A stretch of DNA of 64,000 bases from Octopus vulgaris (taxonomy: Eukaryota). The DNA is taken from NCBI GenBank assembly GCA_951406725.2, contig OX597814.1:151590001-151654000 (forward strand). The letters are read 5' to 3'. Below the pieces are notes generated by a model. That model was not told where the DNA came from, searched no databases, and saw only the letters and a list, made by a program, of their open reading frames with translations. Positions 1 through 64,000 of the stretch are shown one piece after another. A program made the translations under genes and the position numbers. Within the stretch, counting starts at the first letter, position 1. Every line of letters begins with the position of its first letter.

Positions 1-451
1 GTAGCCCCAGGAAGACACCTCCTCCAGCTGGCTATAGACACACATTCTGTGCCCTATCAGTATTTGTGAAGGAAAGTCATCCCTCCCGTCTTCAACTTAT
101 GATACACACGGACTCGAGTTTCAAGGTATTGCCCTATCATCGGCGTGTGACAATCATAGTTGTTGACGAGAAGTCAGTTTCCCTCACAAATACATATACT
201 TTTTCCAGTATCGATTGACACTGATATTGAAAAAGTGAAATCAAACAATGATAAATCTCAGAGCGTGAGGGAAACTGACTTCTCGTCGACAACTATGATT
301 GTCACACACCGATGATAGGGCAATACCTTGAAACTCGAGTCCGTGTGTATCATAAGTTGAAGACGGGAAGGATGACTTCCCTTCACAAATACTGATAGGG
401 CACAGAACGTGTGTCTATAGCCAGCTGGAGGAGGTGTCTTCTTGGGGCTAC
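1..451. mobile_element. Foldback/MITE-like long inverted repeat (left arm truncated by window edge)
   Basis: 1-187 is the near-perfect reverse complement of 265-451, with a 77-nt spacer. The right side ends in a (TA)n run at ~513-530. Confidence 0.85.
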
Positions 452-529
452 AAACTACAGTAGCATCCACCCTTAGGGGTTAGCCATATTCAAATGGCAA
501 ATATACGTCACTATATATATATATATATA

Positions 530-697
530 TACGACGGGCTTCTTTCAGTTTCCGTCTACCAAATCCACTCACAAGGCTTTGGTCGGCCCGAGGCTATAGT
601 AGAAGACACTTGCCCAAGGTCCCACACAGTGCGACTGAATCCGGAACCATGTGGTTGGTAAACAAGGTACTTACCACACAGCCACTCCTGCGCCTAT
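530..697 (-). mobile_element. tRNA-derived SINE family A, 5' part
   Basis: Reverse complement of the AGGCGCAGGAGTGGCTGTGTGGTAAG...GGTTC...CCTTGGGCAAGTGTC head seen in full at 10005-10421. Confidence 0.85.
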
Positions 698-914
698 ATA
701 TGTATATATATAACATAAACTCTTTTCTTTATTCACCATAGGGATGATATACAATCTAATCTAATAAAGAACTCTTGCTTATTAGGTTTTTCCAAGACGC
801 TCAGGCAATAAGCAATGATTTTCTAAAATTTTCGATTGTTTAGGAATCTGTACTTGAATATCCGTGTGACGCAGAAGTGCGTTACAACGCACCGTCCGAG
901 AATCACCGGCTTAC

Positions 915-1050
915 CGCGGCAGTGGACTAAGTTGTTCTGGATATCCAATACAGAATGCCTTCGGTTATAGATCCGCTTGATTATGGTCGACACGGAGGTA
1001 AACAAATAAACCAAATGAATTTCTCCAGATGTTTCTACAAATTTCATTTC
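915..1050 (-). other. Possible first (non-coding?) exon of a divergent gene leaving the window leftwards
   Basis: Unique, CpG-containing sequence with a minus-strand donor CGCG|GTAAGC at 915/914, ~500 nt from TCTA exon 1. No downstream exon is visible. Confidence 0.25.
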
Positions 1051-1537
1051 ATGAAATTTTGGAATTGTACTCCCTCTGCAAGTGATTTGAATTTGTGTTG
1101 AAACAAAAAATTACTTTAAGGAAAAGTAATTTAAAAGTCATTTATAACTCACATTTACCGTTACATTTGATTTTTTTTTATAGTATTGAATACTATTAAG
1201 TGTTAAGTGCAGTGAAATTGTATCAGTGACCACATCATAGATGCGCAACAAGACTTTATAGCATAAGATGCACTGTTGTAAAATAAAGCAAAAGTACAGA
1301 CAAACCGTATATATATATATTTTAAATAGATATCACGACTATACAAAAGTTAATTACTCCAATAAAGTTTAATATAATTTTATCGGAAAGATTACTTTAC
1401 CAAGCTTCTTAAAGGGAGATAACTATAAAGTTCTGTTTAGTCCACCAATCGTATTTCCTTTATTATACTTCTTTGGATTCTGCGTATTTACTCCTCTTTG
1501 CACGTAATTTTCATTCAACGTTTCAGCAAAGGTCTCC

Positions 1538-1546
1538 CTGGTATGT
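1538..1546 (+). promoter_or_regulatory. Candidate alternative 5' splice site CTG|GTATGT overlapping the TCTA start codon
   Basis: GT at 1541-1542 is followed immediately by ATG 1543-1545, and the context is a good donor-consensus match. Confidence 0.45.
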
Positions 1547-1852
1547 CTGACTGGAATCAATTGAACACTTACTACCGTATTATATACGACTACCTAAAAC
1601 CAGATCAAGTGATATCGTGTGCGGAAGGTGTATTGCAGTCTATTGTAGGGACAGCAAACTCAGACCAGGGCGACACTACCTTGGCAAGTAGTGACACAGC
1701 AAATGCTCCAGGTCGGCTGTGTTTTGTGAACAGTCCTGTACAAGTGAGGGTTTTACTTGGATTGCTTGCTTATTTCTTCATCACTATTGTCCTTATCCAT
1801 TTGGCCTGGCTTCTGTACGGATTTGATATAAATGAATTATTCGTACGATCTG
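1543..1852 (+). CDS. TCTA: TCTA-like (T-cell leukemia translocation-altered family) membrane protein, coding exon 1
   Basis: ATG at 1543. QVRVLLGLLAYFFITIVLIHLAWLLYGFDINELFVRSG resembles the remembered human TCTA core ([39 protein letters not shown]). Donor TCTG|GTGAGT after 1852, phase 1. Confidence 0.75.
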
Positions 1853-2413
1853 GTGAGTTACAGAAATTCAAAACACACCTGTATCATTACATTTACGTTT
1901 GTTTATTATTATCATTATTATTAATATTATTTTTTTCTTTATTAACATTTATATACTGCAGTGTCGGTAGTTGGTCGTACATCTACCTGTTTATCTACTA
2001 CTTGACCACTAACATAATCCTACTACATTTACCGTACAGTGGAATTGTGTCAATGAAGTTGTAAATTCACAACCTTTGAAATTATCAACATTCATTCCTC
2101 TTCGCCATTACAATCGTGTTTACACACACAAACACATACATACTCTGTAATCAATATTATTTAGAAATATTCTAGTGTGGCGTGTAATTTATTATTTCGG
2201 TTTTGATAATGATTTTAACTACCCTTGCTCAAGGCCATATTTTATGGAAGTCCATATAATCGTCTTAGTGGGTAGACATCAACAATGGTATGGATTTTTA
2301 CACTTACTTCTGAATGTATTGCTATTAAAAGAAATAGTGTTGACAATATAAATTATATATATATTTATATATACCTATATAAACTCGATAGTTAACGTGT
2401 GTCTGTGTGCGTG

Positions 2414-2449
<36 letters not shown>

Positions 2450-4427
2450 AATATATATATTTACACACACAGAAATCGTTTACAATTTCTTCTATTCAGC
2501 AAATATTGATAACCGCGTGTATTTAGTGAGTTTACTGTTTTAATTAATATCCTGATGACAACATGGATTACATTTAGTGACTTCTATAGTTTATTGTTTG
2601 TGTCTAGTATCTCACCTGATCAACTAATGTCATATGACTGGTACACAATGCCAATCAGGTTATTTATTTAAATGACTTCAGTGAATTTTTGGCTGCAATT
2701 TGCGTCTTGGACTTATTCCACGTGTTGACCGTTTAAGGAAACCTTATGACGATAAAAACCACGTAAACCAATAAACAGACCAATATGTAAGTGGTCTAAA
2801 TACTAAATATATCGTTTGTAACTTTCCCTCCTTCTCTCTTTATACTCTTTCACACAGATAGTTACCCATTCACTGCTGTGTATAAATTAGGAAATTTTCA
2901 TCTGCTATTACTCTGATCTCTATGCACACTTGAAAAATAATAGGCAGTTCGTGATCGCGATGACATGACCATTGGTCTGCTTCGTTAAGGGCCTGACCTG
3001 AGCTATATAAATAACAACACATTGTTGTTTTTTTTTTATATTTAAAGCTGTAGCAGTTATTTCTCTACTCCAAACTATACAAACATATTATTATTATTAT
3101 TATAGCAATAATATTTGCGCAGTTATTTTGTCGATTAAAGCATCATTATCACTATAATTTATTTTTAGTAGAATTAAGTATTTTCTCCATGTAATTCCAA
3201 CGAGAGATGAGATTTTATGTCGTTGTTTGATCTGGCAGAAATAGCTGCTAATTTTCCCCCAAACCACAATTGTCTTGTCGAAAAAGCACACTCTATTGCA
3301 GGAAAGAATGTGTAGTCGTGGCTGGAAAGTCCTTTAATCATAGACCTGTCTGCTCCATAAGAGTTGATTGACTCACGGCTAAACAACAGTAACAAGGGCG
3401 CTTATTCGTTTCTAGGGTTCGATGAAAATGTAAATATTTACTTTATCATCCAGTAGTAGGTATTTTCCAAGTCAAAAAGGAAAGTGAAAATATATATTTT
3501 TTTGTTGTTGATAAATACACATGTTAAACGGATCTAATATCTTTAATACTTCAAATGTACTACCATAAATGTCATTGGTGACACTGACACCAATTTGATT
3601 GTATTTTGAATAAGATACTCTGCCCATATATCGCTGCAGTAGTTCTAGCTGACACTCAAATGCTATTATTTTAATGCTCGCCATGCAGTACACCTAATGG
3701 CTTCAGATTTTGGCACAAGGTCAGCAAGTTAAGGAAATGAGGTTGGTCCAAAACATTGACCTCAGTACTTGATACATTATTTTATTGAAGGGATGAAAAA
3801 TGTTCTCTATGTAATGCATCTAGTAATAAATGAGATTGACTACATGTACAAAAAATATATATATATAGTTTTTCTTGACCTGAGTTGTATACAATGTTCG
3901 AGTCAACAATTTTGCAGTTAAGTAATTTTATTTCCTGTATTGTGCTGTTAACCAGTCTAACTCATTTGGGTAAATCACAACATGTATGATAGATCCAAAT
4001 TAAATGAGAAGAACGGCGAACTGGTATCTCGCCAACTCTCAGTTTGTTATTTTTACTTTTTAGAAAATACTTTCTCGTTCAATTTGCCAGGAAAACACAC
4101 TTTCGAAAAAGTAAATACTTTCACTTTCGCGAGGCTCTGAAAACAATTACCGGCACATCAACGACAAAAGTAGATTCCTGTTCCATTGCCTTGCAATTCA
4201 TGATTTGTTTTCTTCATTTCATTAACTCGAATAAGACCCAGTTCATAAACCCCTCAACAAATTATAACGATGTAAATGTATTGTGAAAGATATCCACTCT
4301 AAAGAAAGGCTGAAATCTTAAAACTTTTGCTTCTGATTAAACACGGGACCTATGCATAGGCTTGTTTGTGTGGTTAAGAACATCACTTTGCAACTTTGTG
4401 GCTTTCAATTCGATCCCAAAGAACGTA

Positions 4428-4643
4428 CTAGGTGGTACTGAAAAGTTCCTGGCTTTAAGGATATTGCAAAGGCCTGGCCGGAGCCCCAACCTTCTGAGTT
4501 CTTTTACAGGGCTTAGAAAAACTGAAGAACTGCTGCAATAAGTGTGTGAATCTGAGAGGGGAATATGTTAAATAAAATCATAATTAATTGATCCTCCTGT
4601 ATTTTCTTTTACCCAAAGCCAGGAACTTTTCAGTACCTCATTG
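4428..4643 (+). mobile_element. Mariner-derived MITE (internal deletion derivative)
   Basis: TIRs GGTACTGAAAAGTTCCTGGCTTT / AAAGCCAGGAACTTTTCAGTACC with TA flanks. Retains the transposase C-terminus GLEKLKNCCNKCVNLRGEYVK*. Confidence 0.8.
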
Positions 4644-5849
4644 TAGTTGCATTGGCACCATGGGCAAGGTTTTCTATAGCTTCGAGTTGACCAAAGCTTT
4701 GTGAGTTTGAAACAGTAGAAACCCATCAGAGAGATTCTGATTGTTCTTAAATTTTAGACTTAATCCATCTACCCATTTAGCACCACCACTGGGTTCCTTG
4801 GTGTCTTTAGCAAAAACGACTCTTGTAAACACTAGGTCCAGATCTCCAGTTTGAAGATAATTTCTTTTCACTGGTCTTAGAGGTCTTGCCTTTCTTGTGA
4901 TTAAATCCATTTAAGTAAATATTACCTTGTAACTAATGAAACCTCAAGTTGAACATCTAGAAACTTCTGCTAAAAAGACAAAAATAGCATGAACAGTAGA
5001 TGAACTTGATTTTTTTTTTAGCCTCAATTCAATTGGGCCTGTGATCAAAGGTGTTCCATCATTGACCAAATTGTATTTTCCCCACCTTCTTGTACTCAAG
5101 ACTACATTATCCAATGTTTGCAGATGTTATTGTTGTAACTTGAGGAAGATTTGGTTACTATTTTTATTAGTCTGAATGATCATGTAGAGGTTTCTTCATT
5201 GGCTCACTAGCTATGGAGTATATCATCTGAATAAATTCAAACACAATTTAATGCTCTACTTATACTGTTGTTTAGCCCTAGGTCAGCTAGTATTCTCATT
5301 GTGATTATACCATTCTCATTGTAGTTGACTACATTGTTCAACCTGTCCTATTTTAAGCTGCCAAGATATTATTCGAGGGAAACTTATATGCTATTACTTG
5401 CAGGTCAAGCAATGATATAAAGACTCCTCCATTTATCTTCCTGTGCCTTATGTTCGCTTGCAATTTATTTTATGAAGAATGTTGAATATGTAATAAAATC
5501 CCCGCCTAAGTATATGCAAGAAAAATGTAGTGGGTTGAGAAGTGGGGTCTGGTTCAAATGCTTACAGCAGGGAAATTTGTTAAAGGCTCTTGAGTTCTAA
5601 GTAATTGATGTTAACTTGAGTGGTGAGCAAGTTCCACCATGCATGCTAAACTGGGCAGTGAGCTAGGCCGATCATCCATGTTAAAAGTAGAGGCACTTGA
5701 AGATATGAAGAGATGGGCCAGTACCAGCAATATGGTGTAATCACTACTGAAGATAGTGTATCAAGTACACCCTCAGTCTTGATATTTTGAACAAGCCGAG
5801 AACTGAAAGCCTCATTTAACCTTGTACAGAGAGTAGCAGTTTACATTTA

Positions 5850-6129
5850 CAAGGTGGTATAAAAAAGTTCCCGGACTAGTTACGTTTAATAAAAAAATAA
5901 CTTATTTACTCTTTACTCTCTGTACCCTTTTACTTGTTTCAGTCATTTGACTGTGGCCATGCTGGAGCACCACCTTTAGTCAAGCAAATCGACCCCAGGA
6001 CTTATTCTTTGTAAGCCTAGTACTTATTCTATTGGTCTCTTTTGCTGAACTGCTAAGTGACGGGGACATAAACACACCAGCATCAGTTGTCAAGCAATGC
6101 TAGGGGGACAAACACAGACACACAAACAT

Positions 6130-6177
<48 letters not shown>

Positions 6178-7185
6178 GACGGGCTTCTTTCAGTTTCCAT
6201 CTACCAAATCCACTCACAAGGCTTTGGTCAGCCCGAGGCTATAGTAGAAGACACTTGCCCAAGATGCCATGCAGTGGGATTGAACCCGGAACCATGTGGT
6301 TGGTAAGCAAGCTACTTACCACACAGCCACTCCTGCACCTAAATTTTAACATCATCTCTCTTGAAATAGTCACCTTGCGCAGCAATACACTGGTCCCAGC
6401 ATTCTTGTCACTTTTGGAATCTGCCCTGGAAGTCATTTTCCATAAGCAAGTCAAGGACCTTCTGTGATTCACTCTTGATCTTGACAACAGTGTTAAAACA
6501 GTGATCTTTGAGCTGCATTTTCATCCTGGGAAAGAGATGGAAATCTGCAGGCACTAAGTCTGAATAGGACTGAGGCAAAAGCGATACCATGTTGTCTTTG
6601 ATAAGAAACTCACAAGTGAAGGGAGCTTAGTGACAGGGTGCATTGTTGTAAAAAATCCAATTCTTCACACTCTGCAGATGTTCTTACTTTCACTGGATGT
6701 CCTCCCTCAAACACTTCAAAATATCATTGTCCTCTAACAATCCTCATGCACAAACTGATGAATTTTCTCCTCATTTCTGGGGGTCACACTTATAGTAGGT
6801 CTTCCAGATTGCTCATCATTTTCCAGGGACATTCTTCCACTTTTGAAGCACCCATGCCACTTGAAACATTGCGTAATACCCATTGCCTTGTTGCTGTAAG
6901 CTTGCTGAAGCATGCTCCATGTCTCTGTTGCAGACTTCCCAAATTTAATGAAAAAAATTTCACATTGGCTCTTTTGTTCCAACTTTTTGTCTATGACAAA
7001 AATTGTAGACTATAACATACGTGATCACAAAAACACAAATTTCACGACTTGCAAAGTAAACACAGTGATGTCACTCAACACTACCTCATAAAGGTCATTG
7101 CTAGCTCTCACTGTGCATGCAACCATGTGCTGCCATCTGTTGGCATGCTACAGAAGTAGTCTGGGAACTTTTTGATACTATCTCA
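5850..7185 (-). mobile_element. Decayed mariner (Tc1/mariner) transposon with nested SINE
   Basis: TIR-like ends with TA flanks. ORF fragments 6734-6982 (HTH, RSGRP-like) and 6408-6590 (YSPDL-like motif and FHLFP). Confidence 0.85.
5910..6337 (-). mobile_element. SINE family A, full length, inserted in mariner
   Basis: Complete head, internal (TA)/(CA) microsatellite and GTAAAAGA-type tail. Confidence 0.9.
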
Positions 7186-7192
7186 TATGTAT

Positions 7193-7800
7193 AAAATAGC
7201 AGCTTACATTTACACATGGAATAGCAGTCAGCTTACATATAGGGTGGCAATCAGCTGCATCCAGACGTGTTTTGTGTAGCCCTGGTGTATGGGCAGGAGA
7301 AGGGATAGAAATACAATTTGAATTCAAATTCACCCATTTGAAATTTCAAATAGCTGGAATTTTTCAAGTGCACAATACCCTGACTTTTGTACATTTGATA
7401 CTGTCTGCATAAATGTCTCTTCTCAGTCATTAAAAAATGTAAAACAATAAAATACAACGCCAACTGTTCTGCTATCACAAAGTATAGAATAACAGTTTAC
7501 ATTTACATATAGAATAACAGTCAGCTTACAGATAGGGTAGCAGTCAACTGCAACCAGACATGTTTTCTGTAGCTCTGGTGTATTGGCAGGAGAAGGAATA
7601 GAAATACAATTTTGAATTCAAATTCACCCATTTGAAACTGCAACTCTTATTATTTTACATGTTTCAGTCATTACACTGCAGCCATGCTGGAATTCTTCAA
7701 GAGCTCAGTACCATGACTTTTGAACATTTGATACTGACTGTGTAAATGTCTCTTCTCTTTCATTAAAAAAAGTAAAACAACAGAATACACAGCTCCAACC
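7193..7800. repeat. Tandem direct duplication, ~300-bp unit x2
   Basis: GGCAGGAGAAGG.ATAGAAATACAATTT.GAATTCAAATTCACCCATTTGAAA and AAATGTCTCTTCTC...CATTAAAAAA each occur twice, about 295 bp apart. Confidence 0.8.
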
Positions 7801-8599
7801 TTTTTGATACCACCAAGTATCATAAAACACATGAGATACAGTCAACATATTGATTATACATATTTACCTGTGATTAAGTAAATAGTCAATATATTTGGCT
7901 TTAGGTTGAGCAGTCCAGTTTTTGAGTGCTTTGTCCTTCACTTGGTGATAACTACTAGCTGCTACTTTGCTCTTTTTTCACATCTGACTAAGAAAATTCA
8001 TGTAAATTGCCCTAGGAAACTGAGGATTTTATCTAAGTTTGTAAAAAAAAAAATCAGAATTTTGCTGACTTTACATATGATAATAATACCAACAATAAGA
8101 TCTAGTTTTATGAAAATTTTAGTTAAAATGTGAAGATGTGATGGCATGTATGTATTTTTTATTTTAAATAAAGTGCCTGTGGCACATAAAAAGCACCCAC
8201 TACACTTTTGAAGTGGTTGGCATTAGGAAGGGCATCTTGCCACATCAGATTGGAGCCTGGTGCAGCCTCCTGGTTTGCCAGTCCTCAATCAAACTGTCCA
8301 ACCTATGCCAGCATGGACGGACGATAATGATGAAAGGTAATTTCTTGCCTACATACAGGGTACAAGCCATATTGTTAGCATATACAAGAGGAAAGTCTAC
8401 CTAAATCTGTATTGGAGAATGGTAGATTTCTTTGTTCCTGTTTCACTTCCTTTAAGAAATGTTGAAAAGAAGGACTCTAAGATTTTTCAGTTCTATTTTA
8501 CTATTATTGACATTTGCTGTTTTGTTAAATTATGCTACCCAAATCCCAAAAGAATATTTTTCTCCCTTGTGTTCTGACCACCCTAACTCTAGCACCCTC

Positions 8600-9650
8600 C
8601 CCCCTCTCTCTCTCGGCCTCACTTTGTCTGTCTGTCTCTCTTTCGATTACCACTTGCTTTGCCAAGACTTCCTCCACCCCCACCCTATATAAACTAGCGC
8701 ACGCACTTGGATTCCCCTACTCGATTTTTAATACCTCCGCCGAAAGAATACGTATCCAGAAGATGCTCTTGTCTAAAGTTGCTAGTTTGCGGTACACCCG
8801 TCCACCTCATCCACCTGTACCGGAAGTTCCTATCCTCTGTCATGCTTTGGTTGTCTCCCATGAACACTTCTAAAGGCTTTACACCATCCCCACCCCTACA
8901 TAGGGTTCATCTCCTATGTAAGGTAGTAATCATATTGTGCATAAATGTGATGGTGTAGTGTATGCAGGTTAAATTGAAGGTTTATGAATTCTGCCAAATG
9001 CGAGCTTTCTTTTCAGTACATGACGCTGCTGTCTCCCGTCCCAGGGTCTCATGGGCCTACACCTCCCACACCCTCAGGGTTGGCACTCTCAATGTCGGCA
9101 CACTGAAAGGTAGGTCTGGTGAGATTGTTGAGATGCTTGAACGGAGGCAATGACTAGTGACTGAGACCATTGGAAATATGCTGTGCTTGAGAAGACCCGG
9201 CAAGCCAAGTGATACCATAACCTGTGGCCTATGCCAGGGGTGTAACCAGCCCATTTATGCATACCTTTCCTTCATTGAACACTAAACTCTGCTTGCGAAG
9301 ACCTGTTGAGGCAAGTGAAATCGAAATCAAATACGATGACAGCACAGCATGTCTGGCATCCATGCTAGTGGAGCGCTAAGAGCACCATCTGAGCGTGATT
9401 GTTACCAGAGTCACTGACTAGCTTCCGTGCCGGTGACACATAAAAAGCATCATTGGAGTGTGATCATTACCAGCATTGCCTTACTGGCACATGAAAAAAT
9501 ATTTGAGTGAGGTTGTTGTCAGTGCCTGTGGACTGGCTCCTGTGCAGGTGGCACGTAAAAAATACCATTTGAGTGTGGCTGTTGCCAGTACTGCCTGACT
9601 AGCCCTCGTGCTGGTGGCACATAAAAGCACCCACTACACTCTTGGGAGTT
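8600..9650 (+). mobile_element. Internally deleted RTE-clade LINE (APE start fused to 3' UTR)
   Basis: LRVGTLNVGTLKGRSGEIVEMLERR is a typical APE N-terminus. It is joined at ~9150 to the 3' tail with GGTGGCACGTAAAAAGCACC repeats. Confidence 0.7.
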
Positions 9651-9874
9651 AACAGTGAAATTTTAAATCCTGCAACCATGATATCATCAATGACATCATT
9701 CCTATGATTTTAAACCCCTTTTGTCATATTTCTGGTGAAATACATTACTTTTGCTTCTGTTAATTTTGAAAATAATGAAAAAATTTAGTAAGACAACTTT
9801 ATCGTTATTAAACTTCTGTTTGGAACAGAAAATAGCATCAAATTTTGTTGGAAAGTTTTTAATTCAGTCCACTT

Positions 9875-10535
9875 TATCCCTTCAGCATTTAAACAGACCA
9901 CATCAGGCCCATATAGTCTACCTGTTATATGTTCAAACTGGCCAGATCTGGCCTCTCACACCTATCCTACAATGTCATTCTATAAAAAATAAAGATAATA
10001 AATAAAGGCGCAGGAGTGGCTGTGTGGTAAGTAGCTTGTTTACCAACCACATGGTTCCGGGTTCAGTCCCACTGCGTGACACCTTGGGCAAGTGTCTTCT
10101 GCTATAGCCTCGGGCCGACCAAAGCCTTGTGAGTGGATTTGGTAGACGGAAACTGAAAGAAGCCCGTCGTATATATGTATATATATATGTGTGTGTGCGT
10201 ATATGTTTGTGTGTCTGTGTTTGTCCCCCTAGCATTGTTTGACAACTAATGCTGGTGTGTTTATGTCCCCGTCACTTAGCGGTTCGGCAAAAGAGACCGA
10301 TAGAATAAGTACTGAGCTTACAAAGAATAAGTCCCGGGGTCGATTTGCTCTATTAAAGGCGGTGCTCCAGCATGGCCGCAGTCAAATGACTGAAACAAGT
10401 AAAAGAGTAAAGAGAGTAAGAGTATCACATCTTCAATATCTCAAAAGCTAAGAGATAATACATAATTAATTCAAAACGATATGAATAAATAAATAAGCAT
10501 GACATATGACAGAATAATCTGAATAATAAAGGGTA
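9875..10535 (+). mobile_element. piggyBac-type MITE interrupted by SINE A
   Basis: Family with CCCTTTAGCATT...AATGCTAAAGGG termini and TTAA flanks. Other copies at ~10680-10880, 25975-26155, 37470-37665, 40381-40604, 46058-46600 and 46662-46880. Confidence 0.7.
10005..10421 (+). mobile_element. SINE family A, full length (tRNA head with A/B boxes)
   Basis: A box TGGCTGTGTGG, B box GGTTCAGTCCC, CCTTGGGCAAG motif, tail GAAACAAGTAAAAGAGTAAAGAG. Confidence 0.9.
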
Positions 10536-13500
10536 AAAATTGAAAGCCTGGAGTGGTCTCTGGTGAGTTGGTACTGGATGAACCACTTATTACAAAATGT
10601 CAATGGAACTCATTTATCCAGAAGATGAGTTCCCCATGTAAATCATTGTTTTACATCCATGCTCCATGCTGGCATAGATTTAACCCTTTAGCATTTAAAC
10701 TGGCCATATCTGGCCTAAATATTCAACCTGTTTTATGTTCTAACTGGCTAGATCCAACCTCTCATATATGTCCTACAATGTTAGTCTAAAAATAAACAAT
10801 CACATAATCAAAATCTTAAAACTTCAAGATAATGCAGGATAAATTCAAAACAGAATAATGTGAATGTGAATGCTAAAATAAAAATAATGTGAATGCCAAG
10901 TCAGCTGTTTGGAGTTACTGGTTTCCAAGACAGATTGGAGGAAACCATGTTTTATTCATATGTTTTCATTTGGTGAGGTTTCTACTGCTGTATGCTTTCC
11001 TTAATACCAACCACTTTACTAAGTGTAGTGAGTGCTTGTTATTGTGGCACCAGCACAAGAGAAGTTGCTTTGGCTACTCTAAGCTATGTCCATTTATTCT
11101 AGGTATACTTGGGCAAAGTTAGTATGAGTGAAATTAAAGAGAGACTGTAGAGTTTTATATCCACTGTGTCAGAAAAACTGGTTGCAGCTTAGAAGATGTA
11201 ATGCTCTGCAGTCTCACTCTAATTTCACTCATGTCAACTTTCCCTTGAGAAATACATTATGACCAGTGATATCTAACAACATCTGATTGTCTGGTTTATA
11301 CTGTGACATGCACACACAAAAAGCACTGTAAGCATGACCCTTCTGGAGTTTTTCTGAGAGTGAATGAACTGAAAGAAAGCTGTGACTCATGGGGGTATGA
11401 GGCATATTAACACAGCCCTTATGTTCCTGCCTATTTGGCATTGTTGATTCAATGATGACTTTTCTGACATTAGACATTTCAATGTTTCTCTTGTTTACTC
11501 TCTCTCTCTGTTTATGTGGGTGAATGTATTTATGTATATGAGGAGAGAGGAAAGTGTTTATGTCAACATAAACGCTTTATGTGGCACGTCACATAAAGAG
11601 TTCTCATGCGGTGCCATGTAAGAAAGCACTCATGCTGGCACTGTGTAAAAATGTACCCGTGCCAGTGCCACATGAATCTCACCCATGTTGGCACCATTTA
11701 AAAAAGCGTCCTGTACACCGTGTAAAGTGGTTGGCATTAAGAAGGGCCTCCAGCCATAGAAACCATGCTAAAACAGATGGAACCTGATGTGTAGCCTGCT
11801 GGCTCGCCAGATCGTCAGACCATGTGACCCTTGCCAGCATGGAAAATGAACATTAAGTAATGATGATGTGTTCAATTAATAAATTGTAATGTCTCGTTCT
11901 TTCACCCTCTCTTGCTCTCTCTGTGTATATTTCTGCACCTACTTGTATATTTGCATGTTTGCCTCCAGTGCAAAATGTTCTTTTGCTAAAACTGGTTCAG
12001 TGTCCTGTCAACAATGCCAAATTGTCAGTGTCCAAACAGTTGCATCCAGTCATTTCATTCTAGATATATAGGGAATCCCAGTAGTTAGCAGTGTATCAAG
12101 ATATACAGTTATCCTCAGACTAGGGGCCTAGTCTAAAGGCTAGCAACAGAATAGACTGCTAAAGGTAAACAAGGGGCAAGTATGTTTTAGAATGTGGATG
12201 AAGTTTGGAAAAAGAGAAAACAGTGAATAACTATGCACAAGGGAAGTTCAGCTTGGGTGAAACATGTTGTTGTTGACTTGTCTCATGTAAAAAGTTATGT
12301 GACTGATACTATAAGGTTCAGATACTTATTGGAAATGAGATGATTGAATGCTGTTGTTTGGATGGTGAACATTTGGCAAGGCTGACTTGACATTCAACCA
12401 GTTGTGGCAAGAGTACATTTTGGCATTAGCGGACAAACATACATGCATGCATGCAGAAATACACACATAGACATATGTGCCAGTGTCACGTAAAAAGCAT
12501 CAATGCTGGTGCCACATAAAAGCACCTGTGCTGGTGCTGTGTACCCAGTACACTAAATGATGATGATGACATAAAAAGAGTGGGAGAGAGACATTACAAT
12601 TTAATAATTGAATATTATTGTAATAAACACTTTTCCTCTCCTCACACACAATAAGAAATAAGCTCACACACCTAAACAGAGAGAGAGAGAGAGAAAAGAG
12701 AGGAGGGAAAAAATGAAAGAAACATTAAAATGGTGTCAAATAAGCCAGTGTTATCTCAGCCACATCAAATAGGAGGCACCAAAGTGGCTGTTCACATATG
12801 TCTCCTACCCAAGTATTATACATCTCATCAGTCATGTAATAGAAATGTAGTTATCTTCTATAATGGCATCATGGAAACAAAATCAGTTTTCCACCTCTTT
12901 TACTACTATAACTGTTTTACTCTTCTGAACTAGTTAACATTATAATCTCTCCCTTGAGTCCACTAGACTACTATGTTTCTTCTCTTACCATCAATCACAA
13001 AGTTTCTCTCATCTTTCTGTTGCTACACCATACATTTCTCTCCTGGCCATGCTTTTCCTGCAATGACCTGCAGATGTTGAAGCTGAAACACCAACAGCAT
13101 ATATCTCACCAGTCTAGAAGTGTGGCCTGCAAAAATCATGTATAACTGACTCTGCACCTCTGATTAAATTAATAAAAAATAGCGATATTTTTTAATCTTT
13201 ATTTGTTATATTTCTGTACACTCTGTAAAGTGGTTGGTGTTTGAAAGAGCATCCAGCTGTAGAAACCATGTCAGCTTGGCACAGTTCTTTGGCTTACCAA
13301 CCCATGCTAACATGGAAAATGTTAACTGATGATGTTTTTATTTTATTTGTTTTTGCATTTGATATTAGTATATTCCATGGCTAAAGAACAGCTCAACATC
13401 ATTATCTTAGACAGTTTTGTATGATGTTAAAGGTATTCTATAAAATCAGCTGAATATTTGAAACACTTTTGTTAAAAATATTGTTATGTTATCTTTGATA

Positions 13501-13570
13501 TTATCTCTCTGTATTCATTTTATAAAAAGAATATTGAAAACTGTAACTTTTGATATTCTAATTTTTACAG

Positions 13571-13686
13571 GAATCCAACAGCCACAAGCTCAGCGACCTC
13601 GTCACAAGGCCAGTTATAGTGAAAAGATATCTCGGTCTGCACAAGCTTCAAATATTCCAATAAATAAGTCAAATTTCATGGATTAA
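13571..13686 (+). CDS. TCTA: TCTA-like protein coding exon 2 (C-terminus, stop TAA 13684-13686)
   Basis: Acceptor ATTTTTACAG|GA. Phase 1 completes Gly in frame with exon 1, giving GIQQPQAQRPRHKASYSEKISRSAQASNIPINKSNFMD*. Total 141 aa. Confidence 0.7.
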
Positions 13687-13776
13687 AAGTTGATAATTAG
13701 GAAAAAAAAATCAGTAGTCTAAATTATTAATTTATCTTTTAATTGAAATATTTCAACTCAAAAAAACCAAATCACG

Positions 13777-13993
13777 ATGCCAAATAATTTTTTTGATAAA
13801 ATTAAATTAGATCGCTTCTTTAGGAAAGCTGGCCCTGGTCATAAATTAGCACAAGAAAAGGAAAGTCATGCCAGTTCATCTTTGCATTCCAATTTATCCG
13901 GTGGCCCTTCATCATTACCCTCAGCCTCTAAAACAGAATCAGAACAGAGAGCTGCAGCTGCTGCCATTGCACGGTTCAATCAATCAAAATCAG
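13777..13993 (+). CDS. UBXN6: UBX domain-containing protein 6, coding exon 1
   Basis: MPNNFFDKIKLDRFFRKAGPGHKL matches the UBXN6 N-terminus, and RAAAAAIAR is a VIM (p97-interacting) motif. Donor CAG|GTATAT, phase 1. Confidence 0.9.
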
Positions 13994-14439
13994 GTATATA
14001 TATAAATTCTTTTATCTTTTCTTTTACTTGTTTCAGTCATTGGACTGTGGTCATGCTGGGGCACTGCCTTGAAGGGTTCTAGTTGAAGAAATTGACCTCA
14101 GTACTTATTTTTTTAAAGTCTATTACTTATTGTATCGGTCTCTTTGCCACACGTGTGTGTGTGTGTGTACGTATATAATTAATCAGACTCCAAAACAATT
14201 TGTAGAATTTATATTGGATTTGTACCAAGTTGGATTCAAATTAAAGATCGTCTACACCTATATCTATTTTCTTTTTTTTAAACTTTATCTGTTGATTTTG
14301 CAAATATTGAATATATATTTTATATATATTCTTTGCTTAGATTGTACCGATGGACTTGGATGTTTGACATCCCTTTGAAGGATTTCGTTCCTCACCTCTT
14401 TTATATATATATGTGTTTGTGTGTGTGTGTATTCGCCTG

Positions 14440-14632
14440 GCCCCCGTGCCGGTGGCATGTAAAAAGCACCCACTACACTCACAGAGTGGTTGGCGTTAGG
14501 AAGGGCATCAAGCCGTAGAAATATTGCCAGATCAGACTGGGCCTGGTGCAGCTTCTGGCTTCCCAGACCCCTGTTGAACCATCCAACCCATGCTAGCATG
14601 GAAAGTGGACGCTAAACAATGATGATGATGAT
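14440..14632 (+). mobile_element. RTE LINE 3' tail / RTE-mobilised SINE ending in (GAT)n
   Basis: GGTGGCATGTAAAAAGCACCCACTACACTC...AGGAAGGGCATC...GATGATGATG. Related copies near 8180, 11600, 13220, 34370-34823, 37140, 41750-42070 and 45690. Confidence 0.8.
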
Positions 14633-14916
14633 AGATACACGTATATGTGTGTATGTATGTATGTATATGTGTGTATATAGTTGAAATTTACAGAATAACA
14701 AAAGACAAAGACAAGTGTATAAACAACAAGCAGGTGTATTAGTTTGACACTTGGGAAGTGGGAAGGTGAGAAAGTCTTTTTATGTTTCGAGTCTATGCTC
14801 TTTAACAGAAAGGAAACAAGGAAAAATCAAAGTTCAAACAAATTTCAAATAGGTTCAAACGTGATGGTGTATTGCAGCGATTTTTCATCATGTGTGTGTA
14901 TATATATATATATATA

Positions 14917-15329
14917 TATGAGCAAAACAGCCCCTGTCCAATGGACGGTGCTGTGTTGTCAAACATTTAAACCAAGTTTTCTCAAAACAATTTGTCCGAC
15001 TATCCCATAGGCCTCCCCTTTGAGAAACACTGATTTAACCTAAATTTAAGACACCAAACAGGCCGGCTTTTTTTGCGCAAACTGCACATGCATTTTTCTC
15101 GCGTATGCATAGTATTGATCACAACAACTGATGTACTTGCACCTACAAATGCATGTTCCCACGGCTTTATCGATCGCATTCTCACCTGGAATCGATTTTT
15201 GTAATTTTTTCAAGACTTATACACGCCCTGATACCGTCAGTATCTACATATCAAATTTGAGTGCAATCAGATGGAGGATGCCCGAGATCCTAGAAGACAC
15301 ACACACACACACTGACACAGAATGGATTT

Positions 15330-15345
<16 letters not shown>
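14917..15345 (-). mobile_element. Non-autonomous Helitron-like element
   Basis: Terminal hairpin CAGC..GTCCA-A-TGGAC..GCTG at one end and (CA)n plus TTTTATATA at the other. A partial inverted copy lies at 28176-28297. Confidence 0.5.
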
Positions 15346-15372
<27 letters not shown>

Positions 15373-15739
15373 GATGATGGGCTTCCACACAGTTTCTGCT
15401 TACTAAATTCACTCACAAGTTATGGTTCAGCCTGTGGTTATTGTAGAAGAGACTGCCCAAAGTGCTGTACATTGGGACCAAATCCAAAACCATGTGACTG
15501 CTAAGCAAGCTTCTTAACCCCACAGCCATATCTGTATCTAGCACCCAGTACACTCTGTAAAGTGGTTGGCATCAGGAAGGGCATCTTTTATGCCATCAAA
15601 TGCAGCAATCTCCAAGCTCATGTCTGAGTTCTTGAACATTTACAATAACAAAGCAACATTTAGTATTGAAATAAGGATTAAAGACTATGCAGATGAAGGG
15701 AGATTATTTTTAGTTGTTTATATCACATTGACCAAATAT

Positions 15740-16140
15740 TCTTTTCTACACTAGGCACAAGGCCCGAAAATTTTGGGGAGGGAGCCAGCTGATTAATTAG
15801 ATCAACCCCAGAACGCAACTGGAACGTAATTTATCGACCCTGAAAGAATGAAAGGCAAAGTCGACCTCTGTGGAATTTGAACTCAGAACGTAAAGACAGA
15901 TGAAATACCTATTTCTTTACTACCCACAAGGGGCTAAATACAGAGGGGACAAACAAGGACAGACAAACGGATTAAGTCGATTACATCGACCCCAGTGCGT
16001 AACTGGTACTTAATTTATCGACCCCGAAAGGATGAAAGGCAAAGTCGACCTCGGCTGAATTTGAACTCAGAACGTAATGGCAGACGAAATACCACTAAGC
16101 ATTTTGCCCGGCATGCTGTTTCTGCCAGCTCACTGCCTTC
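15740..16140 (-). mobile_element. SINE family B (Meta-domain-like core), with internal unit duplication
   Basis: Reverse complement of GAGTTCAAATTCCGCCGAGGTCGACTTTGCCTTTCATCCTTTCGGGGTCGATAAA, present twice. Confidence 0.8.
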
Positions 16141-16519
16141 ACTGACCAAATATTGCCTCTGTAATATAACTATAAGTGTCTCCTCCACCCAATTTTACAT
16201 CCGTTTTTCATGCTAGGCTGAAATGAATACATATTATTAAGGCATTTTTTTTACAAACTTCTTAATCACATAGTTATTCCTGTTGTTTCTCCTTAGGTTT
16301 CTACATAAATATTTCCTTTTGATATATTTTTTAGGCATTGAAGACCTTTACTATATTTTAACTATTTTCTCTCACATTTCCTAGAATTGATGTTTCTTAC
16401 TTACCTTTCCACATTACTTTCTATTGTGGTTATTAGTTTCTATCAGTGTACAATTTTGCTGATTCAGAACTCATTATTGCTTCTCATCCCATGTCTATTT
16501 AAGATTTATCCATATTATA

Positions 16520-16905
16520 TCTCTTTTACTTGTTTCAGTCATGTGACTGTGGCCATGCTGGAGCACTGCTTTTAGTCGAGCAAATCGACCCCAGGACTTA
16601 TTCTTTGTAAGCCTAGTACTTATTCTATTGGTCTCTTTTGCTGAACCGCTAAGTTACAGGGACGTAAACACACCAGCATCGGTTGTCAAGCGTCGTGTGT
16701 GTGTGGGGGGGGGGGGACAAACACACACACACATATATACGACGGGCTTCTTTCAGTTTCTGTCTGCCAAATCCACTCACAAGGCTTTGGTCGGCCCGAG
16801 GCTATAGTAGAAGACACTTGCCCAAGGTGCCATGCAGTGGGACTGAACCCGGAACTATGTAGTTCGTAAGCAAGCTACTTACCACACAGCCACTCCTACA
16901 CCTAT
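16520..16905 (-). mobile_element. SINE family A, full length
   Basis: Same family as 10005-10421. Confidence 0.9.
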
Positions 16906-17076
16906 ATATGATGGTATGAAATTTCTAATTGAAAGAGATCAGTATAAAAGCCTTTTTAGCTTTATTTATTTTTTTTAATGCATTAGTTACAATTACTTTA
17001 AGAAATCTAAATGTTCAAAAGTTAAAGTAAATTTTAATAATCAAATTTTTCATTAAACTTTGTTATATTTTCACAG

Positions 17077-18176
17077 GGGAATGCCGGCCTGTTATGAAAA
17101 CTAGAGTGCGTAGTGGAACTAAAACTAGCACCACAGACCACCAACAATCTCCAGATACTTCTGCCAAAGCAGGGGAGTCTGAAAAGAGTAACACCGAAAG
17201 TTGCCCCTTTCTCTTATTTACATGTCCTGATATTGGACCTGCAGTGCTTCCTAAACAAGAAATTAATGAATATATCCGAGAGTTTCTATATAACTCCCTT
17301 GAAGCACAGCCTGAAATGACCTCGACCTTGATGATTCAGACTCTGAATAAAAATAAAGAAGCCGTAAAAGTTTGTGTTGACATCTTAACAAAATATATAG
17401 ACAACCTTATTAACAACCCCGGTGAGGAAAAATTCAGGAAATTCCGACTTAATAACCGAGCGTTTCAGGAGAAGGTCAACCCTATGGAAGGGAGTGAAGA
17501 ATTTCTACTTACTTGTGGTTTTGAGAGGAAAAGTCTAAAGCTTGATGATCAACCTGAAGAAATGTATTTTATCATTCCAGAAGAAAAAGCTCAAAACGTT
17601 GACTATCTGAAACATATGAAAGACTGTCTTCTATCAGCTGAACCAATTCGACCTCAGCTTGATCGAGCCTTGCGAGTATATACCCCTCAACATATGCCAA
17701 ATTTTGTAATACCTGATGACTTCTACAATCTCACTCCAGCTGAACTCAAGAGAGAACAACAGTTACGTAGTGAAAACACAGAAAGGATTGAAATTCTTCG
17801 AACGAAAGCCATGCGAGAACGTGACGAGAAACGAGAACTTCGTCGTTATCGTTACACTATGATACGTATTCGTTTTCCTGATAGTGTTGTCTTGCAAGGA
17901 ACCTTTTGGGCTCAAGAAAAATTAAGTGATCTGAGGAAATTTGTGCAAGACAATTTAAGACTTGATTGGATACCATTTAATTTAGTGAATCCAACAGGAC
18001 ATAGAATTGAAGAAGACTTGACACTAATTGAACTTGGCCTTGCACCAACTGCTGTGGTTAATTTCATTGTTGATGAAGACATAATTAATGATCTGGCCCT
18101 TCAGCCAGGAACTGCTAATAAAGCTGGATCATTTTTGAAGTCTGATATTCAATGCTTACTTCAGGAATTTCCCTAA
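17077..18176 (+). CDS. UBXN6: UBXN6 coding exon 2 (PUB and UBX domains)
   Basis: Acceptor TTTTCACAG|GG, phase 1 in frame. PUB domain (KYIDNLINNPGEEKFRKFRLNNRAFQEKV), PDDFYNLT/LRTKAMRE linker, UBX domain (IRIRFPDSVVLQGTF...LIELGLAP). Total 438 aa. Confidence 0.95.
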
Positions 18177-18725
18177 ATTGCCTTAATATTATTTTTGAAC
18201 ATTAATTTAAAACAAAAATTGAAAATTAAAAAAAAAGAACAAAAGCAAAAAAAAAAAAGCAGAAGCAAAAACAAAACAACAAACATACTAAAACACAAAA
18301 TATTTCAAGGCTCACTTATCAAGGATACTATATGTTGAATATTTTGAACTGATTTAAATGACTGATATATCACTGGTTAAATTTTTATTATCAGAACACT
18401 TTTCCTGCTTACTAACACTTGACAAGATCGTTTTTTAGAGTAACTCTACAAGAAAAAAATATTCTATTTTCTATTTTTCACCAAACCATGTAAATTCATT
18501 ATTAAGTTCATGTAGTGTGCATTTCCCATATGAGTTATTTGAAATTGAAGAAATTTATCATAGAATATTAATCAGCGATTATTATAATTGCAGCCAAGTA
18601 AGGTATTTGTGAAAACTAGCTGTAGATAGGAATTATATAACATTATTATAGACTAATGCTTTTAATGCGCACCAACTTGAGAGCCCCACTGATACAAGCT
18701 TTCCATTTTGAAGTGTCCAAGTCTA

Positions 18726-19225
18726 AATAAAAACTTTCCATTGTAACTTCTTGTAAGGACCTTTGCGCTGGCTCAGTCATGTACATTGCATGCTAGATGA
18801 AACGATCCTGAAAGACCTCCTGCATGGAGATTTGTTTTAAGCCACTGTTAATTATTTTATTAAATTTATCATTATTTTCTAAATTAATTGAAACAACAGC
18901 AGTGTATTTCATTAGAAATATAACTACAAATGGGTTAAACCCAAATCACACTAACATTCATTGCTGCAGTTGTAAAAAGCAGTTTCGTTCAAATAGTAGA
19001 TTTTGACAATCTAATGGCTTGTATTAGTCAGTCTGTCAGTAATAACTTGATATCATTATAAACTATATGCAATAAAGATAATCAGGAAATGGTGAGAATG
19101 AAAGAGACTTCAGTTTAGTAACCGTTTTAAATACCATTTTATGAAGAATGAACTTTTAATTTTAGATTTGTATTATTTTAGGGAAGTGCAATGGATGTTT
19201 ATCTGTAAAGGAGAAGAAGAATAAA
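18726..19225 (+). terminator. Candidate UBXN6 polyadenylation signals
   Basis: AATAAA at 18726, 19071 and 19220 in repeat-free sequence after the stop. Confidence 0.35.
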
Positions 19226-20179
19226 AAAAATAAATTTTTGAAGCATTTTAAAACTCTGCCATTATACTTCTATGATTTTAAAAGGCAATATTTGGGCAGT
19301 GTGATATGGACTGAAAAATGCCCTTCCTTTATCTGTATAATCTTTAATCTTGTTATTTCCACACTAAATGTTGCTTTGCTATTGCTTAGCTTCAAGAATT
19401 TGGGTATTAAAGCTTGGGGATTATTATTTTTAATCGCAGGAGCTTGATCATGTCACTTATAGTGGATGGAAAAGATAAGCAGAGCACTTGTTAACCTTGT
19501 ATCTACATCACTAAGAGAAGAAAATTCATAATATAAAGCTGGATATATGTGATAGAGAAATTACCTATCAAGAATTGGAAAGTTATTTCGAAAACGGAGT
19601 GTTCAGTTCCCTACTTATATTTTTCTCAAACAGACCATGAGATTGGTTAAATAAATGATTTTGTTCTGAGAATATTTCTGAATTTTTAATTGATAATTGT
19701 TCTGCCTTTGATGACATATGGTATGTTTGTTATTGTTTAGCCCCAGGTTAGTCCTGATTGAGCAGACCTATGATCAAAGTTGTCAATGTCATAGCTATCT
19801 TATGTTTTTGTATATCAGAGTCTACATTGTCCAGTTTGTCCTTGCTTTTTTTAAAGACAGTATTGTGGAATTTCAGGGAGGTTTGACATCTTTAGCAGGT
19901 TGAATGACCCCATATAGGCTCCTTCAGTTTATGGTTTGAGATAGTGGTGAGTCTTTGGTGGGTTGGCAGAATTAAAAGCATCAAAAAAGCTTTGCAGTAT
20001 TTAGTTGACACTCTGTGTCAACTAAAATTGACTGACTCTATGTTCTGAGATCAAATTTCATCATAGTCAAGTGTGCTTTCCATTCTTATGGAACTGATAA
20101 AGTGCTAATTAAGTGAACAGGTCAGTGATATTGACTAATTTTATGCCTTGTACCTAAGCTAGAAACAATTATTATGACT

Positions 20180-20880
20180 ATTAGTAGTAGTAGGCATCCG
20201 TTGGTCTCGAGAGGCCATGGATCTGTGCCCAAAGTAATTGTGTCAGCTGCTGATGGCTGTGCAGTGTCTGTTGTTGCTGTACAGGCCCATACAGGGGAGG
20301 CAGTCATGTGTATGGCAACTGCATTTGAAGGAACTCTCTACTGGCACTCCCGTTTTTTTTTCCTTCCATTGAGTGCGCTTTTATTTGGTGGCGAGTTCCT
20401 GTTTTTCTTCTGCTCTCTTCATCCCCTTTCACAATATTTGTCTCTAGTGTAGGCGATCATTTGAAACCTCCTCCCATCTCAAGACGTCCAGCTCAAGTGT
20501 CTTCATATCCTTGTTACAGATGTCCTTGAAACGAAGATGAGGTCGTCCTTGTGCTCTTGTGCTGGTGGCCAATTCTCCATACAGGAGGTCTTTCAGGATC
20601 CATCCATCTGGCATATGATGTACATGACTGAGCCAGCGCAAATGATACTGCTGGAGCAGGGTGACTATGCTGAGTATCTTGGTTCGGTTGAGGACTTTGG
20701 TGTTGGTGATGTAGTCGGTCCGCTTGATAGCCATGATGTGCCTCAAATTATGAAGGTGAAAGATGTTCAGATGCCACTCTTGTCTGGAGTAGAGGCTCTG
20801 TCTCACTGCCATAAAGTAGCCTACAAAGGATGCACACCTTATAGACAGCAATAATGGTGTCAGCAGCCAGTTTTTTGTTT
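20180..20880 (-). mobile_element. RTE-clade LINE 3' fragment (distinct, BovB-like subfamily)
   Basis: ORF 20444-20851 has LRWLSHVHHMPDGWILKDLLYGEL...RAQGRPHLRFKD, with a (TAC)n-type tail at ~20180. Confidence 0.8.
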
Positions 20881-21399
20881 TCCTTTATCATTTTACATAA
20901 CAGTAATAATACTCATTCACATGAAAATTTGATCTTGCAACTGTAAACCATTAAAGAACATTTCAAATTTGAGTGAAATTATGTGGTCATTTGATCTGCC
21001 AGAAATAGCAACCAAATCTCTCTTATATCACATCTTAAAAATAGATGTGTCATGCTAGGAAATTATTGTGTCACAGCTGGAATGCTTTTTGATCCTAAGT
21101 TTGCTTGATCAGGGCTGAGTAGGGGCTAAACAGCACATTAGATTCCAATTTGTGTGGTGTCCTTTTGTTGCAACATACACACACCAAGCCTTCTTATGTC
21201 TATTTATCTTCATTTCTCTCTCTCTCTCTCTCTTGTCCTATGACCTCAAGTCTTCAGTATGACTTCATTTGAGTGATATTAATTATTCACTAAATTCCAT
21301 TGATGTGGATGTAAAAAGTGATCTTATACTAAAATGTTCTGATGAGCATTTCTGTTTTTTTTTTATCAATTTTTTTTTTACTCTGCTTAGACATATTGC

Positions 21400-22290
21400 A
21401 TCTGAGATCTTGGTAGCACTTGATTAGGCTCTCCACTATACTCTCATGCTGGATCACTTGGTGCTTTCCCAGAAGTCCTTTGCATACATCGAAGTCCTCA
21501 TCAGCTATAAGTTGACGAATCTGAGGGCCTGCAAATATGCCCTCTTTAATCTTGGCATCACTTATTTTAGGGAAGATCGCCTTGAGGTACTAGAAACATG
21601 GCTTGTTATGTTGCAGCGCTTTGGTAAATTGCTTCATTAGGCCCTTGCAGTGGTGCAAAATGATCTTCTCCTTAACTAGTGGCTCATGATTTACATTATG
21701 GCATCCAGGCGTCATAGTTTCCCGAGGTGGCCATTCAAAGCATACATGATGTCCCAATCTGGCCCTACTGTCCCACTCGCAAAGGAAGCACGTAAACTTG
21801 GTGTATCCAGTTTGTAACCCATTAAGTAGGACTACTATTTTCAAGTACACACAAATTAGTCACTCATGGTCCTTGTAACTTCTGCTGTCTAGAATAAAAG
21901 CAGGGTTCTCATGTCTCCCTTAAACTGACTGAGTGAGCACAACTGGAACTGAAGGCATGGTGTTCCCAATGTGCAACAGAACTGCTTTTATGCTGGAAAG
22001 GGATGCATCTATGAATAGCCTCTGCTCATTTGGTTCATAGGTCAGCTCAGAGGTATTGAATAGGTCTCTGATATTACAATATGTGAAGTTGTTTTCCAAA
22101 GTGAAGAATTGCTGTAGATCTTCAGAACACTTCCTAAGTATTGTAATTCGAGCATCTTTATCCAACAGGTTCCATTGTTGCAGACGTGAGACCAGGATTT
22201 CACTCTGTTGCTTAGTAAGTGTTAGATCACAAACTAGATAATTGAGTTAAGGTTGGGTGACAAAGTGTGGTTTCTTGTCAGATTTACCAT
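21400..22290 (-). pseudogene. Decayed DNA transposase, probably CMC/Chapaev-3-like
   Basis: LFIDASLSSIKAVLLHIGN..PSVP, GYTKFTCFLCEWDSRAR and GLMKQFTKAL motifs, frameshifted. Superfamily assignment is from memory. Confidence 0.65.
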
Positions 22291-22911
22291 GGATTTGGAC
22301 CCATATAACTATAAAAATATTGAGTGTACTTTTATAATGTTCGTAGGTTAGGTTGACAAATACTTTAGTAACACTCCCTTAAAATTATATCGAAATCCGT
22401 TCATAACTTTTAGAGTTGTCAGTTTTGGCCCAATCCTGTTTGCATTCAATTCCTACGGAACCATCAGTGTATTTAACGTAGGATGGTTATTTACGAGAGA
22501 CTGGGGTATCACAGAAAGAAATGGATGTTATAGTTGTGATCTACACACAAAATACCCCTAGAAAAGGTTATGCTCATTTCAGTTTTTTTTCATTGTTATA
22601 CAGTGTTATTTTCTAACATTATCCTCTTTTGCACATCTAGTTCCTGGACCACTTATTACCCATTATTCGTTCTTAACATTTTCCTATCACTATTATTATC
22701 TGTCTTATTGTTTGTCTGTCTCACCCTCTCTCTTTCTCTCTCACCCTACCCCCCCCTCTCTCTCCAATTACTCTGTTTCCTGTCTACAACTATAGACACA
22801 GGTGTGGCTGTGTGATAAGAAACTGGCTTCTCAACCACATGGTTCAGGATTCAGGCAAATGTTTCTATTATAGTCTTGGGCCTACCAAAGCCTTGCGAGT
22901 GGATTTGACAC

Positions 22912-23310
22912 CGAGTGAAAAATACATAAACACACGAGCGATAAATTCAGGACAAATTGCCAAAAAATATACAATAGGAACAGGATTTCACTAACAAATG
23001 AAAATTATGTCAACACATAATGAGAAACAAGTACGGGACAAAATACCACAAAAAGTCTAACCCCTTTTCAGTTTTCGACTGTCAATTACTCCCTATTTCA
23101 AGCTTTCAACAACAATATAGGAAAACTTCATTAAACTGCAGTATCCAGAAATTAAAAAAAATATAGAATTTTTAGAGAGTTAGAGCTTTGAATGAATAAA
23201 CAATGACGGTGGACGTACAGAGTAAACAATCGCCGGAGACACATTAAGGGCTGTTTTTTGGTAATTTGTCCTGTACTTATCTCTCATGTGTTTACGTATT
23301 TTTCACTCGT
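22912..23310. mobile_element. Degenerate inverted-repeat element
   Basis: CGAGTGAAAAATACATAAACACAC...CAGGACAAATTGCCAAAAAA (22912-22967) pairs with 23254-23309. Confidence 0.6.
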
Positions 23311-23432
23311 TGGTGATGTCCTGTACTTGATGTATTTTATATTTATTTTTATTTATAATCGAATGCGATGCAGCTTTGTCCACAGTAAGTTTTTACTTTT
23401 ATACATATATATGTGTGTGTGTGTTTGTATAT

Positions 23433-23786
23433 AGGGTCTTTTCCTTTTGAACGGCAGTTTTCAACACAATTTCTGGATCTTTTCCTTTTGAACGGCAGTT
23501 TTCAACACAATTTCTAGTTAACTAAACACTTTTAAACTTCGTATACTGGTAGAATGTGTCAAAATAAAACATTTTTTTCTCTTGACTTTCTTGAGAAAAT
23601 TGTAATTTGTAAGTTTAACGTAGTTTAATTTTTCGAATTTTAACCAATCAATTGCCTCTATTGAGCTAAAATCATTTGGTGCGTCTAAAACTGAGACAGA
23701 CACATTCTACCAGTATACGAAGTTTAAAAGTGTTTAGTTAACTAGAAATTGTGTTGGAAACTGCCGTTCAAAAGGAAAAGATCCTG
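23433..23786. mobile_element. MITE with ~86-bp inverted arms and a duplicated left end
   Basis: 23475-23560 is the reverse complement of 23699-23784. A ~41-bp tandem duplication precedes the left arm, and TA runs flank the element. Confidence 0.85.
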
Positions 23787-23824
23787 TATATATATGTATA
23801 TATATATATATATGGATACTATTT

Positions 23825-24077
23825 AAGAGTGGTCCCGGTGCGCGCACTCGCGCATCCACGCTAGCTAGTCGTGACTAGTCGATCCTACAATGACTATCCT
23901 ATTAAAAAAAAACCCATCTAAGTTATGATGGGGGTACCAAACGTTTATCTAATAACTACTAATAATAACTTTCAACCGAACTTGTATGAACATTTGTTAT
24001 AGGATAGGTAGTCGTAGGATCGACTAGTCACAACTAGCTAGCGCGGATGCTCGAGTGCACGCATCGGGACCACTCTT
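23825..24077. mobile_element. CpG-rich MITE/foldback with ~76-bp arms
   Basis: AAGAGTGGTCCCGGTGCGCGCACTCG...ATCCTAT pairs with ATAGGAT...GCACGCATCGGGACCACTCTT. Confidence 0.85.
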
Positions 24078-24591
24078 CTCAAATATGTGTGTGTCTGTCC
24101 CTCACCACCACCACCACTTGATGACCAGTGTTGGTGTGTTTAGAACCTTATAACTTAGTGGTTCAACAAATGAGACCGATAAAATAAGTACCAAGCTGAA
24201 GAAAGATGTACTGGGGTCGATTTGTTCAACTAAAAATTCTTCAAGGCAGTGCCCCAGCATGGTTGCAGTCTAATGACTGAAACAAGTGTAAGATACCAGA
24301 AATGTCTTTGTTCCTTTCATTCACCCATCTTGTCTCTTGTGTCATTGCCCTCTCTTATTCATCTTGTCAATGATACTACCCTGAATGAACAAATATAGTG
24401 TGGTGAGGACTTTCTAATTTTAACCATAACACCACTAATACTTGTGTTATTATAAAATGCATCCAGTATGCTCTGTAAAGTGGTTGTTGAATGAGTGGGG
24501 ATGATGTTAGGTCAAGAAGACACATGTTGAGGACATAAGATGCATCCTGTTAAAAGATAAGAGCAACCAGCTGTAGAAACCAAACCAAACT

Positions 24592-25360
24592 GAGCTGGTA
24601 GAATCGTTAGCACGTCGGGCGAAATGCTTACCGGTATTTCGTCTGTCGTTACATTGTGAGTTCAAATTCCGCCGAGGTCAACTTTGCCTTTCATCCTTTC
24701 GGGGTCGATAAATTAAGTACCAGTTACGCACTGGGGTTGATGTAATCGACTTAATACCTATGTCTGTCCTTGTTTGTCCCCTCTATGTTTAGCCCCTTGT
24801 GGGTAGTAAAGAAATAGGTATTTCGTCTACCGTTACGTTCTGAGTTCAAATTCCACCGAGGTCGATTTTGCCTTTCATCCTTTTGGGGTCGATAAATTAA
24901 GTATCAGTTATGCCCTGGGGTCGATGTAATCAACTTAATCTCCTTGTCTGTCCTTGTTTGTCCTCTCTGTGTTTAGCCCCTTGTGGGTAGTAAAGAAATA
25001 GGTATTTTGCCTGCCGTTAGGCTCTGAGTTCAAATTCCGCCGAGGCCGACTTTGCCTTTCATCCTTTCAGGGTCAATAAATTAGGTATCAGTTATGCCCT
25101 GGGGTCAATGTAATCAACTTAATCTCCTTGTCTGTCCTTGTTTGTCCTCTCTGTGTTTAACCCCTTGTGGGTAGTAAAGAAATAGGTATTTTGCCTGCCG
25201 TTAGGTTCTGAGTTCAAATTCCGCCGAGGCCGACTTTGCCTTTCATCCTTTCGGGGTCAATAAATTAGGTATCAGTTATGCCCTGGGGTCGATGTAATCA
25301 ACTTAATCTCCTTGTTTGTCCCCTCTATGTTTAGCCCCTTTTGGGCAATAAAGAAATAAG
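24592..25360 (+). repeat. SINE family B with its body amplified into four tandem ~187-bp units
   Basis: One GAGCTGGTAGAATCGTTAGC head followed by 4x GGTATTT...GAGTTCAAATTCC...GGGTAGTAAAGAAATA, ending in a SINE tail. Confidence 0.9.
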
Positions 25361-28300
25361 AAACCAAACCAGAATTGAAGCATGTAAATGCAATGATCTG
25401 ACTTGGAGGGTATTAACTCAAAATAAGAAATGACTTGGTCTGTGATGTCCTGTACAACTCATGCCAGCATGGAAAGCAGGTGTAGAATGATGTTGAATTA
25501 TGACATATGAGCAAGAGATAAAATCTTGGCACAGCAAAACAATTCAGTTTCAATTCTCAGCTGATGCATTTTCACTTCATTTATATGCCTTTGAGAAAAG
25601 CATCAATATAACAACTTGCTTCCTTCTATCAAAATGTAAAACATTTGTGCTTAATAAAAATAAACCAAAAAAACTTATTCAAGAATGACCTTTAGGACAG
25701 TTCATTTTTTATAATTGTGGGTATCATCATTTTATGTTAGCATTTTTAATACTGGTTTGGTTTGAACTGGCTTCCTTTCTACTTGTCCAGTGCTGGTAAA
25801 GCCAGCCTTGCCACTTATCACAGTCTTCTTTGTTATTTGGCTCTCTCAGTGACAAAGAAAACAGCCAGTTTTTGATGTGTGAGTATGTAATTAGTTATTT
25901 TTTGTCAAGGATTTTACTGTTGAATGTCTTTCCTATCAGCACATCTGCTGTTGTCCTAACCTTAGAATTCTGATTGTTCTGAATTAATTATGCATTATCT
26001 CATAGCTCTGAGATTTCAATGATGTAATTTTTTTTTGTTTTTTTGTTAGAACAACATTATAGGAGAGGTGTGGATGGTCAGACCTGGTTGGTTTGAACAT
26101 AAAACAGGTAGAATATTTGGGCTGGTTATGGCCGGTTTAAATGCTAATGGGATAAAGTGTCCAATTTACCGTGTAAATTAGGTGTATATTCGTCGTACCA
26201 TTCATTCCAGTACATAATCAGTAATTATTGATTTATTTTTCAATTCTCAAAAATGGTGTGTTCTATTGTCAACCTTAAGGGGATTTCAAATCAGAAGTGG
26301 GTGATAAGGCTGAAAATTAAATATTCTAAGCTCTATACTGTTATTGCCATCAACATTATTACTGTTAGCATTATTTATCTTTTATACATTTTAGTATTTG
26401 ATGGCTGTGCTCCTAAAAATATGGTTAGTCATTCTATTTCACTGATTGTCTCTGTTTTTATAGAAATTCCAAGGGCAATGGAAGTGACTGAAACTAGTAC
26501 ACCAATATGAATGTACTAGAGTATTGAGCTTTGTCTCTAAGTTCCAAGTTCAAATCTCATTTGGATTCACCTGACTTTTAAATACTTTGGGATTAATAAA
26601 ATATGTACCAGTAATATATTGAAACTAAATAAACTTGTTCAGCAAAAAGCTACCTCAAACAATGATTGGTGTTTTTTTTGGACCCTTCTTTCAGCTGAAA
26701 TATCCAATGAGGTTACTACTTATGAATACTTTTATATAAAGTTTTGTAAATGCTAGTTTACAAAAATCATAGTGAAGATGAATTATTAAAGCAAAAATTA
26801 TAGCCAGCTGTCACTTGAGCAAACATGACTTGATGTAACATGCTTTTGCTACTTGTTTCTAGGTACCTAGGTATAGTTTTGAGCAGACATAAGTACCTCT
26901 TGGCCCCATCATTCTTGACCCAATAAAATGGGGGTTCTCAACTGAGTCACATGACCCTTAGGGGGTCTGTATAAGATTTTGTTGTTAAAAATTATGTGCA
27001 ATAAATTGCTTATACTTTTACAATACACAGAATATTTAAACATTTTTCTGGTACAATTCCAAATAATATTTAATAATAAAAATATAATAGGATCTTTTAA
27101 ACATCAAATGACTATGAGTGTCCATCCAAATAAAATAGGAATCAAAAGGGCCTATAAGTAAAAAAAAAAAAATGGTGAGAACCGCTGCAGTAGAACTTCC
27201 TGGATGTGATGGCTGGAGAGGGTGAGATGGCTGTATTAGCTCCTTGCTGCTAGTCATTACAGCTGAGAAGACTGCAACAATGTGAAATGGTTTAGTCAGA
27301 AGAAAGGGAGCATCCATGGCTTTTTCACAGAGCATCTGAAATGGGTGGGAGGAAGTTATTCTTAGTCTGGACACTTGGTCAAGTGACCTAACATCATGGT
27401 AGAAGATGTTTGTCTAGGAAGTAATGCAGTAGGATTGAACCTGGAACCAAGTTACTGCAAAGCAAACTTCATCTGCACCTAATCTTGGATTCTGTGAGAG
27501 CTACTTTCTTTAGTGTTCTGACCTGGATTAAGACTACTGACCACTTCAAAAAAAAAAAAAAAAAAAAATTCTACCCTTTCACTGGCTTCAGTCATTTGAC
27601 TGCAGCCATGCTGGAGCACCGCCTTTAGTCGAGCAAATTGACCCCCGGACTTATTCTTTAGAAGCCTAGTACTTTGGTCTCATTTGTCGAACTGCTAAGT
27701 TACAGAGACATAAACACACCACCATCGGTTGTCAAGCGATGTTGGGGGACAAACATATACACACACACACACATACATACATATATACGACGGGCTTCAA
27801 CTCACCCCGAGTTGATTTCCTACATGTTTTATTGGATAAACTTATTGTTCCAGGTATGTTCTCATAAATTCATCATGCTTTTCCATCTAGATTTACCCCC
27901 AGCTAACCGATTTGCATGCATCGTTTTTGTTCTGCTTTTCTTCCATCAACCTGTATATAACTACACCTTCCATTTTTTTGTTGTTTTTGTACTGCTTAAA
28001 GGCACGTTTCTATCCTGCCAAGTTTACTCTTTAAACCATGTTTGTGTTCTCCCAGTCAACAGCCTTATCATTACTGGTACTTTAAACTCTTCGGTTGCAT
28101 ATTTGTGTGAATAAAATCGTTTTTCTTTGGATTAGACAAAAAGTCTATCTTTATTTCTTCTTTTGCTGGTGTCTCAAATTTAGGTTAAATCAGTGTTTCT
28201 CAAAGGGGAGGCCTATGGGATGGTCGGAGAAGTTTCGAGAAAATTTGGTTTAAATGTTTGACAACTCAGCACCGTCCATACAAGCGTTTTGCTTGTAAGT

Positions 28301-29072
28301 TCAATAAAAAACAACAACAACCCAAGAATCTCGATATAACATTTTATAACAAAATAAGAATTCCAATAATATTTATGTATTTATAAAACAAAATAAATAT
28401 AAATACAATTTTGTGTAAATATAGACTTTATAAAAGTAGTAATCAAATTTTTCAAACACATTCAAGTGAAAAATATTTTGCTCTCAAAATATATTCAGCC
28501 TTAAATTGTCATGAGTATTCAAGAGGCACTGTAAACAAAATAAAACTGGAAAGGATTTCAGTGTCTTGTTTATTTCATTTCTTTTAATCGTTTTGTTTAG
28601 AAAAATAACTTGAATCTCAAAAGAAAAAAACAACTTATTCTTTACTCAACTTCAATTTGTAGATAAATCTTGAATGAAATGGAGTTCATTTGAATTTTAC
28701 AATCCTAATAAATGGAATCAAATTGAATTACACAGCATAAAACCATAAAAATAAACAGGGTTCTGTTATAAGAAACACTAAAGGATTTCTGGGTTTGGAC
28801 TGAAAACTTTACATAAATATTCTATCGCTCTCTCTCTCACACACACACACACACATATGGCAGTATTAATGGAATGTGCAATAGACTAATTGGGAGGAAA
28901 ATTACTGAAACACAAAAAATTCAAATATGAACATGGAAAGTATACATTGTAGTTTATTTGAATTTTTTTCATTTCAATAATTTTCCTCTGATTTTACTCA
29001 TTCTCGAATTTGATGGACATATAGTGGTACCTAAGTGGACTCAAGGAATCTCTAGTGAGACTTTTTATTGAT

Positions 29073-29119
29073 GTACCTGAAGAGACCCAAACAGGTCAAA
29101 ACGTGTTGTACCCAATAAA
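29073..29119 (+). ncRNA. Decayed minimal type-I hammerhead motif followed by AATAAA (Penelope-like pLTR relic)
   Basis: GTAC-CTGAAGA-GACC/caaaca/GGTC-AAAAC-gt-GTT-GTAC. The conserved GAAA reads AAAA. Confidence 0.4.
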
Positions 29120-30359
29120 GTTTATGACACATTCCATCGCCTATCTTATTAATACTGTTACCCCAACCACCACTATGAAGTCCCTGCAGTAAATCTACGG
29201 ATAACAACAGGTAATCAAAACTGTGCTGGTGCTTTACTCATCATCCATTTATACATTTTGTACAATTTCTCCATTATATATATATTAATACATACACACA
29301 TATATATAAAACAAACAAAAAATATAATAAAGTTGACAAGATAATCTTCATGCTGTCAAAATTTCCTCTTAAAAATGAAGAGGATTCATAAGATAACACA
29401 TGTTAACGAAAAAAGAAAAAGGGATGGTCACAGTGAGAATGGCTGATTATATGTCTATTCAATTAGAGCTGTCTGGGGAAATTTTATTATAAGATTATTG
29501 TTCATCAAAAACTTAATATGAACAATATACAATTATAAAAATGGAGTCAATACATGAAAAGGCTTCAATACAAACTATAAGTTTCAAGCATTTCTTGTCT
29601 GATTATGTATTGATGGATAATTTAAGGGGTAACTGGAGTTGTTTTATGTTTATTAAACCCAAGTAAGGCCTATGATCAAAGGCGTTTCAATTAAGACCAC
29701 ACTATCTTCTCAGCCAATAACTCTTTTCTCTAGGAAGAGAGCAAGGTGTAATTTAAAGGAGATCTGGTTGCTATTTCTAGAAGGTTGAGCGACCACATAG
29801 TCTCCCTCAATGGCTAAGTTGATAAAAGTGTTGAAGCAATTGCTGAGTTGTCTTTAGAACTAATACTCTACAGGTTGATTCCTTGTGGTCAATTTAACTT
29901 AAAGTAAACTAATATTCCCTATTAGAAACAAACTTATAGGGACAGACTTTCAAATGTCATTGGTGAAAGCAACCAAACCTTGTATCACTCACTGTAAGTT
30001 TTAAAACAAAAAAAAAATATCTATTACATCAAAATATGAAGCTCTTAATGGCTGAGTGTACCTGTCTGTGAGTAGGTACCACAAATAGTGATACTCATGC
30101 ATACAGGCACACACACACACAGGTGGACCAAGCTATTGGTGAATGTAGAAATAGTAATATATTTTATCACCCTATGCTTACTGTTGTTTGCATGTGTAGC
30201 AAACAAGTTCTACATCTTCAGAATCAAGTTGTTAGTAGCTGTAGGCTATTATTTAGATGAAAAACAATTGTTCTAGTGACATGCAAAAATTTGCAAAAAC
30301 CAACTTATTGCAGTAGGTGGTAAGAAGAAAAAGGGGATGTTTTAAGAATATAATTCCAT

Positions 30360-30722
30360 TACTCTTTTACTTGTTTCAGTCATTTGACTGGGGCCATGCT
30401 GGAGCACCGCCTTTAGTCGAGCACATCGACCCCAGGACTTATTCTTTGTAAGCCTAGTACTTATTCTATCAGTCTCTTTTGCCAAACTGCTAAGTTACGG
30501 GGACGTAAACACACCAGCATCGGTTGTCAAGTGATGTTGGGGGGACAAACACAGACACACAAACATATATATATATATATATACATACATACAACAGGCT
30601 TCTTTCAGTTTCTGTCTACCAAATTCACTCACAAGGCTTTGGTTGGCCCGAGGCTATAGTAGAAGACACCTGCCCAAGGTGCCACGCAGTGGGACTGAAC
30701 CCGGAACCATGTAGTTCGTAAA
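30360..30722 (-). mobile_element. SINE family A, slightly 5'-truncated
   Basis: Same family as 10005-10421. A 3'-half copy also lies at ~27580-27798. Confidence 0.85.
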
Positions 30723-31696
30723 GAAATAGTTGTGATGGTCCCATGATTGAACAGATTTCTAATTACGGAGCAGTTACAGTGGAAACATGACAATAACAAC
30801 ACTGATAGAGCATGAGACAAGACAACAATCAGCTTAGAGATTGGTAGTTCATGGCTTGTTAGTACAGCTACTTTATATGCCTATCAAACATACTAAACTT
30901 TCAGTAACCAAGTATGAGCAAGAGCCATGGAGGCAGTATAGTTTTATTGCTTTAAGCAACAATAACACTGTACTTCATTAGCTTGCAGTGTTGAATTTAA
31001 TTACTCTCTTAGGAATAACAGCCTGCAATAGTTTAGCCATTTAAAGAGTGACTTCTCATTTGACAAATGGTACATAAATAAACCGGTATAGATCTTAGTG
31101 AAAAGATCTAGAAAGTGAGAGCTATAGTAAAAAATAGCAATTTTTATAATACATGTAATTAACAAAAAAATTTGTTGATTTTTATCTAAAAAAATTTACA
31201 CACAAAAGATGTAAATAAAAATATATAGAATTATAGTACTAAAAATATATAGAATTATAGTACTAAATTTGTTGAAACTGAAAACATTATATATGTAAAC
31301 CATCATTTAATAATCATATTCCATGCTGGCACAAGTTGGGTAGTTTCACAGGATCTGACCATCTAGGGGACTGCCTTGAGCAGACATTGAAGCCCAATGC
31401 ATAGTCATAATCCTGTTGAACAGTTCAATCCATGCCAGCATGGAACATGGACGCTAAATGATGATGATGATATATATAAAACACAAGAAAATAAATTCAT
31501 TTATCAAATTATTACAAAAATATGTTAATAGAATATCACATTATCCAAAGTATTTTTGAACACTGAATTACACTGAAAACACTTTTACAGAATACAAAAA
31601 CTGGATGAAAGGAACAAATGTTATGGAAAAAAAAAAAAAAAAATCATTAAAATTTAACAATTTTTGTTCATATTTGTTCAATATACTTTTTTTTTT

Positions 31697-31902
31697 CTAG
31701 GTAGATGTAACGTTTGTATCACAGGTATTTTCTGCTCCACTCCCAGAAAACCCATGAAGGTTATCCAGAATGGCTTGAGTAAAGGTGACACCAAAAATAA
31801 AAGCACCTAAAGACAAAAATAATATTCCACTGCCAACAGCTAGTCGTGGTTTCCACACTGGGAAGTCGTTCATATGTAAACCTAGTTGAAGGATGCATAT
31901 AC
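31697..31902 (-). CDS. SLC38A7: SLC38A7-like transporter, last coding exon
   Basis: Acceptor TTTTTCAG|GT, phase 1. Encodes GICILQLG...GILFLSLGAFIFGVTFTQAILD...TST*, with TAG at 31699-31697. Confidence 0.9.
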
Positions 31903-33550
31903 CTGAAAAATATAAACAGAAAAAGGAAGATTTATAGCTTTATCTGGGGTTTTGTTTTGAGATCAGTTTACAAAAAAGAAAAAAAGAAAAAGGGGTGTTA
32001 ATGAAGAATAGGCAGTAAGTTATAATTGGTATAATATGAAGAGAAATGTGTGTGAGAGAGAGAGAGAGAGAGATAAAAGCAGCTTCATTTTTACCCTTAT
32101 TTCATCCCTACTAAATGTCAAGAAGGAGTCTCAATGCAGTCATTCAACTGCATGAAATAGCAATTACACTTATTAAATCACATTCTAATGTTTTTTTTTT
32201 TTTTAAAATAATGTGACAATGTAGTAATTTTCTTTCAATTATCCCAATACAATCAAAATTTAGAGAGGAACTCAAATATTTTGCAGGAAATTGATAAATT
32301 ATTGTACCTAGGTATCTTGTTATATGATATCTGTTAGGGATAAACCTAAATTCTATAGACGTAATATCCACTTTTCCATGCTTGCATGGGTTGGATAGAA
32401 GTAGTTGAGGCAGATTTTCTATTGTTGGGTGCCTTTCCTGTCACCATCACTCACCTGCTTCTAAATAAGATAATATTTTTCCATGGTTGGACATGTTTTC
32501 ACAGGAGATAAATAAAGGACACTGCTTGCAATGATGGTGACACTTTCTTACAACTAATACCTGATAAAAGGCAAGGAAACAGTAACACACACATGTATAG
32601 TAATACCTCACTTTACAATGGCCCAATTTGTGAGACCCTGGGTTTATGAGTTTTATAATAAATATAAATTTTCAACGAAGTGCTAAAGTTTCTACTATTA
32701 CAACAAATACTTCTGCGTGTTACTAAGAAATTTATAGAGAGCGAAAAAAAAAAGCTTCTTCTAAGCAAACTACTCTAGACTATGCCCATGGGCATATGGT
32801 GTAGTGGTTAAAAGCACAGGCTACTAACCCCAAGATTCCAAGTTCAATTCCAGGCAATGACCTGAATAATAATACTCTAGACTTGTTTTCTAAAAAGAAA
32901 TCTACAAGTCCGTCTACAAGTGCTTGTGAATTGGCAACAGCATCTACAAATGATGGTGTGCATGTGAGTCGGGTGTGAGTGAAGGTGATTTAGAAAACAA
33001 TTATATTAATATTTATTATAAATGATCTTGACATTCTTTTTACTTTACATAAAATATTCTTTACATTCTATGGTTATTTTATTGCCATTTATTTACAAGT
33101 ATTAGAAATTTTAAAGGTAAAATATTTTTCTGGGAATGAATTATGATTTATAACATTGCTACCATGGAAAATTTTTGCTCTGCTTTATGAGTAGTCTCCA
33201 GGAACAAATTAACTCGTATATCAAGGCTTTATTGTATATATGTATGTGTGTGAACACACACAATGTGCTTCTCCTGTATCAGTGGATATGGTAGATGGAA
33301 ACTGAAAGAAGCCTGTGTGTGTATGTATGCATGCAGTCTCACTGCATGGCATCTTGGCAAACCTGAAACCACGTGTTTGGGAATCAAACTTTTTAATGCA
33401 CAGCCACCCATGTTTAGAAAGAGATTTCATTTTAAGTAACTACTATTACATCTTCAAACAAATGGCTTCAACTTCTGAATTCTGTTAAGAATTAACTAGA
33501 CATGGGAGATATTCTAAAGAAAATGAAAGTAAATAGAAAACTGAGATTAC

Positions 33551-33750
33551 CTGGGAAGACAAAGATAAAGACAGCTGCTAATGTTCCAAGGAATGCGATG
33601 ACTACTCCAATATTAGGAATTAACACAGCAAGGAGAAGAGTTGTAAAAAACCAGACTAGAGTCATTATAATACGCCGTACTTTCTCATGGATACTGGCAC
33701 TCACAGCAGAGAGATTAAATATATAACACCATAAACTTTCTAAACCAGCC
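33551..33750 (-). CDS. SLC38A7: SLC38A7-like exon
   Basis: RAGLESLW...RRIIMTLVWFFTTLLLAVLIPNIGVVIAFLGTLAAVFIFVFPG, with AG/GT ends, phase 2 to 1. Confidence 0.92.
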
Positions 33751-34160
33751 CTGCAAAATGAAGAATTACAAGTTAAGGACAGTAATTATTAGAGCAACAT
33801 ATATATAAAAAACAAAGAATGAGTAGTGCCTCTGTGTGGTTGCTAAAAATAGCAGTCTAGTTACCCTCAAATCACAACTGCTTAAAAAAGATTGTTGGAT
33901 AATGTAATCTACATGCATGATGGTTGGGGAAAAGGTAGGATGGTCACAGCTGGAATAGCTTTGATCACAGACCTGCCCAGTAAGGGTTGACACTGGGCTA
34001 AACAAGGGCAACAAAAATGTTATAATTGCAGAGTGAGTTTTAAACTGAAGATTTTTTATTTTAGTGTCAATAAAAATAGAAAATAATATATTTATAGGCA
34101 CATGTAAAACTAATGCTGTTCCTATACATCTTAATGGAAAGATGTATTAACCTAATACTA

Positions 34161-36979
34161 TTAGGTTCTCTGGAAAATTTTGAGTGTTTTTAAGTTAAAC
34201 CATTTAACACTTCATTGAACACACTTGAAACGTAACAGTTAAAACTTTGGCATAGCTTTAAGTGGTAGTGCATCTCTTCTTTGTTTCTGACTAAAAATAG
34301 ATTTATCTTTCATTCTGGTTACCCTTTATTGACATTTGAAATGGATAACCAAAAATTTCATATTCATGTTGTGCCGCCTCGACTGGCTTCCGTGTCGGTG
34401 GCATGTAAAAAGCACCATCCAGCCGAAGCCAGTGCCGCCTCGACTGGCTTCCATAAAATGCACCATCCGAATTGTGGCCGATGCCAGCGCCGCCTCGACT
34501 GGCTTCCGTGTTGGTGGCACGTAAAAAGCACCATCCGAATCGTAGCCGAAGCCAGTGTCGCCTTGACTGGCTTCCATAAAATGCACCAATCCGACCGTGG
34601 CCGATGCCAGCCTCGCCTGGCACCAGTGCAGGTGGCACGTAAAAAGCACTCACTACACTCACAGAGTGGTTGGCGTTAGGAAGGGCATCCAGCTGTAGAA
34701 ACTTTGCCAGATAAGACCGGAGCCTGGTGCAGCCTTCTGGCTTCCCAGATCCCCGGTTGAACCGTCCAACCCATGCTAGCATGGAGAACGGACGTTAAAC
34801 GATGATGATGATGATGATGATGAATGTTTTTCTTTTTAAAAAAAAAGAGAGAAATGTTGCAAAGACTTGCAAAATCATTTCTGAAGTTTATGGTGATGAT
34901 GTTGTAGGCTAATCAATTGTTCAAAGGTGGTTTGCAAAACTTAAAGCTGGAGAGTTTAGCTTGGAAGATGACAGTCACAGTGGAAGACCTTCAAAACTGG
35001 ATGAAAATGTTTTTTTGAAAGCAAAAATCAAAGAAAGCTCAAATATTGTGACTAGAGAAATTGCAGAAGAGTTGGAAGTTTCTAAAAGTATGGCTCAAGT
35101 ACACCTGGTGAAGCTAGGATACATTTCTTGCTATAGTGTATGGGTTCCTCAGAAACTCTCAGAAAAGGATTAATTGGTTTGGTATTCCGTTTGTAATAAG
35201 CTTTTGAAATGGAATGAAAAAGCATGCCTTTATTGAAACAACTTGTGAATGGAGAGGAAAAATGGATTGTATACAAAAATGTGGTGTGAAAAAGATCCTG
35301 AAGTTTGTGTAAACAGTAACCAAAGACAAATATCTATGCCAAAAAAGCTACACTCTGCATTTGGTGGGATCATAAAGGTATTATTTATTAATAGCTTCTC
35401 CCACAAAGCCAGACCATTAATTCTGATGTGTACTGTCGTCAGCTGGCTAATTTGAACTAAAAAAAAAAAATCAAAGAATTGAGGCTGGAGATTGCCAACA
35501 GGAAAGGAGTAGTGTCCCAACAAGACAATGCCTGACCACATGTCTTTGGCCCCACCAAACAAAGTTATGTGAACTTGGCTGGGATCTCTTATCCCATCCA
35601 CCATAGTCTCCTGATATTGTGCCATCTAACTACTACTTGTTTTTGTCTTTACAGAACCCATTGTAAGGAAAAACCTTTTAACAATTTAGATGGAATCAAA
35701 ATGCATCTAGATAGCATTTTTTCTTCAAAGCTAGTCAAATTTTATGCTGATGGAATACTTAAATTGCCTGATAGATGAGCAAAGGTCTTTAATAATAATG
35801 GAAATTATCAGGTCATTAAGAATGAAATGTCTGATTTTTCTTGTATTGTTTATGAATATGAGTTCTGTCAAGGAACCAATGCACCCCAGACAGCTCAAAA
35901 CATCAATGAGGTGTTTGGTGAAGATGTGGCAAATGAGCACACTGTACATTGATGGTTTGAGAAGTTCCGGTCTGGTGACTTTACTGTTGAAAATCAGCCC
36001 CTTGGTAGACTTGAGACCAAGGTGGATAATGTAGTGGAAGCAGATACCTCTCAAACTACACATGAGTTAACAGCAAGGTTTGACGTTTCGATTCCAACTA
36101 AATAGGACCATCTGAAACAAATCAGCAAAGTAAAGAAGCTGGACAGGTGGGTACCACACAAACTGAATGAGCATCAATTGACATGTTGTCTTGAAACTTG
36201 TTCTTTGCTGTCACGCCATAAAAGCGAACCATTTTTGCATTGTATCGTTACATGTGATGAAAAACTGGATTCTTTTCAACAATGGCAAGCGTTCTGCATG
36301 GTGGTTGGATAGAGACAAAGTGCCAAAACACAATCCAAAAAAGAATATTCACCAAAAAAAGCTAATGGTGTCTGTTTGGTGGCCCAGCGCTGGTGTCATC
36401 CACTACAGCTTCATGAGACCTGTCAATTACAGCGGATGTATACATCAACTAACTGGATGAAGTGATGAGTGAACTTGCAATTAAACAACTGAGATTGGTC
36501 AATAGAAACAGGCCAATTCTCTTGCAAGACAATGCTCAACCATATGTTGTACAAAGAACGGTACCCCAGTTACAGGAACTGAACTTGGAAGTACTCTGTC
36601 ATCCACCATATTCACCAGACCTTGCATCAATTGACTATCATGTTTTCCAGGCATTAGACAAGGAAAAAAACTTCAAATCTGAAGAAGATGCAAAAACGGC
36701 CTTTCCTGATTTCATCAACTCTTGTTCTCCAGAATTTTTTGCTACCTGCATAAATAAGCTACTGATAAAATGGCAAAATTGTGTTGATAATTTAGGTGCA
36801 TACTCTGATTAACTGCATTGCTTTTTGCTAAGATAAAGTAAAATAAACTTTCAGTTCAAAATCAGACATTTCATTCTTAATGAGCTGATATTTCATCAAA
36901 TAAAATTTATTGAAAGGTCCAATTATTTATATCCCTTTTTGCATTTTAAAAAATGCTCAGAACTTTCTGGACAACCTAA
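34161..36979 (+). mobile_element. Decayed mariner (outer) carrying nested RTE tail and second mariner
   Basis: TIRs TTAGGTTCTCTGGAAAATTTTGAG / CTCAGAACTTTCTGGACAACCTAA, with transposase remnants HSGRP and WVPQKL. Confidence 0.85.
35808..36888 (+). mobile_element. Inner mariner, decayed (DD34D type)
   Basis: TIRs TCAGGTCATTAAGAATGAAATGTCTGATTT and its reverse complement, TA duplicated at 35806 and 36889. Motifs WVPH, LQDNA and HPPYSPDLASIDY. Confidence 0.9.
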
Positions 36980-37954
36980 TTCTAAGCTGCAAATGACCAT
37001 ATTTCTAATAATACACAACCTAAATGCTGCAATTAATTTTTAAAATAGTCAAGAGTTAAATGAAAATAACAGACGTTTTTATTTATTATGCTACTGATAT
37101 CTCACATCATTGTTTATGTAGTCAATAATTAAGAAATGGCACGGAAAAGCACCCATTACACTATCAGAGTGGTTGGCATTAGGAAGGGCATCCAGCCATA
37201 GAAAACTATGCCAAATCAGAGTGGAGTCTGGTGCAGCCTTCCAGCAGGCCAGCCCAGTCAAACTGCCTGACCCATGCCAGCATGGTCAACAGATATTAAA
37301 TGATGATGAGTACTGATGTAATTATAAAATGCAGTTAGTACTGTCTATAAATGTGTGGAGATAATATAGTTTCAAAAATACTCTTTAAACCTCAACTAAC
37401 ATTTTACTGTTTTTGAGTCATAGATTAAAAAAAAAAAATGTTATAGGTCATAGGTATGCTTACTAGCAAACGTAATGCTTATTTATTCACATTGTTTTGA
37501 ATTAATTATGCATTAACTTATAGATTTGAGATTTCAATGAGGTGACTGTATTTTTGAAGAATGACATTATAAGGTAGGTGAGAGCGACTGGATCTGGAGG
37601 ATTATAACTTAGAACATGTAGAATATTTATCAGGGCTGGATACAGCCAGTTTGAATGCTAAATGCTTAATTAAAACAAGTCTGGGCTAAACAACCCTGTA
37701 GGCTGCCTGGGTTGTTCTTAGATATCATAAGAACTCCTATTGCTGCTTGTATGTTTAGCACATCTAAATTCTTTGTTGTTTAAGGCTCTGTCACAGATCC
37801 CACAGTGTTTTTATTGCACATATTATATACTCCGAATATCTAATACTGATATTTTGCCTAATCCTTCACTGTGTATCAAGCATTCAAACTGTCACAGAAT
37901 AAATTTTGCAAAATAATTCAAATAATTTAGATTTAAAAAGAAAAAGATACAAAC

Positions 37955-38217
37955 CTGCCACAAAAATGTAAAATTGGATAGCAAGTGTAAGTCTTGAAAC
38001 CTATTAAAAGTACAGCTACAAGGATCGAGACATCTGGGTTATTGTAAGATAAGAGAATGTCACTTTTGATTTTGGAACCAAATGTTAAGTAGCCACATGT
38101 TGCCATAACTGTGTAAGTAATTATACAAAGGGCAAGAGCCACAGCAATCGTCTTAGAAAATTCCCGTAGTGTTCTCTTTTTTAGACAAGAGTAAATGGGT
38201 ATAACACTAACATGGCA
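37955..38217 (-). CDS. SLC38A7: SLC38A7-like exon
   Basis: CHVSVIPIYSCL...GYLTFGSKIKSDILLSY...YPILHFCGR, phase 0 to 2. Confidence 0.93.
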
Positions 38218-40105
38218 CTGAAACAAAAAGAAAAACAAGTTAATGGTATATTCATGAGAAATGTTACAGTTACTTATGGCTATATGAACAGGAACAACAT
38301 TTATTATCAAGTACCTGAAATAGGTTAATAAAAGATACATTATCTACTCCCTTGTGCCTGAAGTGATTTTAAAGAAATTCACTAATAAGTACCTCTCATG
38401 AATAACAGCAGCAGCACAATGGCATGAGAGAATGGAGCTGTTTAGGGGGAAGGCCACACTACTGCTAAAAACTATGACACACAAACAAGGACACAAACAC
38501 ATGCGCACATAAGGATACACATCTTATAAGAACAGAATGGAGTAAGTGGAGCAAGAACACACACGAAAACAAAGTATCGCTGAAGAGGTCACAGATGTGT
38601 GACAAAAGATTCTGGACAATGGACATGAGTAAAAATAATAAAATAGGAACAGTAATAAATGAATAAAGAAAAAATATATAGTGCGTGTTTATTGGGGTGG
38701 GTGGGTGGGAATTACCATTCTGAAATATAACTTGGAGAAAAAAAAAAAATCTCAGTTTAGCCGATATATTTTAAATCATAAGATTTTAGTGTTGGCTCAA
38801 ATGGCACGACCTACTTTTTTGCTGGTTTCAACATTGGTCATGTTGGGGCAAACCCTTTAAGAGTTTTAGTAGATCACATAGGACTTGGAATTTATTTCAG
38901 TTTGGTGCTTATTCTATTAAATGACTTAATTACTTTTTGATGTAAAGCAATGAAACAGACACACATGCATATACAGAAGACTTGCTTAAAGGGTTCTATA
39001 CAATAGAACTGAAATCAGAGCCATGTGCTTTTTAAAGCAAACTTCTTAAGAACACGACTGTAAAAAAGGGAAGTATCATACAATTTTGTCTATTGCTTAA
39101 ATAAGATAGGATGATCACAACTAAAATGCTTCATCAGGGCTGATTTTGGGATTAAACAATAACTACAAGCAAGCTGAAGTATGGTAGTTTAGAATGTAAA
39201 GATAAAATGCCTTTACATGTGAAGAGAACAGAAGACTCATTTCAGTAAAATGGGCTCACTTCATTAAAATGACAATAATTTGAAATTAACTTACAGGTAA
39301 ACTGAATGTATTAACCAGCCTAAGGTTGAAAACTGCTATTTAATGAATGCTAAACACTTACTTTTAATATTATCATTAAATAACCAACCTACTTAATATT
39401 ACATACATTTATATTAAAAAGAGAAATGAAATATTTGATAAATACCCAAACTAGAAAAATTATTCATTAGGCTACATCAATTGGATAAAATTAAAATTTT
39501 TGAAGTATTTGTCACTTAAGGGAGTGAACTAGTAGAGTTGTTAGAGTATTGGATAGAATGCCTTATAGTATTTGTGGATCTCTGTACTCTGAGTTCAAAT
39601 CCTACTGAAGCCAACTTAACAATCTTTTCAGGGTTAATAAAAAGAGAAAAAAAGAGCATCAATCCAAGGTAGTGAATTGAAACAAGATTGAGCAAGATGC
39701 TTTGAGGCATCTATTCTGGTTCTTTGCTTTCTGAGAGCAACATCTATAATGACAATGACACTGGTGCCAAACTGTGTTTCCCCAATTTGGCAGCTTTACC
39801 TTGGATATAAACATCAGTGTTGTGAAAAGCAGACTTTGCCAGTCTTACCCAAAATAATCTTGCTCATACATGGTTGACCTTGACTGACAAAGGCCCAAAT
39901 GATAATTTATCAGTTGGAAGAAAGTCCACATTCATGACCTTTGTAGGTTCTGAGACTTGTAAAGGGAAAAGACAAAAGAAAAACTACAACTTGTTTTACT
40001 GCAGTAAGAAGCAACATGCTAAGATATAGATTAATCCTAAGACTGGAGAAACTACAAGACAAAATACTGATGTATGCGCTAATAAGGACAATAATTTGGA
40101 CTCAC

Positions 40106-40163
40106 CTGATAGGAGAAACAAACAGTAGGCATGACATAAAAGACATCGATCCAATTTTCAGGT
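40106..40163 (-). CDS. SLC38A7: SLC38A7-like exon
   Basis: PENWIDVFYVMPTVCFSYQ, which joins CH in the next exon to give the conserved YQCH. Donor CAG|GTGAGT, phase 2 to 0. Confidence 0.9.
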
Positions 40164-40619
40164 CTGAATGAAAAAAATATATATATAAATATATATAACA
40201 TTTTTGTTATTCTTTTACTTATATCAGTAATTGAATTACTGCTACAGGAGCAGGACTTCCAAAAGGTTAGAAAAAGTTAGTCAATTATATCAAGCTCATA
40301 GATACTCTGTTAACTGATCTCCATTTAATAAAATGGTCAAGTTCATCAACTGAGTTACTTCTCTTAGTAACATAAGCATCTTAACTCTTTAGCATTCAGA
40401 TTATTCTGTCAAATGTAATGCTTCTATAATCAAACTGTTTTTAATTAATCATGCAATACATTGTAGCATTGAAATTTAGATGATGTGATTGTTTATTCTT
40501 GGAATGATATTGTAGGGTAAGTGTGCAAAGGCAGATCTGGCCAGTTTGAACATAAAACAGAATATTTGGGACAGATACAGCCAGTTTAAATGCTAAAGGG
40601 TTGAAGTATTTACTTATAC

Positions 40620-42070
40620 TTAATAACAGAGGAATTCAAAACGGGTTGCCCCTGGGCCCTCATAGCAGAATCACTACTGGAACTATAAAATAAATTTTGG
40701 GTGTGGAAGCTAGGTTTAGAATCAAAAGGCCTTAGAGTAAATGTAGCAAAGACCAAAGTTATAGTAAGCAGGAAGGCGAACTCATCACACATCCCCTCAG
40801 GTAGGTGGCTCTGCTCGATCTGTAGAAGATGTACCCAGTGTAAGCTATGGGCATAAGAGGTGCAGCAACATCAAAGGAAAATTAATCGAGAAGATAGCTT
40901 TCGTGTGCGGCAGATGCACAGGGGCAATAGACACCACAGATACCCAGAAAACAGATTCCATCACACTCCAGGGGGAGAAACTAGAAATAGTTGATAGTTT
41001 CTGCTACCTAGGTGACCAAGTTAGTAGTGGAGGTGGATGCTCAGAGGGTGTCACCACTAGAATACGAATAGCCTGGGTAAAGTTTAGAAAGTTTCTACCC
41101 CTACAGGTGACAAAGGGTCTCGCTCAGAGTGAAAGGTAGATTGTACGATGCATGTGTGCGAACTACCATGCTTCACGGTAGTGAAACATGGGCTGTGACT
41201 GCAGAGGACATGCGTAGGCTTGAAAGAAATGAAACTAGCATGATCCGCTGGATGTGTAATGTCAGTGTGCACACACGACAGAGTGTAAGCGCCATGAGAG
41301 AAATGCTGGACATAAGAGGCATCGGATGTAGCGTGCAAGAGAGACGTTTGCGCTGGTATGGTCATGTACTACGGATGGATGGGGAGAGGTGTGTGAAGAG
41401 GTGCCACTCCCAAACAGTTGCAGGTATCTGGGGGAGAGGTAGACCCAGGAAGACATGGGATGAGGTGGTCAAGCATGACCTTCGAACGCTGGGCTTTACA
41501 GAGGCAATGACGAAAGACCAAGATCTCTGGAGATATGCTGTGACTGCAATGACCCGACAAAGAATGTGAGTTCATAGCTGTTTCCTGCACCAGTTTCGCA
41601 TAGCCCCAGCCTATCCTAAGTACCTTGGATTGCAGAACGACCTGCTGTGCTTACCTTGGATCGTAGGTTGACCTGCTGTGCTTGAGGAGACCTATTGAGT
41701 CAAGTACATCAACATCAAAATAAATATCAAATGGAAATTGTAGTTGTGATACCTGTGCCGGTGGCACGTAAAAAACACCATCCGAATGTGGCCGATGCCA
41801 GTGCCGCCTTGACTGGCTTCTGTGCTGGTGGCATGTAAAAAGCACCAACCGATCGTGGCTGCTGCCAGCCTCCCCTGACACCTGTACTGGTGGCACATAA
41901 AAAGCACCCACTATACTCATGGGGTGGTTGGCGTTAGAAAGGGCATCCAGCTGTAGAAACACTGCCAGATCAGACTGGAGCCTGGTGCAGCCTCCTGGTT
42001 TCTCAGGCTCTGGTCGAACCGTCCAACCTGTGCTAGCACGGAAAACGGACATTAAACGATGATGATGATG
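40620..42070 (+). mobile_element. 5'-truncated RTE LINE (RT C-terminal part and 3' UTR)
   Basis: FCYLGD, KGRLYDACVRTTMLHGSETW, RLRWYGHV and RGRPRKTW motifs, with a (GAT)n tail at ~42058-42070. Confidence 0.9.
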
Positions 42071-42459
42071 AAGAAATGATATAAATATTTTCAAGTGTTA
42101 TCATCAGCAGGCCAGTCTGTTTTCGTTTGGCACAACAAAATTTTCACTCTTTCTCTAAACTCTTGGGTTATCTTCTATCTTGTATTTGATAAAGTGAAGC
42201 TTTCCCAAATATTGTATAAGTATTTAATAGCTTGTGTTGGGCAATATAATGTCTTGTCTTTATTTTTTGGCATTATCTTACATAGTTTACTAACTTTGCA
42301 CATTATGTAGATATTCATTATATAAATATAGTACCCATACAGAAGATAATTCATTCACTTTACATTAGATTTTGGAGGATCTTTTTTATTTGTCCCTTGC
42401 TAGCATGGTTTAGAGCTGGCCTGGCCAACTCTAGTTACATTGCAGGTCACTTGAATCAC

Positions 42460-43170
42460 TTGAAGGAAGGTGTGTAGCATGTGATCATCGCATTGACCAT
42501 GACAGTGAAAGTTGTCATGGCGATACCTGCTAAGAGGCCTTGCAAATTTGCAGAAAGTGTATGGAGAGGAGGGTGTGAGCTGCACTCAAGTTCAGACGTT
42601 TCCAAGATGGCTGAAAAATGTTGATATTGACAAAGGTTCTGGGAGACTTGCAACCAGTAGAACTGAGAAAAACATCACAGATGTGAGGGGAAATCGTTGA
42701 ATCACAATATATGAGTTATCAGAGGATGTGCAGATTAGTTATGGTTCAGTTCAGTCCATTATCACTGAAGATTTGGCTACGAGATGCATGTCTAAGTCTG
42801 CATCAAAACTGCTTTCAGCTGATCAAAATGACACTCGGGGTTTCAGTTGCACAAGATCTTGATTGTGTTGAGAACGATGAATACTTTTTGAAAACTTTGC
42901 ATAGACCTCTGAGCAGATATCGACAAGCTTTTGGCAAAATTTGATGCAGATTCTCTGCTCAACTTTCTCCGTCATGGTCAATGCGATGATCATACGCTAC
43001 ACACCTTCCTTCCAAAGCACAGCTGTAAACAGTGCAAGTGAGATAGAACGTTAAAATTTAGTGCACATGCACAGCAGAATTGCAGGTTAATCTGTACCAA
43101 GTGACTTCACTATGTGCTTTAGCTGCATTACTATGGCAACAGTTCGGATACTTATTGATCAGACCTTGTA
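42460..43170. mobile_element. Rearranged mariner fragment with internal inversion
   Basis: 42460-42505 pairs with 42970-43014. GSGRLATSRTEKNI-type transposase remnant, and a TIR-like end CGGATACTTATTGATCAGACCTTG-TA. Confidence 0.6.
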
Positions 43171-43288
43171 TGTGTATGTATGTATAATGAAGTACCACGT
43201 ACCTACAAACCTTCAATAAATATCAAATTATAGTGATGGTGAGGAAATTTAGGATATAAAGCTGTAGAAAATGGCAAGTGTTACTTAC

Positions 43289-43381
43289 GAAGTGCGTATA
43301 TATTCAGGAGGAGTTTCAAGTAATGCATATTTGGCAATAACAACAATCACAACATATATAACAGCCACAACTCCTAGGAAA
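43289..43381 (-). CDS. SLC38A7: SLC38A7-like exon
   Basis: SFLGVVAVIYVVIVVIAKYALLETPPEYIRTS, acceptor TTTCCAG, donor GTAAGT, phase 2 to 2. Confidence 0.88.
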
Positions 43382-43689
43382 CTGGAAATATATAGAATAT
43401 AAGAATGCAAGGTTCTATGAATTTCAAAGTAAATGACAAACATTGAAATGAACTTAACATAAAAATTCCAATAAAATATTTGGATGATTGTAGTAACAAT
43501 AGCTATTTAAAACATGTGTACCATTATATATACCTTTGCTTTACTCTGTGACAGAGTAATATATATAATAAAGTATTAAAAAATGTTGTCACATTTATGG
43601 CCAGAACCCTGACACAGTACTATTACATCTGAGATACAGTGGAATAGTGGAAGCCAGAAGCAACTCAAAAGTGTAATTCCAATACTAAC

Positions 43690-43828
43690 CTTGCATACTT
43701 CAGGAAATCTATCTTCTTAGGGAAACAGAATGGTAAAATGAGTACTGTTGAGGTCACTACTATAGTAAATATTCGGTTCATATACCAAGGGTTTGTACAG
43801 AAAAGGCCCTTATTAACAAAGATAAAAA
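43690..43828 (-). CDS. SLC38A7: SLC38A7-like exon
   Basis: PWYMNRIFTIVVTSTVLILPFCFPKKIDFLKYAS, phase 1 to 2. Confidence 0.92.
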
Positions 43829-43869
43829 CTGAAAAGAGAAAACGCATGCATTAATATTAATTTTAAGGA

Positions 43870-45870
43870 TATGAAGACAGGGGAAGCCCCCAGCCCATCA
43901 GGAATCACCACCGAGATGCTTAAAATATCCAGTGGTGTGGGTTATGGTCTAGTCACCCGTACTGTAAATCAGGTGGTTCATGAAGAAGTTATACCCAATG
44001 ACGGGTGTAGCAGCACTATAGTCAACTGCTACAAAGTTAAAGGTAATGCCTAAGAAATAATTACAGAGGTATCAAATTATTGGATCAGGTGATGAAAGTT
44101 GCGGAGAGAGCCATAGACCAACTAATCAGGGAGAGAGTCTAGATAAGATGCAGTTTGGCTTTGTGCCAGGTAGAAGCACCACTGATGCTATATTTCTGGT
44201 AAGGCAACTGCAGTAGAAATACCTAACCAAAGATAAACCTCTGTACTTGGCTTTCGTTGATTTGGAGAAAGCTTTTGACAGGGTTCCCCCATCCTTATCT
44301 GGTGGTCAATGCAGAAACTAGGAATAGACAAATGGTTGGTGAGAGCTGTACAGGGATGCTATCAGTATGGTGAGGGTGGGCAATGAGTACAGCTAAGAAT
44401 TCAGGGTACAAGTGGGGTTCATCAAGCATCAGTGCTCAGCCCTTTCTTGTTCATCATAATCCTCCAGGTAATAACAGAGGAATTCAAGACAGGCTAGCCC
44501 TGGGAGCTCCTCTATGATGATGACCTTGCTCTTACAGCTAAATCACAACCTGAGCTAGAGAAGTTCCAGGTATGGAAACAAGGTCTATAATCAAAGGGCC
44601 TTAGAGTTAACCTAGCAAAAACCCAAGTCATAATAAGTAGGAAGGCAAACAAATCACAAATTTCCTCAGGTAGATGGCCCTGCTCAATCTGTAGAAAAGA
44701 TGTAGGTAGAAGCTCCGTAAGATTCACCTAGTGTAAGCTCTGGACATATAAAAGGTGCAGCAACATCAAAGGAAGGTTAACAGAAAAACTAACTTTTCTA
44801 TGTGGAAGGTGCACAGGCAAAATAAATGCTAAACATGTGCAGAAAACACTCCATCAACTGCCAGGGGTGAAAACTAGAGGTAGTAGATAGCTTCTAGATG
44901 ACCAGGTTAGTAGTGGAGGTGGATGTTCCAAGAGCGTAGCAGTGAGAATAAGATTAGGTTGGGCAAAGTTCAGAGAGCTCCTACCCCTACAGGCAACAAA
45001 GGAGTGAGGCAATCTACCTCACACTCAGACTGAACGGCAGATTGTTTGATGCCTGTATGCAAACAGCTATGCTACATGGCAGTGAAACATGGGGTATGAC
45101 AGCTGAGGACATGCGTAGGCTTGAGGGAAATGAAACCAGTACGCTTTGCTTGATGTGCAATGTCAGTGTATATGCTCGACAGAAAAGTTAGGCATAAGAG
45201 GAATCAGATGTGGTGTGCAAGGGAAACGACTGTGCTGGTATGGTCATAAGAATGTGCATGGACAAGGACAGCTGTCTAAAGAAGTGCCAATTTCTGTTGA
45301 AGGAACCTGTAGTAGAAGTAGACTGAGGAAGACATGGGATAAGGTGGTGAAGCATGATCATTGAACTTTGAACCTCACAGAGGCAATGCCTAGTGACCAA
45401 GTACTTTGGCGATGTACGCTGCTTAAGAGGTCCTGTCAAGCCAAGTGCACCTGTGCAGGTGACACGTAAAAAAAAAAAAAAAATCAACTTTTGAATGTTG
45501 GGCCTTATGGAGGCAAAGTGGGCGAGTTCTTTTTGAGTGTTGGGCCTAACTGAAGCATAGCGGCTGAGTTCCTTTTGAGTGTTGGGCCTCGCGGAGGCAA
45601 TGACCAAGACCTTTGGCATTATGTTGTGCTTGAAAAGAAGACCCATCAAGCCGAGCAAATCGCAGTCGTATCAGATACCGGTGTCATGCAAATGGCACGT
45701 AAGAGCGCCCATTACGCTCTTGGAGTGTTTGGTGTTAGGAAGGGCATCCAGCCATAGAAAACCATGCCAAATCAGACTGGAGCCTGGTGCAGCTTTCCAG
45801 CGTACCAGCCCCGTTCAACCCATGCCAGCATGGACAATGGACATTAAACAATGTTGATGGTGATGACCGA
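43870..45870 (+). mobile_element. Decayed RTE LINE (RT domain to 3' tail)
   Basis: MKTGEAPSPSG, NYRGIKLL, QFGFVPGRSTTDAIF, AFVDLEKAFDRV and LLYDDDL remnants with stops and frameshifts. Confidence 0.9.
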
Positions 45871-47044
45871 AAATATTCTAGCATAAATTGATCATGTAAT
45901 AATTATGAAGACTAAACTTCCACCCACATGCAGGAGCGATGTCGTAGCATAGCTTGAAAAGTTTTTGTTACCTTTAAATAAAAATACTGCTGAGTGAACA
46001 AGTGTCAAGCAATATAGTAGAAAGAGATTGTGATGATACTGTTTCAATACCTTTAAATTAACCCTATAGCATTCAGATTATTTTGTTAAATAAAATGCTT
46101 ATTTATTCACATTGTTTTGAATTAATCATGAATTATCTTGTAGCTCCAAGTCTTTGATGATGTGGTAGTTCATTTTTAGTATGACATTGTAGGGTAAATG
46201 TGAGGAGCTGCATTTTGCCAGCTTGAACATAATGCAGGTAGAATATTTTGGCGGTGAGCTGGCAGAAACGTTAGCATGCCGGGTGAAATGCTTAGCGGTA
46301 TTTCGTCTGCCGCTACGTTGTGAGTTCAAAGTACTTGGTCACTAGGCATTGCTTCTGTGAGGTTCAAAGTTCAATGGTCATGCTTCACCACCTTGTCCCA
46401 TGTCTTCCTCGGTCGACTTTGCCTTTCATCCTTTCGGGGTCGATAAATTAAGTACCAGTTACGCACTGGAGTCGATATAATCGACTTAATACCTATGTCT
46501 GTCCTTGTCTGTTCCCTCTGTGTTTATCTCCTTGTGGGTAATAAAGAAATAGGTAGAATATTTTGGCTGGATATGGATGGTTTAAATGTTAAAGGGTTAA
46601 ATTAAAAGCATTGAACGAGAGTATCATTTCAAACTTACTACAACAGTTGTGTTGTGTTCTTTAAACCTCCAGCATTTAAACCAGCCATATTCAGCCTACT
46701 TGTTTTATATTCAAACCAGTCAGATCTTGTCTCTCACACGTACCCTATAATGTCATTCCAAGCATATGCAATCACACGACTGAAATCTTGAAGCTACAAG
46801 TTAATGCAGGATTAATTTAAAACAAAAGGGACTGAATAAGCATTACATTAAACAGAGTAATATGAATGCTAAAGGGTTGAGGTGTCTTCTCTCAATCTAT
46901 TTGTATGACAATTAAGTTCCATTTCAACTTCACATGATTACTCTAGTAAAATGCACCAAGTTTTAAAAACAATGCAAATTAGCAAATAGCAACCCTACCT
47001 CCATACTTGTATAAAAACAGATTAAACAAAATTTTGTTACTTAC

Positions 47045-47243
47045 ATTCTTGCCATTGGTCGCCAATGATGATAAGGAAAGTGATGCAGGTACCATAGCAG
47101 TAAAGCGTGATTGCGATAGAACACCACAACAGACCCTGATGGCCACACAGATAGAAAACGACTTCTTGGTAGTTAGTACTTTGGTTTTTATCAGAGCAGT
47201 ACACAAGAATTAATAGAGCTGCCACCACAAATATCATCAAAAA
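47045..47243 (-). CDS. SLC38A7: SLC38A7-like exon
   Basis: FLMIFVVAALLILVYCS...TNYQEVV...YCYGTCITFLIIIGDQW, phase 0 to 1, donor GTAAGT. Confidence 0.93.
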
Positions 47244-48106
47244 CTAAAAGAAAAATGAAAGACACTCCTTTAAGTTTATAGACTAGAAGAATATTCTAAA
47301 AAGCTCATTATCAATCAAAGTTTTATTATACTGGCAGTTTTATCTTTGATTTGTTTCCATAGTTAAGATTTAAGTGTTTGCTATACTAGTCAATACATTT
47401 TCAATAATTTTAGTAAAAAAGCTAGAATGGAAACAAATTTGAGGCAAATAAGTTATCCAAAACTTTTCTCCCCAAAAAGCTTTTTTTTTACCATAAATTC
47501 TTATTTCTTTATTGCCTACAATAAAGTGCTCAACTGATACTTAATTTATTAACCCAGCGCTCAACTGATACTTAATTTATTAACCCAGCGCTCAACTGAT
47601 ACTTAATTTATTAACCCTGAAAGAACGAAAGGCAAAGTTGACCTTGGTGGAATTTGAACTCAGAACATAAAGATGGACGAAATGCCACAAAGTATTGCCC
47701 TGAGTGCTAACTATTCTGCCAGTTTGCTACCTTACTACAAGCATATATTAACCCTTTTGATACCAACCCAGTTGAAATCATCTCTGGCTCTGTTTTCAAA
47801 AGTTCTGAGCTAAAATCTTCCACCAAACCGTAGTCACAATTTATGCTCCTAACACCAGCTTAATGATAACTAAGTTAGTTCACTAAATTCTTTGTTATAT
47901 TCAAAATTAATTGAAAGAAACACAGATCATCTCACCAGAAATATGGTAACAAAGGGGTTAATATGATAATATTGTTGAAGTAAACATAATAGAAACATCG
48001 GAAAAAAGTAATTAGAAAGTCTTACTATCATGTGTGTACATGATAGCTTTGTAACATGAAACTTTAATGAAGTACAGAAGAATGAAAAAAAAAAAGAAAT
48101 ATTTAC

Positions 48107-48231
48107 TGCTTGAATGACTATGCCAATGAGAACTCCACCAGCTTGGTAGTAAGATTCTGGGAAATTGAGAAGACCAGCACCTAATGCAGCATTGACAACA
48201 AGGAATACTGCAGCAAACCAACTTGTGCCCA
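48107..48231 (-). CDS. SLC38A7: SLC38A7-like exon (TM1)
   Basis: VGTSWFAAVFLVVNAALGAGLLNFPESYYQAGG matches SLC38A7/8 TM1 (NACLGAGLLNFP). Phase 1 to 0. Confidence 0.93.
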
Positions 48232-48799
48232 CTGATAAATGAATAAAGAAATAAAATATTAAGAAATACAAAAAGTAGAAAAATAAAAGAACTGAAACAA
48301 GATGAAAATCTATTAGGTTTCTTTTTTTAACAAGATGTTTCCAGTGTCATATAGTTTTCATAGAAATCACCTTGTGGTGACTTGAATACATCATTAGTGA
48401 TGTTACCTGGAGTAACTGGGTGTTTTAAATCTCTCCGCAATTAGATACTGTCACCCAGGTAATTCAGCCTGGATCACTCAAGTTCCAGTTTGAATCCAGT
48501 TAATATTATCACCATACTTCCCAACTGATTCATAGCCACTTTGAAGCAACCTCTGCTACCTTTGTAGTTAACTTGATGGCCTTCTGCCTACTGGCTATGA
48601 TGTTGTAAATGGGTTTGAAAATTGATGAAAACATTCCCAAACTATAGTTTTGAAAACATTGCGTTATGAAAGCTATTGCATTATCAAGATTCTGCAGAAA
48701 ATCACAAACCATTTTTCTGAAAGCTACAAGGAAACAAATTTGAGGCAAATGAGTTATCCAAAACTTTTCTCCCCAAAAAAGCTTTTTTACCATAAATTC

Positions 48800-49035
48800 T
48801 TATTTCTTTACTGCCCACAAGGGGCTAAACATAGAGGGAACAAACAAGGACAGACAAAGGGATCAAGTCGATTAGATCGACCCCAGTGCGTAACTGGTAC
48901 TTAATTTATCAACCCTGAAAGGGTGAAAGGTAAAGTCGACCTTGGCGGAATTTGAACTCAGAACATAACGGCAGACGAAATACCGCTAAGCATTTTGCCC
49001 GGTGTGCTAACGTTTCTGCTAGTTCACTGCCTTTT
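48800..49035 (-). mobile_element. SINE family B with target-site duplication
   Basis: Flanked by the direct repeat TTTTTACCATAAATTCT. Confidence 0.85.
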
Positions 49036-49360
49036 TTTTTTTACCATAAATTCTACACCATCTGAGACGTATTTGTAGCAACTTACATTGATAAATATCA
49101 AATTTTCAGGAAGTTATGAGTAAACAAATTTGGCAGGGCACATTTTTGTGTGGTTAGGGAGCTTGCTTCCTAGCTGCATGGTTTCGGGTTCAGTCCCACT
49201 GCGTGGCACTCTGGGTAGGTGTCTTCCACTATAGCCTCGAGCCGACCGGAGCTTTGTGATTGAATTCGGTAGGTGGAAGTTACTGCCGTGTGTGTATGTG
49301 TGCGTATAGCTGCTCAGTGCCTCTCCGAAAGAGAGAGAGAGAGGGATATCCTGAATTTAC

Positions 49361-49374
49361 CGAGCAAGTGACTA
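49361..49374 (-). CDS. SLC38A7: Candidate 14-nt microexon of SLC38A7-like (NAGNAG acceptor)
   Basis: Long pyrimidine tract ...TTTCTCTCATAG|TAGTCACTTGCTCG|GTAAAT, phase 2 to 1. Confidence 0.5.
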
Positions 49375-50383
49375 CTATGAGAGAAATAAAGGATTCAATG
49401 GAAAATGAAACAAACAGAAAAATTACATAAATTGGAAATCAAATGTGTCAATGTAATTTAGTAACTAGCACCACCTGGAGGGCAGTCTCTCTGCTAGCAC
49501 ATATTAAGGAGGCATTGTGGCTAACCTTTTCCAATGCTAGCAGGATTAGACGATTAGACATAATGTCGCAGTCACTCACCCTTACCTGTTTTTCCAGGAA
49601 GTGGGGTTTTTTTAAAATCCATCTTCAAAAGCACAGAGCTAGTGGGCAGTTTTTTAATAGAGAATGTTAATAAACTTCACCATTTGTACTCCAGCTCTTT
49701 TTCATTCAAAATAAGGAATACAGGTGTTCACATACACGACAGGTTTCTGTACTGTACAGTTTTCATCAACCAAATTAACTTCCAAGGAATTAGTTGGCCA
49801 AGCAAAGCAATAAAAAACACCTGCCCAATGTGTTGTACAGTAGGATTGAACCTGAAACCACCTAGTTGAAGAGTGAACTTTTTAACCACTCAGCCATGCC
49901 ACATATATTTTTACTGAGAGAGAAAGAGGGGATGCCAGCAAAACACTTAAAACTTCCTTTTTATTCTTAACCTACTTTGTCATTTTGCCTCAGTCACCAG
50001 GTAAGAAGTAGCTGCTATGCGATTGCTCAACTTGATATAAATTGCAGCCAAATTTTCCTCAAATATCATGTCCTAGTATCTTAAAACTAGAAAATGTATG
50101 TATTCAGGATAATGCAATTATGGATACATTATACAAACATCTGAATGATCTTCTCTATCAGCACTGCTAGCATAGCTGAAAATCAAAGTATGAAAGCAAA
50201 AAGTACATGAGGAGTGGTCATTATTTCCAGGAAAGATCAAAGATGTTTGAGAAGACGAGGCATCAGTAAAGTATAGGCCCAACCCACTTATTTAATTAAA
50301 TATGACATTTCAAACGAAAATTCTTGGCTTTGTTTCAGATTAGAGAACAATAAAATTCAGTATGGGAGAAAAAAAAGTCTCAC

Positions 50384-50409
50384 TTAGACATCATGTTGAA
50401 ATCAATATT
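50384..50409 (-). CDS. SLC38A7: Candidate 26-nt microexon of SLC38A7-like
   Basis: TTTCTTTTTAAACACAG|AATATTGATTTCAACATGATGTCTAA|GTGAGA. Only the phase 0 to 2 frame is open. Confidence 0.5.
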
Positions 50410-50482
50410 CTGTGTTTAAAAAGAAATTTTTCATTTGGTAAAAAATGAGTTCTTTCCCCAAGTACAAGAAACGCGTTTTCAC

Positions 50483-50517
50483 CTGAATGAAGCTAGGGAG
50501 ATTAACATATTCACACA
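50483..50517 (-). CDS. SLC38A7: Candidate 35-nt microexon of SLC38A7-like
   Basis: TATTTTGTTCCAG|TGTGTGAATATGTTAATCTCCCTAGCTTCATTCAG|GTGAAA, phase 1 to 0. Confidence 0.5.
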
Positions 50518-51996
50518 CTGGAACAAAATAGTTAATTTGAGTAATAGAGACTAAAGTACAATTACTTGTACGTTGATGGAATTAAGTTAACTGGTTAATA
50601 CCGCATTTACTCCGAAACCATTAAAAAAAAAATCGTCTCTAACAGTTTAACTAAAAATGTTTCAACGTTTCACTGTATGCCGGGTTTATATATTTGGTAC
50701 AAACCGATTTTTACAGCAGTTAATGTTTAAATGATTCCTTCAATACAACAGAAAGCTACTCCCACTTAGTAATAATAATAAATAAAAAAAAAAGCTGTTT
50801 CGATCCTAATGCTTTCAGTTTTTATTTGCTTTTAGCTCGTAAAATAACATTTCCAAAACAGTCTGCCTCTAATATAATTTGTCGAGCTTCCGACAGACAA
50901 AATAAAACGACTGTTTACTGATTTCAAGGCTCAAAACAAGCTTTATTCAGGGAGACTACTTAGGACATTTACCACTGTATAAAAAGAGTCAGAAGAAAAA
51001 ATTTATAGTTATTCTAATTCTGTACTGTTTAATAGGCTAAATCAATTTTTAAAAAGATGCTTATTACGGCTTCTTGCAACTATGCTGTTTCTAACGAAGG
51101 AATGCCAGATACGCTATTTAACACCAGTATCAACACTAATTGACTATTATAGATAAAAAATAAACGTTATCTTATATCTTAAAAAAAAAAAAATACAAAG
51201 TATTTTCTTGTCTATTGTTCTGAAAAAGCCATAAACAACTTTGTTTCGACGTAAAAAAAAAAAAAAAAGGAATAAGAACATTGTCAAAACAATTAGTTAC
51301 AATTAATTTCTGACATAGCTTTTGACATAAATAGACATGTCATTCAGTTTATTTTATCACGATAACATAAATGTCAGAATTTAATTGTAACTAATTGTTC
51401 TTTGTCTGGATTTTAATTAAATGCTTCGAAAAAATGTTAATGACTTTTTAAAGAATACTGCATATTCATAACAATCCCCTGGTGCGATGTTGAGTATGCG
51501 CGCTTCTTTATTTGTTTATTTACCAATTTCTTGCTTTTTCTTTATCTTTTTTTTTTTCATTTTCTTATTGTTTACATGAATAAATTGTATTTGTTTTGTC
51601 ATTAAATTGTTCTGAAACTTTATAGTAATATTCTCAAATAAGCATATATATGGGTCGATAAATTAAGTACCAGTAGCGTACTGGGGCTGACCTAATCGAC
51701 TGGCCCCTTCCCCCAAAATTTCGGGCCTTGTGCATAGAGTAGAAAAGTATATTTCTGTTGAAATACACTGCCTTTATTTATATCAATTAATTTTGAAAAT
51801 CATGAAGAATTTACTAAAATATTATAGCAATTTGCATTACAAAAAAAAGTTAGGTATAAAATAACATTTCCTTTTTACCTATAATAATTATATAGCAACA
51901 GATGTTATTTTAGGCTTTAATTTATGATCTATACGAAGTAAAATAATAAATTAAGTTGATCAGAATTAAGACAAAAATTTGTTCTTATTTTGTTAC

Positions 51997-52096
51997 CTTC
52001 AGGTACACGCACTTCAAATTCTTCGCTATAGTTGATAGACTGTGGTCGCGTTTCCACTTTTGCTTCATCTTGCTGATAAGAATTTTCTTCTTCCAT
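51997..52096 (-). CDS. SLC38A7: SLC38A7-like first coding exon
   Basis: MEEENSYQQDEAKVETRPQSINYSEEFEVRVPE carries the SIN motif seen in the SLC38A7 N-terminus. Acceptor before 52107, donor AAG|GTAACA, phase 1, compatible with the TM1 exon. Confidence 0.7.
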
Positions 52097-54322
52097 TTCA
52101 AAGTTTCCTATTTACAGAAGGAAACCTTAAGAAGTAAGTTGGAAAATGCTATCCGTCTTAAAACGACTTGTAATGATGTACCACAACAGAATCCGAAACG
52201 TCCATGTTGCATAGCATGTGACTTATATCGGTCATGTGACTAATTCAAATTGATCTTTAGCTCGTGATTTAATTATAAACGTTATCAGTAATTTAATTTG
52301 ATAACTCTAATCTATGTTGAAATTACCTTGTAATTAAAGATTATTGTTTTTTAATTAGCCCTGTTGAGCTATAAATATGATAAGTTTATTAATCATTCTT
52401 TTTAAACAAACTTTTCTGATTATTATAAGCTATTTTCCACATTTCTCTTCAAATTAGAATCGTTGAACCTGAGATTCCTTAATGTGGTTGTTATAAAATC
52501 TTACTTGCAATAATCCAGTGGAAAGGAACAGGGGATCTTGTTAAATTGCGTAACTTTAAATGCCTGTAACTTCTTTATTAATTTCTAGGCGGAATGAATG
52601 CGAAGTTCCTCGTCAGCATTCAGAAATACAATTTTTGAAAATAATCTGGTAAAAATTTGAAAAACTTCGAGTGGTTGGAAGAAATTTAACAAGAATCGGA
52701 ACTTGATTTACAAAAGTGAACACTAAAATAAAAAAAAAAAAAAAAAATCAAAAATAGTCATCTTCATACCCGTGGAAACTGACGACACTTTAAATCTTTT
52801 TAAGTCACCCAAATCGGGGCCTGATCGAACAAAACTATGATCAAAAGTAATCCAGTGAAAACAATAGTGTCTTTTATACATAGTGTACTTCAGATTACTG
52901 TTTCCAAAGTGTTGTTTTACATTTATATTTTCTTTTTTGTTTTTAGAATTTTACTTGAGGTGATCGACTCCCTTGTTAGCAACTACACGCAAAAAAGGCT
53001 CCTTCGTTAAATAAATTATTTTTATTTTCATCATTATGAAAATACTTTGTAGTTATGCTGAAAGGCCGAATGCAAGTTTCTTTAGCAATTTTAAAATACT
53101 TTATTTAGCTTACATCTTTAAAGAAATGTTATGTCTGTTTAAAAAGCGGTGAGTAATAATATAATCGGTCTTATTGTCACAAAATTTTTAATGGTTATTT
53201 AGTTATGTTTCTTTACATTACGTGTTCAGATCCTATTGGGTTCGACCCCTTCTGAAGTCTAAAAACAAGCTCTGAATCAATGTAACCTCCATATTTGTGA
53301 TGAAATACCTATTAGAAATCATTATTAAGGCTGGGGGTCAAGGCAGCGAGCTGCCAGAATGACGTAAAGACGGGCAAAATGCTTAACGGGACTTCCTCAG
53401 TTTTTACTTTCGGAGTTCAAATTCCGCCAAGGTCGACTTTGCCTTCCATCCCTTCAGGGTCAATAAACTAAGTACCACTTGAACACTGGAGTCGATGAAA
53501 TCGACTTACCCACTTCCTCGAAATCGCTGGCCTTGTGCCAAAATTTGAAACCTTTATTAAGGTTGGAGTGTAAAAGCGGTGAGGCAGCAGTATCATTGGA
53601 ATGTTAGAAAAATAGTTTTGAGTTCCAGCCCTTTACATTCGGAGTTCAAATCCCGCCGAAGTCAAATTCATCTTTCATCCTTCCGGATCGATGGCATTGA
53701 CTAACATCCTCCTCTTAGAACTGCTCGTCTTGTACTTAAATCAGAAACCAGGAGAACAATATGAAGAATTAAAGAAAGCATTATTATTTACAACGAAAGG
53801 AGGCGATATAATAGATTCGTTAGAGCGTCGGAAGAAAATGTTTTACAGTATTTCATTCGTGTTCTCAGTTAAAATGTCGCCAAAATCAACTTTTCTTTTC
53901 ATCCTTTCGGGATAAGTAAAATAAAGAACCAATCTAGTTCCAATATCGATCCTAACTAAGTTGGTTAGGCGCAACAAAACTGCCGGTTCTGTGACTAAAT
54001 TAGAAATAATTTATTTGCCCGAATGGTTATGGTGTCGGACAAAATGTCTTGCGATATTTGTTCAGGTTCTTTACATTCTAATTTAAAATCACGGCATGAT
54101 CAGTTTTGCCTTTCTTTCATCTGGGATCAAATATAGGGAATTATGGTATCAATCAACTCCATTCCTTCGAAATAAGCGGCCTTATGAAACAGTATAATTT
54201 ACAACGAAGGTTCAGCACGTAACAAAAATAAACTCTTACGCTATTTAGTTGCGTCCCTTTAACTGTTTTTGTTTTTCTCCAGTAAAAGTCAATAATAAGT
54301 TACTGCTCTTTATATGTGTTGA

Positions 54323-54352
54323 CTAGCAGAGGCACCCGGCGTTGCCAAGGAT
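54323..54352 (-). mobile_element. Helitron-like 3' terminus (hairpin then CTAG|T)
   Basis: Minus strand reads ...GGCAACGCCGGGTGCCTCTGCTAG|T. Confidence 0.5.
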
Positions 54353-54519
54353 AATTTTTTTCCCCTCACATATTGGAAGAAAAAAAAAAATGTTGTATAG
54401 AAATTCATTATTCCATATTCAGTTTATTCTTCAATTGGGATACAATTTATTCTTTAATTGGAAATCAACTCTGAATTCATAATACAAAATAATAATAATA
54501 ATAATAATAATAATGATAA

Positions 54520-57180
54520 TAATTCTAAAAAAATTCTACAGAGAAATAGGGAAGGAGAAAGTAACCGTTAAAGACCCCCCTCCCACGGAAGAAGTTCAAA
54601 ACTTTTGGAAGAGGATTTGGAGTGACAAGAAGACGTACAACATAAATGCAGACTGGATTATACAAACTGAAAGATCCTACCAAAATTTACAACAACAAGC
54701 ATGGGAAGACATCACAATAGCAGACCTAAGAAAGGCACTCACGAAGGCCCATAGTTGGAAATCCCTCGGTAAAGATAGGGTGCCGAATTTCTAGCTCGCA
54801 TCGCTCCCATGCGCACACGGTAAGCTAGTTCAGCTGCTCAATGGAATTATGAGAGACCCAAATAAAACACCTGAATGGTTAGCAAGTGGTATTACTTACC
54901 TACTCTCAAAGAATAACGAAACCAACCTTCCAAAAAACTATCGGCCTATAACCTGTCTATCCACCACGTATAAAATCCTAACATCTATTCTGGCGGAGAA
55001 AACATATGCATTCATGGAGAAGAACGATATTTTCCCCATTGAACAAAAAGGGTGCTGCCGAGGCTCATACGGATGCAAAGATCAACTGCTAATTAATCGT
55101 ATGATCCTTGAGAACTGTCACAACAAGCGCAGAAATCTCAGCTCCGCATGGATTGACTATAAAAAGGCCTTCGACAGTATACTGCATCCATGGATCTTGA
55201 GATTGCTGGACATCTTCAAAATTTCCCCTGTGATTTCAAGCTTCCTGAAGCACAAAATGTCGTTGTGGAATACGAATCTCCAATTATACCACTCTAATGG
55301 AGTACTTGCCTCAGAAAATATAAACATCAACTGTGGAATTTTTCAAGGTGACTCACTTTCACCTTTAATATTCTGCATAGCCCTAATACCCCTTACAAGT
55401 GAATTAAACAGAACAGGGTATGGGCATAAAATTGCCAATAAAAAAATAAGCCATCTATTTTATATGGATGACTTAAAACTCTATGGTAAAGACAATAATG
55501 AACTTGAAGGCCTATTGTGCACTGTGAAAGCATTCAGCGATGACATCGGGATGGAGTTTGGACTTGAGAAGTGTGCCAAGGCCACTTTCCAGAAAGGGAA
55601 AGTGAAGACCATAAATTCAGTCGTGTTAGATGTTGACACAGTCATAAGAGAGATTGAGCAAGAACAAACATACAAATATTTAGGGATAAATGAAGGCTCT
55701 GGTATTCAGCATGCAAGCATGAAAGAGAAGATCAGGAAGGAATGTTATTGGAGAGTTCGTGCAGTCCTGAAATCTGAACTAAATGCACGTAACAAGGTGT
55801 TAGCTATAAATTCCTTAGCAGTTCCAGTTGTTACTTATAGCTACAATGTGTTGAACTGGAATATGAGTGAAGTAAAGAATATAGATAGGAAAATACGCAA
55901 GCTGCTGAGTTGTAATAGGATGCACCACCCAAAGGCAGACGTAGATCGCCTTTACCTTCCCAGAGCCCAAGGAGGTCGAGGCCTGATCCAATTTGAACTA
56001 GCTTACAAAACAACCACAATTGGACTGGCCAAATATCTTGAAATAACGAATGACTGGATGCTAAAGCTCGTGGAAAATCACGAGAGACGAAAGAAGCTTC
56101 ATTCTATCATAAAGGAAAGCAAAAAATTTGCTATTGATCTCGTGCAGGATACCCAAACTGAAAAACCCGAGGGAAGTACGGCAACTATTGTTGCAAAGAA
56201 GGTGAAAATAATGGCAACGAAAAAAGCGCACGAGAAATTGGCTGATAGGTGGGAGAAGAAACCTCTGCACGGCAAATATGTGGCCCGCAGCAAACAAGAT
56301 GATGTTGACCAGAAGCAAACCCATCAGTGGCTATGGAGCTCAGGGCTAAAAGCAGAGAGCGAAGGTTTCATCCTGGCTGCTCAAGATCAAAGCCTATTAA
56401 CCCGGAACTACCAGGCCAATGTGATGAAAAATGGAGCAGACCCAAAATGCCGATTCTGCAACGACATGATTGAAACAATGGACCACTTAATCTCTGGATG
56501 TAAAGTCTTAGCACCAGTGGAGTATAAATTAAGACATGACAGAGTTGGCCAATATCTATACTGGCTAATAAGTCGGCATTACAATATCAAAACTGCCGAC
56601 AAGTGGTATAATCACCACCCTGAAGCTGTAAGTGAAGGAGAAAATGTAACGATTCTGTGGGACTTTCCAGTACATACAGACCGAACCATCAAAGCCAATA
56701 AACCAGATATTGTTGTGAAAGACCCAAACAATAAAGTTTGCTTATTGATCGACATGAGCATCCCCTGTGATCATAATATCTCGGCGAAAGAGTTTGACAA
56801 GCTCAGAAAATATAAAGACCTACTCATTGAAAATGAGAAAATGTGGCATCTCAAGGCGGTTACAATACCAGTGATCGTAGGAGCACTAGGAATGATCAAG
56901 AAGGGAACCGAAAATTATATGAGAATGATCCCTGGCTTACCATCCTTGCAAGACGTGCAAAAGATTGTCTTAACTGGTACATCACACGTATTAAGAAGAG
57001 CATTGTCGATGTGAGAACTATTACTATCCATGTATTTTAATTTAACTTAAAAAAAAAAATGAACGAACTATTGAGTTTAGTTTAATGGCCTACCAATGTA
57101 TACTATGAGTTTCTTTGCCCTAGGAGTCGGGAAGACACTCGGCAAGAAATGGAAGTAAATTTGAAAGAAAAAAAAATAAA
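54520..57180 (+). mobile_element. 5'-truncated R4/Dong-clade non-LTR retrotransposon (RT plus restriction-like endonuclease)
   Basis: ORFs 54513-54794 and 54849-57014 are in one frame, split by a single TAG. The 5' junction lies in (TAA)n and the 3' end is A-rich. Confidence 0.9.
54849..57014 (+). CDS. Reverse transcriptase - CCHC - PD-(D/E)xK endonuclease ORF of the R4/Dong element
   Basis: NYRPITCL, WIDYKKAFDS, GIFQGDSLSP, YMDD, CRFC..ETMDHLISGC, RHD, KPDIV..LIDMSIP..K..KY. Confidence 0.93.
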   Translation: MRDPNKTPEWLASGITYLLSKNNETNLPKNYRPITCLSTTYKILTSILAEKTYAFMEKNDIFPIEQKGCCRGSYGCKDQLLINRMILENCHNKRRNLSSAWIDYKKAFDSILHPWILRLLDIFKISPVISSFLKHKMSLWNTNLQLYHSNGVLASENININCGIFQGDSLSPLIFCIALIPLTSELNRTGYGHKIANKKISHLFYMDDLKLYGKDNNELEGLLCTVKAFSDDIGMEFGLEKCAKATFQKGKVKTINSVVLDVDTVIREIEQEQTYKYLGINEGSGIQHASMKEKIRKECYWRVRAVLKSELNARNKVLAINSLAVPVVTYSYNVLNWNMSEVKNIDRKIRKLLSCNRMHHPKADVDRLYLPRAQGGRGLIQFELAYKTTTIGLAKYLEITNDWMLKLVENHERRKKLHSIIKESKKFAIDLVQDTQTEKPEGSTATIVAKKVKIMATKKAHEKLADRWEKKPLHGKYVARSKQDDVDQKQTHQWLWSSGLKAESEGFILAAQDQSLLTRNYQANVMKNGADPKCRFCNDMIETMDHLISGCKVLAPVEYKLRHDRVGQYLYWLISRHYNIKTADKWYNHHPEAVSEGENVTILWDFPVHTDRTIKANKPDIVVKDPNNKVCLLIDMSIPCDHNISAKEFDKLRKYKDLLIENEKMWHLKAVTIPVIVGALGMIKKGTENYMRMIPGLPSLQDVQKIVLTGTSHVLRRALSM

Positions 57181-57738
57181 TGTTCTGATGCAGTACCAGG
57201 CAGTGGCTCTCGTGGCTTCTGATCTTAACTGATTGGAAGTGTTATCATGTACATTGTTTTGTCTTGGTATAAAAGATGGGCTACAGCAAATATTCTGCTC
57301 AGTACCACAGATTTGCTTGTCAGTTGTTTGACCTTAACTAGTTGAGCATGTCTCTTAGTGGCTGACTATATGTGCATCTCTGATCACGAGCAGAAGTAGT
57401 GGGGGAGCATCATAGCCGTGTGTTGAGGGGAATTCTTTGGAGTTTCACCTCTGGAAACACGGGTGTTTCGTTCAATATCCTTAAACAACCCTTATTCGGG
57501 GACCTTTTGAGCAGGATGGGTTACTCGACCAGAAGAAAATTCTAGTTGGGCCTCACCTGCAAGGTCATGTGCTGTTAGTTGATATGAAATCAGCATGTCG
57601 CGCACATATGGTTGTGATGCATGTGCCTGGTGTACCCTTATCAGATGGGTAATCATGATGGGTACACTGGGCTTCATATATTTTACCCCAGTGTCACTTT
57701 GATGGCATGCACTGCTCTTTCACTCAATAATAATAATA

Positions 57739-57787
<49 letters not shown>

Positions 57788-58346
57788 CCAGTTGACCCTG
57801 TCCCTTAGTGGCTGACGATATGTGTATCTCTGATCACAAGCAGAAGTAGTGGCGGAGCATCATAGCCGTGTGTATGGTATAAAAGATGGGCTACAGCAAA
57901 TATTCTGCTCAATACCACAGATTTGCTTGTCAGTTGTTTGACCTTAACCAGTTGACCATGTTCCTTAGTGGCTGACGATATGTATATCTCAAATCAGAAG
58001 CAGATGTAGTGGGGAAGCATTATAGCCATATGCTGAAAGGAATTCTTAGAGGTTTGGATAATTCACCTTTGGAAGCATGGGTGGTTCGTTCAACATCCTT
58101 AGACAATCCTTATTCAGGGACCTTTTGAGTGGGATAGGCTACTCGACCAGAAAATAAATTCTAACTGGGCCCCACTTGCAAGGGCATGCGCTGTTTATCT
58201 TGGTATGTGATCAACATGTCGCGCACATATGATAGTGATGAATATGCCTGGTATATCCTTATCAGACGGGTAGTAATAATGGGTATACTGGGTTTCGTAT
58301 ATTTTACCCCAGTCTCACTTTGATGGCATGCACTGCTCTCTCACTC

Positions 58347-58385
<39 letters not shown>

Positions 58386-58386
58386 T
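57180..58386 (+). repeat. Two tandem copies of a retro-element 3' tail ending in (AAT)n
   Basis: GATGGCATGCACTGCTCT.TCACTC(AAT)n ends at ~57783 and ~58385, with shared internal blocks. Confidence 0.8.
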
Positions 58387-58509
58387 AGCGTCAGCCTTGA
58401 ACAGTGGCTGGACGTGTTCTTCGCTGCTCTGACCATTCAGCAGCCGAAGACACAGAATCACTAATATAACCCAGCAGGAAAACGGTAAAACAAATCCCAA
58501 AGACTGGAA

Positions 58510-59000
58510 TATATACAATTTCCTGTGAGTATCTTAAATCTCCCTCAAAATAATTTAGGAAACTTACATATCTACTGCTTTCGAACACACAAACGATCAG
58601 CTTTAAAAAAAACTTTAAATCTACAATTCCTGTGAATACCTATCGTTTCCTTTCTCCCTGAGTATTCAAAAATGTAAACATCCTTTTTATTCTAAGAACA
58701 CTACAATTTTCTTTGTGCAGACATACAAAAGACCCTATTTACTAAATCTTAAAACTTTAATATCTACAACTTTCTGTGAAAATGTTACCCTCTTTTTTTC
58801 TTTTCTCTCTCCCTGAGTATTCAAAAATGTAAACATCCTTTTCATTGCAAAAACACTACTGTATTCTCCAACTGGACAGACAAACAAACATCTCAAGAGA
58901 ACATAAAAACTTTAATATATTAAATTTTGTGTGAAATTTTATCTTTCTTTTCTCCCTGACTACCCAGATATGTAAACATACCTTTTATTGCAACAACACA
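58510..59000. repeat. Degenerate ~145-155-bp tandem repeat, three or more units
   Basis: CTCCCTGAGTATTCAAAAATGTAAACATCCTTTTT recurs at ~58655, 58809 and (diverged) 58952. Confidence 0.7.
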
Positions 59001-60249
59001 ATTGAATTCAGAAATTCAAAAATTCAATGACGTGAATATCAGTATATATATTATTGTTTTTCTACTGGTAATTACAAATAGAACAGTGTGAATTGCTTCT
59101 TTTCAAGACCAAGGTCAGCGCTCTCATTGGTCGCTAGTAGAAGTAAACACATTTGACCTCTGCTGACCCAAAGGGTGCGAAGATTCTTTTGCCTTCTATT
59201 GCTGACCTTCTCACCATCTGCCGAATCTATTTATAGACCTGTAGAATTTGATCTATTCATCAAGCTGCTACTCTTCACCTAACTATTTCTTTCAACGACC
59301 ACATATTTATGATTATCTCAAGTACAAGACAAAAGTCGAAAATAAAGAACATTTAATAAAACCTTTCAATAATAAATCGAAATAGTAATAATGATAACAA
59401 CATTAGAAGTGGTAGTGATGGAAATAATGATAATGATAAAAATAATAATATGCTGCAGCTGCTAATACTACGACTACTACTACTATTCTAATAGCACAGG
59501 AATCTTAGGCCCAACTAACACTATTACAGCTACCCCATCCCTACTACTGTTGCTGCCACCACTGCTGCTACTATACATAAATACAACAATAAAGGTAGTA
59601 ATTGACAACGGCGATAGAAGACTGAAGAACACTGCCCAGCAAAGAAAGCAAAGACAGCAACAACTAATACAAGAACATCAACAACATAGGAAGTAACTAA
59701 GATCTACCACCCTTTCGGAACCCGTGGTTAGAGAACATAGCCTAGCTAGCGACAAAAAACAACATTGAAAAAAAAAAAAGAAACAATTATCGTGGCTACG
59801 GAAATAAGGAAGAAGGCAACGATCTTAGTTTTCATACGCTGAGCCTGATCACCGAAGAAGATTACAAGTAAGCAATGGACTCTCTAGAAAATCGTTCTGC
59901 ATGACAGAAAGAGTAGTTACATCTCTTTTAAATTACAACTAACATCGCCGAGAAAGGTCAGATCAAATAGTGTAATTTTCTTTGCGGCTGTTCATGTGTG
60001 CAGCGCTGGAAATTGGTGCCATCCCTGCACTGCATAGGCCTGTGTAACCTCTGAGTTAATATAACAATGACAAATAGAAAAAAAAAACCCAATAATATCA
60101 GTGATATCAGTGATGATAATAATAATACTCATAATGAAAGGAAGCGGGTAGAATCTCCCCATGTCCTGATTAATGATGGTGTCACAATAAAAAACAATGG
60201 TAATTGCGCAACTTGATAATGCTACCTCATATAAGTGACAATGAAAAAA

Positions 60250-61490
60250 TAAAATATTGTGAATAACGGTGGTAATGAAACTGGAGCCACTGATGGTGAC
60301 GGTGTTGCACCCGGCAGGCCCAAAGATTCTGGTTCGGCTCCAGTCTGTCGATATTCAGAAAGGGACCACCACACACGGCGTAGATGGAGCAAGCAAATTA
60401 ATACTGTGGTCATGGAATGTTACAACCTGAGCAACCCTGTAGATGAAAATAGTGCTTAGATTAGGGCTTACCGACAACGTATGTATGATCATTGGAGAGA
60501 AAAGGGATTGTTTCAACTCACGGAACAGAGATTATGTGATCAAGCTAGAGCAATAAGAAAAATCGTTGTTTCAAAGAAGTAGAGTTCGAAGCCATCAAAA
60601 GACAGGTATTGGGAAATAGCAGCAGAGATAACAATGAAAATACAGTTCTTACTAATAAGAGTAATCTCATAGCACGGGAATGGAGCAGTGGTTGTTTACT
60701 TGATGAGAGACATAGATGATCCAAAAGAAGACAATAAAGCTAATAGCGACATGACAGATGAACAAAAGACAATCTATGACAGAATAAAGGTAAGACTACA
60801 GGAGAACGATAGCGACATTATTTGCAACCTTAAAAAGGTTGATCGGTGGAAATTGAATCAAGAAACGAAAAATATGAATGAAATTCTGAAAGAAATCAGA
60901 ATAAACAACATCACAGAAATAAATAATTTGATTAAGGCAGCAAGTATTATTGTAGTAGAAAACGTGGGTGTTGATGTCAAGAAAAGAAATATAATGTGAG
61001 TGACAAAAGAAAAGATCCATGGTGGAAAAGAAGAATACAGGCGGGGCTAGATATGCTCTCGAAGGACAATTCTGTGTTAGACCGAAAAGTGAAAGGGGAG
61101 TTTAAAAGCGAACAAAAGTACAGGGCACTGAAAAAGAAGTATAATATTGAAAGAAAGGGCCTGAAAGTAGTAATGGAGGAACTGAAACGGCGCCTCGTTG
61201 CAAAGAAAGCAAAGATGGTAAGATACGACCAAAGAATGAAGGGTTGCTAGCAGAATAGGTTATTCAGATTAGATCAGAAGAGATTCTATGAAGAAATAAA
61301 TGGAAAGTGTACAGATGAAAAGTTGATACCAGATAACAATGAAAGTCAAAGGTTTTGGAGTGACATCTAGAGCAAAGACACGGAGCACAAGAAGGATGCT
61401 GAATGGTTGCAAGAACTGAAACCAACAGTAGTCTGTCTAAAACAGGCTGAACTAGTAATTTCAGTTTAGGAAATGAAGGAAATCAACAAA
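60250..61490 (+). mobile_element. Decayed N-terminal part of a second R4/Dong-like element
   Basis: RRRWSKQINTVVMECY, YRQRM..W, TEQRLCDQARAI, PWWKRRI and KRFYEEI...RFWSDI remnants with stops. Confidence 0.75.
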
Positions 61491-61509
61491 AAAAAAAAAA
61501 AAAAAAAAG

Positions 61510-63095
61510 AGCGAATAACATTTTGGGTCTCTGCTTCACGACCAATATGGACATCGTTCATGATGTGAAAGTGTCGCCGACATTAGTCTCGGATCACGAC
61601 ATAATAGAGCTGTATGTGTTTGGGCCTAAAGTAGCCAGACATACAGCCTAAAGGAAGCACCCGAAATCTCTCTAAACTGAACTTCCACAAAGCAGACAGG
61701 AAATCAATCCAAATAGAGATCCTCAGACAGGACTGGCCGAAATGTCTCTCCACACCAGACATTGGCATGAAACTAGAATATTTCATGTCTGTTATGCAAG
61801 CCATATGCCAGAAATATGTCCCAGAGCACAAGCCAAAACAAATAGGAACAAGATTCCAATGGAGAGGAAGATCCTCATGAGACGACGGACTAAAGTTGTA
61901 AATTGACTCAACCAACACCTCAAAAGTAGCGAAAGGTCCCGCCTAAAAACAACACTGATGGAGATTGAAAAAAGCCTGCAACAATCCTATGTGAAGGAGA
62001 GGGCAGACAAAGAAGCCTAGGTTATAAAAACATTAAGTCAAATCCAAAGGTCTTCTTTCATTATGCGAAAGAAACAGTCTCAGTGCACTACAAAATAGGA
62101 CCCCCTCCTCCAAAAGGATGGCTCCCTCACAGACAGTCCAACTAAGATCAGTGAGATGCTGAATGACCAGTTCAAAAGTGTCTTTACCACCCCGTTGGAA
62201 CACAGACAAGTGAACGAACCAGTGGATTTCTTTGCCGCCTCACCTATAATGAGCGAGGCAGTTACAATGGAATGCATTGACATTAGCGAAGAAGATATAC
62301 TACTAGCCATAGATAAGGTGGACGCAAACTCAACTGCTGGTCCTGATGGTTTCCCAGCAATCCTCCTCAAATCGTGTAAACGGGCCCTGGCAAAACCCCT
62401 CCAGATTCTCTTCCAGAGCTTTCTTGCAAATGGCAGACTGCCAAGCAAGCTGAAGGATGGAATAATATGCTCAACCCATTAAGGAGGAAGCAGAGCAGAT
62501 GCCAAAATCTATAGGCCTATCTCTCTGACTTCACACATCAGCAAAGTCATGGAACGAATAGTCAGAGGGAAACTCATCGTATTCCTTGAAGAAAATAACT
62601 TGTTGAGTGATACCCAGCATGACTTTCGACCAGGTAGGAGCTGCCTGACCCAGCTCTTACAATACAATGACTGGGTGTTGAGGCAGTTACTCAGCAGCTC
62701 TAATGTGGACGTAATATACCTTGATTTTGTAAAAGCATTTGACAATGTGGATCATGGTATGATATGCCACAAACTGCGTGATCTCGCCATGGCTGGAAAA
62801 CTTGGAGAGTGGTTACATGACTTTCTGAAAGACAGAAGTCAGACAGTAGTGGCCAATGGAGCCACCTCAATGAAAACACAAATAGTGAGCAGTGTTCCAC
62901 AGGGCACTATCTTGGGATCACTGCTTTTCATAGAGGCCCTATCAGATATGCTCTCAACTGCCTGGATAGCCAACCTTGCTAGCTACGCAGGCGATACGAA
63001 AGTCTCGCAGAAAATTACCAGTTATTCAATAACTCCAGCGATATTGCACATCTGCAGCAGGAGTTGGGCTCAATTTACAGATGGGCTAAGGATAA
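61510..63095 (+). mobile_element. Decayed CR1/L2-group LINE ORF2 fragment
   Basis: SDHDII, LNDQFKSVFT, AGPDGF, YRPISLTS..SKVMER, FRPGRSCLTQLL, DVIYLDFVKAFD, VPQGTILGS and YAGDTK. Truncated at ~63095. Confidence 0.88.
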
Positions 63096-63096
63096 T

Positions 63097-63330
63097 CACC
63101 TTTTTCCGGACCGACAGGTAAGACTACCGTAATTCTCTCTTCGCTTCCGTCTTTTTCTTCCTTTACATCACAAAAAACACGTTAAAAACTATCTTGTACC
63201 GAATATTTAAATTTGTGAACTTAGTATTTATATTTCTTTCAGTAATTTATCGTAGTTGTTTACAAATAGCGAACATTAATATAGAGAGTGAGAGACTTCG
63301 CCATTTTTACGTCAATCCCGGAAGTTGATA
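63097..63330 (-). promoter_or_regulatory. Housekeeping-type promoter/first-exon-like segment
   Basis: Clustered CGCCATTTT (YY1), TTACGTCA (CRE-like) and CCGGAAGT (ETS) at 63299-63326, CpG-rich, with a possible minus donor AAG|GTGATT near 63099. Confidence 0.45.
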
Positions 63331-63414
63331 TTGAGAAACCCTTTTGAAGAAGTGAATCATAAATATAAAGCAATATTCTTTATTTTTAATTTTAAAGAAC
63401 CAAATGAAGAGCCT

Positions 63415-63533
63415 AACATGTGTCCGAGGTCAAATTATCCATGCATCACAAGTATGGAAGTAATTGGCGAAGCCGTTTTCGCGTGAAAAGCGTATAAACG
63501 CGCGCACACGCACTCTCTATTTTATATATTAGA
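63415..63533 (-). mobile_element. Helitron-like 5' terminus (A|TCTAATATATAAAAT)
   Basis: Minus strand reads A|TCTAATATATAAAATAGAGAGTGCGTGTG, which resembles non-autonomous Helitron starts. Confidence 0.45.
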
Positions 63534-64000
63534 TTACAAATTTTCGTGAGATCGACTTTGCTGTTGGTCCCATTAGGATCGATGAAAGAAATAACCCCAA
63601 GTCATCAGTTCAGCTGACTGTCGGTCACATACAATTTATGGAGAAATGATAATGGTAGTATATGGTGCAGAAATATTCAAGGAAATCTCATTATAGATCT
63701 CTTCTTTAATTTCTAAAAATATACCGTTTAGTGACACAAAACATAGCTTTACTTAAATATGTAACACAATTCAATTAGCAAGGGAAGATCAGGTGATAAC
63801 ATTTTGAGGATCTTTGTTTTCCTCTTTGTTTTCTGTACCCGATTTTGTTTAAATTTTCTTCACTGATATAAAAACACTGACTCACCACAAGTGTAGGATG
63901 TGCTCTGAGAAGGGAGAAAGTATAAGCCATAATTGTTAGTGAGTGCTGTAAGCTTGCACAACGCGAATATAAAAGGAGACACGACAATGTGGCCAAATAT

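Follow-up and report, generated by a model that had tools for sequence, protein, structure and literature searches.

In Octopus vulgaris, a TCTA-like membrane protein and UBXN6 are, in our judgment, likely encoded by one mature bicistronic mRNA. This mRNA would be ancestral to protostomes, and translation of UBXN6 would probably depend on ribosomes bypassing the upstream starts by scanning or reinitiating downstream of them. The locus lies in a 64,000-nt stretch of contig OX597814.1 (positions 151,590,001 to 151,654,000 of the forward strand), which is analyzed here as a whole and called the window.

Exon 1 (1440-1852, +), delimited by spliced contigs, consists of an AUG-free 5′ leader of at least 103 nt and the first coding part of the TCTA-like ORF (1543-1852, +; 103 codons plus 1 nt). 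Its start codon at 1543 has G at -3 and T at +4. An 11.7-kb GT-AG intron in phase 1 (1853-13570, +), evident in both the sequence and the spliced contigs, leads to a shared exon (13571-13993, +). This exon holds the C-terminal TCTA coding part (13571-13686, +; stop TAA at 13684-13686), a 90-nt intercistronic spacer (13687-13776, +), and the first coding part of UBXN6 (13777-13993, +; 72 codons plus 1 nt), whose ATG at 13777 has A at -3. The spacer is AUG-free and 80% A+T, carries two extra in-frame stops, has a fold z of -0.96 against shuffles, and contains four AG dinucleotides, all without a pyrimidine tract. After a second phase 1 GT-AG intron (13994-17076, +), UBXN6 continues (17077-18176, +) to its stop at 18176. 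The 3′ UTR (18177-19670, +) has AATAAA at 19650, and contigs of two runs terminate at 19670. The 438-aa UBXN6 product is identified by its PUB (about 17355-17603; E 7e-24) and UBX (about 17850-18059; E 1e-6) domains and by named relatives called UBX domain-containing protein 6. A prior sequence-only reading had proposed the phase 1 join of exon 1543-1852 to the acceptor before 13571, the stop at 13686, the 90-nt gap to a UBXN6 ATG with A at -3, and the donor after 13993. It also described the octopus spacer as AT-rich with neither ATG nor pyrimidine-tract/AG acceptor. Each of these points was verified.

The same reading proposed a single transcription unit, and the assembled contigs agree. Four of 20 RNA-like runs were examined, one per study and spanning two organism codes; their RNA nature is our guess and is not on record. 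In each of the four, one contig extends from exon 1 through an unbroken shared exon and the UBXN6 coding exon into the 3′ UTR, bridging the junctions 1852>13571 and 13993>17077 gap-free in record coordinates. At contig level, two complete non-overlapping ORFs lie on one spliced transcript in all four runs. The spanning contigs measure 2079, 3430, 3059, and 3241 nt; their 5′ ends, in ascending order, are 1440, 1508, 1557, and 1623. Their depth is 18-149, compared with 2-9 for most listed intronic pieces. The longest (X5) equals exactly 1440-1852 + 13571-13993 + 17077-19670 and ends 20 nt past AATAAA. The contig of run X14, which has another organism code, carries 24 unaligned letters at its 5′ end (window 1484-1508). 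Assembled contigs are not single molecules and do not reveal internal starts. A start site inside the shared exon would yield the same contig, as would a TCTA-only mRNA ending at the AATAAA/ATTAAA motifs at 13659/13682, and both points count against the bicistronic reading. The joint and loose-end tables are dominated by repeats, and minor isoforms and poly(A) ends are unreadable there.

Elsewhere in the window, an amino-acid transporter exon (37936-38343, -; Pfam Aa_trans, E 5e-15) is the likely downstream neighbor. There are also a LINE-type reverse transcriptase ORF of 739 aa (54795-57014, +), a shorter RT fragment (62483-63121, +), and mariner-type transposase fragments (34913-36457, +). 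By eye, a long MITE-like inverted repeat (1-450) lies about 1 kb 5′ of exon 1; it is highly repeated in the runs.

The first ORF was suggested to be TCTA, and the spliced 141-aa protein scores 27.7 bits against Pfam PF15128, a marginal pass of the gathering cut-off of 27. Exon 1 alone scores 21.2 bits (E 2.5e-4), under the cut-off, and PF15128 is matched in 8/8 cephalopod sequences. Like vertebrate TCTA, the octopus protein is small and predicted to cross the membrane once. It has the one hydrophobic stretch described beforehand (residues about 70-91; best 19-residue Kyte-Doolittle mean 2.54), followed by W..YG. Hydropathy places the predicted transmembrane segment at 1750-1815 (+), ending in the conserved AW..YG motif, in which A88, W89, and Y92 are invariant across 19 sequences. 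The named ESM Atlas clusters nearest to the protein are chordate TCTA (0.83-0.87), taken as leads only; a search of the Atlas by structure added no information (TM at most 0.32). Protein searches by word index and by HMMER returned cephalopod and unnamed metagenome relatives alone, with no named insect or vertebrate protein, and one match (P0126) was discarded as a repeat artefact. The ORF is single-copy in the octopus genome, where two further matches reach merely E 3-5. In human, TCTA is a separate gene, not known to be linked to UBXN6.

Cephalopod annotations contain both proteins. The 141-aa product is identical, letter for letter, to the annotated O. vulgaris protein CAI9716141.1, and UBXN6 is the consecutive accession, CAI9716142.1. 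In Argonauta hians the pair occurs twice, again with consecutive accessions (GAB1597387/388 and GAB1600917/916). These two pairs (P0002, P0003, P0006) represent a duplication or two haplotypes. Octopus and Argonauta are 76% identical in ORF1 and 72% in UBXN6. The expectation that annotation would treat TCTA as 5′ UTR fails for O. vulgaris and Argonauta, where the ORF is listed as a protein. The TCTA-like cluster (one member) includes RefSeq copies from neither O. sinensis nor O. bimaculoides, whereas the UBXN6 cluster has both. A predicted O. bimaculoides UBXN6 isoform X2 (P0130, XP_014772240.1; 389 aa) carries an alternative N-terminus spliced onto the last acceptor, and no exon matching that N-terminus was found within the window.

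The TCTA-UBXN6 linkage recurs in other animals. A UBXN6 alignment gave 79 metagenome loci, drawn from the best 80 of 156 confirmed stretches, and all counts of metagenome loci below refer to these. When a profile built from cephalopod ORFs only was searched against 6444 six-frame ORFs, the top 22 all lay upstream of UBXN6 on the same strand. After one profile iteration, these 22 had E of at most 4e-17, versus 0.098 for the next. Every transcript-like single-ORF UBXN6 contig with a leader longer than 300 nt (17/17) has a TCTA-like ORF just upstream; these contigs come from copepods, other arthropods, and annelid-like animals. Searched in the other direction, a profile from arthropods only picks octopus exon 1 as the sole significant ORF in the window (E 7.5e-6 among 1582 ORFs). 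With this profile, the scores of real ORFs span 8.8-31.8 bits, and those of reversed decoys stay at or below 2.4. PF15128 matches 13/18 metagenome first ORFs at E<1, two of them above the cut-off. These two, the annelid-like L004 (40.5 bits) and L008 (31.7 bits), resemble octopus in this respect, unlike the arthropod first ORFs, which score below it. The profile searches thus find in arthropod and annelid-like loci the arrangement that had been predicted upstream of other UBXN6 genes.

Lineage labels of these loci derive from a UBXN6 FastTree tree of 69 sequences, from which pieces <290 aa and 14 redundant rows were omitted and whose deep nodes are weak. L004, L007, and L008 group with the annelid Owenia (0.95), L025 and L052 fall among insects (0.998), and the rest form an arthropod clade. 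Gene structure is also shared. Counted in codons after the Y of the YG motif, the phase 1 TCTA intron falls at codon 12 in octopus, L052, and L040 and at codon 11 in L007; a squid-like protein continues across this point. L007 and L052 also have the shared-exon layout of octopus, with a single exon containing the end of TCTA, its stop, a spacer of 16 or 41 nt, and the start of UBXN6. Purifying selection on the upstream ORF, which had been anticipated, is seen in copepod pairs. The dN/dS of the first ORF is 0.02-0.17 in six of seven measurable pairs, 4/11 pairs being saturated. The seventh pair, at 0.49, counts against our main reading. The simplest reading of the common gene order, the common intron, and the homology is that the arrangement was inherited from the protostome ancestor. 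That ancestor lived over 540 million years ago.

The linkage is not seen everywhere. Among 38 loci that include the UBXN6 start, 22 have the TCTA ORF, adjacent in 21 and separated by an intervening zinc-finger gene in L040, while 16 lack it. The 16 misses count against the main reading and consist of five leaders <150 nt and 11 intron-bearing contigs with 0.5-3.4 kb upstream. Eight of these 11 come from a single annelid-like clade in which a splice acceptor precedes the ATG by about 60 nt, and here the TCTA exon may be outside the contig or have been lost. Nine annelid-like or bryozoan-like genomic loci (L015, L016, L017, L021, L027, L045, L049, L054, L062) show a short leader exon ahead of the UBXN6 start codon, with no TCTA ORF within 0.5-3.4 kb; their linkage may have been lost, or the first exon may be more distant.

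Copepods provide a separate view of the mRNA. Ten copepod contigs have the calanoid spliced leader at their 5′ end and cover both ORFs without a break. This leader matches CopepodSL as given in Table 1 of PMC4664967. Its motif occurs ahead of TCTA in the ten loci and nowhere else in the set. These leader contigs show the message unsplit in animals capable of trans-splicing. An operon resolved by the spliced leader was rejected, since the leader is never on the downstream cistron and the octopus spacer has no acceptor; L040 and L050 are a possible exception. In this long-branch lineage a C2H2 zinc-finger gene, which we take to be YY1-like, lies directly upstream of UBXN6 (L040:1192-3985, L050:1-972). 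In L040 it stands between TCTA and UBXN6 on one strand, with an AG acceptor 2 nt before the UBXN6 ATG. The separation counts against the main reading, and the two loci may be an operon resolved by trans-splicing.

The sequence-only reading also pointed to the Drosophila UBXN6 orthologue. That gene is Gint3, which proves to be already published as dicistronic with upstream CG42306. Hayden and Bosco 2008 (PMC2276209) list a conserved 121-aa uORF on CG5469/Gint3, with a Ka/Ks of 0.10, and trace it as far as Aedes. File S1 of Crosby et al. 2015 (PMC4528330) lists CG42306-Gint3 as 'all di/polycistronic', with 5 nt from stop to start; octopus differs in its 90-nt spacer and 11.7-kb intron. In the accessible text of these papers, the pair is traced only to Diptera and the name TCTA does not occur. 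The fly uORF printed in the PMC2276209 supplement shows, by eye, the hydrophobic segment of the TCTA-like ORFs together with their W..YG and F.R pattern, and its final ten residues bar one equal the tail of the insect locus L052. The profile-tested chain runs from octopus through the arthropod ORFs to L052; fly CG42306 was compared by eye alone and is absent from the protein-search matches. In the accessible sections of their paper, Reim et al. 2014 (PMC4219662) give Gint3/Armless as the fly UBXN6 orthologue, describe mild Armless overexpression as dominant-negative, and report that Gint3 knock-down is not rescued by CG42306. A further comparison is MOCS2, the only one of 44 conserved fly pairs traced beyond arthropods in Table 1 of PMC2276209. 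Like TCTA-UBXN6, MOCS2A/MOCS2B puts two conserved ORFs on one mRNA. In contrast, the two MOCS2 products are subunits of a single enzyme and their mRNA is bicistronic in vertebrates too, whereas no complex containing both TCTA and UBXN6 is known. A complex prediction for the octopus pair, run without alignments, was uninformative (score 0.00).

How UBXN6 is translated was read from start codons. The statistics use 14 of 18 rows, with four near-duplicate copepods dropped and the genomic loci L048 and L068, whose ORF1 start is ambiguous, left out; all 18 rows give the same picture. Half of the 14 rows are one copepod clade, and the statistics overstate independence accordingly. Internal Met is rarer in ORF1 (0.88 per 100 aa) than in UBXN6 (1.88). 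Out-of-frame AUGs number 18 against 31.7 expected in ORF1 and 86 against 82.2 in UBXN6, and the spacers contain two against 15.7 expected. Position -3 of the UBXN6 start is A in 14/14 rows (18/18 of all rows), compared with 7/14 for the ORF1 start. In octopus alone the depletion is not significant (2 vs 3.3, P 0.26). The spacers are 1-126 nt long (median 72-74), have 33-100% A+T, and place the ORFs in frames 0, 1, and 2. Spacer and leader stretches fold no better than shuffles in 5/5 cases, four of them spacers. Spacer length, frame, and fold are thus not conserved, and this speaks against readthrough, against an IRES, and against any stop-start element of fixed form.

Short ORFs occupy the region ahead of UBXN6. 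Octopus has three AUGs between the two starts (ORFs of 8, 37, and 2 codons), two with A at -3, and pure leaky scanning therefore fits octopus poorly. The first is an internal out-of-frame mini-ORF of 8 codons (1703-1729, +; A at -3), a candidate reinitiation shunt. The second is an out-of-frame ORF of 37 codons across the intron (1832-13663, +; A at -3), which may damp UBXN6. Octopus has no upstream AUG in 1440-1542. In each of the ten copepod contigs with the spliced leader, another AUG, out of frame and with A at -3, precedes the TCTA AUG by 5-17 nt. The uORF that it opens has 9-15 codons and ends inside TCTA, and the leader behind the SL is merely 8-29 nt. It lies in the first 90 nt of L013, L026, L029, L031, L032, L033, L037, L044, L047, and L051; L035 and L025 have similar uORFs overlapping the TCTA start.

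Similar features have known counterparts. Leaky-scanning bicistrons of green algae are reported, in the available text of PMC11892635, to have a weak first start and AUG depletion before ORF2, and the depletion seen here has the same signature. In KSHV ORF35-ORF36, a short uORF lowers ORF1 and lets ORF2 start by reinitiation, according to the accessible part of PMC3561293, and the overlapping copepod uORF resembles this route. Both are mechanistic analogues without homology; the mechanism here is read from sequence and not from mutants.

From these start-codon patterns, leaky scanning combined with reinitiation is the probable route to UBXN6. A single promoter at exon 1 would give one mRNA subject to cap-dependent scanning. 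Some ribosomes would initiate at the TCTA AUG, a start of moderate strength, and yield the membrane protein. Other ribosomes would bypass this AUG or translate a short out-of-frame ORF (1703-1729 in octopus, the 9-15-codon uORF in copepods). Scanning would then resume through the AUG-poor ORF and the AUG-free spacer, and the UBXN6 AUG would be used. The outcome would be co-expression, with UBXN6 kept low. For octopus, leak plus reinitiation appears likelier than pure leak, with UBXN6 output damped.

An unlikely alternative, though the strongest, keeps the bicistronic mRNA and has UBXN6 translated by coupled termination-reinitiation after the full TCTA ORF. Spacers that are short (5 nt in fly, 1 nt in L035) and almost AUG-free favor this route, which would also skip the three internal AUGs of octopus. 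However, neither spacer length nor frame is fixed, and no fold above shuffles was found near the stop in the four spacer stretches. Reinitiation after 110-155 codons is usually inefficient. Coupling also leaves the AUG depletion inside ORF1 and the overlapping copepod uORF unexplained.

Two overlapping monocistronic genes are more doubtful still. A hidden promoter in or near the shared exon would make UBXN6, and the long form would be a TCTA mRNA with UBXN6 as its 3′ UTR. Besides the blindness of contigs to internal starts, this idea draws on the alternative N-terminus of the predicted O. bimaculoides isoform and on short UBXN6 leaders in five metagenome contigs. The CpG profile bears on it in both directions. 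CpG o/e is 0.74-1.07 over 700-2800, an undepleted, promoter-like region around exon 1 with no strand assigned. It falls to 0.28 over 5000-12000 and 0.06 over 12000-13570, with only 3 CpG in the 1571 nt of DNA before the shared exon, and then rises to 0.54-0.65 over 13571-14500. The rise is what a hidden promoter could invoke, but the strong depletion directly before the shared exon speaks against one. We read the depleted stretch as a methylated gene body, as is known from invertebrates, and the profile points to one promoter, at exon 1. In addition, the 1-16-nt spacers of L035, L014, L048, L068, and L007 leave no room for a promoter, and AUG avoidance before UBXN6 is expected only where ribosomes scan. 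The copepod leader sits only ahead of TCTA, and FlyBase, as represented in PMC4528330, has no monocistronic form.

Internal ribosome entry in the A/U-rich spacer has a slight chance of driving UBXN6. The octopus spacer is indeed 80% A+U and unstructured, but neither the length nor the composition of spacers is conserved, and upstream AUG depletion would be needless. A membrane-anchored TCTA-UBXN6 fusion made by readthrough or skipping of the shared exon is hardly credible as the functional product. In its favor, joining 1852>17077 would preserve the frame, as both introns are in phase 1 (a 469-aa membrane-anchored PUB-UBX protein), and the two octopus ORFs share a frame, but three stops separate them, frames vary among species, the exon is kept in all four contigs with no skipping seen, and PF15128 occurs in 0/120 listed UBXN6 homologues of 200-639 aa. 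Stop-codon readthrough itself is rejected on account of the three stops and the unconserved frame.

As far as found in the accessible literature, the arrangement had been described only for flies and mosquitoes. The TCTA identity of the partner and the likely protostome-wide age appear new. No literature pairing TCTA with UBXN6, UBXD1, Gint3, or CG5469 was found in the openly accessible papers searched, and a TCTA call for CG42306 may already exist elsewhere. The reported role of TCTA is in osteoclast fusion (PMC4033988), within the available text, and further accessible TCTA literature includes PMC11905932 and PMC4439957; no TCTA-p97 link was found in the literature. A functional tie between TCTA and UBXN6 is offered as a hypothesis only.

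We tentatively extend the main reading, to a version that we regard as possible and somewhat doubtful. The pair would have been bicistronic since the insect-mollusc ancestor and split later in vertebrates, CG42306 would be the unrecognised TCTA orthologue, and the pairing would persist because TCTA acts in the same membrane-associated p97-UBXN6 pathway and its ORF sets the dose of UBXN6. If so, this would be among the oldest animal bicistronic mRNAs. Bicistronic mRNAs common to arthropods and spiralians are rare, and TCTA-UBXN6 adds a second beside MOCS2. RNAi against Gint3/UBXN6 in these animals would strike both cistrons, and annotation pipelines omit the first protein. The overlapping copepod uORF opens the translation route to direct test. 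Given the dominant-negative effect of Armless overexpression, as described in the accessible sections of PMC4219662, damping by a long upstream ORF is a candidate reason for the position of UBXN6. The orphan human TCTA would gain a likely fly orthologue and a possible connection to p97-UBXN6.
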